Shown here in pieces: positions 1-64,000 of a stretch of DNA of 64,000 nt. The position numbers were made by a program, and so were the translations under genes. Position 1 is the stretch's first letter. Each line of letters starts with the position of its first letter. The stretch lies in assembly GCA_964187785.1 (NCBI GenBank), contig OZ076409.1, positions 32,428,001 to 32,492,000 on the forward strand, written 5' to 3'. The DNA comes from Amphiscolops sp. MND2022 (lineage: Eukaryota). The notes beneath the pieces are model-generated. The model searched no databases. It saw only the letters and a list, made by a program, of their open reading frames with translations, and had not been told where the DNA came from.

Positions 1-879
1 TACACGACGTTTTCCAAGTCGCCATTGGTGGGAGATTACCGTGTAATTTACAAAGCACTACTGGGACGTTTAACTTGTTTGATCCCATTGTTCAGTTTGT
101 TCAGTCTTGTTTGTTCCTGTTCGCCAAGTAACTTACTGATTGCCCTCTCCTGATTGAATCCAAATCAACAGTTTGTATGTCAAGCTCTCTGTTCATTCAC
201 CACCCAACTCCTCACAGGTGGATGACACTCTCCTGCTGTCATGAGTGATATAAATGAGTATTCAGACCTTGCTAACAGATAATCGATTGGAAAATAACAG
301 CAATAAGTTTTGAATTGATAACATTTTGGCGTCCATTTTGCAATACCTATTATTTTTCGTTCTACCAATTGTTTCACTATGATTCAATCTCCGTAATCAC
401 CCAGTTTAAAAATCACATAGTTGGACTTTTTCGGTGGGAATTGGGAAAATACTCGAGTTTGGCCATGTGGCAAAATAATGGAAGTAAGGGACCATGTGTT
501 CGATCCCCCAAGAGGCCGCTACCTATCAGTTGAAAGTTGCCCATTAAGTCTTAAAACAAAAAAAATGTGTTGTTCATCGAGGAACATAGTTTAAACAAGG
601 TTTGCATTTGAATGCCAAACTGCCAAGATGAAATTAGTTTCCAAAAAGAACGTTTTAAGTGCTAAATTTTTCATTCGAACACTTTCACTGATTTCTCAAA
701 TCAATTGGTGGAGGGTAGGCAGAAAATAACCATCTTTAGGAAGATAAAAAAGTTTTCCAACGCTTCTCGTTTTGACTGTTTTTCTGGAATCAACTAAACC
801 ATCTGACTTTCAATTATTTGACAAGAATTTTGAAGAACCTTACTCAAGATTGTTCTACAATTTGAAAAATCAAACTCAC

Positions 880-1319
880 CTGGGAAAATTTAACGTATTG
901 CCAGGAAGATGCAATGTGATCTGCCCTCGTCGTGATGAATTTTTTTTATTCGACAGTTGGCGGCAACTGATTTGTGTTGTCATTGATAACCCTCGCCAAG
1001 CCAGAGTTCGTCTCATTGTAGGTGTCAATGAACACAGTGTCTTTTCCCTCCTGAACTTCCATGACGTAGTCAAAGTTGGCGACTTGAGTTGCTCTCTTCG
1101 GCCCCCAATAACTCAGTAGAAGCTCTTGCGCTTCGAATTGCTTTTTCACGAAAAGCCTTCTTCCAGACGTTCCATTGGCGAAGTTGACAGTCTGGACAAC
1201 AAAACCCTCCGGATCCGAATAGAGGAAGTCTTTCCACGATTCAGTGTTTCGCGCTGCATTACAAGTAAACATGGTTTTCTGAAGAGCAAGAAAGGTAGAG
1301 TTTGTCACTCAGAGCAGTT
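880..1319 (-). pseudogene. SET-domain lysine methyltransferase exon (PR-Set7/SETD8-like), frameshifted
   Basis: ORF 946..1308 reads SGRRLFVKKQFEAQELLLSYWG...YVMEV...FIDTYNETNSGLARVIND. A shifted frame continues SVAANCRIKKIHHDEGRSHCIFLAIR*IFPG, matching the SET GxG-F/EY-G, DAT-E--LGRLINHS--PNC and L-A-RDI--GE motifs. Flanked by a minus-strand acceptor (ttttggtag, ~1320) and donor (ccag|gtgagt, ~879). Confidence 0.8.
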
Positions 1320-1759
1320 CTACCAAAATAAAACATCAACAAAGCTACTGAAATGTGAATTCTACCACATTAGAACAAACAAGTAAAACGTTTTAGTGTT
1401 CGACTGGAACAGTTTCATTATGCTGATACAAAATCGAAACCCAGATATCAATTGTTGGGTTAAATATTAGTTTTTAGGAAGAATGAAGAAAGTTGCTCAA
1501 TGACAGTGTTGCTACTAGGAGAAATTTTAATCCAAAAAGTCTAATAATTTGCGGAAATATGTTGTGTACTTTTGATTTGGAAGAAAACGTTAGGAAACAA
1601 AAATCTTGTGATTCATTTTTGGCTCGAAAAACAATAACCAAGTTTTGAACGAATGTTGTTATCAAAAATCAATGTCAGCTTCGCATTGAACAAAAAGTTT
1701 TCATCTGTCTGTGATCACTCTCATTTTCTGTTTAATTTTGTTGGATCCAATGTTTTATT

Positions 1760-2197
1760 TCGTCCCTGTGGAAGGTAAACAGGAATTCACAGTATATGTA
1801 GAGGATAACCTCCCTGGGTTTCTGGAAAGGCACTGTTCCTTTGGGATGTGTACGTTGGTCAGCCTTGATGATAGCCAGCATCTTCCTCAGCTCAACTTTA
1901 CTGACACTGTTCTCTGAACGTTGACGATATGACCATTCTCTGTAGAGGAAAATGACAACCAGAGTTTCGAAGTAGCGAAATGCAAAGGAGAAATGGGAAC
2001 CTCGTTCAAGTTCCTACTCGCAGGCCAAGGTAATCCGATACATGTGCTTCTCTATAATGAAGTTACATCCAAACACCACGCTCTTTCCAGGAGTGAACAC
2101 AAATTGGATCCTTTGACTGGGTAAAAACAGAAAATTGCTATTTCTAGAACTACCTTATTTGTTGTCACGTCCCTGTGAAAGCCGGAGAAGAATGAAT
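1760..2197 (-). pseudogene. JmjC domain, C-terminal exon (copy A)
   Basis: Homologous to 5300-5757, whose translation FFLGFHRDVTTNKVVLEKGNCLFLPSQRIQFVYTPGKSVALGCNF matches the KDM2/KDM7 segment IFLGD..C.RIELKQG.TF.IPSGWIHAVYTP.D.LVFGGNF. Confidence 0.75.
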
Positions 2198-2649
2198 TGA
2201 AACAGAGAGCATGTTAAAGAAGCAACACCTAACCCATGTGTTGGTCAAAGGGATTTAAGATTCACTACCATTCCACCATCGCCCACATAGTTGTGATATA
2301 TAGAAATCGATGGTAGATGAAAAACATCGATCGATAGCAACGCCCAGTGTTGGCAAAAAGTGACAATTATTGCAGTTGAAAGTTGAGATGAAAAAACAAC
2401 GTCCGGTGCTTTAAAAAAGGGTTATTATCGCGGCTTCTTATTTAAGAAGAAGAAGCAACGTCCCTTTGCTGGAAAACGAGAGTATTTTTGGAATCGATCG
2501 AAAAGCAACCCCCGATTAATGATGGTTCTCCAACCTTCGAAAAATTGAACGAACAACTTGAAAAGTAGTTTTGAATTGGTACCTGTTTTAAGGAATTTTC
2601 TGACGTCAGCAATGCTACTGATCATTCGACTTTAAAGAAAGTCTTAGTT

Positions 2650-3930
2650 AACTTTTGGTAGCAATCGCAAGCCATTTCTCAAAAGGTTTTTCCTTCTCTC
2701 TTGGCTCCACAACAAAGAAGTGTTTCTTGCCCTTTGCCAAAATGTGGATTACAGATGTGCCCGTGAAGTCCTGATCCCAGTTCATTTGCGCTCCAGTTTC
2801 TGACATTAGCAGGTGGTCACTGATTCTTGATGTGAAATCTATTGCGAGTTGGTTTTAAGCGCTCAAAGAAACCGTCATGCAATGGCCAAACGAAACGTAT
2901 ACCACTATATTGGGCAAACAAACCCGGTGAACCATCCCGCTGTTTGAATCCGCGTTGAAGTCAATCACATTCATCGGATAATATTCGGGCACAAGACTGT
3001 GGTCTACGCTTTGCTCAAGAAACTCCTTCGAGTGAAATTATCTTCACTTTCTTGAATTGCAGAGATGCGGACATTGATTTTAAACTTCCGGCGAATTCTC
3101 TTTGTTACCCGACGAAAGGACTTCAAGCTTTCAGCAGGAGGAGGTGCGATACCAGGAATTTTGTTGGTACAGTGGCCTACAACAACAAGTTTTGAATGGC
3201 TTTCGTTGAAAAACTTGGATCTAATGTCGTCCACTTTAAGCACATCAAAATCAATTGTGGTAGGCGGTGCTGTTGCAAACACATGCTGCTGAATGAACAC
3301 AGAACCATTTTCGGCCCCATTTGGAGGAAGCGAACTGAAGTTTCTTGAGTAAGAGGCAACGCAAGCCATTTCTCAAAAGGTTTTTCCTTCTCTCTTGGCT
3401 CCACAACAAAGAAGTGTTTCTTGCCCTTTGCCAAAATGTGGATTACAGATGTGCCCGTGAAGTCCTGATCCCAGTTAATTTGCGCTCCAACTGCAATCTC
3501 CAGCTTTTTCACTACCGCAACTTCTTGAAGGACAACAGCTTCAGTAGTACCCGTGAGTGTTTCTTCGGGGTCTTTGCTTCTCTCTCCAAGAGAAGCAAGT
3601 GTTTCCAATTTAAATTGAAGCGACTCGTCACTTGAGAAACGACGGATCTTATCCGCGGGTGATCCTACTTGTAGGGTCTCTGGAACAGAGGTTTCCAAAA
3701 TTGCGCTTTGGTCGGCAAGAGTTGCATTTTCCTCACCTGCGCCAGAGGATGTAGTGGGCTTTGGTTCCAAAAATGTGAAAGTTGTCACCGTTTGGGAAGT
3801 AGTGGTTATGGCTGGAGCAAGTTTGCACTTAGGTTTTTGCCGGGTTAGATCGAAAGTTCGAGCCACTGTTGTGCCACAAAATTCACACTCGAAGATTCTT
3901 TTTTGGCGTTCAGAAACGAAAGACTCATTA
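2650..3930 (-). pseudogene. C2HC zinc finger, linker and JmjC N-terminal exon (copy A)
   Basis: CEFCGTTVARTFDLTRQKPKC zinc-finger relic at ~3825-3890. LLMSETGAQMNWDQDFTGTSVIHILAKGKKHFFVVEP..EKPFEKWL at ~2670-2810 matches KDM2/7 CLMS..GCYTDFHxDFGGTSVWYH..KG.K.F.LI.PT. Confidence 0.8.
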
Positions 3931-5254
3931 TTCAAAGGAATCAAACTAAAGTCATAAAGAATGCTACGAAGTTCGACTAGGTGCCTGAAAAAATTAGTCA
4001 CAAGCGAAGTTTCTCGATCAATCTTAGATGTAATCAAGTCACTGTTCGTGCGGTGCAGCACCCAGTGCTGGAGAATGAGACTGTTTTTGCGCCTTGAGGT
4101 TGGAAGAAATAAACAACGCCCGGTGCTAGAAAAATGAGGTTGGTTTTGTTCCTGAAGGTTTTTACAAAAATAACAATGCCCGGTGCTGGGAAGAAAAAAA
4201 TATCGCGCCTTGTTATTATCACGCCCCTTCACACGGACAACTGTTTTGTGGTAATTGTCTGAGTCCAATAAAAAAACAATTCATTCAAAGAAAGTATCAA
4301 ATACGACGTAATTTAATCTCTGAACCTATTTGTTTCCAACTTTGATTTTCGAAGTTTCTTTCAGGAAGGTACTAAAGGAAACATCCTCGATTTTAGATCG
4401 ATGAATCAGTTCAGAAGACTCGATTTGAAAAAAATTAAGCAACAAATTTCAGCCGAACACCTTGTGACACTTTCGTTTTGGCGTCAGACAAATGAAAAAA
4501 AAAAACAAAAAAGCCTACGTCACAGAAAGCAAAATAATTTGAACTCACTGGAAAACTGATGTCAAGCAACAGTTAGTACAATTTTCGTTTCAAGAACGAT
4601 ACATAATTTCTACGAATAACTTTTGTAAAGTGAGGCCTTTAAAAAAGCGCGACACAGTCCAAATAGCCACTGTCATAGATAACATCTGGGTATTCAAATA
4701 TTACTCAGGACAGAGTTTGTCAAACTATACCAAAAACAAGTTAGTCTAACATATCTCCCTGAAATTCGTTTTTTTTTGTATTCAAATAAAAAAGAAGTAT
4801 CGAAACTTTTTTTGGCGGACATCACTACTGGGGTAATTCAAGGAATAAGCTTTGAGAAACACAAGAAGATCTTTTTCTCAAAATATTGAAGATATGCTGT
4901 GATTCCAACCATCATTCGCAGGCAAAAATAAACGAGATTAACATATGAAAACAAACAAAGTAACACTTTCTGACGAAGACTGCGTCAGACTTCTTTCATT
5001 GAATTTTTATGAAAATAGTGAGAAGTCCTGAAACTCGAGAATGTTGAACGAGAAACCGAGAAACGATTTCATCTTTTGCCACCAGTAACAATGCTTTTCG
5101 AATAGAGCAAAAATGAAAAAACCTAATCAAAAGCTCGTTTAACATACCAGAATTCCTTCACGTGGATTCATTCAACCAAAACAAATCATTGTACCAAACT
5201 TTCAAAAAGTTAAAATTTAAAATGTTGTGCAGATTAGGAAATAGTTGTCCGACT

Positions 5255-6845
5255 CGAATTGAACATAAAGGTATGTGGCCACTCTCTGTTTTTGTTCAAT
5301 TTTGTTGGATCCAAGATTCTATTTTGTCCCAGAGGAAATCGAACAAAGATCACAGTATATGTAGAGGAAAACCTCCCGGGGACGAAAGGCTCTTTTCTTT
5401 CAAAGTGTGTACGTTGGTCAGCCTTAATGATAGCCAGCATCTTCCCCAGCTCAACTTTACTGACACTGTTCTCTGAACGTTTACGAAATGACCATTCTCT
5501 GTAGAGGAAAATGACAACCAGAGTTTCGAAGTAGCGAAATGCAAAGGAGAAACGGGAACCTTGTTCAAGTTCCTTCTCGAAGACCAAGGCAATCCGATAC
5601 ATGTGCTTCTCTATAATGAAGTTACATCCAAGCGCCACGCTCTTTCCAGGAGTGTACACAAATTGGATCCTTTGACTGGGTAAAAACAGGCAATTGCCTT
5701 TTTCTAGAACTACTTTATTTGTTGTCACGTCCCGGTGAAAGCCGAGGAAGAATGAATTGAAACAGAGAGCAAGTTAAAGAAGCAACAACTAACCCGTGTT
5801 TTGGTCAAAGGGGTTTAAGATTCACTACCATTCCCCCATCGGCCACATTGTTGTCATATATAGAATTCGTTGGTAGAATAACATCGATCGATAGCAATGC
5901 CCAGTGCTAGAAAAACGTGAAAATTATCGCGGCTGAAAATTGAGAGAAAAAAAGCAACGACCGGTGCTGGAAAAAAATCAATTATCGCGACATCCTATTC
6001 AAGAAGGGGAAGCAACGTCATGTGCTGGAAAACGAGAGTGTTTTCAGGAATCGATCAATCGATCAAAAAGCAATCTCCGATCATTGATGGTTCTCCAACT
6101 TTCGAAAAATTGAAGGAAAAACCTAAAAAATACTTTCGAATTGGTACTTGTTTTAAGGAATTTTTCTGACGTAAGCAAAGCTACTGATCTTTCGACTTTG
6201 AAGAAAGTCTCACCTAATTTTTGGTAGCAATCGCAAGCCATTCCTCAAAACGTTTTTCCTTCTCCTCTCTTGGCTCCACAACAAAGAAGTGTTTCTTGCC
6301 TTTTGCCAAAATGTGGATTACAGATGTGCCCGTCAAGTCCTGATGCCAGTTAATTTGCGCTCCAGCTTCTGACATTAGCAGGAGGTCACTGATTTTTGAT
6401 ATGAAATCTATTGCTGGTTGGTTTTAAGGGCTCAAAGAAGCGGTCATGCAATGGCCAAACGAAATGTCTACCACTATATTGGGCAAACAAAACCGGTGAA
6501 CCATCCCGCTGTTTGAATCCGCGTTGAAGTCAATCACATTCATCGGATGATATTCGGGCACAAGACTGTGGTCTACATTGTGCTCAAGAAACTCCTTCAA
6601 AGTGAAATTATCTTCACTTTCTTGAATTGCAGAGAAGCAGATACTGATTTTAACCTTCCGCCGAATTCCCTTTGTTTCACGACGAAAGGACTTCAACCTT
6701 TCAGCAGGAGGAGGTGCGATACCAGGAGGTTTGTTAGTACAAAGGCCTACAACAACAAGTTTTGAATGGCTTCCGTTGCAAAACTTGGATCTAATGTCGT
6801 CCACTTTGAGCACATCAAAATCAATCGTGGTAGGCGGTGCTGTTG
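5255..6845 (-). pseudogene. Copy C: partial JmjC gene (both JmjC exons), with the H-x-D iron-binding motif intact
   Basis: Matches ~1680-3275. ORF 5234..5728 is the JmjC C-terminal part. 6300-6385 on the minus strand gives LLLMSEAGAQINWHQDLTGTSVIHILAKGKKHFF (His codon at 6343-6345). Homology ends abruptly at ~6845. Confidence 0.8.
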
Positions 6846-9800
6846 AAGTGAGTGTGAACGCAACCCCTAAGGGAATTACTCCCTGATTAGACGCAAGCGT
6901 GGACCCGCTGAGTTCTGGGGTGCCAGTGTTTAGCACCAACAGGAAACCATTAACGGATACATTGCCTCTGACCGCTCCGGTGACTCTGTTGAGTTCTCAG
7001 AAGGAAGAGTGATGGATATGGACGATATGAGAAAGAGGTTGACTAAAATGAAAATGGAAGGGCGAGAGTCAGGGCAAGCTATAATCCTCGATTGCGTCGA
7101 ATAATGATTTAACAAGGCACCGAGAAGCACTTGCTGTCACTCGAATGACAGAGATGACTACGATCATCAAGGACAATATCGGCAAGCTGACGATTGCTTG
7201 AAGTTTTGACGCCAAAAGATTTGGACGCCAACTGCGATTTGGACGCCTAAATTTGCATGATGGATCTCATGGCAACCATGCAGGACCTCACCCTCAGGGC
7301 GTAGGTTGTAGTGGCACAGTTGACCACAGGATATAGCTGCACTCCATCAATGCCCATGGCATCAACACAGGCGAACGCACGTTCCACTAGTGTATTTCCG
7401 CGCAACAACCCGCATGTACAAAAATAGCCCCTCCTACTAGCAGGCCACAGACAGAGTACACTGAACAAGCAAGGCTTCAGCCATCTCCGGTATCCAAAAA
7501 AGATCAAGGGAAAACAAAAAAGTGCCAAAACTCAATCAAGCCGAACTGCTGCGCTGCGACACGGACACTGGCCCAATGACTGACTTGTCATCGTTCGACC
7601 CATTCGCCAGAGAAGCATCGATTACAACTGACGGTTCGATTTATCACACGGCACCATCGACGAGTGCCGGAACCAATTCACCGTTGTGGTCCTTCGGAGA
7701 TAAGTGACCACGGCAATTGGCCTTCAACACAGAGAGAAGGACTAACAAGAAAATTAGCTCAGACTGTAGTGGAGGAACCTAAGTGTGAGCCCCTAGGGCA
7801 GTACAGAGGCACCTTCTGGCAAAAGCAATGAACCGCTACTGGCGGCAAAAGAAACTAAAAACAAACCTAACAAACGTCGTGAAAAACGCAATAGCAACGT
7901 CGACGATGGATGAAGCTAATGGAGCGGTATCTAGAAAAAATGCATGCAAAGGAAACGCCAGTGGACAAATCTTGGACTATCATCGGATTCCTAGAAAACG
8001 AAGCACGAGACTAAATACCAAATAAAACAGAGGCTGAGAAGGATATCGACAGAAAAGTGTTTGCACTTCTCGCGCGAAGTCTTGGAACAGGATCTGGCAA
8101 GGTTTCAAATCCAACAACAGTTATCCACGCGTAAACAGACTAGTGACGAGGAATATATGCATTATGTCAATTGTCGAGGGATTGCGTAGTCAAGGTTTTA
8201 CAAATGAGGACGTGGCTGTAAGACACTACGCAATCATGCAAAAGTTCATGGGAGCGCGGAATCAGGAACTGAAGAGAAACCTTGCACGAGAAAAATACGT
8301 TCGAGAACCACCAACGGTGGAGGCACTTAGGTTCATCGTACAGGAATACCTACGGATTCGCGGTTCTGCTCGCGCCCACTGCAACCTGGCTGATCCGCAA
8401 AAACAAGCACCCAATTATCCACAAAGCCGGGCACTGCCCCATTTAGCACCAGATACCCAATTTACAACGACCCCAGCATCCTGAGGCTTCTAGACAACAA
8501 CAGGAGCGAAAATGTTTCAACTCTGGCGACCTATCGTAGTCGACTATCCACTGAAAGATTGAGCGCGTAACGTTCTCCGGGCAACGTAACCAGTCAAAGG
8601 GACAGTAGAATTTTGCAATAATTGCAGACACACAGGCCACGCAGCATCTAAATGCATGTTTTCGGAGGGCATAGGACACGATGAACAGATACGAGCAGCG
8701 TAGTATGCCCAGTCACGAATTCGACAGAAACCATTGACTCAGATGACCAATTCAGAGTGATTTCTGTAGCGAAGCAGAAGGTCCCTCGAGACCGGTCGTA
8801 CTTCATTGCGAAAAAAAATAAATCTTACCTACTTTAGAGACTCCCGCACCAAACTGCACCGCGACAATGATTTCGATTCACTAACTGCTGTCAGCAGGGG
8901 AAAACTCACAACGTAATCTAACAATAGGCTTGCTTAAAAAGAACTTTGCAGTATCATCAAAGAGAAACTTGCCCTGAGACCTCTGCCTCACTTCACCAGG
9001 ACGATGAGACGAAATTTGCGAAGATACAAAAAATCAAAACATTAGCGCCCGTCCCTGTAGCTATCAACATCGATGTCGACATGAACATTGACGCAATAGT
9101 TGTCCTAGAAGGACTTTTCCACAAGGCTTGTATCTAGATTTACAAGAAGTGAGGTGTTTTAGCATCGGCGTACAGGACACACAGAGGGGGGTTTTGACGA
9201 GCGGAAATGTCGATCTTCTCGCTTACCAGATGATTGCCGCCGTACACTAACTGAGTCCCCTGTCCTTTGACATGGCTTTATGCTGCCAACACCAACGGTA
9301 TTAATACAGTCAGCATACCAGAGGATGTCAGGTTTTAGCTAGGAGTGCACACCGTGAAAACTATTTTCATTGTTATTGCTGATCACCTGGGAGCTGAGCG
9401 CTTCCTACTGAGACATAACATCTTACTAAGGTTCAACGTTCTGGTGGATCTGAGCTATGCGAGTGACCACAAGCGACCCAAAGACACCTAGGTTCTTCAA
9501 GGCAGTACATGAGGTGTGTGAACAAGAAGCATGCTTCGTTGTTTCTTTCGACGAAGTAATGCTAGGATCCTTTGAACAAGTTTCACTTTTGAGATGTAAT
9601 GATGCACCCTTACACTGTGAAAACTAACGCCCCTTTTGTTTTCTGAAGATACACTGACTTGAGTGGCAAAAGAAGGTATAGTATATCTGGCCCTCCAAAA
9701 AAGACTGGTGACAAGGGGGTGCTAATAAAAGGCAAACGGTAATAGGGAAAGTGGTGCTCACCGAATTTGTGATGAACTCTATTTCTTTAAAGAACAGTCT

Positions 9801-10420
9801 GGAAGCTACTGCGCTTCCGGTTCAAAAGGTAATAAAACTGCATATGGGGTTAAATTTAAAAACAAGTTGGGAATTCAGTTCAATTGCACAAAAATTTTAG
9901 GAACCACAGAAGTGTCATGGAACGGACTGTCAGAAAATGTGTTTCTCGAAAGCATAGATCCGCAATTCCTGAAAACAAATCCTGGCCCAGACATCTCTCC
10001 CGTCCATTTTTGGGGAAGAGGCTAAGGAAAAGCTAGGTGAGCAAATATGATAACCCTTTCATGAAAACTAGGGCGGTTATTGGACGATGCAAAACAGACA
10101 AACACAGCATAAAATTAAAGCCGTAGGCTATACCACACCGCGAAGAGACCAGGCAAATGTCCTCCGATAACTTATGGCGGCAAAAACAAATCAAGAAGTG
10201 CAAAACTTGCTGGCCATTGGTCTGATACAACTTTCCTACTCGCCGTGAGAAAGTGGGATAGTCATTGTGAAGAAAAAGACGAGCGAACTCTGCTTTCGCT
10301 GAGACTTCGGACCGCCAAATGACATGACAGTGAAGGTTGCATTCCCGCTGCCTAGGGTAGATGAGATCCCTTCTAGAATAGGCAACACAAAGATTGTCAC
10401 TAGCATCGACTTGGCAGATA
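6846..10420 (+). mobile_element. Heavily decayed Ty3/Gypsy gag-pol fragment
   Basis: Gag-like ORF 8143..8484; zinc-knuckle relic CNNCRHTGHAASKC at ~8614-8660; RT N-terminus GIVIVKKK...DFGPPNDMTVKVAFPLPRVDEIPSRIGNTKIVTSIDLA at ~10255-10415. Many stops, and no LTRs or YxDD found. Confidence 0.7.
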
Positions 10421-12402
10421 TCGCTGAAGAAACGTGCTCGAAGAAAGACCGCGTTCGTGTGTGGGCTAGACTTGTTCGATGCAACAGCATGCTTCCAGAG
10501 ATCAATTACCAGAGCACTGCAAAAGTTACAATAACTTTCTGTGTGTTTTCATAAATGTTTTGAACTTTGATAGGGTTGCTAAATTAATTTGGAAGGCTTT
10601 TAACTTCGTTTGGCGAGGACGAAAGACAACGGCACAGGAAAGATGTAACGTCCACCAGCCTGGTGGACCTGTTCGAACTTTCGAAAAGTTCGGTGTAAAA
10701 CATGCTCGACTTTGCAGGTACCTGAGAATCAGTCGAGACAACGAAGAAGGAAGAAAAAACACATCCGACACACCCCCTACCCCCGCTCGAACGAAGGCTG
10801 AAAAAAGAGGAAGATTTCGACGGAGTAGCTCCCGATACCCAGTGTTGTACCATTCTTTCCGGAATGGCCCAATCAAGAATTTGGCAGAGATGCGGACATC
10901 CCCGAAGCCTGGAATCACATTACAAAGTGGATTGATCTAAAAACTCAAAATCTTCATGATAGTGCTCAAAGTATCCATTTTAGTTATTTTCGTGAGTTAT
11001 TAAGGCTATTTTGCAGATGTACGATGATGCTGGATCTAGTAGACCCCCGTTTAAAGTTTTTGCTGATAATACAATGTACTTCAACTAACTGCCGTTTTTG
11101 GACCTCGAGAGTTTGTATGAATGCGCCGAAACCTTGGGAACAGTTTTTACTTGTTTATAGAACGTATCCCGACATTGAGAGTGCTGGCATTTTGCCACAG
11201 AGCTCTATAACGAGGAGCCTCCTTGGATAAAAGTTCCGGTAGAAGACATTTTCGGGACGAAAATTAGTGTCTAGGCTTTTAGTAAGAGCATGGTCCCCTG
11301 TCTAAGCAACCTAGGCACCGTCCCAGTTCTAGGATGTAAACTGCTAGCTTGACTTCACAAACTGTTTATCAGCCCATTTTGCAGTTCAATATTGTTCGAT
11401 ATAACCCATAACTCGAAAAATTGGACCTTTCGCCGTTAAATGCTGGTTAGTTATAGAGTCTCTGGGAGATATTCACGACTATAGAAACAAGCGCGGAACA
11501 GCGTAAATTAGCGCCCGGCTTAGAACTCAATAGGAACAAAAGTACTTCAAAGTGTTCAGGATTCTCCTTGGAATACATTTAATTCAAAGTAACGGAAAGC
11601 CTAAGGGGGACTTTTTTAGGGGAACATTTTTTTCGCATCTCCGCAACTTCCTTTGTAACACGTAGTCTACTTAGGGTCATAAATGGAGACCTAAAATTTC
11701 GGCACCATTTTCTCGTTTTCGGGTGCCGATTTTGACATTTTATGCCAATTTCAGCACCAATTGAAAAGGTTCTGCATTTTAAATGTTTTGATTCTCCTCT
11801 TAAAATATGAGATACTGGAAAAAACTCAAGAGTTAAAAAAATGGAAAGGGAATGATTTTGATTCCAGCTGTGGGTGGAACCAAAACTTGTAAACTAAATA
11901 TTATTGAACTAAATTGGAGTTGAATTAAATCCATTAGAATTGAATCGAAACGTAATTTAGTTTGATTGATGAAAGAAATTTTAGAGACGTTTGGATTAAG
12001 TTACCACACATTTTGCGCAGAGAGTCGAACAAGGAGTCAGACTAGTTTTTATTGATGCTGGATTAAGAAAAAGTTCACTCCTTGTTCTCATCAAGTAACT
12101 TATATTTAGAAATTTGGTTCAACCCAAAATTGGTACCAAAAATTTTAATTCCAGTAATTGATTCTGCCCAAACTGAAAACTTAACAAAAACAAAGTTTCA
12201 TTTCATATTTTAACACGGTATTGTCAAAACAGAATCGTAATGAACAACATTAACTAGAATAGGTAAAATAAAAGACCTCATATAGTAACACGAGCAGGAG
12301 AATTCCATTCCGGGATGTATTCCGGGCTATATACTTCTTCATCGACGCAAGGTTGAACATCGCTGAGCTTAGAGCGGGCAACCGGGTCTTTGTAATCCAA
12401 CT

Positions 12403-12696
12403 TTAGAGTTCCGAAGCGTTTGATTGGTTTGAGCGCCGGAGAACAACGACCCTTTGGTTTGGCTGAGCAAAAAATGGAATGTCTGTGGACTTTACGTTCG
12501 CTTCAGCCACTGAGTCAATGCCCAGTCGACCAATGCCTATGTTCTCTATGTGAACGGGGCACACTCCTGCAGTTGCATTTATGATTCTCCGGCCAGTTCG
12601 TTTCACTTCCAGGTAATATTCGCGTTTGAAGCCTTTGATTGCTAAAACGTCTTCCATCATTTTTGGTAAAAACTTGGACATGAAGTCGATGAGCAC
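12403..12696 (-). pseudogene. Coding-like relic of unknown family
   Basis: 97-aa ORF in a GC-richer island (~12280-12900) within AT-rich flanks; no motif recognised. Confidence 0.25.
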
Positions 12697-13599
12697 TTCG
12701 GTTTTAAAAATTTGCGGGTGGTGACGAGTCCCCAGCCCAATTTCGGGAAAACTGCTTGGGTAACTCCGGTCATATTTGGGTTCGCGCTCTTTTAAGTTGC
12801 AGGGATTGGTTCTGATAGTGCATGTTCCCTGTCATTCCTTTGTACCTTATCTTCTGGATTCCAGTAATGTTCGTAGTCTTAGGGGCACTAATCATCATGG
12901 GAAGGACTTAGAGATAAAACTTCTTGAAGTCAAGGTTTGAATCGCTAGTGGTCAAGTTCTGGCGCTGGAAATCAATCGTTCGGATATGAATGCGGACAAT
13001 GAAACCATATCTTAAAGCACATGTTAAGGAGTACAAATACGAATAATAAACCACTGCTAAATTCCACTCAATATTTTTGTTGAAAAGTTTAATCAAATAT
13101 CAAAATCAAAAAATTAAATGAACCTTTTTATGTCATCAATTGTGAGACAAAGTTCTAAACTTTAGTCCCAAATATACGAATTTTTTCTCGGTTACTTCCT
13201 CGATTGCTCGACTGGAACACGAATTTAAAAAATCAGAATCGACATCTTCTAATTAACACCTGCAAACGTCCCTTTGGGCGTGCTTCCAATGTAGCGGGTT
13301 CTGTCTTGCCATTGCCGTGCGTAGCAAAAACAGAGACAGACGCTGCTTGGTGAGCAACCTGCTGGCGATCTTGGTGTTTCCTCACAGCCGACTTAACGGT
13401 TTCGAAGTCAAAGGTGATGTCGACTAATGTGGAATACACCTCAATTGCCAGGACCTTCAGCTTTGGCAGTACGATTTCTGGGTTATATGCAACAAGCAAC
13501 ATGCAGTGACTGTGGCGTTCCAAATTCGTTGAAGGACTCACACTCTTTTTTAGTATCTTTTAAAGAAGTTAATATGATAATATTGTTATGTTTTATTGA

Positions 13600-16500
13600 T
13601 ATCAGCTGCATAGAGCAAATGACTATAGAAAGTGCGGAAAGGCAAAGCCCTGGGGAGTGCGAACGAAGCTGAGATGGATGCTCAGTGGACCATTGCCTCA
13701 ACAAGAGACAGCGAAACTCGCAACTGAAAGTCTAGTTGCAGCAGAAGTGGACCCATTAGCGGATCAAGTGAAGACTTGGTGGAGCATGGAACCGTATGCT
13801 TCCAACAACTGCGTATCTGGAAGATCCAAGGAAGACAAGGTAGCCCTCAAAGTGCTCAAGTCAACCACGAAGTTCGATGGAGAGAGGTCGGACTACTGTG
13901 GAAAAATGCAAAGCCGCATTTGCCAAACAACTACAGTTCAGCAGTAAGTCAATTGAAGTCTCTCTAGCGCCGACTGGAAAAAGATGAGAACTTGAAACAA
14001 CGCTACAAAGAGACAATTGACGTGGATGTACAAAAAAGATTTGAGAGAATTCTGGAAGGAAGTTCGGAGGCGTTTCACTAAACGATAGTTTGATGGCCGG
14101 TCCAGACCTTCTATAATCGCTGATAGAAATTATATCCAGATTGAGGGAGAATCAAATCGCCTTGACAGCAGATGTCGAAGCGATGTTTCGCCAAGTGAAA
14201 GTACACCCTGCTGATTGCAAAGTGCTCAGATTTTTGGGGAGTGAAAACAACACGGAACCTATCTCTGTGTACGAATATGGAAGGCACATTTTTGGAGCAA
14301 AGAGTTCGCCAACATGTGTCAATTACGCTTTGCAAGAAGTCGGACGAGACTGCAGAGATGAAAATGGAATTGTTGCAAAGTTGATTAACAGAAACTTCTT
14401 AATGGACGATTTTGTGAAGTCAGTAGCTTCAGAGGAAGAAGCTGTTGACGTGTACAGGAGCTTGCGAAAGTCCTTAGCAGAACGTGACTTTCAACTAACG
14501 AAATGGATTTGCAACTCAGAGAAAGTAATGGAAGAAATTCCCTCGGAAGATAGGTCAGTCTCACTAAGCAAAACATTCGAAGCTGAACCCTTGGCACCCT
14601 CAATCTTAGGACTTCAATGGAATATGGAGTCAGACAGTCTTGAGATTTGCCGCGGTTCTGGAAAAGAGGTGCCTACCAAGATCACTCAGAGAATTGTTTT
14701 ATCTTACGTATCCTTTGTGTTTGACACGTTCGGACTATTTTCCCCTTCCACAGTCAGGATGAGATTGCTGCTCAAAGGAATTTGGAAGAAACATGGGCAA
14801 TTGTGGGACGAAGAGTTATCTCCAGAAGACGGGATAGCATTCAAGGATTGGGCATCGGAGTTGAATCAGATAAGTAAAACGGCTATCAAGAGAAAATATT
14901 TATCAAAAAATGCTAAAGTAGTGGACTTACATATTTTCGCTGATGCATCCGTGGACGTCATGTGATTATTTGCCTACTTTCGAGATCAACAAACTGGATA
15001 GCTTGCCCATGTGGTAGTAGCGCCAATGAAGCAACAATCAACTCCCCGACTAGAGCTACAAGCTGCTATGTATGGAACCCGATTGAAGCAACTGATCGTA
15101 GACAAACACGACGTTGAAATTGAACGAACTTTCTTTTGGACGCATTCGACGACTGTTTTTCAATGGTTGCATGGAGCTGACAAGAAACAACCGGTGTTCG
15201 TAGCGAAGTCGCTGAAATCCTTGACAGTTCAATAATTGATCAGTGGGGACATGTCGAAAAAACCTTAAACCCTGCCGTCATTGGAACAAGAGGAAAATCT
15301 GTTCTTCAATTAGAAAAGAGTGAGTGGTTCACAGAGCCGGCATGGCTTCGAGAGGAACAAGATGTTTGTCTACGAACTTCACAGTTTTTTCAACAGAAAC
15401 AGAAGACAGAACAAGTCTTTGAAGTCGTGTCAGAAGAAAAAGACATCGATTGGGAGAAGTTTGGTTCGTTCAGAAGAATGACGCAATTCTTCACCTATTG
15501 CTTCCGGTTCGAATCAAAAATCAAAGGAAAAGTGTTAATAACAGAAGAACTGCAACAAGTGATCCGACTATTACCTAGGAAGAGCCAGATGGAAAGTTCT
15601 GGTCTAGCATATCAAGCATTGGCCGCATGTAAACCCATGGCAGCATCTGATCACTTGAACAAACTATCACCAATTACGGACGATCAGAACCTAATGCGAT
15701 TAAAGGGACAACTTTGTCATGCTGATGCGAGTTGTGACATGAAACATCGAATTTTGTTATCTGCGAAGCACCCAATAGTAAGGAAATTGATTGAAGATGA
15801 GCATGAAAATAACTATCACGAAGGAACAGAGTGAGTATGTTCGCAGTATCTTGTAGCAGAATTACTGGATAATTTGACTCCGAAACCCGCTCAGAAATGT
15901 GAAGTTGAAGTGTGTTAAGTGCAGAAAGCAACAAGTTAGAGGAGTTCAAACATTCATGGCAGACTTGCCGAAAGAAAGATTGGGAGAAAGAGTTTTTTGC
16001 CAACACTGGAGTAGACTATTTTGGACCATTCGAAGTGAGATTCATGAGGAAATCCATGAAACGATGGTGCTGTCTATTCACATGTTTAACAACAATAGCT
16101 GTGCATATTGTCGTGCCCAGCCTGGAAGCCGAAGCATTCATAGCACGAAGAGGGAAAACTAATTTCATTTTAAGTGATAATGAAACAAATTTTGTGGTCG
16201 CAGCTAGAGAAATGCGAGAATGGATAGAAGCTTGGAATCAATCAGATATTGAGCAGTCTTTGGCTCAAAAGCAAATAAAATGGAAGTTCAACCCCCCAGG
16301 TGCGCGGCAATTAGGAGGCGTTTGGGAGCGAATGGTCAGAAGCTGCAAGAAATCTACGATAGCAATAGTGGGAAACAGAACACTGACCTATGATGTACTA
16401 TCCACAAAAATGTGTCTAGTCGGGCAGATTTTGAGTTCGAGACCTCTGACTAGTGTCAGTGATGATCCTGAAGATTTTGACTCCAAACCACATCCTACTA

Positions 16501-16884
16501 GGACCCGCAAGTCCATCAACCCCATTCATTCCTGATGCTCAGAGATACACAGATCTGCAACGAGTATTAAGAGTATCACAAGCGTATGCAGACTTGATAT
16601 GGAGCAGATGGAATAGAAAATCTTTACCACAATGGAACGAGAGATCTAAATGGAACAAGGAAGAACTTAGACAAGTTGAAGTCAATGATTTGGTCTGGAT
16701 AGTAGAAGAGAATGGTAAAAGAGCACACTACAAGATAGGGCGAGTGTTAGAAGTCTATCATGGAAGCGATGGGCGAGTGAGATCTGCGCTCGTGAAACTG
16801 AAGTTGGAAAACTCAAAAGACCAGTCGAGAAACTGGCACCCTTGTTCTACGAAAGTGTTTTTCAGGAAAAAACAAGGCCGGCAA
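13600..16884 (+). mobile_element. BEL/Pao LTR retrotransposon pol (RT, RNase H, integrase), 5'-truncated and frameshifted
   Basis: RTKLRWMLSGPL; LLWKNAKPHLPNN; GPDLL; ADVEAMFRQV; FGAKSSP; RNFLMDDFVKS (RT); LHIFADAS and PRLELQAA (RNase H); H..H..CVKC, TGVDYFGP, SDNETNF, GVWERMVRS (integrase). Confidence 0.95.
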
Positions 16885-17688
16885 TGTTGGCGCCAGTCAT
16901 CAAAAGGCAGAGAAACTTGATTTGGAACATGGTGGTTGAGAAACAAGAACCTAAACTCTTCGAAATTAGATGAAAACTTGAACGAAATCCTCACCTTTCT
17001 AAATCGAAATCCCCCAGTCAGGGTTTTCTCTACAACTATTAACCATAGAGACTTGAAACTTGGCACACATATGCAAGGACACAACACGGACACACTGGTT
17101 TAGTTTCAAGGTTATCCGCCCATTAATAACCCGTTTTACCCCTCCCATGTGTGATATTCAAGGTCGTTGTGCCAATAATGTAAACATTGCTATTTACCCA
17201 TATGACCACGTTAGAATGTAACTCTGTTGCAATTGATGATATTTACTTTGTGTAAACATGCTTCTGAGCCCACCTAACCTACCTTCAAGACTCACCATGC
17301 GCTTTGTTTACACAATCAATACCTTTCATATTTCACTTAAATGTCATATATTAATACCACATATTTCAACTGTTATTTGCTCTATGTTTACTGTAGAATT
17401 GTAAACCAGATTTATACCATTATTAGATAGAGATTTTCTCGAATGAATAACTATAGTCAAGTTGGACCAAGAGACTAATTGATTAAATTCTCAATCTTCA
17501 CAACTTTTCGCTAGAGTCAGAGCGAACGAGTAGCGACTCTGATAGTTGGAGAGCCGGAGCGCGTGAAGATACTGTGAAGGAAGTGTGTGTTGGATCACAT
17601 CGGATCCAAATCAGTGCAAAGAAGAATCACAAGAGACTCCACGGGTCACATCGGATCCGCCAGCCAAAAGATACAGTCCTTTGAAACA
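16885..17688 (+). repeat. Putative 3' LTR of the BEL/Pao element
   Basis: Starts TGTTGG directly after the purine-rich ggaaaaaacaaggccggcaa at the end of pol. Right end inferred from ...ttgaAACA; there is no second LTR in the window to confirm it. Confidence 0.6.
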
Positions 17689-18160
17689 GAAAACCAGGAT
17701 TTTTTTAAGAACGGTCCACAGTACTAAGCAACGGATCGGGGCGGCGTAAAGTTTGTCAAGGATAAGGACAAGCAGCCGTTACAAAGTGGGTCCAAGTCTC
17801 ACCAACTCTAGTTTAGTAAACGCTCGCACACACATGTGTGAGAAACCGCACTTGGTCCGCACAAACTGCACAAGGTCGAACATTTACACTCACATTTTAC
17901 CAGTCGAACAAAAGCGGTCAAACTTTCACATAAATGCGGTCCATCATGCACATTCTATCTTTGACTGTCTGAGGCTAAGAAATATACGAAAAGCCACATG
18001 CCTTGGTATAACAATAACACAAACTTGACAGTGTTGTGAAGTAGCTAATTCTATGCACTTTTCGCATCTCCTAATCTAGCGATGGCGAATGATAGTTGTT
18101 CGTTCTGTATTTTGCAGTAAAAATTAGGCGATTCGCACGCATTCCTTCAATCCTTCTTCC

Positions 18161-18357
18161 TTTATGTTTTTTTTATCGAAAGTTCCCGAGAAAATTCCGG
18201 GAATTCAGAAATAAAATCCGGGAATAAAAAATCCAGAAATTCTTGAACTCAAGGGTTTTGACGTTTGGCATTTTTCTCATTCTTTAAAAACTGTTAATTC
18301 ATTCCAGCTTGAGTTTCGGAATTTTTTCGGGAACTTTCGAAAAATAAAAACATAAAC
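18161..18357. repeat. Fold-back element with ~45-bp imperfect inverted repeats
   Basis: tttatgtttttttatcgaaagttcccgagaaaattccg (from 18161) is the imperfect reverse complement of cggaattttttcgggaactttcgaaaaataaaaacataaa (~18317-18356). Confidence 0.6.
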
Positions 18358-18377
18358 ACAGCACATAAACACATAAA

Positions 18378-18816
18378 CAGAGGTGTGAACGCTAACATTT
18401 TTTTCGCTAATCGCTAATATCGCTAATGGCTTGATTTCATTCCTATTGTTACAACAAAATGGGTTCCCTGATCGCTAACGCTATATCGCTATTTAACAAA
18501 AACTGATTTTCAAGATATCGATATAAAATTTCAGATTTGTATTTTAAAAGTAACAAAATTCGAAATTTTGGGCAAAGTTTAGTTCACTTTGCGTTCTGCA
18601 CATTAAAGGGCACACTGAATAACCGTTCGAAAGAAAGTAAAAGCCAAGCCAAAGCCAATATGATGTGTTAAGTAATTCGCATTAAGTTATTGCATTAGTT
18701 AGTTTTGAATTCTTTCAGCGGATAAAAATGTTCGCTAACTATTCAATTTGTCGCTAACTATCGATATTGCTAATTCATGCTGAATTGTTGCTATCGCTAT
18801 CACTGTCACAACTCTG
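18378..18816. mobile_element. MITE-like element
   Basis: Termini CAGAGGTGTGA / TCACAACTCTG (11-bp inverted repeat, 1 mismatch), clustered cgcta subterminal repeats at both ends, no clear TSD. Confidence 0.45.
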
Positions 18817-19259
18817 TTACACAGTAGGAGTCTCTGGCGCATTTATTAGTTCCTTTACTCAAACACTAACTCTCGCGCATTTGTAGGTTCATTTACCTAA
18901 CTCCTAACGAACAAAATAAAGAAATAGTTAGATGGATGATGCTTTTAACGCTTGGATTACTTCGAAAATGGTATTCAAAAATGTTTCGAATCAAAATGAC
19001 TGACATTTCCATTTTTTAGGTTTCTAGAGGTTTGAAAATATCGAAGCAAAAGTGAATTCAGGAAACACAGAAGAGAATAAGCAGGAGCAAAAATTTCAAC
19101 AAACAAAGTCTGGTTAGCTTTTTTCGATTTTTTTGAACACGCTGGCATAAACTTTAAGCTCAAAACAGTTAAATCGATTCAGCGTTCACAAAAAATAAAA
19201 ACTGAAAGATGTTATAAATATTATTTCCTAAAAATGAAAAAGTTTTGAATTGAAAGTCT

Positions 19260-19623
19260 TTGGAATTGCATAATCCTCACTTTGTCTTTGATATCCTGCC
19301 ACTTGTGTGCATGAGATTACATCCTCATTGCTTGCAAACAGACAATTTGAACGGGCAGACGCCCTTTCATCTTTTCTTTCCGAAATTTTCTTCTCAATGC
19401 CTTTTCTTGGTCTTTCGGCCATTGTCGTCTGGGGGCACCATTAGGCCTTGCAGCAGTTGTTCTCTTCTTTCGCTTGTGCCTTCTTTGTTCGGGCATCAAC
19501 TTAATCAGACTTATCATTCTTCCCTTTTTCTTTGGTTTGATGTGATGAGTTGCGGCTTAAAGTCTCCTTCGAGTAACTCGGAAGATTTAAACCAGCAGGC
19601 TTTTCTCATTTTTCACCGGCATC
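19260..19623 (-). pseudogene. Terminal exon of the tyrosine-recombinase gene with a Myb/SANT-like motif
   Basis: RRQWPKDQEKALRRKF...GRLP.Q..CLQAM, then (shifted frame) HKWQDIKDKVRIMQ, resembling the W..EE..A...F....LP...C...W..IK..V tail of animal Crypton-like YR proteins. Acceptor ttttcag at ~19624. Confidence 0.65.
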
Positions 19624-20189
19624 CTGAAAATTTCGAAGTTTGGGGAAAATAGGAGGACACCAATACATTATTTTGCTTTAGGACTTGGAAAGAAAATTTC
19701 TCAAAACAATGGGCGCTACTATTTCAAACAAAGATTTCAAGAAGCTAAACTCCAATTCTTTCAAAATTATTAATCCAATTCGAAGTGAAATCAGTATTCT
19801 CCAACACCAGGTGTTGCTATTTCAAGAAAGACTTCAGGAAACTAAACTCCGACCCTTTTTTAATTGTTAATTCAATTCAAAGTGGAATCAGTATCCTCAA
19901 CCTGGGTATTAGTATTTCAAACAAAGCATATAAAAGAAGCTAGAGTCCAACAGTTTCCCTTTTGTTATATCAGAACGAATTGAAATTGGTGATTTCCAAC
20001 TCCGGGTGTTGCTATTTCAACTGAGCATTTAAGAATGTTGAAAAAAATGGAATTCAATATTATCAACCTTTTCGCATTTGTATTTGAATTCAAATTGATA
20101 GAGATTTTCACCGAATCGTCAAGATTCAAAGTCAGCTGGAGTGTGTCAAGGTTCCCTAGGTGGGCGTCTTTGACCTTGCCTTTGTCCGC

Positions 20190-20860
20190 AATGTATTATA
20201 AGTTGGTCATTTTTGCCAGCTTCACAGCATCAATGTGCCTCCCGTAGTACTTGTCGTGAACATTCAGGTCGTGTCCTAGGAAGTTGGTCACTCAATTTCC
20301 TTGTTTTTGTGGTGAATCCAAGAACTGGGCTGCAGTGGCATTATACTTACGGAGCATTGTATATCGGAACACTTGTTTGTCTTGCAGCTTAGACTCTTCA
20401 TCGTATTTCCTCAAAACATTTACGCTTTTGTAGAATTGTTCGCCTCCCTCTGTTTGGAAGACGTAGTTATCACTTTTCAGCCTATCATCGTTGATCATGA
20501 GGTCTATCTCTCCTATTGTTTTAGGTGGAATCAATACGGGAACATCTTTTCTACCTTTCCCAGGCAGTCGCAGCAACATGTAGTACTTTGCGAACATCAT
20601 TTCAACTTCTAAGAGCTCAAAATATTCGTAGTCCGCTGTTTTTGCTATCTGTAAAGCGAGACTTCTTTGGAAAATCATGTCTTTCTATGTTACGCCCGAA
20701 AATTGTCCATCTCGCTTCTTATTAAACCTGACAAGATCAGCCACCAGAATATGTTTAATTTTGGTGTAGTTGTGAGTCATTTTGGCCAGCAAGTCCAAAA
20801 CTTTTGCCTCAATCTTTTCTCTGAAGCGCATCATATCCGAAGTTGGAATGACTAGGTGTC
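20190..20860 (-). pseudogene. Tyrosine recombinase catalytic core (Crypton-like), with premature stops
   Basis: LVADLVRFNKKRDGQFS (first catalytic R), RLPGKGRKDVPVLI (K), YVF, TMLRKYNATAAQFL (second R), then past a stop VTNFLGHDLNVHDKYY.RH.DAVKLAKM (H and nucleophile Y). Confidence 0.9.
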
Positions 20861-21179
20861 GACTCGTTCTGTTTCTTCAGCATCCATTTAAAACATTCAA
20901 AGTATACTTTGCCAATACGAAAAAAAAATCACTTTTGAAATACGAAAATGAATGAAAGATACTACAAAAAACTAAAAAGTTGTCATAGACATGACGTACA
21001 TCTGCATTGTTCCGAAGTGGAAAATCAGTATTGTAACTTTGTTTGTTTTTGGTACTTTTAGAAATTCAGTGTGAGACGTTTTTCGTGGTGACATGAAAAG
21101 TGATCAAAAATGAAAAACTAACTCTTAATTTCGCCCGAAATTGCTGCCCATTCACTATCAAGAACTTTTAGGACTCACT

Positions 21180-22416
21180 TGCAGTATCCGAAATTGATTT
21201 CTTTTTCCACATCCTGGTTGCGTAAGAACTGAGCAGTTGGTTTCAGAGTTGATCGTCCCATTTTAGTCCTCTAGGACTTTTCGACTGTCATAACAGCTTC
21301 TTTCACTCTCAACCACCTTTCGGGAATAATGACTTCAATCAAGTATGAGCAATTGAGTTTGCATACAAGCTTGGCCTTTGTTCTCATTCTCTGGTTGATT
21401 TGAAGGTAACCCTCTTCAGCTTTTCTCTTATCAAAGATCCACTCGCCAAGGTATAGTATGTCTCATTCGTGTGAAAACATGTTGTTATTTGTTTGTATTG
21501 CTCAAAGCTATCTTTCCACTTGCCGGACAATCTGTTTGTTTTTGGCTAAACTTTGTTTTTTTTTCTAGAAAAACACCCAGACAGCTTGGACATGAGGCAC
21601 AGTCGTAATCAGATGGATTTTCAGTTACAGTGGGATCCCTAGCAACAACCAATTTGCTCTCGAAGATTTGGTTCTAGCTGCACATCTTGAAAACAGCGAT
21701 GTTGTAATCATAAGGACCTTCATAAACGATCAAGTGTGTGAGATTATCCGTCTCTATCCTCAGTTTTCTCAGTTCGGTCGCAGTTTGGTCAGTTTCCTTA
21801 CCTTCTTCAAGACCCTCAGTTTCCTTGTTAATCCTTTGAAGGTTTAAATCTCGTAGTTCTTTGCCATGTAATTTATCCCAAACAGCTTTTGCACCACAGT
21901 GGTTTTTCCTGGTTCAGAGAAAGGACAATAAGGACAACAATCCGTTTTTCTGTGTTTATTCAGAGCGACTTGAATTTTGATCTTCCGAAGAAATTTGGCA
22001 TTGAATTGGTATTGTCCCGTTTTTTGGAAGTACTGCTCCATTACCAGTTCCATTTCCTGATTGTCCATTTCTTGGGTATCCGTCGAGAGAAATTGTATCT
22101 GACTTGCAAGAACTTTCACTAATCTGACTTATACCTTCTGCATCCAAAGCATCTTCTTTGGTTTTTCCAACGGAAGGACCGCACTTCTTCTTTTTGGATC
22201 TTGTTCGTTCCAATTGTTCATCTTCCGATGGGTACTCGCTTCTCAACTTCTTCGTCCGTGTCAGCATCATCACTTTCGGAAGTGAATCGATCGCTCGACA
22301 AGTTTTCTTCGGAGACGGATGCTTTGCTTTCTTCAGCTTCCGGTTTTGGCTGTAGGTTTTGACGACACTTGGCGAGCAATTTTACAGCAATGGTTGTTCC
22401 CTTGCTGGGTGTCAAC
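21180..22416 (-). pseudogene. N-terminal region of the tyrosine-recombinase protein
   Basis: CCPYCP, GPYDYNIAV, LVVARDP..ENPSDY..CPSCLGVFSRKK and ILYLGEWIFDK...QINQRMRTKAKLV...IIPERWLRVKEAV, in the order typical upstream of this YR class. Acceptor ttttgcag at ~22417 and donor gtgagt at ~21178. Confidence 0.7.
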
Positions 22417-23024
22417 TGCAAAACAACAGAGTTTCAAAACCTTAGAATCTCTGCATTCAATTAATGTTCGCTTTATTCCGAAACATTTTTTTCCTAAAAT
22501 TATATTTTTTTACCAGACGAGGTCTTACGAAAGAAACGAAGGGGGTCATGCATTCTGATTTTTAGAGAGCTACGTCGAACATCCGACGAATGTTCGACCA
22601 AATGTGAGGAATTTTTATGTGATACGAAAGACGACTATTGAAAAAGTTGTGTTGGTTTTTGTCAAGAAAAGTGAACCAAAACTACACTAGGTTTACTTTG
22701 TGAGAGCTATCTGGAGTTGAAGAACTTTTTTTTTCTGGTAATTGTCTGACGTCAATTTTCGAACAGATTCCTCGATAGCTGAGTCTATTTTCTTCAACTT
22801 CTTGGCTTGCGGCTGTTTGTTTCATGCCAGTGTCGGCTTTTAGACAGCAGCTTTTTTCGATCTCCTCTTGCTGTTGGTAGGTGAAACGGTTCAGTTGGTC
22901 TTGATGCTCCCTGATTGGTTGATGATCTCACAGGTCCACTTTTGGAAGACAACAACGCTGCGACAGACGGCTCATGTGCTTCACTAACAGATGCCAATTC
23001 CGAAGCATGATAATCAGCGACACC

Positions 23025-23476
23025 TGGCTTGGCTTCTCCACTTTTAGCTGGTCATTTGGAGATAAGTTTCTCGCCGATATCTGGCTTGACTTCTCTACTT
23101 TTAGATGGTGGTTTCTAAGCATCTTTGTTTCTGGCAGCTGACTTGGCTTCTCCAGTTTCAGCTGGTGGTTCCAAAGCAACTTTCTCTCCGACAGCTGGCT
23201 TCGTTTTTCCACTTTTAGTTGGTGGTTTTGAGACAAGTTTGTATCCGACAGCTGACTTGGCTTCTCCAGTTTTAGCTGGTGGTTCCAAAGCAACTTTCTC
23301 TCCGACAGCTGGCTTCGCTTCTTCACACTTTTAGTTTGTTGTTTTGAAGCGAGTTTCTATTCGACAGCTGACTTGGCTTCTCCAGTTTTAGCTGGTGGTT
23401 CCAAAGCAACTTTCTCTCCGACAGCTGGCTTGGCTTCTCCATTTTTAGCTGGTGGTTTCGAAGCAAGTTTCTTTCC
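23025..23476 (-). repeat. 57-bp coding tandem repeat, ~8 units, alternating A/B pattern
   Basis: Unit ~cttggcttctccagttttagctggtggttccaaagcaactttctctccgacagctgg; 19-aa periodicity visible in ORF 22928..23326. Confidence 0.9.
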
Positions 23477-23719
23477 TCCCTGTAAAGCTTTTACTCATCC
23501 CCTGAACTATTGCTAAAAGTGATTGGAATAGCAACCCTGTGTTCGTGAGTTATCTCAACTTAATTGATCTTATACATGCCGTATAATGAAACAATCTGGC
23601 ACCTGGGAAGGACAGAAAAAGAACTTATACAGCTCGGTGAGTCTGTTCCATGCAACACCTTACTACTTTTGGTGTTAATTCTTAGTTCAATCAGCAACAC
23701 CCGGTGTTTGAATTTAATG

Positions 23720-23892
23720 ACCACTTTGTCGAACTTAAACACTACTACTTTTCACCACCTGGTTAAAATAGCAACGCCCTGTAGTTGACATTTATACCCA
23801 CTTGGTAAAATTTAAACACTACTATTTTTCACTACTTTGGTAAAATAACAACGGGGTTCGAATATTATTACCACTTGGTCGAAACTAAACAC
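23720..23892. repeat. ~75-bp tandem repeat, ~2.3 copies
   Basis: ccactt(t/g)gt...aaacact at ~23721, ~23798 and ~23871. Confidence 0.6.
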
Positions 23893-24984
23893 TCTTTTAC
23901 TTTTCGCTTCCCGTAGTTATACGAAAGATCTTTTTCAATGTTTTAAATAACTATTTGCTGTTCCCCGCTAAAGTTCAATATTAACCCGTGAAAATCCTAT
24001 TCTATAAAAACAAAAATGTTCAAAGAACCCTAGTTAAAAGTGAACTTAGGCTCCGCGACAGTTCCGAAACAGAAGAGAAAACGCTATTTTCTAAGCAAAA
24101 ACATTAACACGACGTTTTGCAGATCGCCATTGGTGGGAGCTTACCCTGTAAATTACTAAGCTTTGATGGGACGTTTAACTTGTTTGTTCGTATTGGTCAG
24201 TTTGTTTAGTCTTGTTTGTTCCTAATCACCATGTAAATTAGTGATTGCCCTTTCCTGGTTGAACCCAAATCAACAGTTTGTATGGCAAGCTCTCTCTTCA
24301 TTGTCTACCCAACTCCTTACAGGTGGATGACACTCTCCTGCTGTCATGAGTGATTATAAAAGACTATCCAGACCTTGCTAATAAATAATCGAGTGGAAAA
24401 TAACAGCAATAATTGCTGAATTGATAACTTATTGGCGTCCATTTTTAAATACCAAATATTTTTCGTTCTGCAAATTGTTTCACTATAAGTTGAACTTCCA
24501 AATACCCAATTTAAAAATCATTCAATTGGACTTCCTTGGTGGGAATTGAAAAAAACACTCGACTTTGGCCATGTGGCAATTGAATGAATTTAAGGGACCA
24601 TGTGTTCGATCCCCCAAGAGGCCGCTACCTGTAAGTTGAAAGTTGCTCATTGAGTCCTAAGGCGAAGAAAAATTGCGTTCTTCATCAAGGAACATAGTTT
24701 GAACAAAGTTTGTTTTTGAATCCCAATTTGCCAAGATGAAATTAGTTTCCAAATTGAATGTTTAAAGTGCTAAATTTTCCATTCGAACACTTTCACTGAT
24801 TTCTCAAATCAATTGGTGGAGGGTAGGCAGAAAATAACCATCTTTAGGAAGATGAAAAAGTTTTCCAACTCTTATTTTGACTGTTTTTCTGGAATCAACT
24901 AAACCATCTGACTTTCAATTACTTGACACGAATTTTGAAAAAAAACTTTACTTAACATTGTTCTACAACTTGAAAATCAAACTG

Positions 24985-25424
24985 ACTTGGAAGAATTAAA
25001 CGTGTTGCCAGGAAGATGCAATGTGATCTGCCCTCGTCGTGATGGACCTTTTTTATTCGACAGTTGGCGGCAACTGATTTGTCTTGTCGTTGATAAACCT
25101 CGCCAATCCAGAGTTCGTCTCATCGTAGGTGTCAATGAACTCAGTGTCTTTTCCCTCCTGAACTTCCATGACTTAGTCAAAGTTGGCGACTTGAGTTGCT
25201 CTCCTCGGGCCCCAAAAACTCAGTAGAAACTCTTGAGCTTCGAATTGCTTTTTCAGGAAAACCCTCTTCCAGTCGTTTCATTGGCAAAGTTGACAACCTG
25301 GACAACAAAACTCTCCGGATCCGAATAGAGGAAGTCTTCCCACCAGTCAGTTTTTCGCGCAGGACTACACGTAGACATGGTTTTTTGAAGAGCAAGAAAG
25401 GTAGAGTTTGTCACTCAGAGCAGT
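24985..25424 (-). pseudogene. SET-domain exon (copy B), frameshifted
   Basis: Homologous to 880-1319; SVAANCRIKKVHHDEGRSHCIFLATRLILP in one frame. Confidence 0.8.
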
Positions 25425-25859
25425 TCTACCAAAATAAAACATCGACAAAGCCAACGAAATATGAATTCTACAGCATTAGAATCAACAAGTAAACCGTTTA
25501 GAGTTCCACTGGAACAGTTCCATTATGTTGATACGAAATCGAAACCCAGATATCAATTGTTGGGTAAATTTTGGAATTTAGATAGAATAGAGGAAGGTGC
25601 ACAATGACAGTGTGTGTTGCTAGTAAGGAGGAAATTCAATCGAGGAAGTCTAATAATTTGTGGAATTATGGTGTCTACTTTTGATTCGGAAGATACATTA
25701 GTGAACAAAAAGCTTGTGATTCCTTTTTTGGCTCGAAAAACAAATACAAAGTTTTGAACAATTGTTGTCAGTGCTCAATAAATCAATGTCAGCTTCGAAT
25801 TGAACAAAAGGTTTCCATCTGTCTGCGATCGCTCTCATTTTCTATTTAATTTTGTTGGA

Positions 25860-27091
25860 TCCAAGATTCTATTTCGTCCCAGAGGAAATCGAAGAAAGAT
25901 TCGTAGTATAAGTAGAGAAAAACCTCGCAGGGACTCTCGAAAAGCTCTGTTCCTTTGAGGTGCGTACGTTGGTCAGCCTTGATGATAGCCTGCATCTTCG
26001 TCAACTCAACTTTACTGACACTGTTCTCTGAACGTTGACAATATAACCATTCTCTGTAGAGGAAAATGAGAACCAGAGCTTCGAAGTAAGGAAATGTAAA
26101 GGAAGGTTGGGAACCTTGTTCGAGTTCCTTCGCGAATGTCAGGGCACTCCGATACATGTGCTTATCTTTAATGAAGTTACATCCAAACGCCACGCTTTTT
26201 CCAGGAGTGTACACAAGTTGGATCTTTTGACTGGGTAAAAACAGACAATCGCCTTTTTCTAGAACGACCTTATTTGTAGGGCAACCATAGTTTTTACTGC
26301 TATTTGGTCATTTTTGTCAATTTCATCACGTTATACTGCTATAAATGCTATTTCTGCTATTTTAAGGTCAACTTTGGGCAATTCTCAGAATTGTCGTAAT
26401 ACTAATACTTGTATAATTCTTTTCAGATTTTCCTGAGAAATACAAGTGCCACTAAGCAGCGTGTTTGAATATATACGGAAACGGCATGCCTCGCGCTAAG
26501 CTTACATCACGCGAGAAAGCTTTCCAAGTGAAAACCAAGTATCCTAATACGATATTGCGACGGTGAAAAAATTTGAAAGTAGGAATGCAACAATCGCAGA
26601 CGCTTTCAGAGCTCTACAGTGCCTAATGCACACTCTCAGGGAAAATGATCTTGCGGAAATTTTGCTATATATGGAAAGGAGAATCAAGGAAATGAAGGAT
26701 CTGAAGGAAATAGTCGAAGGTCGCGGCAATGAAGGACGAAAATTACAACCTCAGGAATATAGCCCCTTGCAAAAAATCCACCCACTGGCGCGGTTGTCGA
26801 GCGGGCCTTTTCAAGACCAACTTCCATGCTGGAGGACAACCGCAACTTTGGTGAAAGCCATGTTGAAAATCATTTCTTGTGCTACGCAAATATTAACGCT
26901 TGATTAATACCATTTTAAACATTTAAACTGTTTTCCTGTCTTCTTTGAAGATTTTCAATGTCAATTTTGAAGTCATTTTCGGGCAATTATAAGGACAATT
27001 CGGTGGCGCTATAAATGCGTTTTTAAAGTCAATTTTGTAGTTGCCCTACTTATTTGTTGTCACGTCCCATTGAAACCCGAAAAATAATGAA
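25860..27091 (-). pseudogene. JmjC C-terminal exon (copy B), split by a hAT insertion
   Basis: LFLPSQKIQLVYTPGKSVAFGCNF (runs into ORF 25846..26214); acceptor tctctgtttcag at ~27092. Confidence 0.75.
26277..27048 (+). mobile_element. Non-autonomous hAT DNA transposon (772 bp, internally deleted)
   Basis: TIR TAGGGCAAC/GTTGCCCTA; 8-bp TSD CTTATTTG at 26269-26276 and 27049-27056; empty site in copy A (~2154). Retains the hAT dimerisation motif PPTGAVVERAFSRPTSMLEDNRNFGESHVE. Confidence 0.92.
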
Positions 27092-27537
27092 CTGAAACAG
27101 AGAGCATGTTAAAGAAGCAAAAACAAACCCGTGTGTTGGTCAAAGGGATTCAAGATTCACTACTATTCCCCTATCGCCCATATAGTTGTGATATATAGAA
27201 ATCGATGGTAGATGAATAACATCGATCGATAGCAACGTCCAGTGCTGGAAAAAAAGTGACAATTATTGCGGCTGAAAAATGAGATAAAAAAGCAACGCCC
27301 GGTGCTGGAAAAAATTTATCACCGCGACTTCCTATTTAAGAAGAAAAAGCAACGCCATGTGCTGGAAAACGTGAGTGCTTTTAGGAATCCAACGCAAAGC
27401 AACCCCTGATCATTGATGGTTCCCCAGCCTTCGAAAAATTGAAGGAAAAATTTTAAAAGTACTTTTGAATTGGTACCTGTTTTAAAGAATTTTTTGACGT
27501 AAGCAAATCTACCGATAAATTGATAAGTCTTACTTAC

Positions 27538-28700
27538 TTTTTGGTTGCAATCGCAAGCCATTCCTCAAAAGGTTTTTGATTCTCCTGTCTTGGCTCATCA
27601 ACAAAGAAGTGTTTCTTGCCCTTTGCCAAAATGAGCATTACAGAGGAGCCGGTGAAGTCCTGATTCCAGTTAGTTTGCGCTACAGCTTCTGAAAGTGGCA
27701 GGTAGTCACTGATTACTGATGTGAAATCAATTGCTAACTGGTTTTGGGGGCTCGAAGAAGCCCTCATGCAATAGCCAAAGGAAACGTCTGCTACTACTTT
27801 GGGCAAACAAAAACGGTAAACCGTCCCGCTATTTGAATCCGCGTTGAAGTCAATTACATTTATCGGATGATAATCGAGCACACGATTGTGATCATCACTG
27901 TGCTCCAGAAACTCCTTCATAGTAATATTATCTACATTTTCTTGAATTGCAGAGAAGCAGACGTTGATTTCAACATTCCAGGGAATTCCCTCTGTTACAC
28001 GACGACAGGACGTCAAGATTTCAGCAGGAGGAGTTGCGATACCAGGAAGTTTGTTGTTACACTGGCCAACAACAACAGGTTTCGAAGGGCTCCCGTTGAA
28101 AAACTTGGATCCAATGCCGTCCACATTAAGCACATCAAAATCATTCGTGGTAGGCAGTGCTGTTTCAAACACATGCTGCTGAATGAACACAGAACGAACT
28201 TCGACTCCATTTGGAGGAAGCGAACTGAAGTTTCTTGAGTAAGAGGCAACGCCCTCCACTGCAGTCTCCAGCTTTTTCACTACCGCGACTTCTTAAAGGA
28301 CAACGGCTTCAGTAGTACCCGTAAATGTTTCTTCGGAGACTTCACTTCTCGCGCCTAGAGGAGCAAGGGATTCCAATTTAAATTGAAGCGACTCGTCACT
28401 TGAGAAACGACGGCCCTCATCCGCGGGATATCCTACTTCTGGGGTCTCTGGAACAGAAAATTCCAAAACTGCGCTTTGGTCGACAAGAGTTGCATTTTCC
28501 TCAACTGCGCCAGTGGATGCAGTTGGCTTTGGTTCCAAAAACGTGAAAGTTGTCACCGTTTAGGAAGTACTGGTAATGGCTGCAGCAAGTTGGCACTTAG
28601 GTTAGTGTCGGGATAGATCGAAACTTCGAGTCACTGTTGTGCCACAAAGTTCACACTTGAAAAAATCTTTTTGGCGTTCTAAAACAAAAGACTCCTTATG
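27538..28700 (-). pseudogene. C2HC zinc finger, linker and JmjC N-terminal exon (copy B)
   Basis: CELCGTTVTRSFDLSRH*PKC at ~28595-28660. ORF 27534..28280 has HPINVIDF...CLPKVVADVSF...LPLSEAVAQTNWNQDFTGSSVMLILAKGKKHFFVDEPRQENQKPFEEWL. Donor gtaagt at ~27537. Confidence 0.8.
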
Positions 28701-31700
28701 CAAAGGAATGAAACGGAAGCCATAGAGAATGCTACAAAGTTTCACTTGGTCCAGTAAAAAAATTGTCATAATCGGAGTTTATCGATCAATCTTAGATGTA
28801 ATCAAGTCACAGTTCGTGCGGTGCAACACCCAGTGCTGCAGAATGAGACCGTTATTGCGCCTTAAGGTTCGAAGAAAAAAACAACGCCCGATTCTAGAAA
28901 ATTGAGGTTGTTTTTGTTCCTGAAGGTGTTTACAAAAATATCAATGCCCGGTGATGGAAAAAAACTATCGCGCCTTGTTATTATCACGCCTCTTCAGACA
29001 GACAACTGTCTTATGATAAGAGTCTGAATCCAATTTAAAAAACAGTTCATTCAAAGTATCAAATACGACGTAATTTGATCTCTGAACCTATTTGTTTCCA
29101 ACTTTGATTTTTGAAGTTTCTTTCAGGAAGGTACTAAGGGAAACATCCTCGATTTCGATCACCTGGGCATTGATCCAAGTGATATAATGGTTTTCATATA
29201 TCAATCGGCACAACGCCTCGATTAATCAGGTCAGAAGACTCTATTTGAAAGAAATGAAGCAACAAATTTCAGCCGAACACCTTGTGACACTTTCTTTTTG
29301 GCATCAGAAAAATGAAAAAACAAAATTGACCTACGTCACAGAAAGCAAAATAATTTGACTTCACTGGAAAACTGATGTCAAGCAACAGATAGTACGATTT
29401 TCGTTTCGAGAACGATACATAGTTTCTACGAAAAACTTTTGTATGGGAAGGCCTTTAAAAAAAGCGCGAAACAATTCAACGAGCCACTGTCATGGATCAC
29501 ATATTGGTAATCATATATTACTCAGGACAGGGCTTGTCAAACTATGTCAATAACAGGTTATTCTAACATATCTCACAAAAAACTTGAATTTGAAAAAGCA
29601 ACAAGTTTATCCGAACACTTTGAGACTTTTTCGTTTTATGATTAGAAAATTGATAAAAAATGCCCGCGTGAAAGAAAGGAAATAAGACTATTTACACTTG
29701 GAAACTAAGACAAGAAAACAGATACTACATTTGTTTTGAAGAACGATACATATTTTCACAAAAACTTTTGTTTAGGAGGCCTTTTACAACACAAGCGCGA
29801 CGCAGTTCAACTAATCACGATCATAGGAAACATATTGGATTCCACATAATCCTCGAAAAATGACTTGTCAAACATGCCAAAAACAGATTAATCAAAACTA
29901 TCTCCCAACAATTTGCCATTAGTAGTCAATTTTGCAAGTATCGAAACGCTTTCAAACAGAGACCACTTTTGGTTTTGTTTCGAAAAACTATGAGAAACTC
30001 AAAAAAAAATAGAAATGTTGAAGAATGGTCTATAGTTCCAGCCACCACTTGCAGGAAAGCACAGTCCAGAATAAATTTTCAATACACATAACGTAACACT
30101 TTGTGACAAAGACTGCTTCAAACTTCCTACAATGGTTTCATTGAAGGAAGCGAGAAGGTCTTGGTCTCAAAATTGCTGAAGAAGGAGCTGACAAACGATT
30201 TCAACCATTACTACCGGTAACAATCTATTTCGATCAGAGCAGAAACAAAAAACAAAAGTAAACGCTTCTTCAAGCAACCAGAATTTCTTCATGCGGATTC
30301 ACTCATCTAACAAAAAGTATTGTGACACTTTGATAAAAACATCGTAACAATTTCAGTCTAAGACTGCACCCTTTTCCTTTCAGTGGAACAATTTTGAAGG
30401 ACACAAGTAGGTCTTGGGATCGAAAATGTTCAACGATGAATCAAGGCATCGTTACCTCTCTTGCTTCCGGTAACAAAATATTCCGACCAAAACGAAACAA
30501 TATCGTTTTACGTGACCTAATTGGCCCTGTCGCCAAAACTTTTGCTATAGTGTAGTGTTCATATAGTCCGAGCATTCCGTCCAGCCGTAAGAGCGTCTAA
30601 GTTTTTGTTATTTATGTGATGTTCTTCACAGATACAGAAGGAATGAGTTCTACAAAGGTTAAAAAACTATCAAAAAGGTGTCTGTCCAGGACTCATTAGG
30701 ATATTCTCTCAGTAAAATTTGATTGAACGCAGAAGAACAAAGGGTAATATGTAACTTTTGTAAGCAGAAACGATCATGCCATTGCAATGTTCATGTTCGA
30801 CATGTGTTGCTGATTTTTCAGTTGCTAAGAGGGTGAAAATCATAGTGGAAGGTCGAACATTCTACAGGAGTTCGACCATTGCCCCTAAATGCGATTAACA
30901 GCAGACAATGTGTTTCGTGATTCGTTTATTTCATTTCGTGATTTTATGTCGACGAAAATTGGGCTTGGAACCAAATGATCAGGTTCAACTTGATTGCATC
31001 GTATTTGTTTGAGACTTCAAACGCAAATTTGAAACTTGACACCTTTATCATTTCTAATTAGTAACGCGATGTGCTTGTGATTACTACATCTTTATTGTGC
31101 TTTATTATAAAAAAGAACTGGTGGAAATAGCTGTGCCCGAAGCTTGAAATATGTTTGAGTGAATATTTGATTAAATTTTATTGTGGAGATTATTTGACAA
31201 TGGCGTCTTCAACACAAAAAATCATTTGGCCCTTTTGGACCAAAAGGTTGAAATTTAAGGAGAAAGAGAAGGATCCGTTTCTGCTGGAGGTATCAAAACA
31301 GCTGTAACGATCCTCTAAGTATTTGGATTCATGAAAAGTTTTCTTATTAGAGAGGTTTTTTTCAAGAACAGATTGAGTTTTTGTCATAGCGGGGATTCAA
31401 AACAAGGTGTACCTGGGTGTGGAATAAGACACATGGTTCAAAGTAATCACAGCAAACATCAATGCTGGTAACGAACGTTCGGACAACATCCTTACCTCGG
31501 TTCAGCGCTTTCCCTTCTTTCATTTTTACAAGTTACCAAGCTTTAATTTTAAACAAAATGATGGTTTTTAGATAACTGGACAGCCGTTCAGACAAAGCAA
31601 CCCCAGATGCTGGAAAAAACTGAGACAAATATTCCAACCTAAATTTTGAACGAAAAAGCAACGCCCGGTGCTAAAAAACTGTTATTAGGCGGTAACATTT

Positions 31701-32614
31701 GAAGAGAAAGAGCAACTGTTGATCTTGGAAGTTTCTATCAGAGAGTTACTACAGGAAACAAGCTCGACGTAGATCACCTGAACATGGCCCAGAGATATAA
31801 TGGTTTTCATATATCTCTCGGGTCGACGCCTGGTTGAATCAAGTCAAAAGATTGTATTTGAAGGCAGAAAAGCAACAAATTGTATCCCAACAATTTTGAC
31901 CCTTGCGTTCGGTGATTGGAAAAAGAAAAAAGCAAAAAAGTGCAGCGTTCAGCTTTTAACTCTGAAAAACTCCAAAGATAAAACCCTTTCTATTCTAGGT
32001 TTTTTGCCATCCTTGGGAATAAAAATTTCAAACTTGCTGTTGGAGATCGTGTGTTGAAAATTCATCGATTCCTTTGATAACTTTCTAAGCAGCACTAACA
32101 ACCCCTTCCGTTGAGAAATTTCTAAAGCTGCCCCTGTGCGTCATTGACAGGAAAATAAACTACACTTGAAAACAGAAGACAGGCAATTAGATAACAAAAT
32201 TATTTAAAAAACAATACATATGTTCTACAAAAAACCTCTGTAATTGAAAGATTTTTGAAAAGAGAATTCCCAAATAGCATAAGAGCAAATAACATAAGAT
32301 CGAAATAAGTTTCAAATACCGTAAAACTGAAATGAGTGTCACTAAACATAAAAATCAAATTGTTTACGAGAGAACTCCAGGGGTTAAAAGCATTCGCTAT
32401 TGAAAACATTGACTGAAGAAGTATAAAAGTTACAGGTAAATGTTCGTGAGTTCGAATGTTTAATCCGGTATTCAGTGTATTTTTTTTGTTTTATATGAAA
32501 TTAATTTCATTTTCATGGTAACGGGGACAAATTCTGTATTTATGTTGTTTGCTCGTATGTTATTCGGTACGCAATCTTCTAAAAAGTTAGTTTTTCTGCC
32601 GTAATGTTCGAAAT

Positions 32615-32860
32615 AAAAAAAACAACGTAAGGTGCTGGAAACTGAGACTGAGACTGCGCCTTGAGGTTCAAAAAAGCAACACCTGGTGCTGAAGGATGTG
32701 AGTTTTAGTACCTTATTGTTTGAATATAAAAAGCAACGCCTGATGCTGGAAAAAAAGACTGTTACTACCCTTTAGCATTCGAAGAAAAAAGCAATGCCCG
32801 ATGCTGGCAACTTAGACTGTTACTGCGCCTTAAGCTTCGAAGAAAAAAGCAACGCCAAAT
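32615..32860. repeat. ~54-58-bp minisatellite, ~4.5 units (family also at ~2335-2480, 4055-4200, 5895-6035, 27230-27370, 28820-28960, 31595-31680)
   Basis: Recurrent core aaaagcaacgcccggtgctggaaaa followed by gactgttactgcgccttaaggttcgaag. Confidence 0.8.
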
Positions 32861-35800
32861 TTATGACAAACAACTGCCTGGTCCGGAGCCTATAAAAAAC
32901 TTCCGTTATTCGAAACATGAAAAACCAGTGTCCAGCAAAAGCAAAAAAACTTACTTGGAGGTAGTAAAGAAAACTCACTGAGTGTTACTCCGTGTTGCAC
33001 AGCTTCTTTTTGTCGCTCCCGGCAAGTCTTTTTAGCAGCATGCTGCTCCAATATGGTCGTGTTTGCGCAAATTAACCCACATAACTGGCGAGTGCAGCGG
33101 AAATTGCTTTGAGCTTTTCGTGTTCGTTGGCATTAGAAAAAGAATCGTGTGAAAATCTGATAACTGATTTGCGAAACACAATCTCATGAGTTTGTAAATA
33201 CTTTGATGGTTGAGTTTTACTTCTCTAAAAACATTTTGAACAGCCTTGCAAATGAATGAATTAGCATTCTAGTTCTCAACAGGGGCCTGAACGCAAACAA
33301 AGAACCTTTGTCCAGTGGTTGATGTTTACTAACCCATGCATCTTGATTGAGTGCGACTGAACAACCACTTTTGATTGGCTTCGAATTCCTTCGAGCAGTG
33401 AATTCAGATTAAAGGCATATCTTGCTCCACGAATGAGTGATGATCGTTTTTTTTAGATTGAAATTCAGAAACTTTCAATTCATCTAACAGTTGTTTTTGT
33501 TTTGTATTGCGTTTCAGGTCACATTATTTTGCAATTTTGTTGTTGGCACATTGTTTGAAAACAAAATTTTAAATACTATTACATTTGTCTTTTTATGCAA
33601 TCAATATATCGTCGGAAAGAAAATTCAAAACATCACTTCACTTTTCGAAACAAATGAGAAAAAAACTGAAACAACGAGACCAAGCAAAAAATGATAATTT
33701 CTGATAGCGGTGGAAATGTCGTAATTTGAGTAGGCGAATAGATTATAGGTATTAAAATTTTGATTAAGAGCGGACGCGACTGAATGATAGAGAGAGTGAA
33801 GATTGATTGGCGACTGCGCTGGATGAAGCAATTAGATGAGTCACATTAGTTACCGCTTTGAACGCCGCAGCTCGCTTTGTTAGAATCATAAACAAACATA
33901 AGTTGCACGACGCAGCACTGTTCAATTGGTAGATTTTCCAGCGCACTCCTTTTTTCGTCGTCAAAACCAAGAAAGTTGAATACCAATAAAAGAGAGTTGC
34001 AGCTCGAAATACAAACTTCTTCTTTCGTTTAAAACAAAACTTGTTTTCAAAAGCTGAACGTAGAGTTGAATAAAGAATGTAAACAGAAAGTAGCTACCAA
34101 ACTGTGCTGCCCGTTATATATATTCTTTTTTTTTCGTTTATATCAAAGGAACAGAGAGAACTTTTGCTTCCCAAATAAAGGTTTTTGGACCATTTCATCT
34201 ATCCCACTTCAACCCCCCCGCCCCTCAACTGCGGAGAGCAAAAGTGAGACACAAGGTTCAAATACCATTATGTCGACATCATTAGCGTTCAAATTTTGGT
34301 CCACAAAAACAATTGATGTCGACATAATCTATCCATTACATTCACTGTCAGTTAAAAATTGTTGATTAGATTTTATAGTTTGTGTTTATAGAAAAAAATT
34401 GCGCCAAAAGAGGGCCCTTTTTAGACAGTTTTAGCACGTTCCAAACGTGAATAATTGATATTCCAGACAAAAATACAAGACTGTTTAAAAATTTTCTTGC
34501 TTGAAGCTTCCAAACAGTTGTAGACAATCCTCTAAGTATTTACATTCATATAATATTCTCTTATTAGTGAAATAGTTTTATGTGCTTTTGTGTTTGGGGG
34601 CAACTCCCAACAAGGTGTACCTGGGAAATAGACGACATGGCCCAATCAATATTATAACTGGATTGGATTTTATTCCTTTGTTTTCTAGACGAGCAGTTTT
34701 CAAAAAGTAACTGAATAATTGAGTAGTAAAGTACACTTTATGATTAAGGTAAATAAAGGATATTTTTTATTGGGAGGGTAGTACAACTTTTTGAAAAAAA
34801 TCAATTTGTAAATGCAAGAAATCTTGTGAATTCAATTAACATAATTTCAAAATAAAACTAAGGTAGCCAATCAATAACTCATTTTCTCTTGACTTCTTCA
34901 AAACATTAAAAGTTATTGTTTAATTCCAGCAAGGGGGTTCGTGGTTGAAATTAAGACACGCTTGAGAACTTCCTAACGCCTATGTATTTGGGTTCAAAAT
35001 TATCAGTGTGTTTAATTGTGTACTTCAAAAGATAATTTGAAACTAGGTTTTTTTCTTTGTTCAGTAAAATCAAGATATTAATGTTCTTTCAGTTTCGGGG
35101 GACAGTTTGAACGTTGTAAGTTTTAAGTGGACGAGAACTTCCTAAAGCGTATACCGAACAATAGGTTGAAATTACCTAACTTACTGTATTTCAAAAAATG
35201 AACTGATTTAACCAACCATGAAGTTAAGTTCAACATTCAATAGAATCGAGGTTTTAATCTTTTAATGTTGTTCCAGTTGTTTTGATTATATTAAATTGTG
35301 AATGTGCATGAAATTCCAAATGCGCATGCCGATTTTTGTTTCTGGAAGTTTAGGTCCGACTTACTAAATTCCAAGCAATAAACTAATATAAACTGAAAAT
35401 TTGATCAATTTTATTCAAACGAATTAGTTAATTGTTTCAAACGTTGTTCCAGATGGAGAGTATTTGATCAGGTGAATTCCCAAATTACATAAGGGCAAAT
35501 AACATTAAAGGAAAATTAGTTTCAAATTAATACAAATTTGAAATTAAGTTCACTGAACATAATGAAACAAAAAATTTGTTCACGAGAAAAATTTAGTTGT
35601 CAAAAGTATTCACAATTTAAAAGATTCACCGAAACAAGTATAAAAAATACAGACAAAATTTCGTGAGTTCGATTGTTTAACCGGGTATTCTGATTTATTT
35701 TTACGTTAGTTGATACTAATTTCAATTTTATTTTATTTGAAACCTATTTGATCAAACCAATTGATGATATTTTGTTCTCCATTTTATATTTCTAAACCAC

Positions 35801-37840
35801 CTTATAATTCTCATCCACCAACCGTTGCTATTCTAGGCCGAGTCAAACAACCAATTCGAAAACTTTTGAAAATATTACAAGAAACCGACTACCAAAACCC
35901 GAATTGGCGTCAAACTAGTCACAACACTAAGATGCAGTTATCGATTGACCTTCAGCACATGCAATTGCGTATACTGTAACGAGCTGCCCTTAATGAATGA
36001 CGAACTAGACGGCGTGATTAACCACTACGCTAATCCAGTTGGAAGAGAAGCAGTGTTGACTCAATCATACACGATTACGTACCAAATAATATATAAACGC
36101 AAATAAAAAAACGGGTTCAGTCCCATTCAACATAGAAGCGAAAGTATTTTTCTATGATAAAAAAAACGAATACCGGGTTAAACAATCATTGTCACATTTT
36201 TATCAGTAATCTTAATACATTTTCAGTGAGTGTTCGAATTGTGATTGTTTTTGACCACTGATACTTTCTCAAACCATTTTTTTGTTTCTTGAAATTCATT
36301 TCCTTTCTATTTCATTTGAAACTAATTTGTTTAAACACTAAACCCTGTGGTCATGTAAAAGGTCTCATGTTCTACCAAGTGCGGGTCTCACCTTGTATAC
36401 CTTGAGTCGAGAGGTTGATAACTTGCTTGAGTTTTCACTGTTGCTAAAGTTTAAAGCTCTTCGAGCAAAAACAGCGTGTTTTTCTTACGGTTTCTATTAA
36501 ACTATTCACAATTACCCTTGTAACCTTTAATATCAATGAACTTATCTCGTGCCAAAACCAAATCTGTGTTCGATAGGTTCAATTCAATCAACACAATGGG
36601 GAAAACTTTTATTTTAAGCGAGAAAACAAAATTCAGAAATGGGACTGTTTTTAAAACTTGAAAATTTTCAAGCAGTTCTTGATAGTGGGTGGATCAGCTG
36701 CATTTAGGTCAAGGCGTCTTCCAGCGCAGGGTCAGTGCTTTCCAAGGCATGGTAGCAGAGAACTTCATACAGTCTTAAAAACTGTGTGACTCTGGATCAA
36801 TTCGCACTTTGTTTTTTCTTGGGATTTTGACTGGGAGGGTGGCACAAGATTCGAGTACTTGGAACGGTATCAAATTTTCACAGATTCCAACTGAGTGTTG
36901 TGATGATTACGTCAACTAATCCGTTTTCTGCTTCTCTTCGGGCAGAGTCCATTCGAGGTGCAAATAGAGTTTTTGTACCAAAGCATTTAATGGGAATGGG
37001 TGAAAATTTGACAGCGAGGAAAAGAGTGTGGTTGAGACAATGTGGTCGAGAGAGAAGCAGAGTCGAAAACGAAACTGAACTGATTCTTTTGAAACTGCTC
37101 TGAACAAAAGAATGAGCCGGTGGAGAAACCAATTACGAGAGATATAATTGGGAACAGAAAATGAACCGATATACAAAAGCCTGTTTCGGAAGGTATTATT
37201 CGATAGGCAACATTGGCAAATAAACAATTGCGTTCTTTTTTCTCCAGAAATAAACACAGATATGCAACAGCTTTATTCAAATAGAGTATTATCTCAGTTG
37301 TTTCATCTTAATCGAAGGTACGAACGTAGTCGAATGTAGCACAACATCGCACTACTCAATGGTATATAAGGCTATTATGTTCGAATGTTCAGCCCTACTG
37401 AATCGGTAATTAGGTAACTGTTAGTTGATTTTTTTGCTGGTTGGGCGACTCAAGAAAATCATCGACCCCAATTGATGTGATAGTGCCGAAACCTTTGCAC
37501 TCTAATGACGCTTTGAGGTTGAATTGATTTTTAAAATTTTTTGCACGAGGTGGTCTAAAATCACGGATGGTGCACGAAATCTTTGTATTACAAGTCTGAT
37601 CCACAGACGGCTGTAACGAAAGGAATAAATTTCCGGTAAAAGTGTCTTAGCATTTTGTGACAGGTTTTGCCGAAAAATTGTTTCAATCAAAAAGATTTAT
37701 ATTAAAGTTATAGATATTTTGTCTTTGCTTTTTGTCATGTAAACAATGTGTACCTGGGGGCATGTTTTGTAATTTCGCAAGCAGTTGATAGATTACATCT
37801 TTAAGTTTAACGCATCTTATTTGAAAAAAAAACAACGACC

Positions 37841-37910
37841 GGTGTTGAGTAGATTCGAACCTACTTTCTACGGCAGTAAAATATTCTATTTCACCTCTCG
37901 GCCAGAGAGC
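37841..37910 (-). pseudogene. tRNA-derived sequence (pseudo-tRNA or SINE head)
   Basis: Minus strand gctctctggccgagaggt...gtaggttcgaatctact: A box TGGCCGAGAGG and B box GGTTCGAATC at tRNA-like spacing, followed by a T-run. The cloverleaf is not intact. Confidence 0.55.
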
Positions 37911-39169
37911 AAAGTTTCCATTTTGAATGTTTAGGGTTCCATTGTTGAATACAGTTGAACTAGCGAAAGTGAAGCAAGATGGTTAGTTAGTGGGTATGTG
38001 AGACACATGAGGCTACCACGTTTTTGGAACGGGTACTGTAGAATTCTAGTCCTTTTCCAGTCTCTTTGAACTCAGTCTGTTTAGTCTAGTCTGTATCACC
38101 TAAACGACTGATGCCTTGCCACAAACTTTTTTGAACTTACAGTGGGTAGTTCCACAAGAGCTTGAAACTTCGATATTGAGGTAATTTCGATCACAACAAT
38201 ATTCTGGATCTTCAGAGAAAAAGACATCAGAGTTTATTTCCATGGACGCCAATTCAGCCACTCTCACTCTCTACCACCAGTGGAAGTGACCCCAAGAGAC
38301 CAAAATTCAACATACACCATCACCCACAGTCAACAAGTTTCAAGGACTGTACGAAGTGCTAGGCTACCATGCTCTGGACAGCAATAATTCACTACTGGAA
38401 GAACTGCTGTGCTTTCTGTCCAGCATCAAGAAGATTTCTTTGGAAAAACTCTTTGACTCGTCTTTGGACGAAACATTCTTTATCATGAAACTCTAATTGC
38501 ACGCACACATTGTATTTTTTTCGAGCTGTTTCAAACTATTCATTTATAAAAAAATAGTACAATAAACTTGTTCAGTCACGTTTTTTCATTACATTTGAAA
38601 AAGACGCTTGTAGAGTTTTGTCTAGAACTATAGAAGTTTAGGTTTCTTTCAGTTTAGTGAAAAGGAAAATCTATTTTTACATGTGTTCAAGTAAACTCAA
38701 TGACGGTAATCACAATTACAAAACCCAACCTAACATTGTACGGCTAAACTTTTGTGTGTATGTCCTACCAATGCTCATATCTAAACTTCCATGTTCACAA
38801 ATTGTCCAAGTATTAATTGTTCAAATCAGGTTTGACTTTCTTAAAAAGTTTTGGAACATGGATTTTAGAAACATTTTAGTCTCAATCTTTCATCATAGTT
38901 CGTTATTGATTTGAATGTTGAGAATTTCATCATATATAGTTTAACAATTATATTTCTACATAAAATAAGCTTTTTGAATTCAGCTCAACAATGGGTCAAC
39001 GTCGTTTTCTAGTCAGCTCTTCTGCCAAAAAGTGAATTTTTACAGTGGTTAGTTTTTTTACCAAGGAGCTCACCCTGTATGTACCTTTTTTGGTACAGAA
39101 GTTATTCGGCCTAACGATCTTATGCAGAAATGGACGATACTAAAGTGGCCGCGTCCTGATTTGGTTCAG

Positions 39170-40090
39170 GTCTATGAGACTTTTTTTTGGAAATTTTTGA
39201 TAATCTTCACAGGATCACCCTCCAATTTTTTGATAATTTGCAACAAATTGAACATTCAGAAAGCCCAAATCGTCCTGTTTTCATACTTTTGGAAAACGTG
39301 ACATTTTTATTGTGATTATTTTTTGTCCTAAAATTAGGGTTTCTATAGGCCATGCCCGCTATACCCGAACTTTTGGAATTATATCTGAAGTAAGTCGCGT
39401 TTCATTAGAGATGTGTTAGCAGTTCAAGAATATTGCGCTATGTCCGATTTTTTTGAAGGTATATCCAAAGTATATTGCCTTTTAGTAAAGCGGAAGCAGA
39501 AGTTCGAAACTATTTCGCTATTCCCAAATTTTGACATTATATCCTAAGTAAATCGCGTTCTGCTAAAGATGAAGCGGAGGTTTTAATGGACAATATTGCG
39601 CTATATCCGAATTTATTTCAAGCTCGGCGTATTTTTTGTACTATGCGACTTTTCTCTAATTTGTTTTCGACGAAGCCCTCGATTTTTATTAGAAAAGAAA
39701 CGTTTTGCGAGCATAGAGGACTCCTTAGAGTTGTCGGCACTATGCGACTCACTTTTTTCGGTAAACAGTTCTCTTTCGGTTATATAGTACCGCTCCACTT
39801 TTTTAAAAGTTCTTGGCTTGGAAAAAGCGTTTTGCGAATTTAATGGGTCTCCTTCGGTGTTTTCAGCGCTATGAGACTTTTCGCGAAAAAAACTGGGTTT
39901 TTTCGAACATTGGTTTTTTTGTTGTGTCCAGTGGGAAAACGTGCTTTTCAAGTCTTATGTGTATCCCTTTGGGTCTTTTTTAGCAGCGTGAACTTGATGA
40001 AATTTTAACATTACCGTCTTTTCGCATATTCGAAAAATTTTACTCTTTTGAACCTTGAGCCGGGCGCCGACTTGTGCTGTTCCCGGATTT
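39170..40090 (+). repeat. Dispersed non-coding repeat family member
   Basis: Shares ggcactatgcgact, tatgtgtatccct and gatgaaattttaacatt blocks with 62660-63420; ends in the GC-rich ccgggcgccgacttgtgctgttcccgg hairpin. Confidence 0.7.
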
Positions 40091-40361
40091 TACCTTTAAT
40101 GAAGATTCAAATTTCCCTCCTCAAATTTGCGGGCATGAAAAATCAGTGGTAGGTTATATATTTATTCTCAAATAACCCATGTTCTTTCAAACATAATTCA
40201 CTTTCTCAGTAGCTAAACAGAACGTCTCCTTTGAAAGAAGCAAAGCACCCGATGAAAACACATTTCTTGATTCTGATCGAAACTCATGTCAGATTGGTTT
40301 ATGTCGCCTGTTCTTTAACTCAGTGCTAGAGGTTGCTGGAAACAAAGCCAGGGTTATATAA

Positions 40362-40528
40362 TGATTGAGACTGCACTATTGAGTGCCAGCTAGCCAGAAA
40401 TCATGTCACAATTGGCTTCCAATACATCTTCAATGAAAATGCAATATTGTATTTTCATTGAGAATGATTGGAAGCTAAATGTGACATGGTTTCTGGCTAG
40501 CTGGCACCCAATAGTGAAGTCTCAATCA
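40362..40528. repeat. 167-bp near-perfect palindrome (MITE-like hairpin)
   Basis: tgattgagactgcactattgagtgccagctagccagaaatcatgtcaca... is mirrored by ...tgtgacatggtttctggctagctggcacccaatagtgaagtctcaatca around the centre caatattg. Confidence 0.9.
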
Positions 40529-41649
40529 GGGTATCTGAAGGAACACCAGTAAAAATAACATCAGACTGTATTCAAGCGGAGTTGTGTATTATATTATGTA
40601 TACGTTTGTCTTTCGGCTCCGTGTGCAGAGAGGAAATTGTCTTATGATTATACTGAGCCGGGAAGTGGTCAAACGGACGCTGGTTGTGAATCCTTCAAAG
40701 GTAGCACTTTTTTATTGAAATCACTGGCTGCACAAACGCCGTAATCTTGGACCAACTTCCACCACGTAAGTATGCATGCACGTTCAAACATACAAGTAAG
40801 GTATACCAATACCTAATCCAAAAAGAAAGCTGCAGCGGCTGTAAAATTCGTTGCGTTTCTGGCCGAGGGGAATTGTTGGTTTGTTTGAGTTTTCTATTTT
40901 CTTCCTTTTGTTATGCGTGGAAGTTGTCTTAATAATTAATCAGTTTTTATAGCCAACGCTTGAGTTCAGCAGTAAACGGCAATAATGATACACAATGTTG
41001 CAGTTTTGAAAGTATCCGGTCACATTCAGCTTTTTCCTTGTGTCGCTCTGTGAACGCATTGATTGCAATTCAATTTCACATACACTATATTTTTAGCACC
41101 TACATATTCCCCAACTCAACTTATTTCTCAGAGAGTTGCTTCTAATCTCTAAAAACTGCCACTTTTCCATCTACCAATTTTAGTGTTACCGCCTACGTTG
41201 TGCAATTTACCACAACACACCAACTCTTTCCCATTCCATTTAATGAATAGACGACCAAGAACTCAGACACCGAATAAGATAATTGAAATTCAAGTTTCAT
41301 TCATTACTTTTCATATTCATCAGCTAAATATATTCAATTTGTTTTCTGTGTACGACTGAGCAATTGTTATAAGTGAATCTCTTTATATTAAAAAGTAATG
41401 TTTTTGATATAAAGTTTCATTGTTTCACCATCTGCCTATTTTATCACAGTCGCCACATCGCTCATTAAAGGTTAGTTTTGTCAGCACATACACTTTGTAC
41501 TCTTCAGCCATTTTATATCGATATCAGAAGTGTCGAAACAGCGCCGATGGTATTCTACGTATTCTACTATTCTGAAGTGACATATGTACTAACCTACATA
41601 CATACTAACCTTTTTGACAAATATTTTGCGTTGTTTAAGCTACTGCTGG

Positions 41650-43338
41650 TGTCGCAGTTTTGCTCGCCTATATGAGTCTACTGAACTTTCCCTAGACCTC
41701 TGTCCACTATTTTCCTGCGTAAAACACGTTTCAGGACGACGTTTCCATGTTTTCTGTGAATTTCCTACTTCGGGGTTCCCTTGTAGCCCACTGGACCTTC
41801 GGTCCCCCATGGTGAAATTATTCGTCCTTAGGCCAGGATGTAGCCCGCTGGACGCTTGGTCCACCATTGTAAAATTAGCTCTCCCCTGCACTTCTAGTGT
41901 ATTTTGTATGAACGGAAGCACAGTATCAGTTATTGCAGCCGTGATAGCATTTTGATACTGAGAATTTAAGCTGTTTTAATTTCATTTAGTTTCTTGGACA
42001 ATTGGTTCGCAATTTCTTCATTGATTAGTCTAGTTGTATCAATGGTAGCTTCGCTGTTTTCTCTACTATTAGTAAGTAGCGACCTAAAGTCTTCACCAGT
42101 TACAATTGAATTCCGCTGTGGCCTGCTAGAGTCTGAGTCTAAATTAATATCGTTCTCACTAAGGTCATTTTAATCGTTGTTTCTTGAATAACTTCCTAAC
42201 ATGACATCAACATTTTCTACATCAGACATGATGTCTAATCGTCTTGGATGTCTCTCCTTAGCATTTTGTTTTCTAGTAGAAGCCATTGAAGAATGACTCA
42301 ACGTTGCAACAATCAATTAACTGATTATCTTGGATAATTATTTCAAAGCTGAATAGTAAGTACAACAGGTACGTGAAACAAATTCAGAGCTAGATCAAAA
42401 GAGTAGCAGTTTGTTCGTATGGATTGTGATTGAATTCGCACAAGATTGAAAACGCGGTCCAAAAGTTTCTCCTATATATAGTATTCACAGCATGACAAGC
42501 TAAATTATAATAGTCATGGTACTAAAAACAGCAACTGGGTTTTTTTAGGTTTCATGACGTCAGAATTGCATCATTAACTAAGCGTCTAAATATAACATCA
42601 AAGCGAGACTGGGGCGGGAAGGTAACCTGGCTTTCAGGTTTGGCATGGGTTACAAAAGTCCTAAAAATAGATTGGCTACATGTTTTATCCAAATAAAACA
42701 TGTCATTTGAATATTATGATGTACAATCAATCAACTAATAATTTCAAAACTGCCCTAAAGTCCAAATCACTACATCACGTTAAGTACAATAGCTTGTTGA
42801 CTAAATACATCCAATGTGAACCTTTGATCCGCGTAGCTACAGCATCATATGCTTGTTTTGCCGGAGTGGCAGTAAATAGTACCATAGCAGACTTGTGGTC
42901 CGCGCGGCTACAGCAAGTATATATAATAGTACAGCGATGTGATTGGTCAATTAGATTGGGACGGTGTGTATACCAAGCGTTAACAAAAATTCATTAGAAC
43001 TCGTTTCCTTATTGCGTTCAATTGCAAGCTTACAGCACAGCTAATTTACATTCAGTTTATAATACTACTGCATCTTTCAATCAACTAAACAGGCACAGGA
43101 CTTTACTACTCAATTATACATATAGCCCCGTAGATTACTATTAGTATTGTGGCCGTGTGGACTGCAAGTTCTTATGGAGAAAATAAAAAATAAGAACAAT
43201 AAAATAAAAATCAGTTGTAGTTTTGAAGTACCTTGGGTATTAATCCCTAAATAGGGAGTACTCCGGGTAAGGGGTTGATTCTCGAGTGTTCTTGGGGAAT
43301 TTGATAGTAATTCCCGTCGCAGGCGGTAGCCTGAGACA
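41650..43338 (-). repeat. 3' LTR (1689 bp)
   Basis: Direct repeat of 55691-57384; preceded on the minus strand by a short purine tract AGGGAAG (43339-43345). Confidence 0.95.
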
Positions 43339-44067
43339 CTTCCCTAGGGACTAAAAGAACCGTCCCTTGGTTCATTCCTTCTAAGTAGACATTCCTACGT
43401 CTTTGTCGTTCCTGGTAAGATTCATCTCGTCTCGACGTTGACTCCAGGTATGTCAATACTGCCGTCTCACGAATTTGTTCGTAGGAGCGACCGCAGACAA
43501 TACATTCCCCGTAAGCTGCTGCTTTCGGCTCACCGCAATTTGCTCTAAATCGTACACTAATTTCTTGTATGTGCGAGTTCAGGGGAGCAGTGAAGTCCGT
43601 GACGTTCGGTCCAGTATAGTCATAACGCCCATGAGTAAGACCCCGTTCACTCAGCGGGGGAGAAAGAGGTGTGTCCACTAACGGGGTCAAGTTAGAACAT
43701 TGACTGATGGGACAATTGTTCTCTTGTCCCAATGCGTTCGGACCTGTCACAAGCTCTACTTTTGTGGATTGAAATTCTTCTGGCCACAGGTCCACTAAGT
43801 CGTTCCACGGGAACTCAGGGAATCAATCTTCAACACAGTCGGAGAGATCTGCCGTCATCTTGTGGGCGAAGTTGGTTTTGCCTGCGTCACGGGGACTTGC
43901 CGGTAGCATGCAATTACTTCTATATCGCTATCGTCAGAATGACGCCCGGTCCCTTCCACAGAGACTGACAATAAGCCGACATCCATTTCTTCTTCCTCCT
44001 CTGACGAGAAATAGGCCGGACTCACTAGAGAAGTTGTCATTTCGTCAAAGGTAAATTGCATTTCCAT
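43247..44067 (-). pseudogene. Extra sense-strand ORF3 of the Gypsy element, unknown function
   Basis: ORFs 43855..44067 (acidic, ATG start) and 43247..43795 (ECIVCGRSYEQIRE...), probably one frameshifted gene; the stop lies inside the LTR. Confidence 0.6.
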
Positions 44068-45226
44068 TTAGAATTGATACTTTCTGAGAGAAAGATTTCC
44101 GTGACAATTTTGAAGTTTTGATAATCAACTGTTTTGCACTTTTCAAACGAGAATGATTGGTTGTCTTGGAGATGCTCGGGTCCCCGGTTTTCCCTTTTTG
44201 CGGGAGTTTCCCGGCGGGAACATTGTTTCTGATCTAGCCTAAGTTTTGTCAAACATCCCATATTTGTAATTTTACCCAATTTTTCTCATTGATAACTAAA
44301 GTAAACTTCATGTTAATAGGTCCTTGAAGGACTTTCTAGTTGTTTACATAACTACTTGATAGCAGTGAATAGGTGTAATAAGTGTTAACTCAAGTTAACT
44401 GCCGGTAAATAAATTCACCATCAAAGACCATCGGTCCGCATGGCTACTTCAACAAAACTGACCAATGGGGTGACGATGATAAATTAACGGTACAATGGAG
44501 TAAAAAATGAATGAAAATAGCGTTTTCATCCAAGTTAATCCTAATCTACGGGACAAATTTCCGTTGTGATGAAATAAAGCATGAAATTCACTGGCATTTT
44601 CAATCCATGATATTAGAGGCGATGATTAGGTAATGGTACCGAATATACATGAAATAAGTAACGCATAAATGTAGTTGAAAGGACTATTTGGTAGGCCACG
44701 ACGTCCATTTATTAGGCGAATAATTGACCATTTTTGAGTGTTTGCTCTCCAAGTACTTTGTCTTTGAATCAAGTAAAGTCAGAAAGTAGAAATAATCATA
44801 CCACAAGGTAAATATATGTCCTTGTGTCTGTGCCATAGTACTCTACTATCTCACCTTTTCATCAATTGAATTGTATATTATCTTATTGATTCTCGTTATT
44901 TTGGACAAAAACTGCGGACTAAGTCAGAACAGCTACAGAAGCTTCCTAGCCAACAGGAGCCAATACCGTAAAAGAGTCTCCCTGTCCCGACAGTCCCTCA
45001 CCCAAATTAGTACACCAATCAGCCGATTTGGACCGAAGAATTCTGCTTCCCCGTCATGGAAATAGCATCAGGTTGGTTCTTTCAATTTTGTCTTGACTAA
45101 ACTTGATCAGTGTTTAGGTTTGACTATTTTACTTCCTACATCATGAAATGTTTTCACATTGTATTGAATAAACTGAACTTCACTTCCGGAAGATTTCAAA
45201 AGCGGTAAGATGAATTCTTTTGCAGG

Positions 45227-48200
45227 ATGTTAACCGCACGAATTTGTTCCTTTCTATTTAGGAAAAAATCAAACCGCCAACCTGTCCAAGCGACAACTGA
45301 AAGTAACAATATGAGTGGCGATACTGAAGTTACTGAAGATGAAGTGGCCGAGAAGACTTTTGGACCTGAGGTGGAGAAAAGCGCAACTATGCCCTTACCA
45401 CAAACATCCGACCAACAACTCCTATCTAATGTGCTCCCCACTGCCATAGAGATAATTGAGGAAAGTTCCTCCCAAGCCTCAGTCGTCCAAGGAACGGAAG
45501 GAGGATTGTCCCCTGCTTCTTTAACTGAAATGGACCCAAAGTCCCTTGGGCTACAATCTTCAGATTACTCTCCCTCATTACTCAGGCTGCTTGGCACAGA
45601 TAACAGCAGCTCTGAGGCTAGCATGCAAGCTTACCTTTCCCGTAAACTCGACACTCGAAGAGAGGAAATAGGTGAACCGGGACCCAGCAGTAAACAGACA
45701 AAAGGAAGTATGAGCGACCCAAATTCTGTGACTCCAGCCCTTAATTTGATACTGGAAACCACCGAACCGAAACTCTCTGAACCGGCTGTCACTTTCTTAG
45801 CTCCATTGCCAGGAACTGAGCCACAAATTGAATCCAAAGGACCACGAGGTTCGATAAAGAGACCTAGAGTCGGTCGTAGTTTTAATGTGGACATCCAACC
45901 TCCTCCCATGTTTGGACTCTTATCTTCGTATTTGGTTAACTCTGATCATTCAGGCTTGATTCTAGCCAGGAGAAGCAAGACAATCCTTTCAGACCGACGA
46001 AGACAATCAGTAGTTCTGAAGTTGAATTGGAAACCGACACTGAATCCGCCTCTCGTCCCGCTGGTTCCACCATTGCCCAAGCCATATCATCCAGACCCAA
46101 AGGTCCGTGCTTGCACTTCAGCGACTCTGCCAGTACCATCAGCCCAACAGCATTCTAAAGCTCACCCAGGAGTACTACACTTCGGCCTAGTGGGCGCGCC
46201 CTTGTCAAAGAATTCTTTGCCGCATCTGAGTCTTTCAACCTTCCCAAGGGATACCATGTAATCGCTTTCACAGAAGACCAAATCAGTAGTGTCTTGAAAG
46301 TTGTGGCAGAAGAGACCGCCAGGTTAACTCAGGATGTAATGAAAAAACTCATCCGTCAGGTCGGCGGACTAAGTTTAAGGTCCCGAGAGTAGCCGGTCCC
46401 AACCAACCAGTGGAACACCTGAGTCAGGAAAATGCGGGAGAGGAAGCATTGGTTCTGGTCGCTACAGCGATACCAGCGGAGCCCTCCAAAGTGACGACGA
46501 CTTCTCAAGCATTGGCTATTCTTTCGAGGATCAAGAACCAAGTAGGATTGTCGATTCACCTCGCGCCAGGATTGAGGCCAGTAGCAGTCGCAATGATCAG
46601 GAATTTGGACCCAACGTCTTTGAAGCTGGAAGCCCTGAGGAGCAAACCTTAGCAGCACTCAAAGCAGAAGCCATCAAGGATGAAAGCAAGCGTGCTCGCA
46701 ATAAACAAGGACGTTTCGTCCAATTGGCTACATCCCAGGAACAAGAAGGAAGGTGACCCGCTCATGCAAAATTATGAAGGAAGCCTATTTCAAAGGCATG
46801 GAGTGGACCCGTACGTTCGTTTCAGGACCTGTAGACCCGCGGTGGAACCCATAAAAATTTTACTGTCAAATCTGTGAAGCCAACGTTCCGATATACGGGA
46901 AAGGGGCAAGAGAGATCCTTCGCCACCATTCCACTGAGAAGCACTTTCGCAAGGACCAGAGGTGGAGGTATGAATACCTGTACACCGTAGACCCTGTCAC
47001 CAAGTCCAAGATACATCAGGTCAGGGGAAAGGATGGCAAGATTTTGACTCCCTACAAGCTAGAATTGGAGCCCCCCAAGTTCAAACTGGCAGAGTTGGTA
47101 GAGATAGGACAGAAACTCCCCTTCTACGATGAATACATGTCCGGCGCGGACGATATGGCTTCCTCGTCAGACAATAGGGCTCGGATCCAACTTTCTGTCC
47201 TTGGTCGATTTCTACCCGCCTATGGCGATTTGGAAGTGCTGAAAACTTTCTGGAACAATGTAGGGGTCATTGTCAACCACCAGGCGATCTTTACTGATTT
47301 CAACTGGAGCTGAAAACGATTGACAGTAAGTGTTCCCTCAAAATCATTCCAAATACTATGCCCCAACTAATTTTGGTAACAATGTCAAGAGTACTACAAA
47401 ACCATTTCTTTGTTTAGGTGTTATTTCATCACATGTTCTTGGAAATTGTCAACGATGTCGCTGCTCAGATCAATGCAAATGGAGAGTAGGCTGTTGAGTT
47501 CGCGAGTGACGGTGTGTTCATGCTCGCATTCGTCCGATTCTAGCGCGAAGACGAATTTTGTCGCGTGTTTTTGAAACGGACTGGAAGGCTGCAAGGACAG
47601 ACCGATGCCGAACTTTGTTTAATTGCTTACATCATGGCCGCGATTTCTACCACTCCCAGATTAATCAGTTGCACGGGCTGTTAGTCCATACAGTTCCTTT
47701 AGTGTCCAGAGCCCTCCCAGATTCGAAGAACTGTCCCTGCCTCAATGGTTGCACCGGAAAAGCCAGAGCGTTTTTGGGCGTATGGACATCTTCTCCACTT
47801 TGCGCTACCTGGTTGTTTCGTTGGGAGGTACCCTGGAACTGGGCTGGGTCTTACTTTCGCAAGAGTTGTCAAAGGTACGTTGTGCCTAATTTTACGCATT
47901 TTCTAATCCTTTTGGCTTTTCTAAACCGAGTCAATAATCGGGCGTTAGGTCTTAACACTTCTACTTTCATGCTTCAGGCCATCCGTACTTGCGAATTAGA
48001 CGTATGTGGGTTGCCCGCTCTGTGTCGTGAGCTCCTTGACAACTGGCCCAAAGTACACTCCTACTTGAGTAAGTTGCGCCGACTCAAGAGATGCAGGGAG
48101 TCCGTAAGCAGGTGAACTTTCTATTTCCGTTGTAGCTACTGGTACCTCAAGTCCGTATATGCAGAAACATCTGATTGTTGTAGCCACAGAACCTGGAGTG

Positions 48201-49425
48201 GTCAATCGTTTATGACAGCCTTTTCCCGAGTCGGCTTGAGTTGTTTTACAGCCTTGTCCAGGACTGTAAGTGGGATTTTGTTGCTTCGGTAGTCACTATG
48301 TTAGCCAGACTCTCACTTAAACGTTTCCTTTTAGACACCAGCAGTTTTACCCTTAACTTGAAGTCACGATGGGACAGGGGTTTCCATGTGTACAAGGAAT
48401 TGTTCCAATTCTTGTTCAAACTAGCCCGCAGGTGCATCCTTCCCAGTAGTCTCCCGATTGACAATGACAACCATGGAACCCTTCAGTTCTTATTCTCTGA
48501 CGCTAAAGCCTTAGTCGTGGATGATTTCAATCTCGCCTTGATATTGGGTGCAAGCAAAAAGCCGAAAAAGCACGCAATGAAGGAGAAAATAAAGACTTGA
48601 GCCTTGAGGAAATTGTTGCCAACAACCGTGATGAGTTTGGAAGATCTGCCAGAGGATATGTAGCCTACCTGGTAGGGGCCACCAAGAAGCTCAACCGATT
48701 CACTTCAGATATTGTGAGGGGACTAGGGTCATTTGTCTTGGAGATTCTCCTAGTGGACCCTGTGGAACAAGCCACTTACTGTTTCAAACAACTTTTCTCC
48801 AGTTTCAGACTCCGTGGGGTAGCAGATCCAGGAGAAGAGCCTGTGTATACAGATGAGTTGAGGCGTCTTCATCCCGATATGCAACAACCGAAACTGCTGA
48901 TTGCTAACGCCATCGATTTTATTTCCAATCAAGAAGCTCTCAAGACCAGACGTCACCTTACAAGGATCTTTCGCCTTTGCTGTCTTTGCCTGGACGAACC
49001 TAGATTTAGTTACCCGGCCGTAAAATTTGATTCCGCGAGGACTGACGATCCTACCTGCAGTATGTTTGACGTCGGGGTTCCTATACAGTCGTTTCTCGGC
49101 TGAGTTTCCTGTGGAATTGACGCGCTCACATCTGAGGCCTCCGTTTCTCGATTCTTTCTTCTAGAGCAGGTGTTTGGTAATACTGGCCTGGATAGTACCT
49201 ACAGTCCTTGGGACAGTTTCAGTCATTTTGGGCGGCAACAGATTAGAGAGACCCTCAGTTGCAGCCTTAGAAAACCATCCGGATCGGGGGCTGGCTAGCC
49301 TAATTCAAGCAAGTCTCCAAAGACGGTCCAAATATCTCCTAGCAAACCTGCTTCCCAGCGCAGTGCTCCAAAGACTGAAGAGGCTCCAATGTCAAAGCCT
49401 AGTAATTCGAGTGGGGGTCTTTTAA
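45227..49425 (+). pseudogene. Antisense, intron-containing cargo gene in the Gypsy element (BED-like zinc finger, hAT-transposase-like segments)
   Basis: Chain of + strand ORFs; FYCQICEANVPIYGKGAREILRHHSTEKH at ~46858-46945; GT-AG introns predicted at 47326-47417, 47875-47977 and from 48104. Confidence 0.65.
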
Positions 49426-49589
49426 ATTATAATTGTACTGTATGTACACATGTGCAGTAGTCTTCCTCTTTGTATATATTTTGTTGCAGTTATTTGTTCC
49501 AGTTATCCACATTATGCACGTTGTCTGCAAGTCAGTTCGGTCTCTGCTAATGTATTTGTTCAGAGAGGGACGGTAATTTACGTATCTGT

Positions 49590-52500
49590 CTAGTATCTGT
49601 ATTCATCAGTGAAGTTGGTGGTGGGGCTAGGACAAAGGTTATCTTTTCCTCCTCTAGGACTTTTATTGTCTGCAATCACCTCATCGTTTTCATTATTTAA
49701 TACTTCGGGCACGATTGTATCGCTCCCTCCTGACGATTGTTGATCGTCAACCCTGTCATTCATGCGTTCTGAAGTGGTTTTTCAAGCGAAGCAAAGTCAT
49801 CATTTTCGTGAGGCCCGGTGGACCCAAGGTCCTCGTCGGTGAAAGTTTCATCTGGCGCCCTGGCGCCCTTTTCATGAGGACCGGAGGACCTAAGGTCCAC
49901 GTCGGTGAAATTTTTTTCTGGCGCCATGGCATCATTGACGGGATGGTATCATTGACGGGCACCATCTCGGCTCGTAGGAATTGCGATTTTTTCTGTGGAA
50001 TTGGGAAATTCTCCAAAATTGGTTTCTCAAGTGATAACATAGAGTTCGTCTTGCGGAATAATAATTTCATCATCCGGTTGCAAATTTCCTTCCGGTCTGA
50101 TGTCTTGTAGGACGGTGTTCGGTTCGTATTTACGCAGTGTAATACGATGTAGAATCTGCGTTTTGGTGGAATTCAGTTTTCTGACTATGTAATTTTTGTT
50201 TGGTAAGATCTTTCCTACATTATAGGGACCTGTCCATCGATATTCTCGAAACGGAATTTTTGATCATTGGTGGTCAGCGAGAGGTTGTGAAATGAAGCAA
50301 TAATCGTTTTGTTTCAAACGGGCTGCTTTTGCCTTTCGGTAGTAATATTCCCTGTATTTCAAGTAAAATTGCGTGATGTTTTTTTTGTGGAATCGAGTAG
50401 TATTTGCGTGCGTCTTTGAAATTCGTCTGCCAAACCAGTAGTCGGATGGACCTTCGGGTTGGGATTAAGGCCCAATTTGTGATTTTGTGGCGTGGTAGGT
50501 CGTATTATAGTTTATTACGGCTAAAAGCAAAAGATTATGCCATTGTCGCCTGTAGTCCCCTGCGGCCATGGGCATTTTAGTTTCGTTTTGAGGCAATCGT
50601 GTGTGCGTTCGAGTTTACCAATTGTTTGTGGGTGTTTCGTAGTTGCGCATTCTACTTGAATCCCCAAAATTTGAGCAATTTCGGCCACCAATTAGGACGT
50701 AAAGGCCGTACCTTTGTCCGTGATCAAGATGGTGGGCAAGTAGGTGTGCTTGGTCATTATGTCAATGATAACCTTTGCCGTGTTCGTAGCCGTAGCGTCC
50801 GTAACTGGGTAGGCAAAAAGGTATCTTGAAAATACACCCATTGCGGTTATTATGTTTTCGTATCCTCCACTTGAGGGTAGGTTAGGCAACAAATCTATCT
50901 GCATAGCGTCCTCTGGACCTAAATCCCATTCGGGCAAATTAGGCAATTCCGGAGTGATGGATGAGTTTGGGATTCTTTTGTCTTTCATACAAATTTCGTA
51001 TCCTTGAACCCATTTTTTAAAAATTTTTGCGATGCCAGGATAATAATATTTTAGTCGGATTTCGATGAGCATCTTGGAAATTCCTGGATCTTTATTGGCT
51101 TGGCCGTGTAAGGTGTCAAATAATTGTGGGACTAGATGTTTTGGTAAAAGCACCTGATTGTATTTAATGGATCCTGTTTCGTCAAAATACTGTCTGGTCA
51201 AAATTTCATCCGTGACGGACAGTCGGTCCATTTGGCGACAGTAGTGCTGGTAGCGGGTATCCTGCAATAAGATGGTTTCTGAGTAATTTTTTCTCAATAT
51301 TTTAAGTCGCAATTGCTGTAGGATGACGTCGTTGTTTGCTCTACTAATATAGTGTTCGCGTAGGATAATTTTTGAAATGTTAAAAGTTTGTGATAATCGC
51401 TGTTGTGTGTAAAAATTTTTTCGAATGAGATATCCGGTAGTTGATTTGTTGGGTGATCTCTAGCTGCCTTTTTACATTGTAAAATTTGTTCTTCTGTCTC
51501 ATCATCATCCTCCGTATAGAAAATTTGTTCCTCGTCGGACACTCCTGCTGATTGGAGGTGTAGTTCAACCAGTGTCGTTGGAATATCTTCTCTGATTCTG
51601 AGAATGTGTTTTTTTGGAGATTTTTCAAGACGGGACAAGTAGTCGGCAGCGGTGATGGTTTTGCCTGGAATATGGGCAATTGTGGAATTGAACTGAATGA
51701 CATAGTCACATGCGTTCCATAGTAATGGTGGAATGATTTTCGTCTGAAAAAATTGTGTGACGGATTGGTTGTCGGTGAGTATGATTACCGGTTTTGGGGT
51801 TCCTCAAAAGATATGTCCGAATTCCTTGAAGGCAAAGAAAATTGCCAAGAATTCCTTTGCGTAGATGGACATTTTCAGTTGGGTGGGACTAGAGGTCTGA
51901 TCCGTAAGCTACTGATGCGAAAGCTTTCTTCGTCGATGTAGATTTTTCGAGAAGATCGTCTTCAATGAGAACCGCGTACCCTGCGGCCGAAAAGCTTGCG
52001 TCAGTCATGAGGGCTATTTGCTTGTTCGGTAAGGGTTGTTTGAATGCTAGTTCACAACATCGGTCAAGGGCCTTATTGATCTCGGTGATTTTTTCCAATA
52101 GGTCCGGTGTTACCAGGACTTTTTCATCTTTAGTTAGTAATTTGAAAAACGGCGTTAGTTTTTCCGAGAGCCTCGGGATGTAATTCCGATAGTAGTTGGG
52201 AAATCCCAAATAACGTTGGAGTGCCTTTTTTGAATTTGGGAATTTGTATTTTCCAGGAAGTTTTGGACTCGTGGTCTCTGCGAATTCACTCCAGCAGGAG
52301 TGATGGTACGTCCCCGAAAATCAATTTCTGTTGCTCCAAAATTGCATTTATGCATTGTTAGTTTCAGACCAGCTTGTTGAATGCATTGAAATGTGGCCCC
52401 AAGGTTGTTGATGAGTTGTTCGGCGTCGTTGGCTGCGATGCCAATATCATCAACGTATTGGGCACATTGGTCTGCTTCTATGACTTTGTCGATAGAGCGA

Positions 52501-53990
52501 TATTAAGTCCTTGTGCCAATCTTCTGAATGCGAAGGATCTGCTGGCAAAGTTGAAAGCAAGCTTTTCGATGGACCGTTAGTCAACCATCTGAAAGCAATG
52601 ATATGCTTGCGAGCAGTCCAGTTTGCAAAATAGCTTTTTCCCGGCCATGTGTTGGGCTGCATCTGTGAGTGTACTCACCGGGTGATTGTTGTTTATGTAG
52701 TCATCCGAGAAGAGATTGTTGATTTTCCGTAAATCGACTAAAAGTCGCAGTTTTCCATTAGGTTTCTTTTGGGCAAAAATTGGGCTTGCGTATTTGGACA
52801 ATGGGAGTGTTGTAATTATCCCATAGCGGTGTAGTAAAGCTAATTCAACAAGGATGTCTTCCTTGAGGTTGATTGGCGTTGGTAAACTCTGACTATAGGC
52901 CGGGGAGTCATCTTTTGGTGTCAATTTGACCTTGAAGTCCTCGTTCATACCTATGTCAAATCGATGTCTTGCGAATATGTTGTGAAAATCGACAAGTAAA
53001 TCCTCTATGCAAGCGATTTCAGCAGGTTGTAACATAGAGTATGTCCAGTCAAAGTTATACAAAAACTGTTGTCTTGACTCAGGGTTATCCTGAGGATTGA
53101 GATTCTCTAGTTCCTGGAGATTGATGAGTTCGGACAAAATCCTTTTCTGGATCGGTGTGTGGTGCTGAGGGTCCCCAGGGCCCTCTGGTGTGGGAAACCA
53201 GTAGTTCTCCTTGAAGTTCTCAGGTTTTGTAGATTTGATCAAGCTGCTTGCATAGTGAGCAGCACTCTCAGGGTTACCTTGCAGGGTCTATAGGTTTTAC
53301 ATATTTCGTCTGTTCTGGTGTCAGAACAGTGAAAGTGGCTACTTGCGTGCCTCTTTTGAGGGTATACGGACTGTCAGTAAAGTTGTTCAGATGAACTGAT
53401 GTTTGACCATTGGTCAAAGTGACTAGAGCAGCACAGAAGGCGATATCGCCGTCGTCTGTGAGGATGTTGCTCGGTTGAAGGATCCCAGTAACTGCAGTGT
53501 CTTTGTACAGTTGTGAAGCCAGCTGGACCGAGTGTCGGTCATTAGGTGGGATGGTTACATCCTCTCTGATGCAAATGGGTTCCATGACGTTAGTATATTT
53601 GTGATCTGCAGTTTTTAATTGCATGGAGAAGAAAGGGAAATTCAGGACACCTTGTCTCATGTCCAGGATGGTGTTGTTCCGTTGGAGGAATGAAAGACCA
53701 TTCAGTGGACTGGTGATGTGTTCCATAACTATAAAAATCTTGTGGAATTCTATGTCTCTGAATTCAAATTTTAGCTCGACTGTGCTCTTCGCAGTCTCCA
53801 GCTGACCATTAGCAACCATAATTTGGAAGTTGGGTGCCGGGCCTACTTTGACAATAGACTTAGGGGCTAATATTTGGATTTTACGTAGATCAGCTTCTGG
53901 GATTGCGCTAGATAGAGCTCCCGTGTCTACAAGGCCATCTAATATCAGTTCGCCGAATTCCATTGGTAGAGCATTCGTCGTTAATTTTTG
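49590..53990 (-). pseudogene. pol: Gypsy pol: protease, RT, RNase H, integrase (frameshifted)
   Basis: GLVDTGALSS (protease); SPIFAQKKPNGKLRLLVDLRKIN, KLDCSQAYH and QYVDD at ~52445-52460 (RT); MTDASFSAAG, KEFLA, LTDN (RNase H); IDLLP...FSRYLFAYP and TDKGTAFT (integrase). Confidence 0.95.
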
Positions 53991-54614
53991 AGGCCAAGAT
54001 TGGTTGTCAGCGGTACATAGTCTGGTTCCCCTGTTCTGGTGACTACGGTGTTCACAAAGCGTGCTGTAACGGCTGTAGCCAGGGAGACCTGTGTTCCCAC
54101 ACGGTGAAATTCGTCGTCTGCATCAGAGTGACTCGTTTGATGAGTGAGGTATGTACCATGTTATCATGGGTCAACTCGGACCTTTGCAAGGACCGTATTC
54201 AATGCGTGATCAGTTTCATAAGAATCTGGTTCTATGTTCTGGTCTGGTTTGTTAAAATTATGGTAGAAGTATAGATGATGTTGATTGTACCAATTAAAGT
54301 CTCAAAACCATAGTCAGGGGCAGTGTAGTACGGGTTATAGTCATCAATAAGTGGTATAAGTCGTATAATCGAAGTATCGTTTTGTAGTCTTTTGGACATA
54401 GGGTCCAACGTGGTGGAAAAGGAAGGTGGAGCCTTCATCTGCTGCTGCCAGTCAGCTGATGATGTTTCTTTAAGATATGTATAGTATTCAGTATAATATA
54501 TGTTTGAAGGGTCAGTTATTACGTATTGTCGGACACGTATTGTCGGAGTTTATCAATTATTTGGAGTCGTGGCAAATCTAGTTTTTTGGGTTTTTTAAAA
54601 TTGGTGTCGTTTGC

Positions 54615-55691
54615 TTATTTTTGCGTCTTCTTGGCTGGTGGACGTGTCGGCAATGGTGGTGTCCTCCAGTTTAAAGTTTTTGGGCTTGAGGTGGGCTCCA
54701 GCGCCTTTCCAACATCGTTCCGCCGGGTGTTTCGTTTTGTCGCAAGTTGGACGTTTTGGATTTCTTTCTTGTTATCCTGTCCGTCATTGCAGCGCTGTTC
54801 TTCCTTTCTTTTGAGTTTTCGGGACTCACCCTTGATATGTCCGGGTTTTTTGCAATAGTTGCAAGTAATGTTTGGATCGATGCCCGAAGAAAGGAGGCTA
54901 GTTCCCGGTCGTGGTGCTGTAGGGGCAGTGGACAATGTTGGTACTGGATTGTCGTCCCCCTCCTTTGACCTCCCCCCAAGTTCATTGAGCTCAAGCTCGC
55001 GTTCTAAATGAGTGACTATTTCCTCATAGGTGGCGTTTTCGAGTGTAGCCATTTTGACGGAACGTTTCAGTTTTGGTGGCAGTTTGGCATAAAGGAGACT
55101 GTCGATCATGGCCTGGGCGTTCTCACCAAACGCTTTTTCAGCTCTTTGATTTAATTCCTCATGGAAGTCTAACAGTTTCATGGTATTTGGGTCAAACATC
55201 AAGCTGTGCCATTTGTGTTTGGCGGTCGCCTGGGACTCGGGTTTGACATATTTCCGACGGAATACTGCCAAGATGTCTTCCAGAGTTTGCCTGTTTGCCG
55301 TATTGATGTTGCGGAAAGTTTGTAACGCATTCTTGCGTAACAATGAACGAAAATGGTTTTTTTGTTGCATTTTATCATTGTGTGAAAGAGATCTTCGAAA
55401 AGTTCGAATTTCTCCGATTTGCCATCGAACGTCAGTGTAGTCGTGCTGACTAGGCGTTCCATCAGTGTTTGTGCTGACGGAATGGTTGTTCATGCCAACT
55501 AATACTTCAGCAAGACGGTTGGTGGGGTCTAAAGGTGTAGTTTGACTTGCAGGTTCCTGGAACTGTGGGGTATGGTCCAAAGGTTCGTCTGCATTAGAGG
55601 TTTGACGTTGCAGGGTTTCACGGCATTGCATGGGCCGTCCAGTGAGAAACTCAGGAACCATATGGGGGGTAAGGTTGGCTCCTGTCACCAT
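54615..55691 (-). pseudogene. gag: Gypsy gag with zinc-knuckle relic
   Basis: TFDGKSEKFELFEDLFHTMIK, LLRKNALQTF, LYAKLPPKLKRSV and CNYCKKPGH; frameshifted. Confidence 0.9.
55673..55690 (-). promoter_or_regulatory. Primer-binding site
   Basis: TGGTGACAGGAGCCAACC immediately follows the 5' LTR end ...CGACA on the minus strand; cognate tRNA not identified. Confidence 0.75.
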
Positions 55692-57384
55692 GTCGCGATT
55701 TTGCTCGCCTATATATGAATCTACTGAACTTTCCCTAGACCTCTGTCCACTATTTTCCTGCGTAAAACACGTTTCAGGACAATTTTTCCATGTTTTCTAT
55801 GAATTTCCTACTTCGGGGTTCCGTTGTAGCCCACTGGACCTTCGGTCCCCCATGGTGAAATTATTCGTCCTTGGGCCAGGATGTAGCCCGCTGGACGCTT
55901 GGTTCACCATGGTAAAATTAGCTCTCCCCTGCACTTCTAGTGTAATTTGTCTGGAAGAAAGCACAGTATCAGTTATTGCAGCAGTGATAGCATTTTGAAT
56001 CTGAGAATTTAAGTTGGTTTTACTTTCATTTAGTTTCTTGGACTTTTGGTTCGCAATTTCTTCATTGATTAATCTAGTTGTCTCAATGATAGCTTCGCTG
56101 TTTCCTCTACTATTTGTAAGTAGCGACCTAAAGTCTTCACCAGTTACATTTGAATTCCGCTGTGGCCTGCTAGATTCTGAGTCTAAATTAATATTATTCT
56201 CACTAAGGTCATTTTCCTCGTTGTTTCTTGAATAACTTCCTAACATGACATCAACATATTCTACATTGAACATGGTGTCTAATTGTTATCAACGTCTCTC
56301 CTTAGCTTTTTGTTTCCTAGTAGTAAGCAATGAAGAATGACTCAACGTAGCAACAATGAATCAACTGATTATCTTGGATAATTATTTCAAAGCTGAATAG
56401 TAAGTACAACAGGTACGTGAAACAAATTCAGAGATAGATCAAAAGAGTAGCAGTTTGTTCGTATGAATTGTGATTGGATTCACACAAAATTGAAAACGCG
56501 GTCCAAATGCTTCTCCTATATATAGTATTCACATTATGACAAGCGAAATTATAATGGTCATGTTACTAAAAATAGCATCTGGGTTTTTTTAGGTTTCATG
56601 ACGTCAGAATTGCATCATTATCTAAGCGTCTAAATATAACATCAAAACGGGACACTACGGGGCGGGAAGGTAACCTGGCTTTCAGGTTTGACACGAGTTA
56701 TAAAAGTCCTAAAAATAGATTGGCTACATGTTTTATCTAAATAACACATATCACTTGAATTTTATGATGTACAATCAATCAACTAATAATTCCATAACTG
56801 ACTTAAAGTCCAAATAACTGCATCACGTTAAGTACAATAGCTTGTTGACGAAATACATCCTTTGTGGACCTTCAGTCCGCGTCGCTACAGCATCATATGC
56901 TTGATTTGCCGGAGTGGCAGTAAATAGTACCATAGCAGACTTGTGGTCCGCGCGGCAACATTAAGTATATATAATAGTACAGCGCTGTGATTGGTCAGTT
57001 AGATTGGGACGGTATGTATACCGAGCGTTAACAAAAGTTCATTTGAACTCGTTTCCTTATTGCGTTTAATCGCAAGCTTACAGCACAGCTATTTTACATT
57101 CAGTTTATAATACTACTGCATCTTTTAATCAACTAAACAGGCACAGGACTTTACTAATCAATTATACATATAGCCCCGTAGATTACTATTAGTATTGTGG
57201 CCGTGTGGACTGCAAGTTCTTTTGGAGAAAATAAAAAATAAGAACAATAAAAAAAATCAGTTGTAGTTTTAAAGTACCTTGGGTATTAATCCCTAAACAG
57301 GGAGTACTCCGGATAAGGGGTTGATTCTTGAGTCTTCGTGGGGAATTTGATAGTAATTCCCGTCGCAGGCGGTAGCCTGCGACA
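55691..57384 (-). repeat. 5' LTR (1694 bp)
   Basis: Direct repeat of 41650-43338 with many substitutions; TG...CA termini. Confidence 0.95.
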
Positions 57385-57915
57385 GCTGGTAATCGGTCAA
57401 GTCTTTCATAACAAACATCTTTTTTCCACTCGTCAAAAGATTACTCTTTCAGAAATCATATTTCAGTTTTCAATGGACAAAAAGCATTAAATCGTCAATA
57501 TGAAAATTTTGCGTAACTTTATCATTATGGAACTATTATAATCTGTAGTTATTGTTCACTTGGAAATATGTTAGTACAAAGATACAGATTCATTCATAGC
57601 ACCAATTTGACTGATTTGAGTAATTCGATTCAACTTTTGTTCTAGTGAAATTAACGCCGCACCTATCATAAAAAAAACAAGACCCCGAAGTATATTGTTT
57701 TCTATAAACCGTTCCTTTCTGATGATCGCTGACGTAACACTTTAGTGCTTTGACAATTAAAGTGACAACCGAACCCAGGTACACATTGTCTCGTATCCCA
57801 ACAAAAAGAAAACACCATTTATTCTTGCATACAAAAAAATAATTTCTTATAGCTGCGTTGCAACCCCTAGTCGAGCCTCCATGAACTTTTTACACTTGCG
57901 ATAAGCAAATGTTAT

Positions 57916-58652
57916 TGTAACGACCGGCTAGCGACGCACATTTAGGAAGAAGGACAATGCCCAGGGTTCTTAAACAGGAGACCGTTGTCTTACTACATCC
58001 CTAGACATTAGATTTTCTTCCCAATATGGTCTCCTAGGTGGACTTTTCTTTCGTCAAAGGAGGCTCCTCTAGGTAGAGCTCCGAGGCGACGTGCCGGCAC
58101 TCTCAAAGTCCGGACGCGCCCCACAAGCCTGTAAAAACGAATCCTAGGTTCCTAACATACATTCCTGCCACCTCTTACACACTTCCGAGGTCCAAAAAGG
58201 TGTCTAACTGAAATACATTGTATTTGGGGAATAATTTCTAAAATACAGATCTAGTAGATCAAAAACCATCCAAATACTCTGTAAACGGTGACAAAACACG
58301 TGGATAAGCCCCAATAACATTACAGTTTAGGGTTGGTTGTCAGTTTGGCCTCTGGCATCATTCCTCATCTTCGAGGCACAATGGTCTCATTTGGCATTTT
58401 TCTGCCGAAACCCTGTCTTTTTGCTGTCAGCTGGCACAAATCCTGATTCTCTCGCCTTCTGGGTGAGTGATGACATCTCTGACATTCACGTTCCTGGGGG
58501 GTGGCGTCTGCTTTTACCTTCTTTTTGCTTCTTCTACGGTTTTCTTACCTGCCGGGTCGGTCATCTTGAATGTGCTTGTTTGATACCGCACATTTCGAAT
58601 TTCTGATCGAAATTTTCAAAAACCTTTGCAACGTCCCTTGCTTAATGTTACA
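57916..58652 (-). repeat. LTR (737 bp)
   Basis: TGTAAC...GTTACA termini; matches 61869-62557. Confidence 0.9.
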
Positions 58653-61600
58653 TCCTCCCCGGGCCGTAGTTTGTCGTCCTCGACAAACGAGAGAGCACGT
58701 TGACATCTTGGTTGCCACCATCCAGTGATCCAGTGATACTGTTGCAACATGGTGCGTCAGGAATCTAAATAGAAGTCTTTGCCCAAAAGCATGTTACTGC
58801 CCAAAAACATGAGTTTTTTCCAGCCTAGCAGGCTTCCTTGGATTCAACACCCACTGCGTCCTAGCACTCGAATCAATTTAGCAATTTTAGACATTTAGCA
58901 TTGTATTCAAAACGTTTTCAAATTTTTAATTTCGCACCAAAATTACTAGCACTTTGTGTTACTGCATCTGAATAAGTATAAAAAGCACTCATCAGAACAG
59001 ATTTGGCTTTGGCCGGGGCTCACTTGATATGTTAGGTTCTACAAAATGCACGATAGCACTTGAAAAGCGAAAAACAAAAGTAACAGCTGTGGTCTTGCAA
59101 AAGGGTCGTAGTTCATGGCCAACAAAATTTGCACAATAAATAGCACCAATGGGAAAACAGAGCTCAAAAATTCGAAATATGGCAAAAATTGAGGACCCAT
59201 TCAGTCTATTCTGTTAGCAGTGTACGCTCAGATAAAGATATCGTCTAGGTAGTACAAGCACCAGTGTATATGCAAGAGATGGAATTAAACTGCTTCTTAA
59301 GAGGATGACAATGTCAATAGCGATGATAGAGCAGATCCAATAAAAGTCAAAAATTAGCCATTATAGATCATGAAAACAGTCTTTGGCATTAGAAACAAGT
59401 TCCAGAGCAATCAATTGAGTTCTAAAAGCACGGCCGCTGGCCAAGCAGTTCTCAGAGCTTCGAAGCTCTATGTGTTTCAGCATGCTTGGTGTTGATTTCT
59501 ATCGGGAGAGTAGTACGATCCGAAAAAGCGTTCTTTTTCAACTATTTTAGTCACTACTCTACTTGTTGTTATGTTTTGATACACACTGCGTTCAAAGTCT
59601 GAACCTCTAAAAGTGCCTATGAACAAGCTCCAGCACCCACAGGGTACATAGAGTTCCGAGCATGCGTGTTCACAACGAATAATTTGCACTTAGGTGACTT
59701 TGATAGCAATCAGGAGGCGAATTTCGATTTTTGGTTTTTCGCCTCTATGTCTCGTAGACCGTCTTCTCTGAGACCCGAGATCGTGGGGTCGGTTTAGAAC
59801 TAATCAAAATGAATCAGCAGGATGTGCAGAGCATGCCTGGTATGCTAGTTTGGTCGTTTGGGCCCTCACTGGCACGTACACTGACAAAGAGTGTGCGATT
59901 TGTCTCACAAAATTGCAAAGTCAACAATTTTTTGTCAACAGGCACCTCCGGAAAAGGTGAAATCCAGTTCTAGCGCTGCTAGCGACATGAAAATTTCACA
60001 CCGTTTACTACGCTAGCTGAATTGTGGGGAATTAACCTCCGATTGCCCCAAAATTGATTCTGTGGGTGTTACGGTCACTTAATATATTCACTGAAAAATT
60101 GACTATGTCGTGAAATTCACAAAAGTTAATCAAATTCGCCTTCTAGGCGTCCTAGTTACCTGAAATTTTGCATGCGAGCGTAAATTATGCCCACGTAACA
60201 GAAAAAATGGCAGTCAAGTGCCTGAGTTAATATTTGACGATCCGAAGCGACAAAACTATGCCGTACCGGAGGTACCACTTTTTCGGGTCAAAATTCACAA
60301 AATTATCATTTCTCAGCTTTGGCTAGCTACTGGCTGCTCAAATTGCACAAATCGTTGTGATTTGGTACCACGCGTTCGAAAATATGCGAAGTTAGGTGCT
60401 GGGATACCTTGGGGATAACACACTGAGCTCAACTAAAATTCCGCTTTTTTGGCAATTTTGTGCACGTTTTGAGCAAAACTGCAGCTAAAATTGTTCCACG
60501 AGTATTGACAGTAGCGACATCAAAATCACGCTACTAGCATAACTGTTTGCGCTCTACACGATGGTGCAATCTGTTTTTGGTTTTTCCTGCTAGGAGACAT
60601 TCCCACTTGTCAAAAATACGTGATTGCCGAATTCTCAAAATGTCGCAAAAATAGACCGTTTTTGGCTATTTCAAAGCAACCACTGTTCGGAATTACAAGT
60701 TACACCACAAGTTACACCTTTTACACTCTCGGAACAATGTGAAAAATACGTATTTTCCCTAGGAACTTTTTATTTGTCGGTTCCCAGATGTTCGGGGGTA
60801 GTTCTGAACGTAACCCAATAAGTGGTAATAACTCTATTCAGGGGACTGAGGTTGTTTCTGTTATTAGTTTGGATATTATAACTCTCAGGTCTATAAGGTC
60901 CTCTACTCAGGTCTATGTATATCAAACAAAATCAAGGTTTAAAGTTTCAGTTTATATTGGGGGATGCTAAAAATTGTCTTGACAGTAGTGTTTTATAGTA
61001 CCAGGCTCAGGAACATTGTTCTTGAACTGATCTAAAAGCTTGGAAGCAAATGCCCAAGGCTTCGCCCTCAAGAATTTTGGTTTTTTCAGGCCAAAATTGA
61101 TGTCATTTCAACAAACAAAAATCGCTGAATTTTTCGATGTTTCAACAATTTAGCCAAACAAATTTCTCTGTTCCCGACCTAACAAGTTTAATGGAACGTT
61201 TTTTTTGTATTCTCACAGGTCGTACCCTCTTTTGAAAAATTTTGGCTTTTGAGAGTAACCAAGTTGAAAATCGAGCTATATTAGGTGTTATAGCTAGCTC
61301 GCTATATTTTTTCAAAAAACAATCGGAATACCCAGTGGGTATTTGTCTCAGTTCTTACTACTGAGGGTACGCCTGGGAATAGGCTTTTAAAGCAACAAAA
61401 ACAAAAAGGGAGGTTGTAACCCAGTCGATTTGCTGCAATCAATTGGGTGAGGGAAGTGTTGTACATTTCGTCTCCAATTCGTCACCGCTTATGGGGTAAG
61501 GACTGTCACTCTGCTTATTCCCCGTCCCAATGTGCATTGCAAATAGACTGAAATAGAGCTACAAAACCCTTTAAAACTGAATCCGGTTAAACCGGATGGT

Positions 61601-61868
61601 TAATCTCGGTAAGCAGAAACGGTGTCAAAACGGTACTTTGCCGAAAATCAAATATTTCCCATTCCAGACCTCGAAAACATGCAGGAAACGCAGGAATTCA
61701 GCTAAAAGAAAGCCTACAAGGCTTGACTAAAGCAATAAAAATACCATAGGACTCTCCAAAAAGTTTTCTTAGATCTGGTTCTTACGGGGCCGGAAAACAG
61801 GAGTTGCTCCTAGTTGGACGTGAAAATGGAAAAATATCCCCTGTGGTTGCCATAAAAACTATTCCAGA

Positions 61869-62557
61869 TGTAACGACCGGCTAGCGACGCACATCTAGAA
61901 AGAAGGACAATGCTCAGGGTGCTTAAACAGGAGACCGTTGTCTTACTACATCCCTAGACATTAGATTTTCTTCCCAATATGGTCTCCTAGGGGGACTTTT
62001 CTTTCGTCACAGGAGGCTCCTCTAGGTAGAGCTCCGAGGCGACGTGCCGGCACTCTCAAAGTCCGGACGCGCCCCACAAGCCTGTAAAAACGAATCCTAG
62101 GTTCCTAACATACATTCCTGCTACCTCCTACACACTTCCGAGGTCCAAAAAGGTGTCTAACTGAAGTACATTGTATTTGGGGAATAAGTTCTAAAATACA
62201 GATCTAGTAGATCAAACATCATCCAAATACTCTGTAAACGGTGACAAAACACGGGAATAAGCCCCAATAACATTACAGTTTAGGGTCGGTCGTCAGTCTG
62301 GCCTCTGGCATCATTCCTCATCTTCGGGGCACAATGGTCTCATTTGGCATTTTTCTGCCGAAACCCTGTCTTTTTGCTGTCAGCTGGCACAATTCCTGAT
62401 TCTCTCGCCTTCTGGGTGATGACATCTCTGACATTCACGTTCCTGGGGGGTGGGGTCTGCTTTTGCCTTCATTTTGCTTCTTTTACGGTTTTCGTACCTG
62501 CCTGGTCGGCCATCTTGAATGTGCTTGTTTGATACCGCACATTTCGAATTTTTGATC
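61869..62557 (-). repeat. LTR lacking its last ~45 bp
   Basis: Homology to 57916-58608 stops at tttcgaatttttgatc, just before the tRNA-headed repeat. Confidence 0.85.
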
Positions 62558-62580
62558 ACAGTTCGAAGTTGCACAGTTCA

Positions 62581-62654
62581 CGCGTTCGTGGTCTGATGGT
62601 AAGATGTTCGTTTTTCAACCCAGAGGTTTCGTGTTCAAACCCGTGCGTATGCGC
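62581..62654 (+). pseudogene. tRNA-Glu(TTC)-like head of a SINE-like repeat
   Basis: cgcgttcgTGGTCTGATGGtaagatgttcgtttTTCaacccagaggtttcgtGTTCAAAcccgtgcgtatgcg: A and B boxes, imperfect acceptor stem, followed by tttttttt. Confidence 0.55.
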
Positions 62655-62659
62655 AAGTT

Positions 62660-63420
62660 TTTTTTACAAGTATTGCGAAGCAGAAGGTTCTCACTTCTTC
62701 GGCACTATGAGACTCCTCCACCCCTTTCGGCTTTGTGAGACTTTTTTTCGAAAATATTCTAATGTCCTCGAAGTGTCCTCCCTTCAATTTGATTTATATT
62801 TTGCAACAAAAAAGATGTGAGAAAATCCTACAGGATCCTTTTTTCAGATTTTTCGGCTCTAAGAGGTTGTTAAAATTTCTCATTTTCCAAAAAAATTTCT
62901 GAAGACTCCAAACGATCCCCCTTCATTTCTTTGAATGTTTGCAACAGAAGGGATGTTGAAAAATCTCAAAGGGCCTCCTTTTACAGTTTTCGGCACTGTG
63001 AGATTTTTCAAAAGGAATAGTTTTTGTCTTAAAGTTCGGTTTTCATAGGCCCAGCACGCTTTATCCGATTTCCGTTTTTTTAAAGACCGGTGTTTTTTTC
63101 AATGCGACTTTTTAAAAATTTGTTTTCAACGAAGCTCCCCTGAATTTTCACAAGAAACGAACTGTTCTGCGAGCGTAAAGGACTTCTCGAGGTTTTCGGC
63201 ACTATGCGACTTACCGGGGACTATCAAAAATTTATTTCTTCAATTTTCTGTTTTCTTTAAAGGTTTTCCGTTGCGAAAGATGGTTTTTTTGCAGTTTCCA
63301 AGTGGGGAAGAATGGTTTTTGAGACTTATGCGTATCCCCTCGGGTATTTCTTGCCGCTGTAAAATTGATGAAATTTTAACATTATTGTCCTTTTACCATT
63401 GGTTCTGCTTATTTATCATA
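62660..63420 (+). repeat. Dispersed repeat body, same family as 39170-40090
   Basis: Shared blocks ttcggcactatg(a/c)gact, ttatgcgtatcccc and gatgaaattttaacatta. Confidence 0.7.
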
Positions 63421-64000
63421 CCATTATGATACTGCTTATTTGTTTTCTTTTGAAAAGTTCACAACTTTCTTCGCAAGTGTTTGTGAAGCACGGCTTCGCG
63501 TCTGTGTTACATATTGCATGAATGCATGCAGGGAAATTTTTTTAAAAACCTAGAAAATTCAGGGATCAAGCAGGGAAAAATCTTGTGAAACTTCCCTGCA
63601 TCTTGGAAAATCTTGTAAAATTTCCCTGCATCTTTCAAAATCCTAGAAGTTTTTCACTGCGCTTTAGAAAGAGCTTTGCAACCTGATAAATCTTTGGAAA
63701 AATGTTTAATTTTCAGATGAAAACTTTTGGAAAAAGTCACTGCAACTGAAATTTTGAGCAAGAGTTCGCTTCTTCGATGAAAAAGATGACGACACTAAAT
63801 TTGAGAACTGAATTTCAAGGCAGCAATGTAGAAGTTCAGTTATAAAAACTACATTGGAATTCATAGACACCAAATTCAATTTTAGCGTTTAAAAGAGATG
63901 ACGTTTTCGGGAGCCATCTGGCATCAAACTCCTAGGGCATCTGCACTAGTTGCAAGTCAGCTTCCACGTCAAAAACGATTCCACAAGAATGCTTCTGAAA

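Follow-up and report, generated by a model that had tools for sequence, protein, structure and literature searches.

A conserved five-exon antisense gene of likely hAT transposase origin in a Gypsy retrotransposon clade of Amphiscolops sp.

A clade of Gypsy retrotransposons of Amphiscolops sp. MND2022 carries a conserved gene of five exons that runs antisense to gag-pol, is likely derived from a hAT transposase and has no conserved DDE triad. It is reasonably probable that its product is a nuclear DNA- or chromatin-binding helper, which would sustain transcription of the element against silencing by the host. The comparison of copies establishes the gene with its four introns, its tail-to-tail place, purifying selection, the kept finger, the missing acidic residues and the exchange of the gene as a cassette.

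The Gypsy element and the structure of its antisense gene

The window, i.e., the whole stretch of 64,000 nucleotides that was analyzed, contains a decayed Gypsy element of 15.7 kb on the minus strand (41650-57384). Its parts are:

41650..43338, minus strand, 3' LTR, 1.69 kb, TG...CA ends
43250..44067, minus strand, ORF3, second accessory ORF in sense orientation, about 289 aa in young copies, CxxC motif
49593..54549, minus strand, pol (broken), with protease, dUTPase-like, RT, RNase H and integrase domains in Gypsy order
54615..56340, minus strand, gag (broken) with zinc knuckle, weak in Pfam (Retrotrans_gag E 0.025, zf-CCHC E 0.15)
55673..55690, minus strand, primer-binding-site-like sequence, read from the sequence, beginning with TGG directly after the 5' LTR
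55691..57384, minus strand, 5' LTR, 92.5% identical to the 3' LTR, TG...CA ends
41645..41649 (left) and 57385..57389 (right), no strand, target-site duplication GCTGG, 5 bp

The two LTRs with TG...CA ends, a duplication of the 4-6 bp class and gag followed by PR-RT-RH-IN identify the element as Ty3/Gypsy. The gag reading frame begins about 640 bases inside the 5' LTR, and a 591-aa gag frame with its start inside this LTR is found in five of seven young copies among those listed. The final codons of ORF3, for which Pfam gave no match, fall within the 3' LTR. The clade is abundant and young, with 7,901 first-look candidates and LTR pairs that are 97.8-99.6% identical (eight copies).

The antisense gene has about 1,300 codons and occupies positions 45210-49432 of the plus strand, with its stop codon at 49430-49432 and the stop of pol about 160 bases away. 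The gene and the region upstream of it are organized as follows:

45046..45209, plus strand, conserved non-coding block 5' of the gene (alignment of 12 copies)
45210..47325, plus strand, exon 1, low-complexity N-terminus of about 500 aa, basic stretch, C2H2-type finger, helical segment
46864..46944, plus strand, finger CxxC-x16-H-x5-H, with C, C and H in 17/17 rows and the last H in 16/17
47326..47417, plus strand, intron 1, 92 nt, phase 0
47418..47874, plus strand, exon 2, core of RNase H type in which the catalytic aspartates are not conserved
47875..47977, plus strand, intron 2, 103 nt, phase 0, precisely missing from L138-L142
47978..48111, plus strand, exon 3
48112..48183, plus strand, intron 3, 72 nt, phase 0, precisely missing from L143/L144
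48184..48265, plus strand, exon 4
48266..48334, plus strand, intron 4, 69 nt, phase 1, absent in L097-L099 and L138-L142
48335..49432, plus strand, exon 5, helical region alignable to the hAT insertion domain, no ERxFS, low-complexity tail

A first-pass annotation had noticed plus-strand coding sequence that runs against gag-pol in the interval from pol to the 3' LTR, and it was seen here as well. The first two introns proposed there, 47326-47417 (phase 0) and 47875-47977, are borne out by the alignment of copies, whereas three details had to be revised. The young subfamily does not retain the GT of the proposed third donor, tcc/gtaagc at 48104, and the real donor is CAG/GT at 48112, with GT in 24/24 copies. 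The fourth intron (48266-48334) had been overlooked, and the gene starts not at 45227 but at a conserved ATG at 45210, which is kept in 12/12 aligned copies and followed by codons conserved in frame. On this ground further introns at the 5' end were rejected for this subfamily; in the deep clades the N-terminus is split. Across 24 copies, 189 of the 192 dinucleotides at splice boundaries are canonical, and in 18 more divergent rows all 69 introns that are present have GT..AG ends. Spliced in silico by this model, the young copy L009 yields 1,319 codons and no stops. The majority fraction is 0.90, 0.94 and 0.67 at codon positions 1, 2 and 3, compared to 0.58-0.80 in intron interiors. Three introns (2, 3 and 4) are precisely missing in other subfamilies, and the cargo tree places these cases within clades that have the introns. 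A search with junction patterns gave no match for the loss of intron 1 and none for a narrow intron 3 pattern.

The conserved upstream block contains the motifs CATCAGGTTGGTTC and ACTTCCGGAAG as well as AAGATG across the start codon (12-copy alignment), each of which is single near here on the plus strand of the element. The motifs may resemble ETS and YY1 sites. The block is likely the promoter or the 5' leader of the antisense gene.

Conservation, selection and cassette exchange

The copy in the window is a pseudogene, with eight in-register stops and nine indels (eight of them frameshifting) compared to a young copy. The gene is nevertheless a property of the family rather than of one copy, a point that had been raised as a check: it occupies the same place in many subfamilies, and among 66 distant copies, whose identity falls to as little as 25%, 65 have it tail-to-tail with the integrase (19/20, 5/5, 1/1, 20/20 and 20/20 by batch). 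A stand-alone host gene was not present among 76 copies examined with their flanks, which were picked from the top matches, so that a free-standing relative may be missed. The protein is under strong purifying selection, which answers the dN/dS check proposed earlier: 21/21 pairs have a pN of 0.08-0.25 versus a pS of 0.73-0.89, pS being saturated and the single computable ratio being 0.029, and the opposite-strand control gave 0.88-1.61. No terminal inverted repeats flank the gene, another point that had been raised as a check; a shared flanking inverted repeat was not found among the five longest listed per copy (four copies), and the window contains none of at least 30 nt. A nested hAT insertion, or a neutral passenger amplified with the element, might be suspected from the decayed window copy and from the true hAT elements of this genome. 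It is refuted by the common site in distant copies, the common intron positions, the purifying selection and the lack of terminal repeats, and we regard it as extremely improbable.

Elements exchange the gene as a cassette, and this exchange is independent of both pol and the U3 of the LTR. Of 48 pairs whose integrases are more than 90% identical, 41 have an exon 5 of only 59-83% identity, and synonymous divergence is saturated between cassettes that accompany near-identical integrases. The upstream block moves together with the gene, while the U3 does not. A cognate pairing of gene and U3 was considered and rejected: L091 and L096 are alike in the gene (0.97) and not in U3 (0.40), and five listed pairs are alike in U3 (0.93-0.95) and not in the gene (0.63-0.71). 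The rank correlation of gene and U3 over all pairs is 0.81, because of the deep clades. The independent swapping of gene and U3 speaks against a strictly cognate LTR activator.

Likely hAT ancestry and loss of hallmark residues

The antisense gene likely descends from a hAT transposase. The modelled core of exon 2 has the topology helix-b1-b2-b3-a-b4-a-b5 of an RNase H fold (mean pLDDT 66). In a Foldseek search rows 1-3 and 5-9 were Hermes (best E 6e-4), and the ESM Atlas leads scored 0.81-0.88, all named ones being hAT RNase-like families. The model of exons 4-5 is helical and poor (pLDDT 49), with no Foldseek match, and the ESM Atlas gave no usable match for exon 5.

Profiles of the gene match one hAT clade with a PHSNA..ER.FS motif (loci L224-L343, confirmed as hAT by Pfam PF05699). 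This clade was picked by its motif once three other hAT profiles had failed; a PHSNA-type pattern has one near match in the genome. In these comparisons, with pairwise E-values, the finger scored 51 (E 2e-6, four ligands aligned), exons 4-5 scored 33-38 (E 1e-3 to 3e-3; shuffled 17-18), and the whole core aligned end to end over 595 columns (E 8e-6). Shuffled maxima were 9-22, and the reversed profile and four others stayed at noise. When the finger is left out, the core still aligns locally (E 6e-4) but no longer globally. The finger, the RNase H core and the putative helical insertion follow one another as in hAT, and they are collinear with one hAT clade only.

Several searches were blank. 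Pfam gave nothing for the antisense gene, including BED and PF05699, with the ORFs of the window, the exons or 29 database relatives, and a PDB sequence search with four profiles returned chance rows only. Taken by itself, the RNase H exon gave no alignment to a hAT profile that exceeded the shuffled controls. Full-length or longer relatives were not found in two word-based searches, which is weak evidence. Comparisons with profiles of Tip/THAP12-like (47 proteins), Ac-like (4), DUF659 (2) and integrase (44) sequences gave noise, and a DUF4371 search of the genome had no match, with an equally silent control. The genome contains many true hAT elements; the best E-value of the gene profiles against 124 ORFs of 32 host hAT loci was 0.09.

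The gene could be real and selected and yet stem from some other protein with an RNase H fold, or from a host gene that had been domesticated before and was taken with its introns. This would agree with the weak sequence signal to hAT, which is lacking for the RNase H exon alone. C2H2 fingers, moreover, readily match one another, and VIA-align does not favor hAT: Hermes reached Z 6.0 (rmsd 3.8, 101 residues), with integrases and others equal or higher (Z up to 7.6). The collinearity with a single hAT clade, the independent indications from Foldseek and the Atlas, and the absence of a stand-alone host gene from the 76 copies make such an origin improbable. The hAT derivation suggested in the first-pass annotation therefore stands as likely rather than proven: the RNase H-fold model and Hermes as best Foldseek match speak for it, while Pfam is blank and VIA-align is not hAT-specific.

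The DDE triad is not conserved. In an alignment of 27 rows the only invariant residues are W, E, G and G, strand 1 ends with E/A/V/L, and the position preceding the glycine of strand 4 is T/S/E/H/V/Q, so that neither strand 1 nor strand 4 ends in an acidic column. For the third acidic residue the aligned column is variable and its posterior low; the mapping of catalytic positions uses columns with posteriors of 0.24-0.38 or unaligned ones. No conserved C, H or W of the CxxH and RW motifs is found at the aligned columns (posteriors 0.26-0.34) or in the 27-row alignment. The finger of the form CxxC..H....KH (46864-46944), the IVNDVAAQINANGE*AVEFASDG segment and RRHLTRIFRLCCLCL, all pointed out before, are present, and the C-terminal dimerization motif ERxFS is absent, as had been stated, with no match to PF05699. 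The N-terminal C2H2-type zinc finger is retained; the Pfam BED domain itself was not matched. The column tallies support the loss of the DDE triad, in line with the earlier suggestion of a probably catalytically dead protein.

Proposed role and comparison with known systems

An ancestral element would have captured an intron-bearing hAT gene in reverse orientation. Introns antisense to the genomic RNA are not spliced from it and therefore survive reverse transcription. The gene is probably transcribed from the conserved block just 5' of 45210, and its transcript would then be spliced. Occasional recombination with the spliced message may have produced the precise intron losses, and template switching between co-packaged RNAs may have shuffled the cassettes. 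As the gene assorts independently of U3, the helper function, DNA-binding or anti-silencing, would be exerted in trans on a shared target and not on a single cognate LTR; a common motif, the gene's own promoter and a host factor are candidates.

Two other roles have been weighed for the same gene. The protein or its antisense RNA could restrain the element, as a self-limiting repressor like the antisense genes of retroviruses; separately promoted antisense accessory genes can regulate, and antisense RNA can feed silencing, according to a review (PMC7264820). A kept finger and a dead catalytic core suit a repressor equally well. Repression is nonetheless unlikely in view of the abundance and youth of the clade and the lack of overlap between the antisense gene and the gag-pol coding sequence, and selection acts on the protein, which excludes a role of the RNA alone. 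Alternatively, the protein could be a co-factor of the particle or of integration, which tethers the intasome to chromatin, aids nuclear entry or shields cDNA ends via the DNA-binding and oligomerizing surfaces of hAT. The retained finger, basic stretch and transposase-like scaffold would fit, and independence of U3 is compatible with binding to conserved LTR tips. However, the gene swaps freely among integrases, which speaks against a tight protein pairing, and this role appears still somewhat less likely than repression.

To return to the helper of transcription, a more far-reaching version of it can be put forward tentatively. A clade of animal retrotransposons may have domesticated a transposase long ago and kept it as a polymorphic, self-promoted counter-defense cassette, with dozens of versions (down to 25% identity) shuffled over near-identical pol genes and with intron losses as captures of its own spliced message. 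Such shuffling over pol backbones is what would be expected of a factor against silencing if element and host had long been in an arms race. Cassette swaps and intron losses provide natural variants that separate the effect of the gene from those of pol and LTR, and the case illustrates that intron-bearing genes can persist, and lose introns precisely, within an element replicated via RNA.

A search of mostly open-access articles brought up no description of an LTR retrotransposon with a spliced antisense gene of hAT derivation. The gene shares with hAT transposases, including Hermes (PDB 2BW3, 4D1Q, 8EDG), the finger, the RNase H core and, putatively, the helical insertion in the same order. 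Unlike them, it has no conserved D, D, E and no CxxH, RW, ERxFS or terminal repeats, resides inside a retrotransposon and has a long low-complexity N-terminus. In domesticated hAT host proteins such as ZBED, ZMYM/THAP12-like and GTF2IRD2/FAM200 a transposase scaffold is reused in the nucleus, often without catalysis. Known transposase domestication benefits the host, whereas the owner here is another transposable element with hundreds to thousands of copies, and the likely beneficiary is the retrotransposon.

Modular captured genes after pol also occur in animal Gypsy-like elements, namely, as ORF3 of LTR retrotransposons of bdelloid rotifers; they are enzyme-like (GDSL esterase, DEDDy exonuclease) with intact catalytic residues, and the portions of the source used here mention neither a transposase nor introns (PMC5408684). 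The TRP28 protein of Retand (Transposase_28, PF04195) is likewise antisense, present in nearly all clusters, predicted to bind DNA and proposed as a regulator; as described in parts of the source, which do not mention introns, its role is unknown and it is confined to flowering plants (PMC11963269). Pfam found no match to PF04195 in the antisense gene, its exons or 29 relatives.

The closest class is that of the aORF-3R, antisense additional ORFs between pol and 3' LTR, with gene23 of maize Grande, rice RIRE2, Silene Retand and Botrytis Boty as examples (PMC7264820). By the definition in excerpts of that review, the antisense gene is a member, with the same position and orientation, presence in most copies and conservation. 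For Grande a separate promoter and a nuclear product have been demonstrated, and the function of aORF-3R is given as unknown; the excerpts cover plant and fungal cases only, state that such ORFs resemble no other TEs and describe no introns (PMC7264820). The antisense gene differs by its four conserved spliceosomal introns, its size of about 1,300 codons and its likely hAT ancestry. The same excerpts describe the origin of antisense accessory ORFs in LTR retrotransposons as unknown (PMC7264820), and the present case gives one of them a traceable source and a testable candidate DNA-binding domain.

The host element and the five-exon antisense gene

Comparison of the window with itself revealed a single long direct repeat (41650-43338 versus 55691-57384, 92.5% identity), which ends in TG...CA and is flanked on each side by the 5-base duplication GCTGG. 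Between these LTRs the minus strand encodes a broken gag and a broken pol, the latter arranged as protease, dUTPase-like domain, RT, RNase H, and integrase, i.e., a decayed 15.7-kb Ty3/Gypsy element. The dUTPase-like match (53277-53650, between protease and RT) is weak (Pfam E 0.007-0.015); such a placement is described for rotifer elements (PMC5408684). The gag frame starts about 640 bases within the LTR and continues through the primer-binding site (55691-56340; 41650-42300), so that each LTR holds about 220 gag codons. A sense accessory frame, ORF3 (43250-44067, minus strand, about 289 aa, CxxC, acidic N-terminus), ends within the 3' LTR and had no match in a Pfam search; at its place, deep clades carry an ORF of about 255 aa on the minus strand. 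A second direct-repeat pair (57916-58608 and 61869-62557, 693 bases, 95.5% identity), with about 3.3 kb devoid of long ORFs in between, is possibly a non-autonomous LTR element. The window also contains a 57-base tandem array (22983-23533) and several long dispersed repeats (1-6900 / 24100-29300).

The antisense gene (45210-49432, plus strand) lies between pol and the 3' LTR. When 11 copies were aligned, four blocks of low conservation stood out, each bounded by GT and AG, and the boundary dinucleotides were canonical in 189 of 192 cases in 24 copies (30 loci minus 6 partial ones).

Introns of the antisense gene in the window
47326-47417, plus strand, intron 1
47875-47977, plus strand, intron 2
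48112-48183, plus strand, intron 3
48266-48334, plus strand, intron 4

The first-pass annotation had proposed introns 1 and 2, which are borne out by the boundaries kept across these copies, whereas its third donor, at 48104, is not conserved in the young subfamily and intron 4 had been overlooked. Once its four introns are taken out, the young copy L009 reads through 1,319 codons with no stop, up to a terminal TAA; each of the other 23 copies has at least one frameshift, and 8 in-register stops and 9 indels have accumulated in the window copy. In a more divergent set of 18 rows all introns present are GT..AG (69/69) and 65-255 bases long, and the four positions are unchanged in clades at 40-60% protein identity. 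Intron 3 comprises 994 bases in one locus (L185:4465-5458). In the deep clades L203-L222 (25-29% identity) introns 1 and 3 have common boundaries, intron 2 is absent, intron 4 is variable, and the N-terminal region is split.

The ATG at 45210 is conserved in 12/12 copies. Ahead of it lies a conserved non-coding block, which may resemble ETS and YY1 sites. The sequence CATCAGGTTGGTTC (45046-45213) is near-invariant among clades with unalignable flanking DNA, and it could serve as a promoter element, as a site bound by the protein, or as a genomic-strand RNA signal.

Natural intron absences were also found. Loci L097-L099 are devoid of intron 4, and a junction-pattern search (reversed-pattern control: 0) retrieved five loci without intron 2, all of them missing intron 4 as well and residing in Gypsy elements (5/5). 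A second pattern retrieved one locus without intron 3, within an LTR-bearing element, while the search for a locus without intron 1 found none. The joins coincide exactly with the predicted boundaries. On the exon 5 tree (34 loci) a single starred clade unites L097-L099 with L138/L139, and L144 is placed among intron-bearing rows, so three precise losses are the simplest reading. Since recombination with a spliced copy is the usual explanation for precise intron loss, these absences offer indirect evidence that the gene is spliced.

Distribution, selection, and exchange of the gene

A DNA search of the species' own genome (G000, 1.07 Gb) gave 1,031 candidates, of which 40 were scored, resulting in 44 matches. 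Ten of these were extended by 10 kb on either side: the plus-strand gene adjoins pol in 10/10, and both LTRs are present in eight (1.2-1.6 kb aligned, 97.8-99.6% identity), the other two being truncated. At the protein level 7,901 candidates were obtained (120 scored, identity 62-100%), and divergent queries reached further clades at 50-73% and 24-30% identity to the query. In five flank-examined sets, selected from top hits with mostly open frames, integrase is tail-to-tail with the gene in 19/20, 5/5, 1/1, 20/20, and 20/20 loci; in the exception, L084, the gene is followed by an LTR-end remnant. Four compared copies had no flanking inverted repeat in common among the five longest of each. 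Given its position beside pol or integrase in many copies, the gene is not a single-copy nested insertion, in line with the first-pass view that the element carries it. Two full elements 33 kb apart (L003 and L004, contig G000:C3) have identical flanks and target-site duplication, and represent a segmental or assembly duplicate, not two insertions. Part of the gene is tandemly duplicated in L095 (L095:414-4448) and L190 (L190:4897-5660).

When 1.84 billion proteins were searched in full with the profile, 685 relatives reached E 0.001 or lower; none of the best 150 exceeds 419 residues, and the 10 that were looked up had no names. For one relative the best match in G000 reaches just 29% identity, so the gene clade likely exists in other genomes too.

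The core was compared over 755 codons in 21 pairs of natural copies. In all 21, pN was 0.08-0.25 and pS 0.73-0.89; synonymous sites were saturated in 20 pairs, and the sole computable ratio was 0.029, versus 0.88-1.61 for the opposite-strand reading of the same DNA as control. The N-terminal 500 codons, 53% of which are S, T, P, G, E, or D, are looser (pN 0.24-0.43; ratio 0.17-0.33 in the 3 computable of 6 pairs). This is a real, old, selected accessory gene.

Integrase DNA is more than 90% identical in 48 pairs (34 loci), yet exon 5 is merely 59-83% identical in 41 of them, and the two trees conflict at starred branches. For L086 versus L139, integrase dS is 0.11 and the gene is saturated. 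In the 23 loci retaining a 3' LTR, the gene travels with its upstream block, ORF3 mostly with U3, and the two modules assort (L091/L096: gene 0.97, upstream block 0.96, U3 0.40; L082/L090: U3 0.95, gene 0.65). These patterns make a strict pairing of the gene with one LTR or one integrase unlikely.

Ancestry of the protein

Pfam and PDB sequence searches with the gene gave no matches. The natural contiguous exon 2+3 frame of L138 (207 aa, 40-row alignment) was modelled with a mean pLDDT of 66 as helix, three strands, helix, strand, helix, strand, a predicted RNase H topology. With this model, Foldseek placed the hAT transposase Hermes on top (E 6e-4); Hermes fills 8 of the first 9 rows, and RT and integrases come lower, in line with the hAT similarity suggested at first pass. 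VIA-align confirmed an RNase H-like fold but gave Z up to 7.6 for integrases and others against 6.0 for Hermes (rmsd 3.8, 101 residues, model 1-109 on Hermes 153-264). ESM Atlas leads stayed below 0.9, and the named families were hAT RNase-like domains.

Against profiles of three hAT groups the scores did not rise above noise. A fourth group was collected by a sequence motif (120 loci; PF05699 cut-off reached by 3/3 tested). It was matched, with pairwise E-values, by the finger (46864-46944; score 51, E 2e-6, shuffled maximum 22), by exons 4-5 (score 33, E 3e-3, shuffled maximum 17), and end-to-end by the whole core (595 columns, E 8e-6, shuffled maximum 9); the four remaining profiles and the reversed rows stayed at noise level. 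Without the finger the global alignment is lost, though a local match of 241 columns (E 6e-4) is left, and the RNase H exon by itself did not align. The hAT origin put forward at first pass is thus favored by Foldseek and by one group's profiles, but not by the blank Pfam result, the VIA-align preference for integrases, or the RNase H exon alone; on balance, we regard it as quite probable.

In 17 rows with identity down to 18%, the four ligands of the finger are near-invariant, and they line up with their counterparts in the hAT clade. Across a 27-row alignment of the RNase H exon, invariance is limited to W, E, G, and G; strand 1 ends in E/A/V/L, and the position ahead of the strand-4 glycine is T/S/E/H/V/Q. 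Neither site has a conserved acidic residue, which agrees with the earlier suggestion of probably dead catalysis. CxxH, RW, and ERxFS, the last already described as not clear at first pass, are not conserved at the columns aligned to the hAT clade (low posteriors). The protein has a hAT-transposase-like build but stands outside the active family.

Possible function and known systems

The element may have captured an intron-bearing hAT gene backwards, which would be transcribed separately, antisense, and then spliced. The protein, with a basic stretch ahead of the finger, would be nuclear, its finger would bind DNA or chromatin, and the transposase scaffold may mediate oligomerisation. The clade is abundant, young, and retains many old cassette versions, and for this reason we prefer a trans-acting helper that would sustain transcription of the element against silencing over the two main rivals, a repressor of the element and an integration co-factor.

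In plants and one fungus, antisense ORFs in the same interval, from pol to the 3' LTR, have been described, with origin and function given as unknown (PMC7264820, PMC11963269); for the present gene, in contrast, a hAT ancestry is likely. Related cases include the Pfam label 'Transposase_32' for sunflower Athila ORFs (PMC11728184), ORF3s that are an esterase and an exonuclease in rotifer elements (PMC5408684), and other co-opted accessory domains in Arabidopsis (PMC13547354). Among the papers listed by the literature searches, none showed an LTR element with a gene that is spliced, antisense, and hAT-derived.
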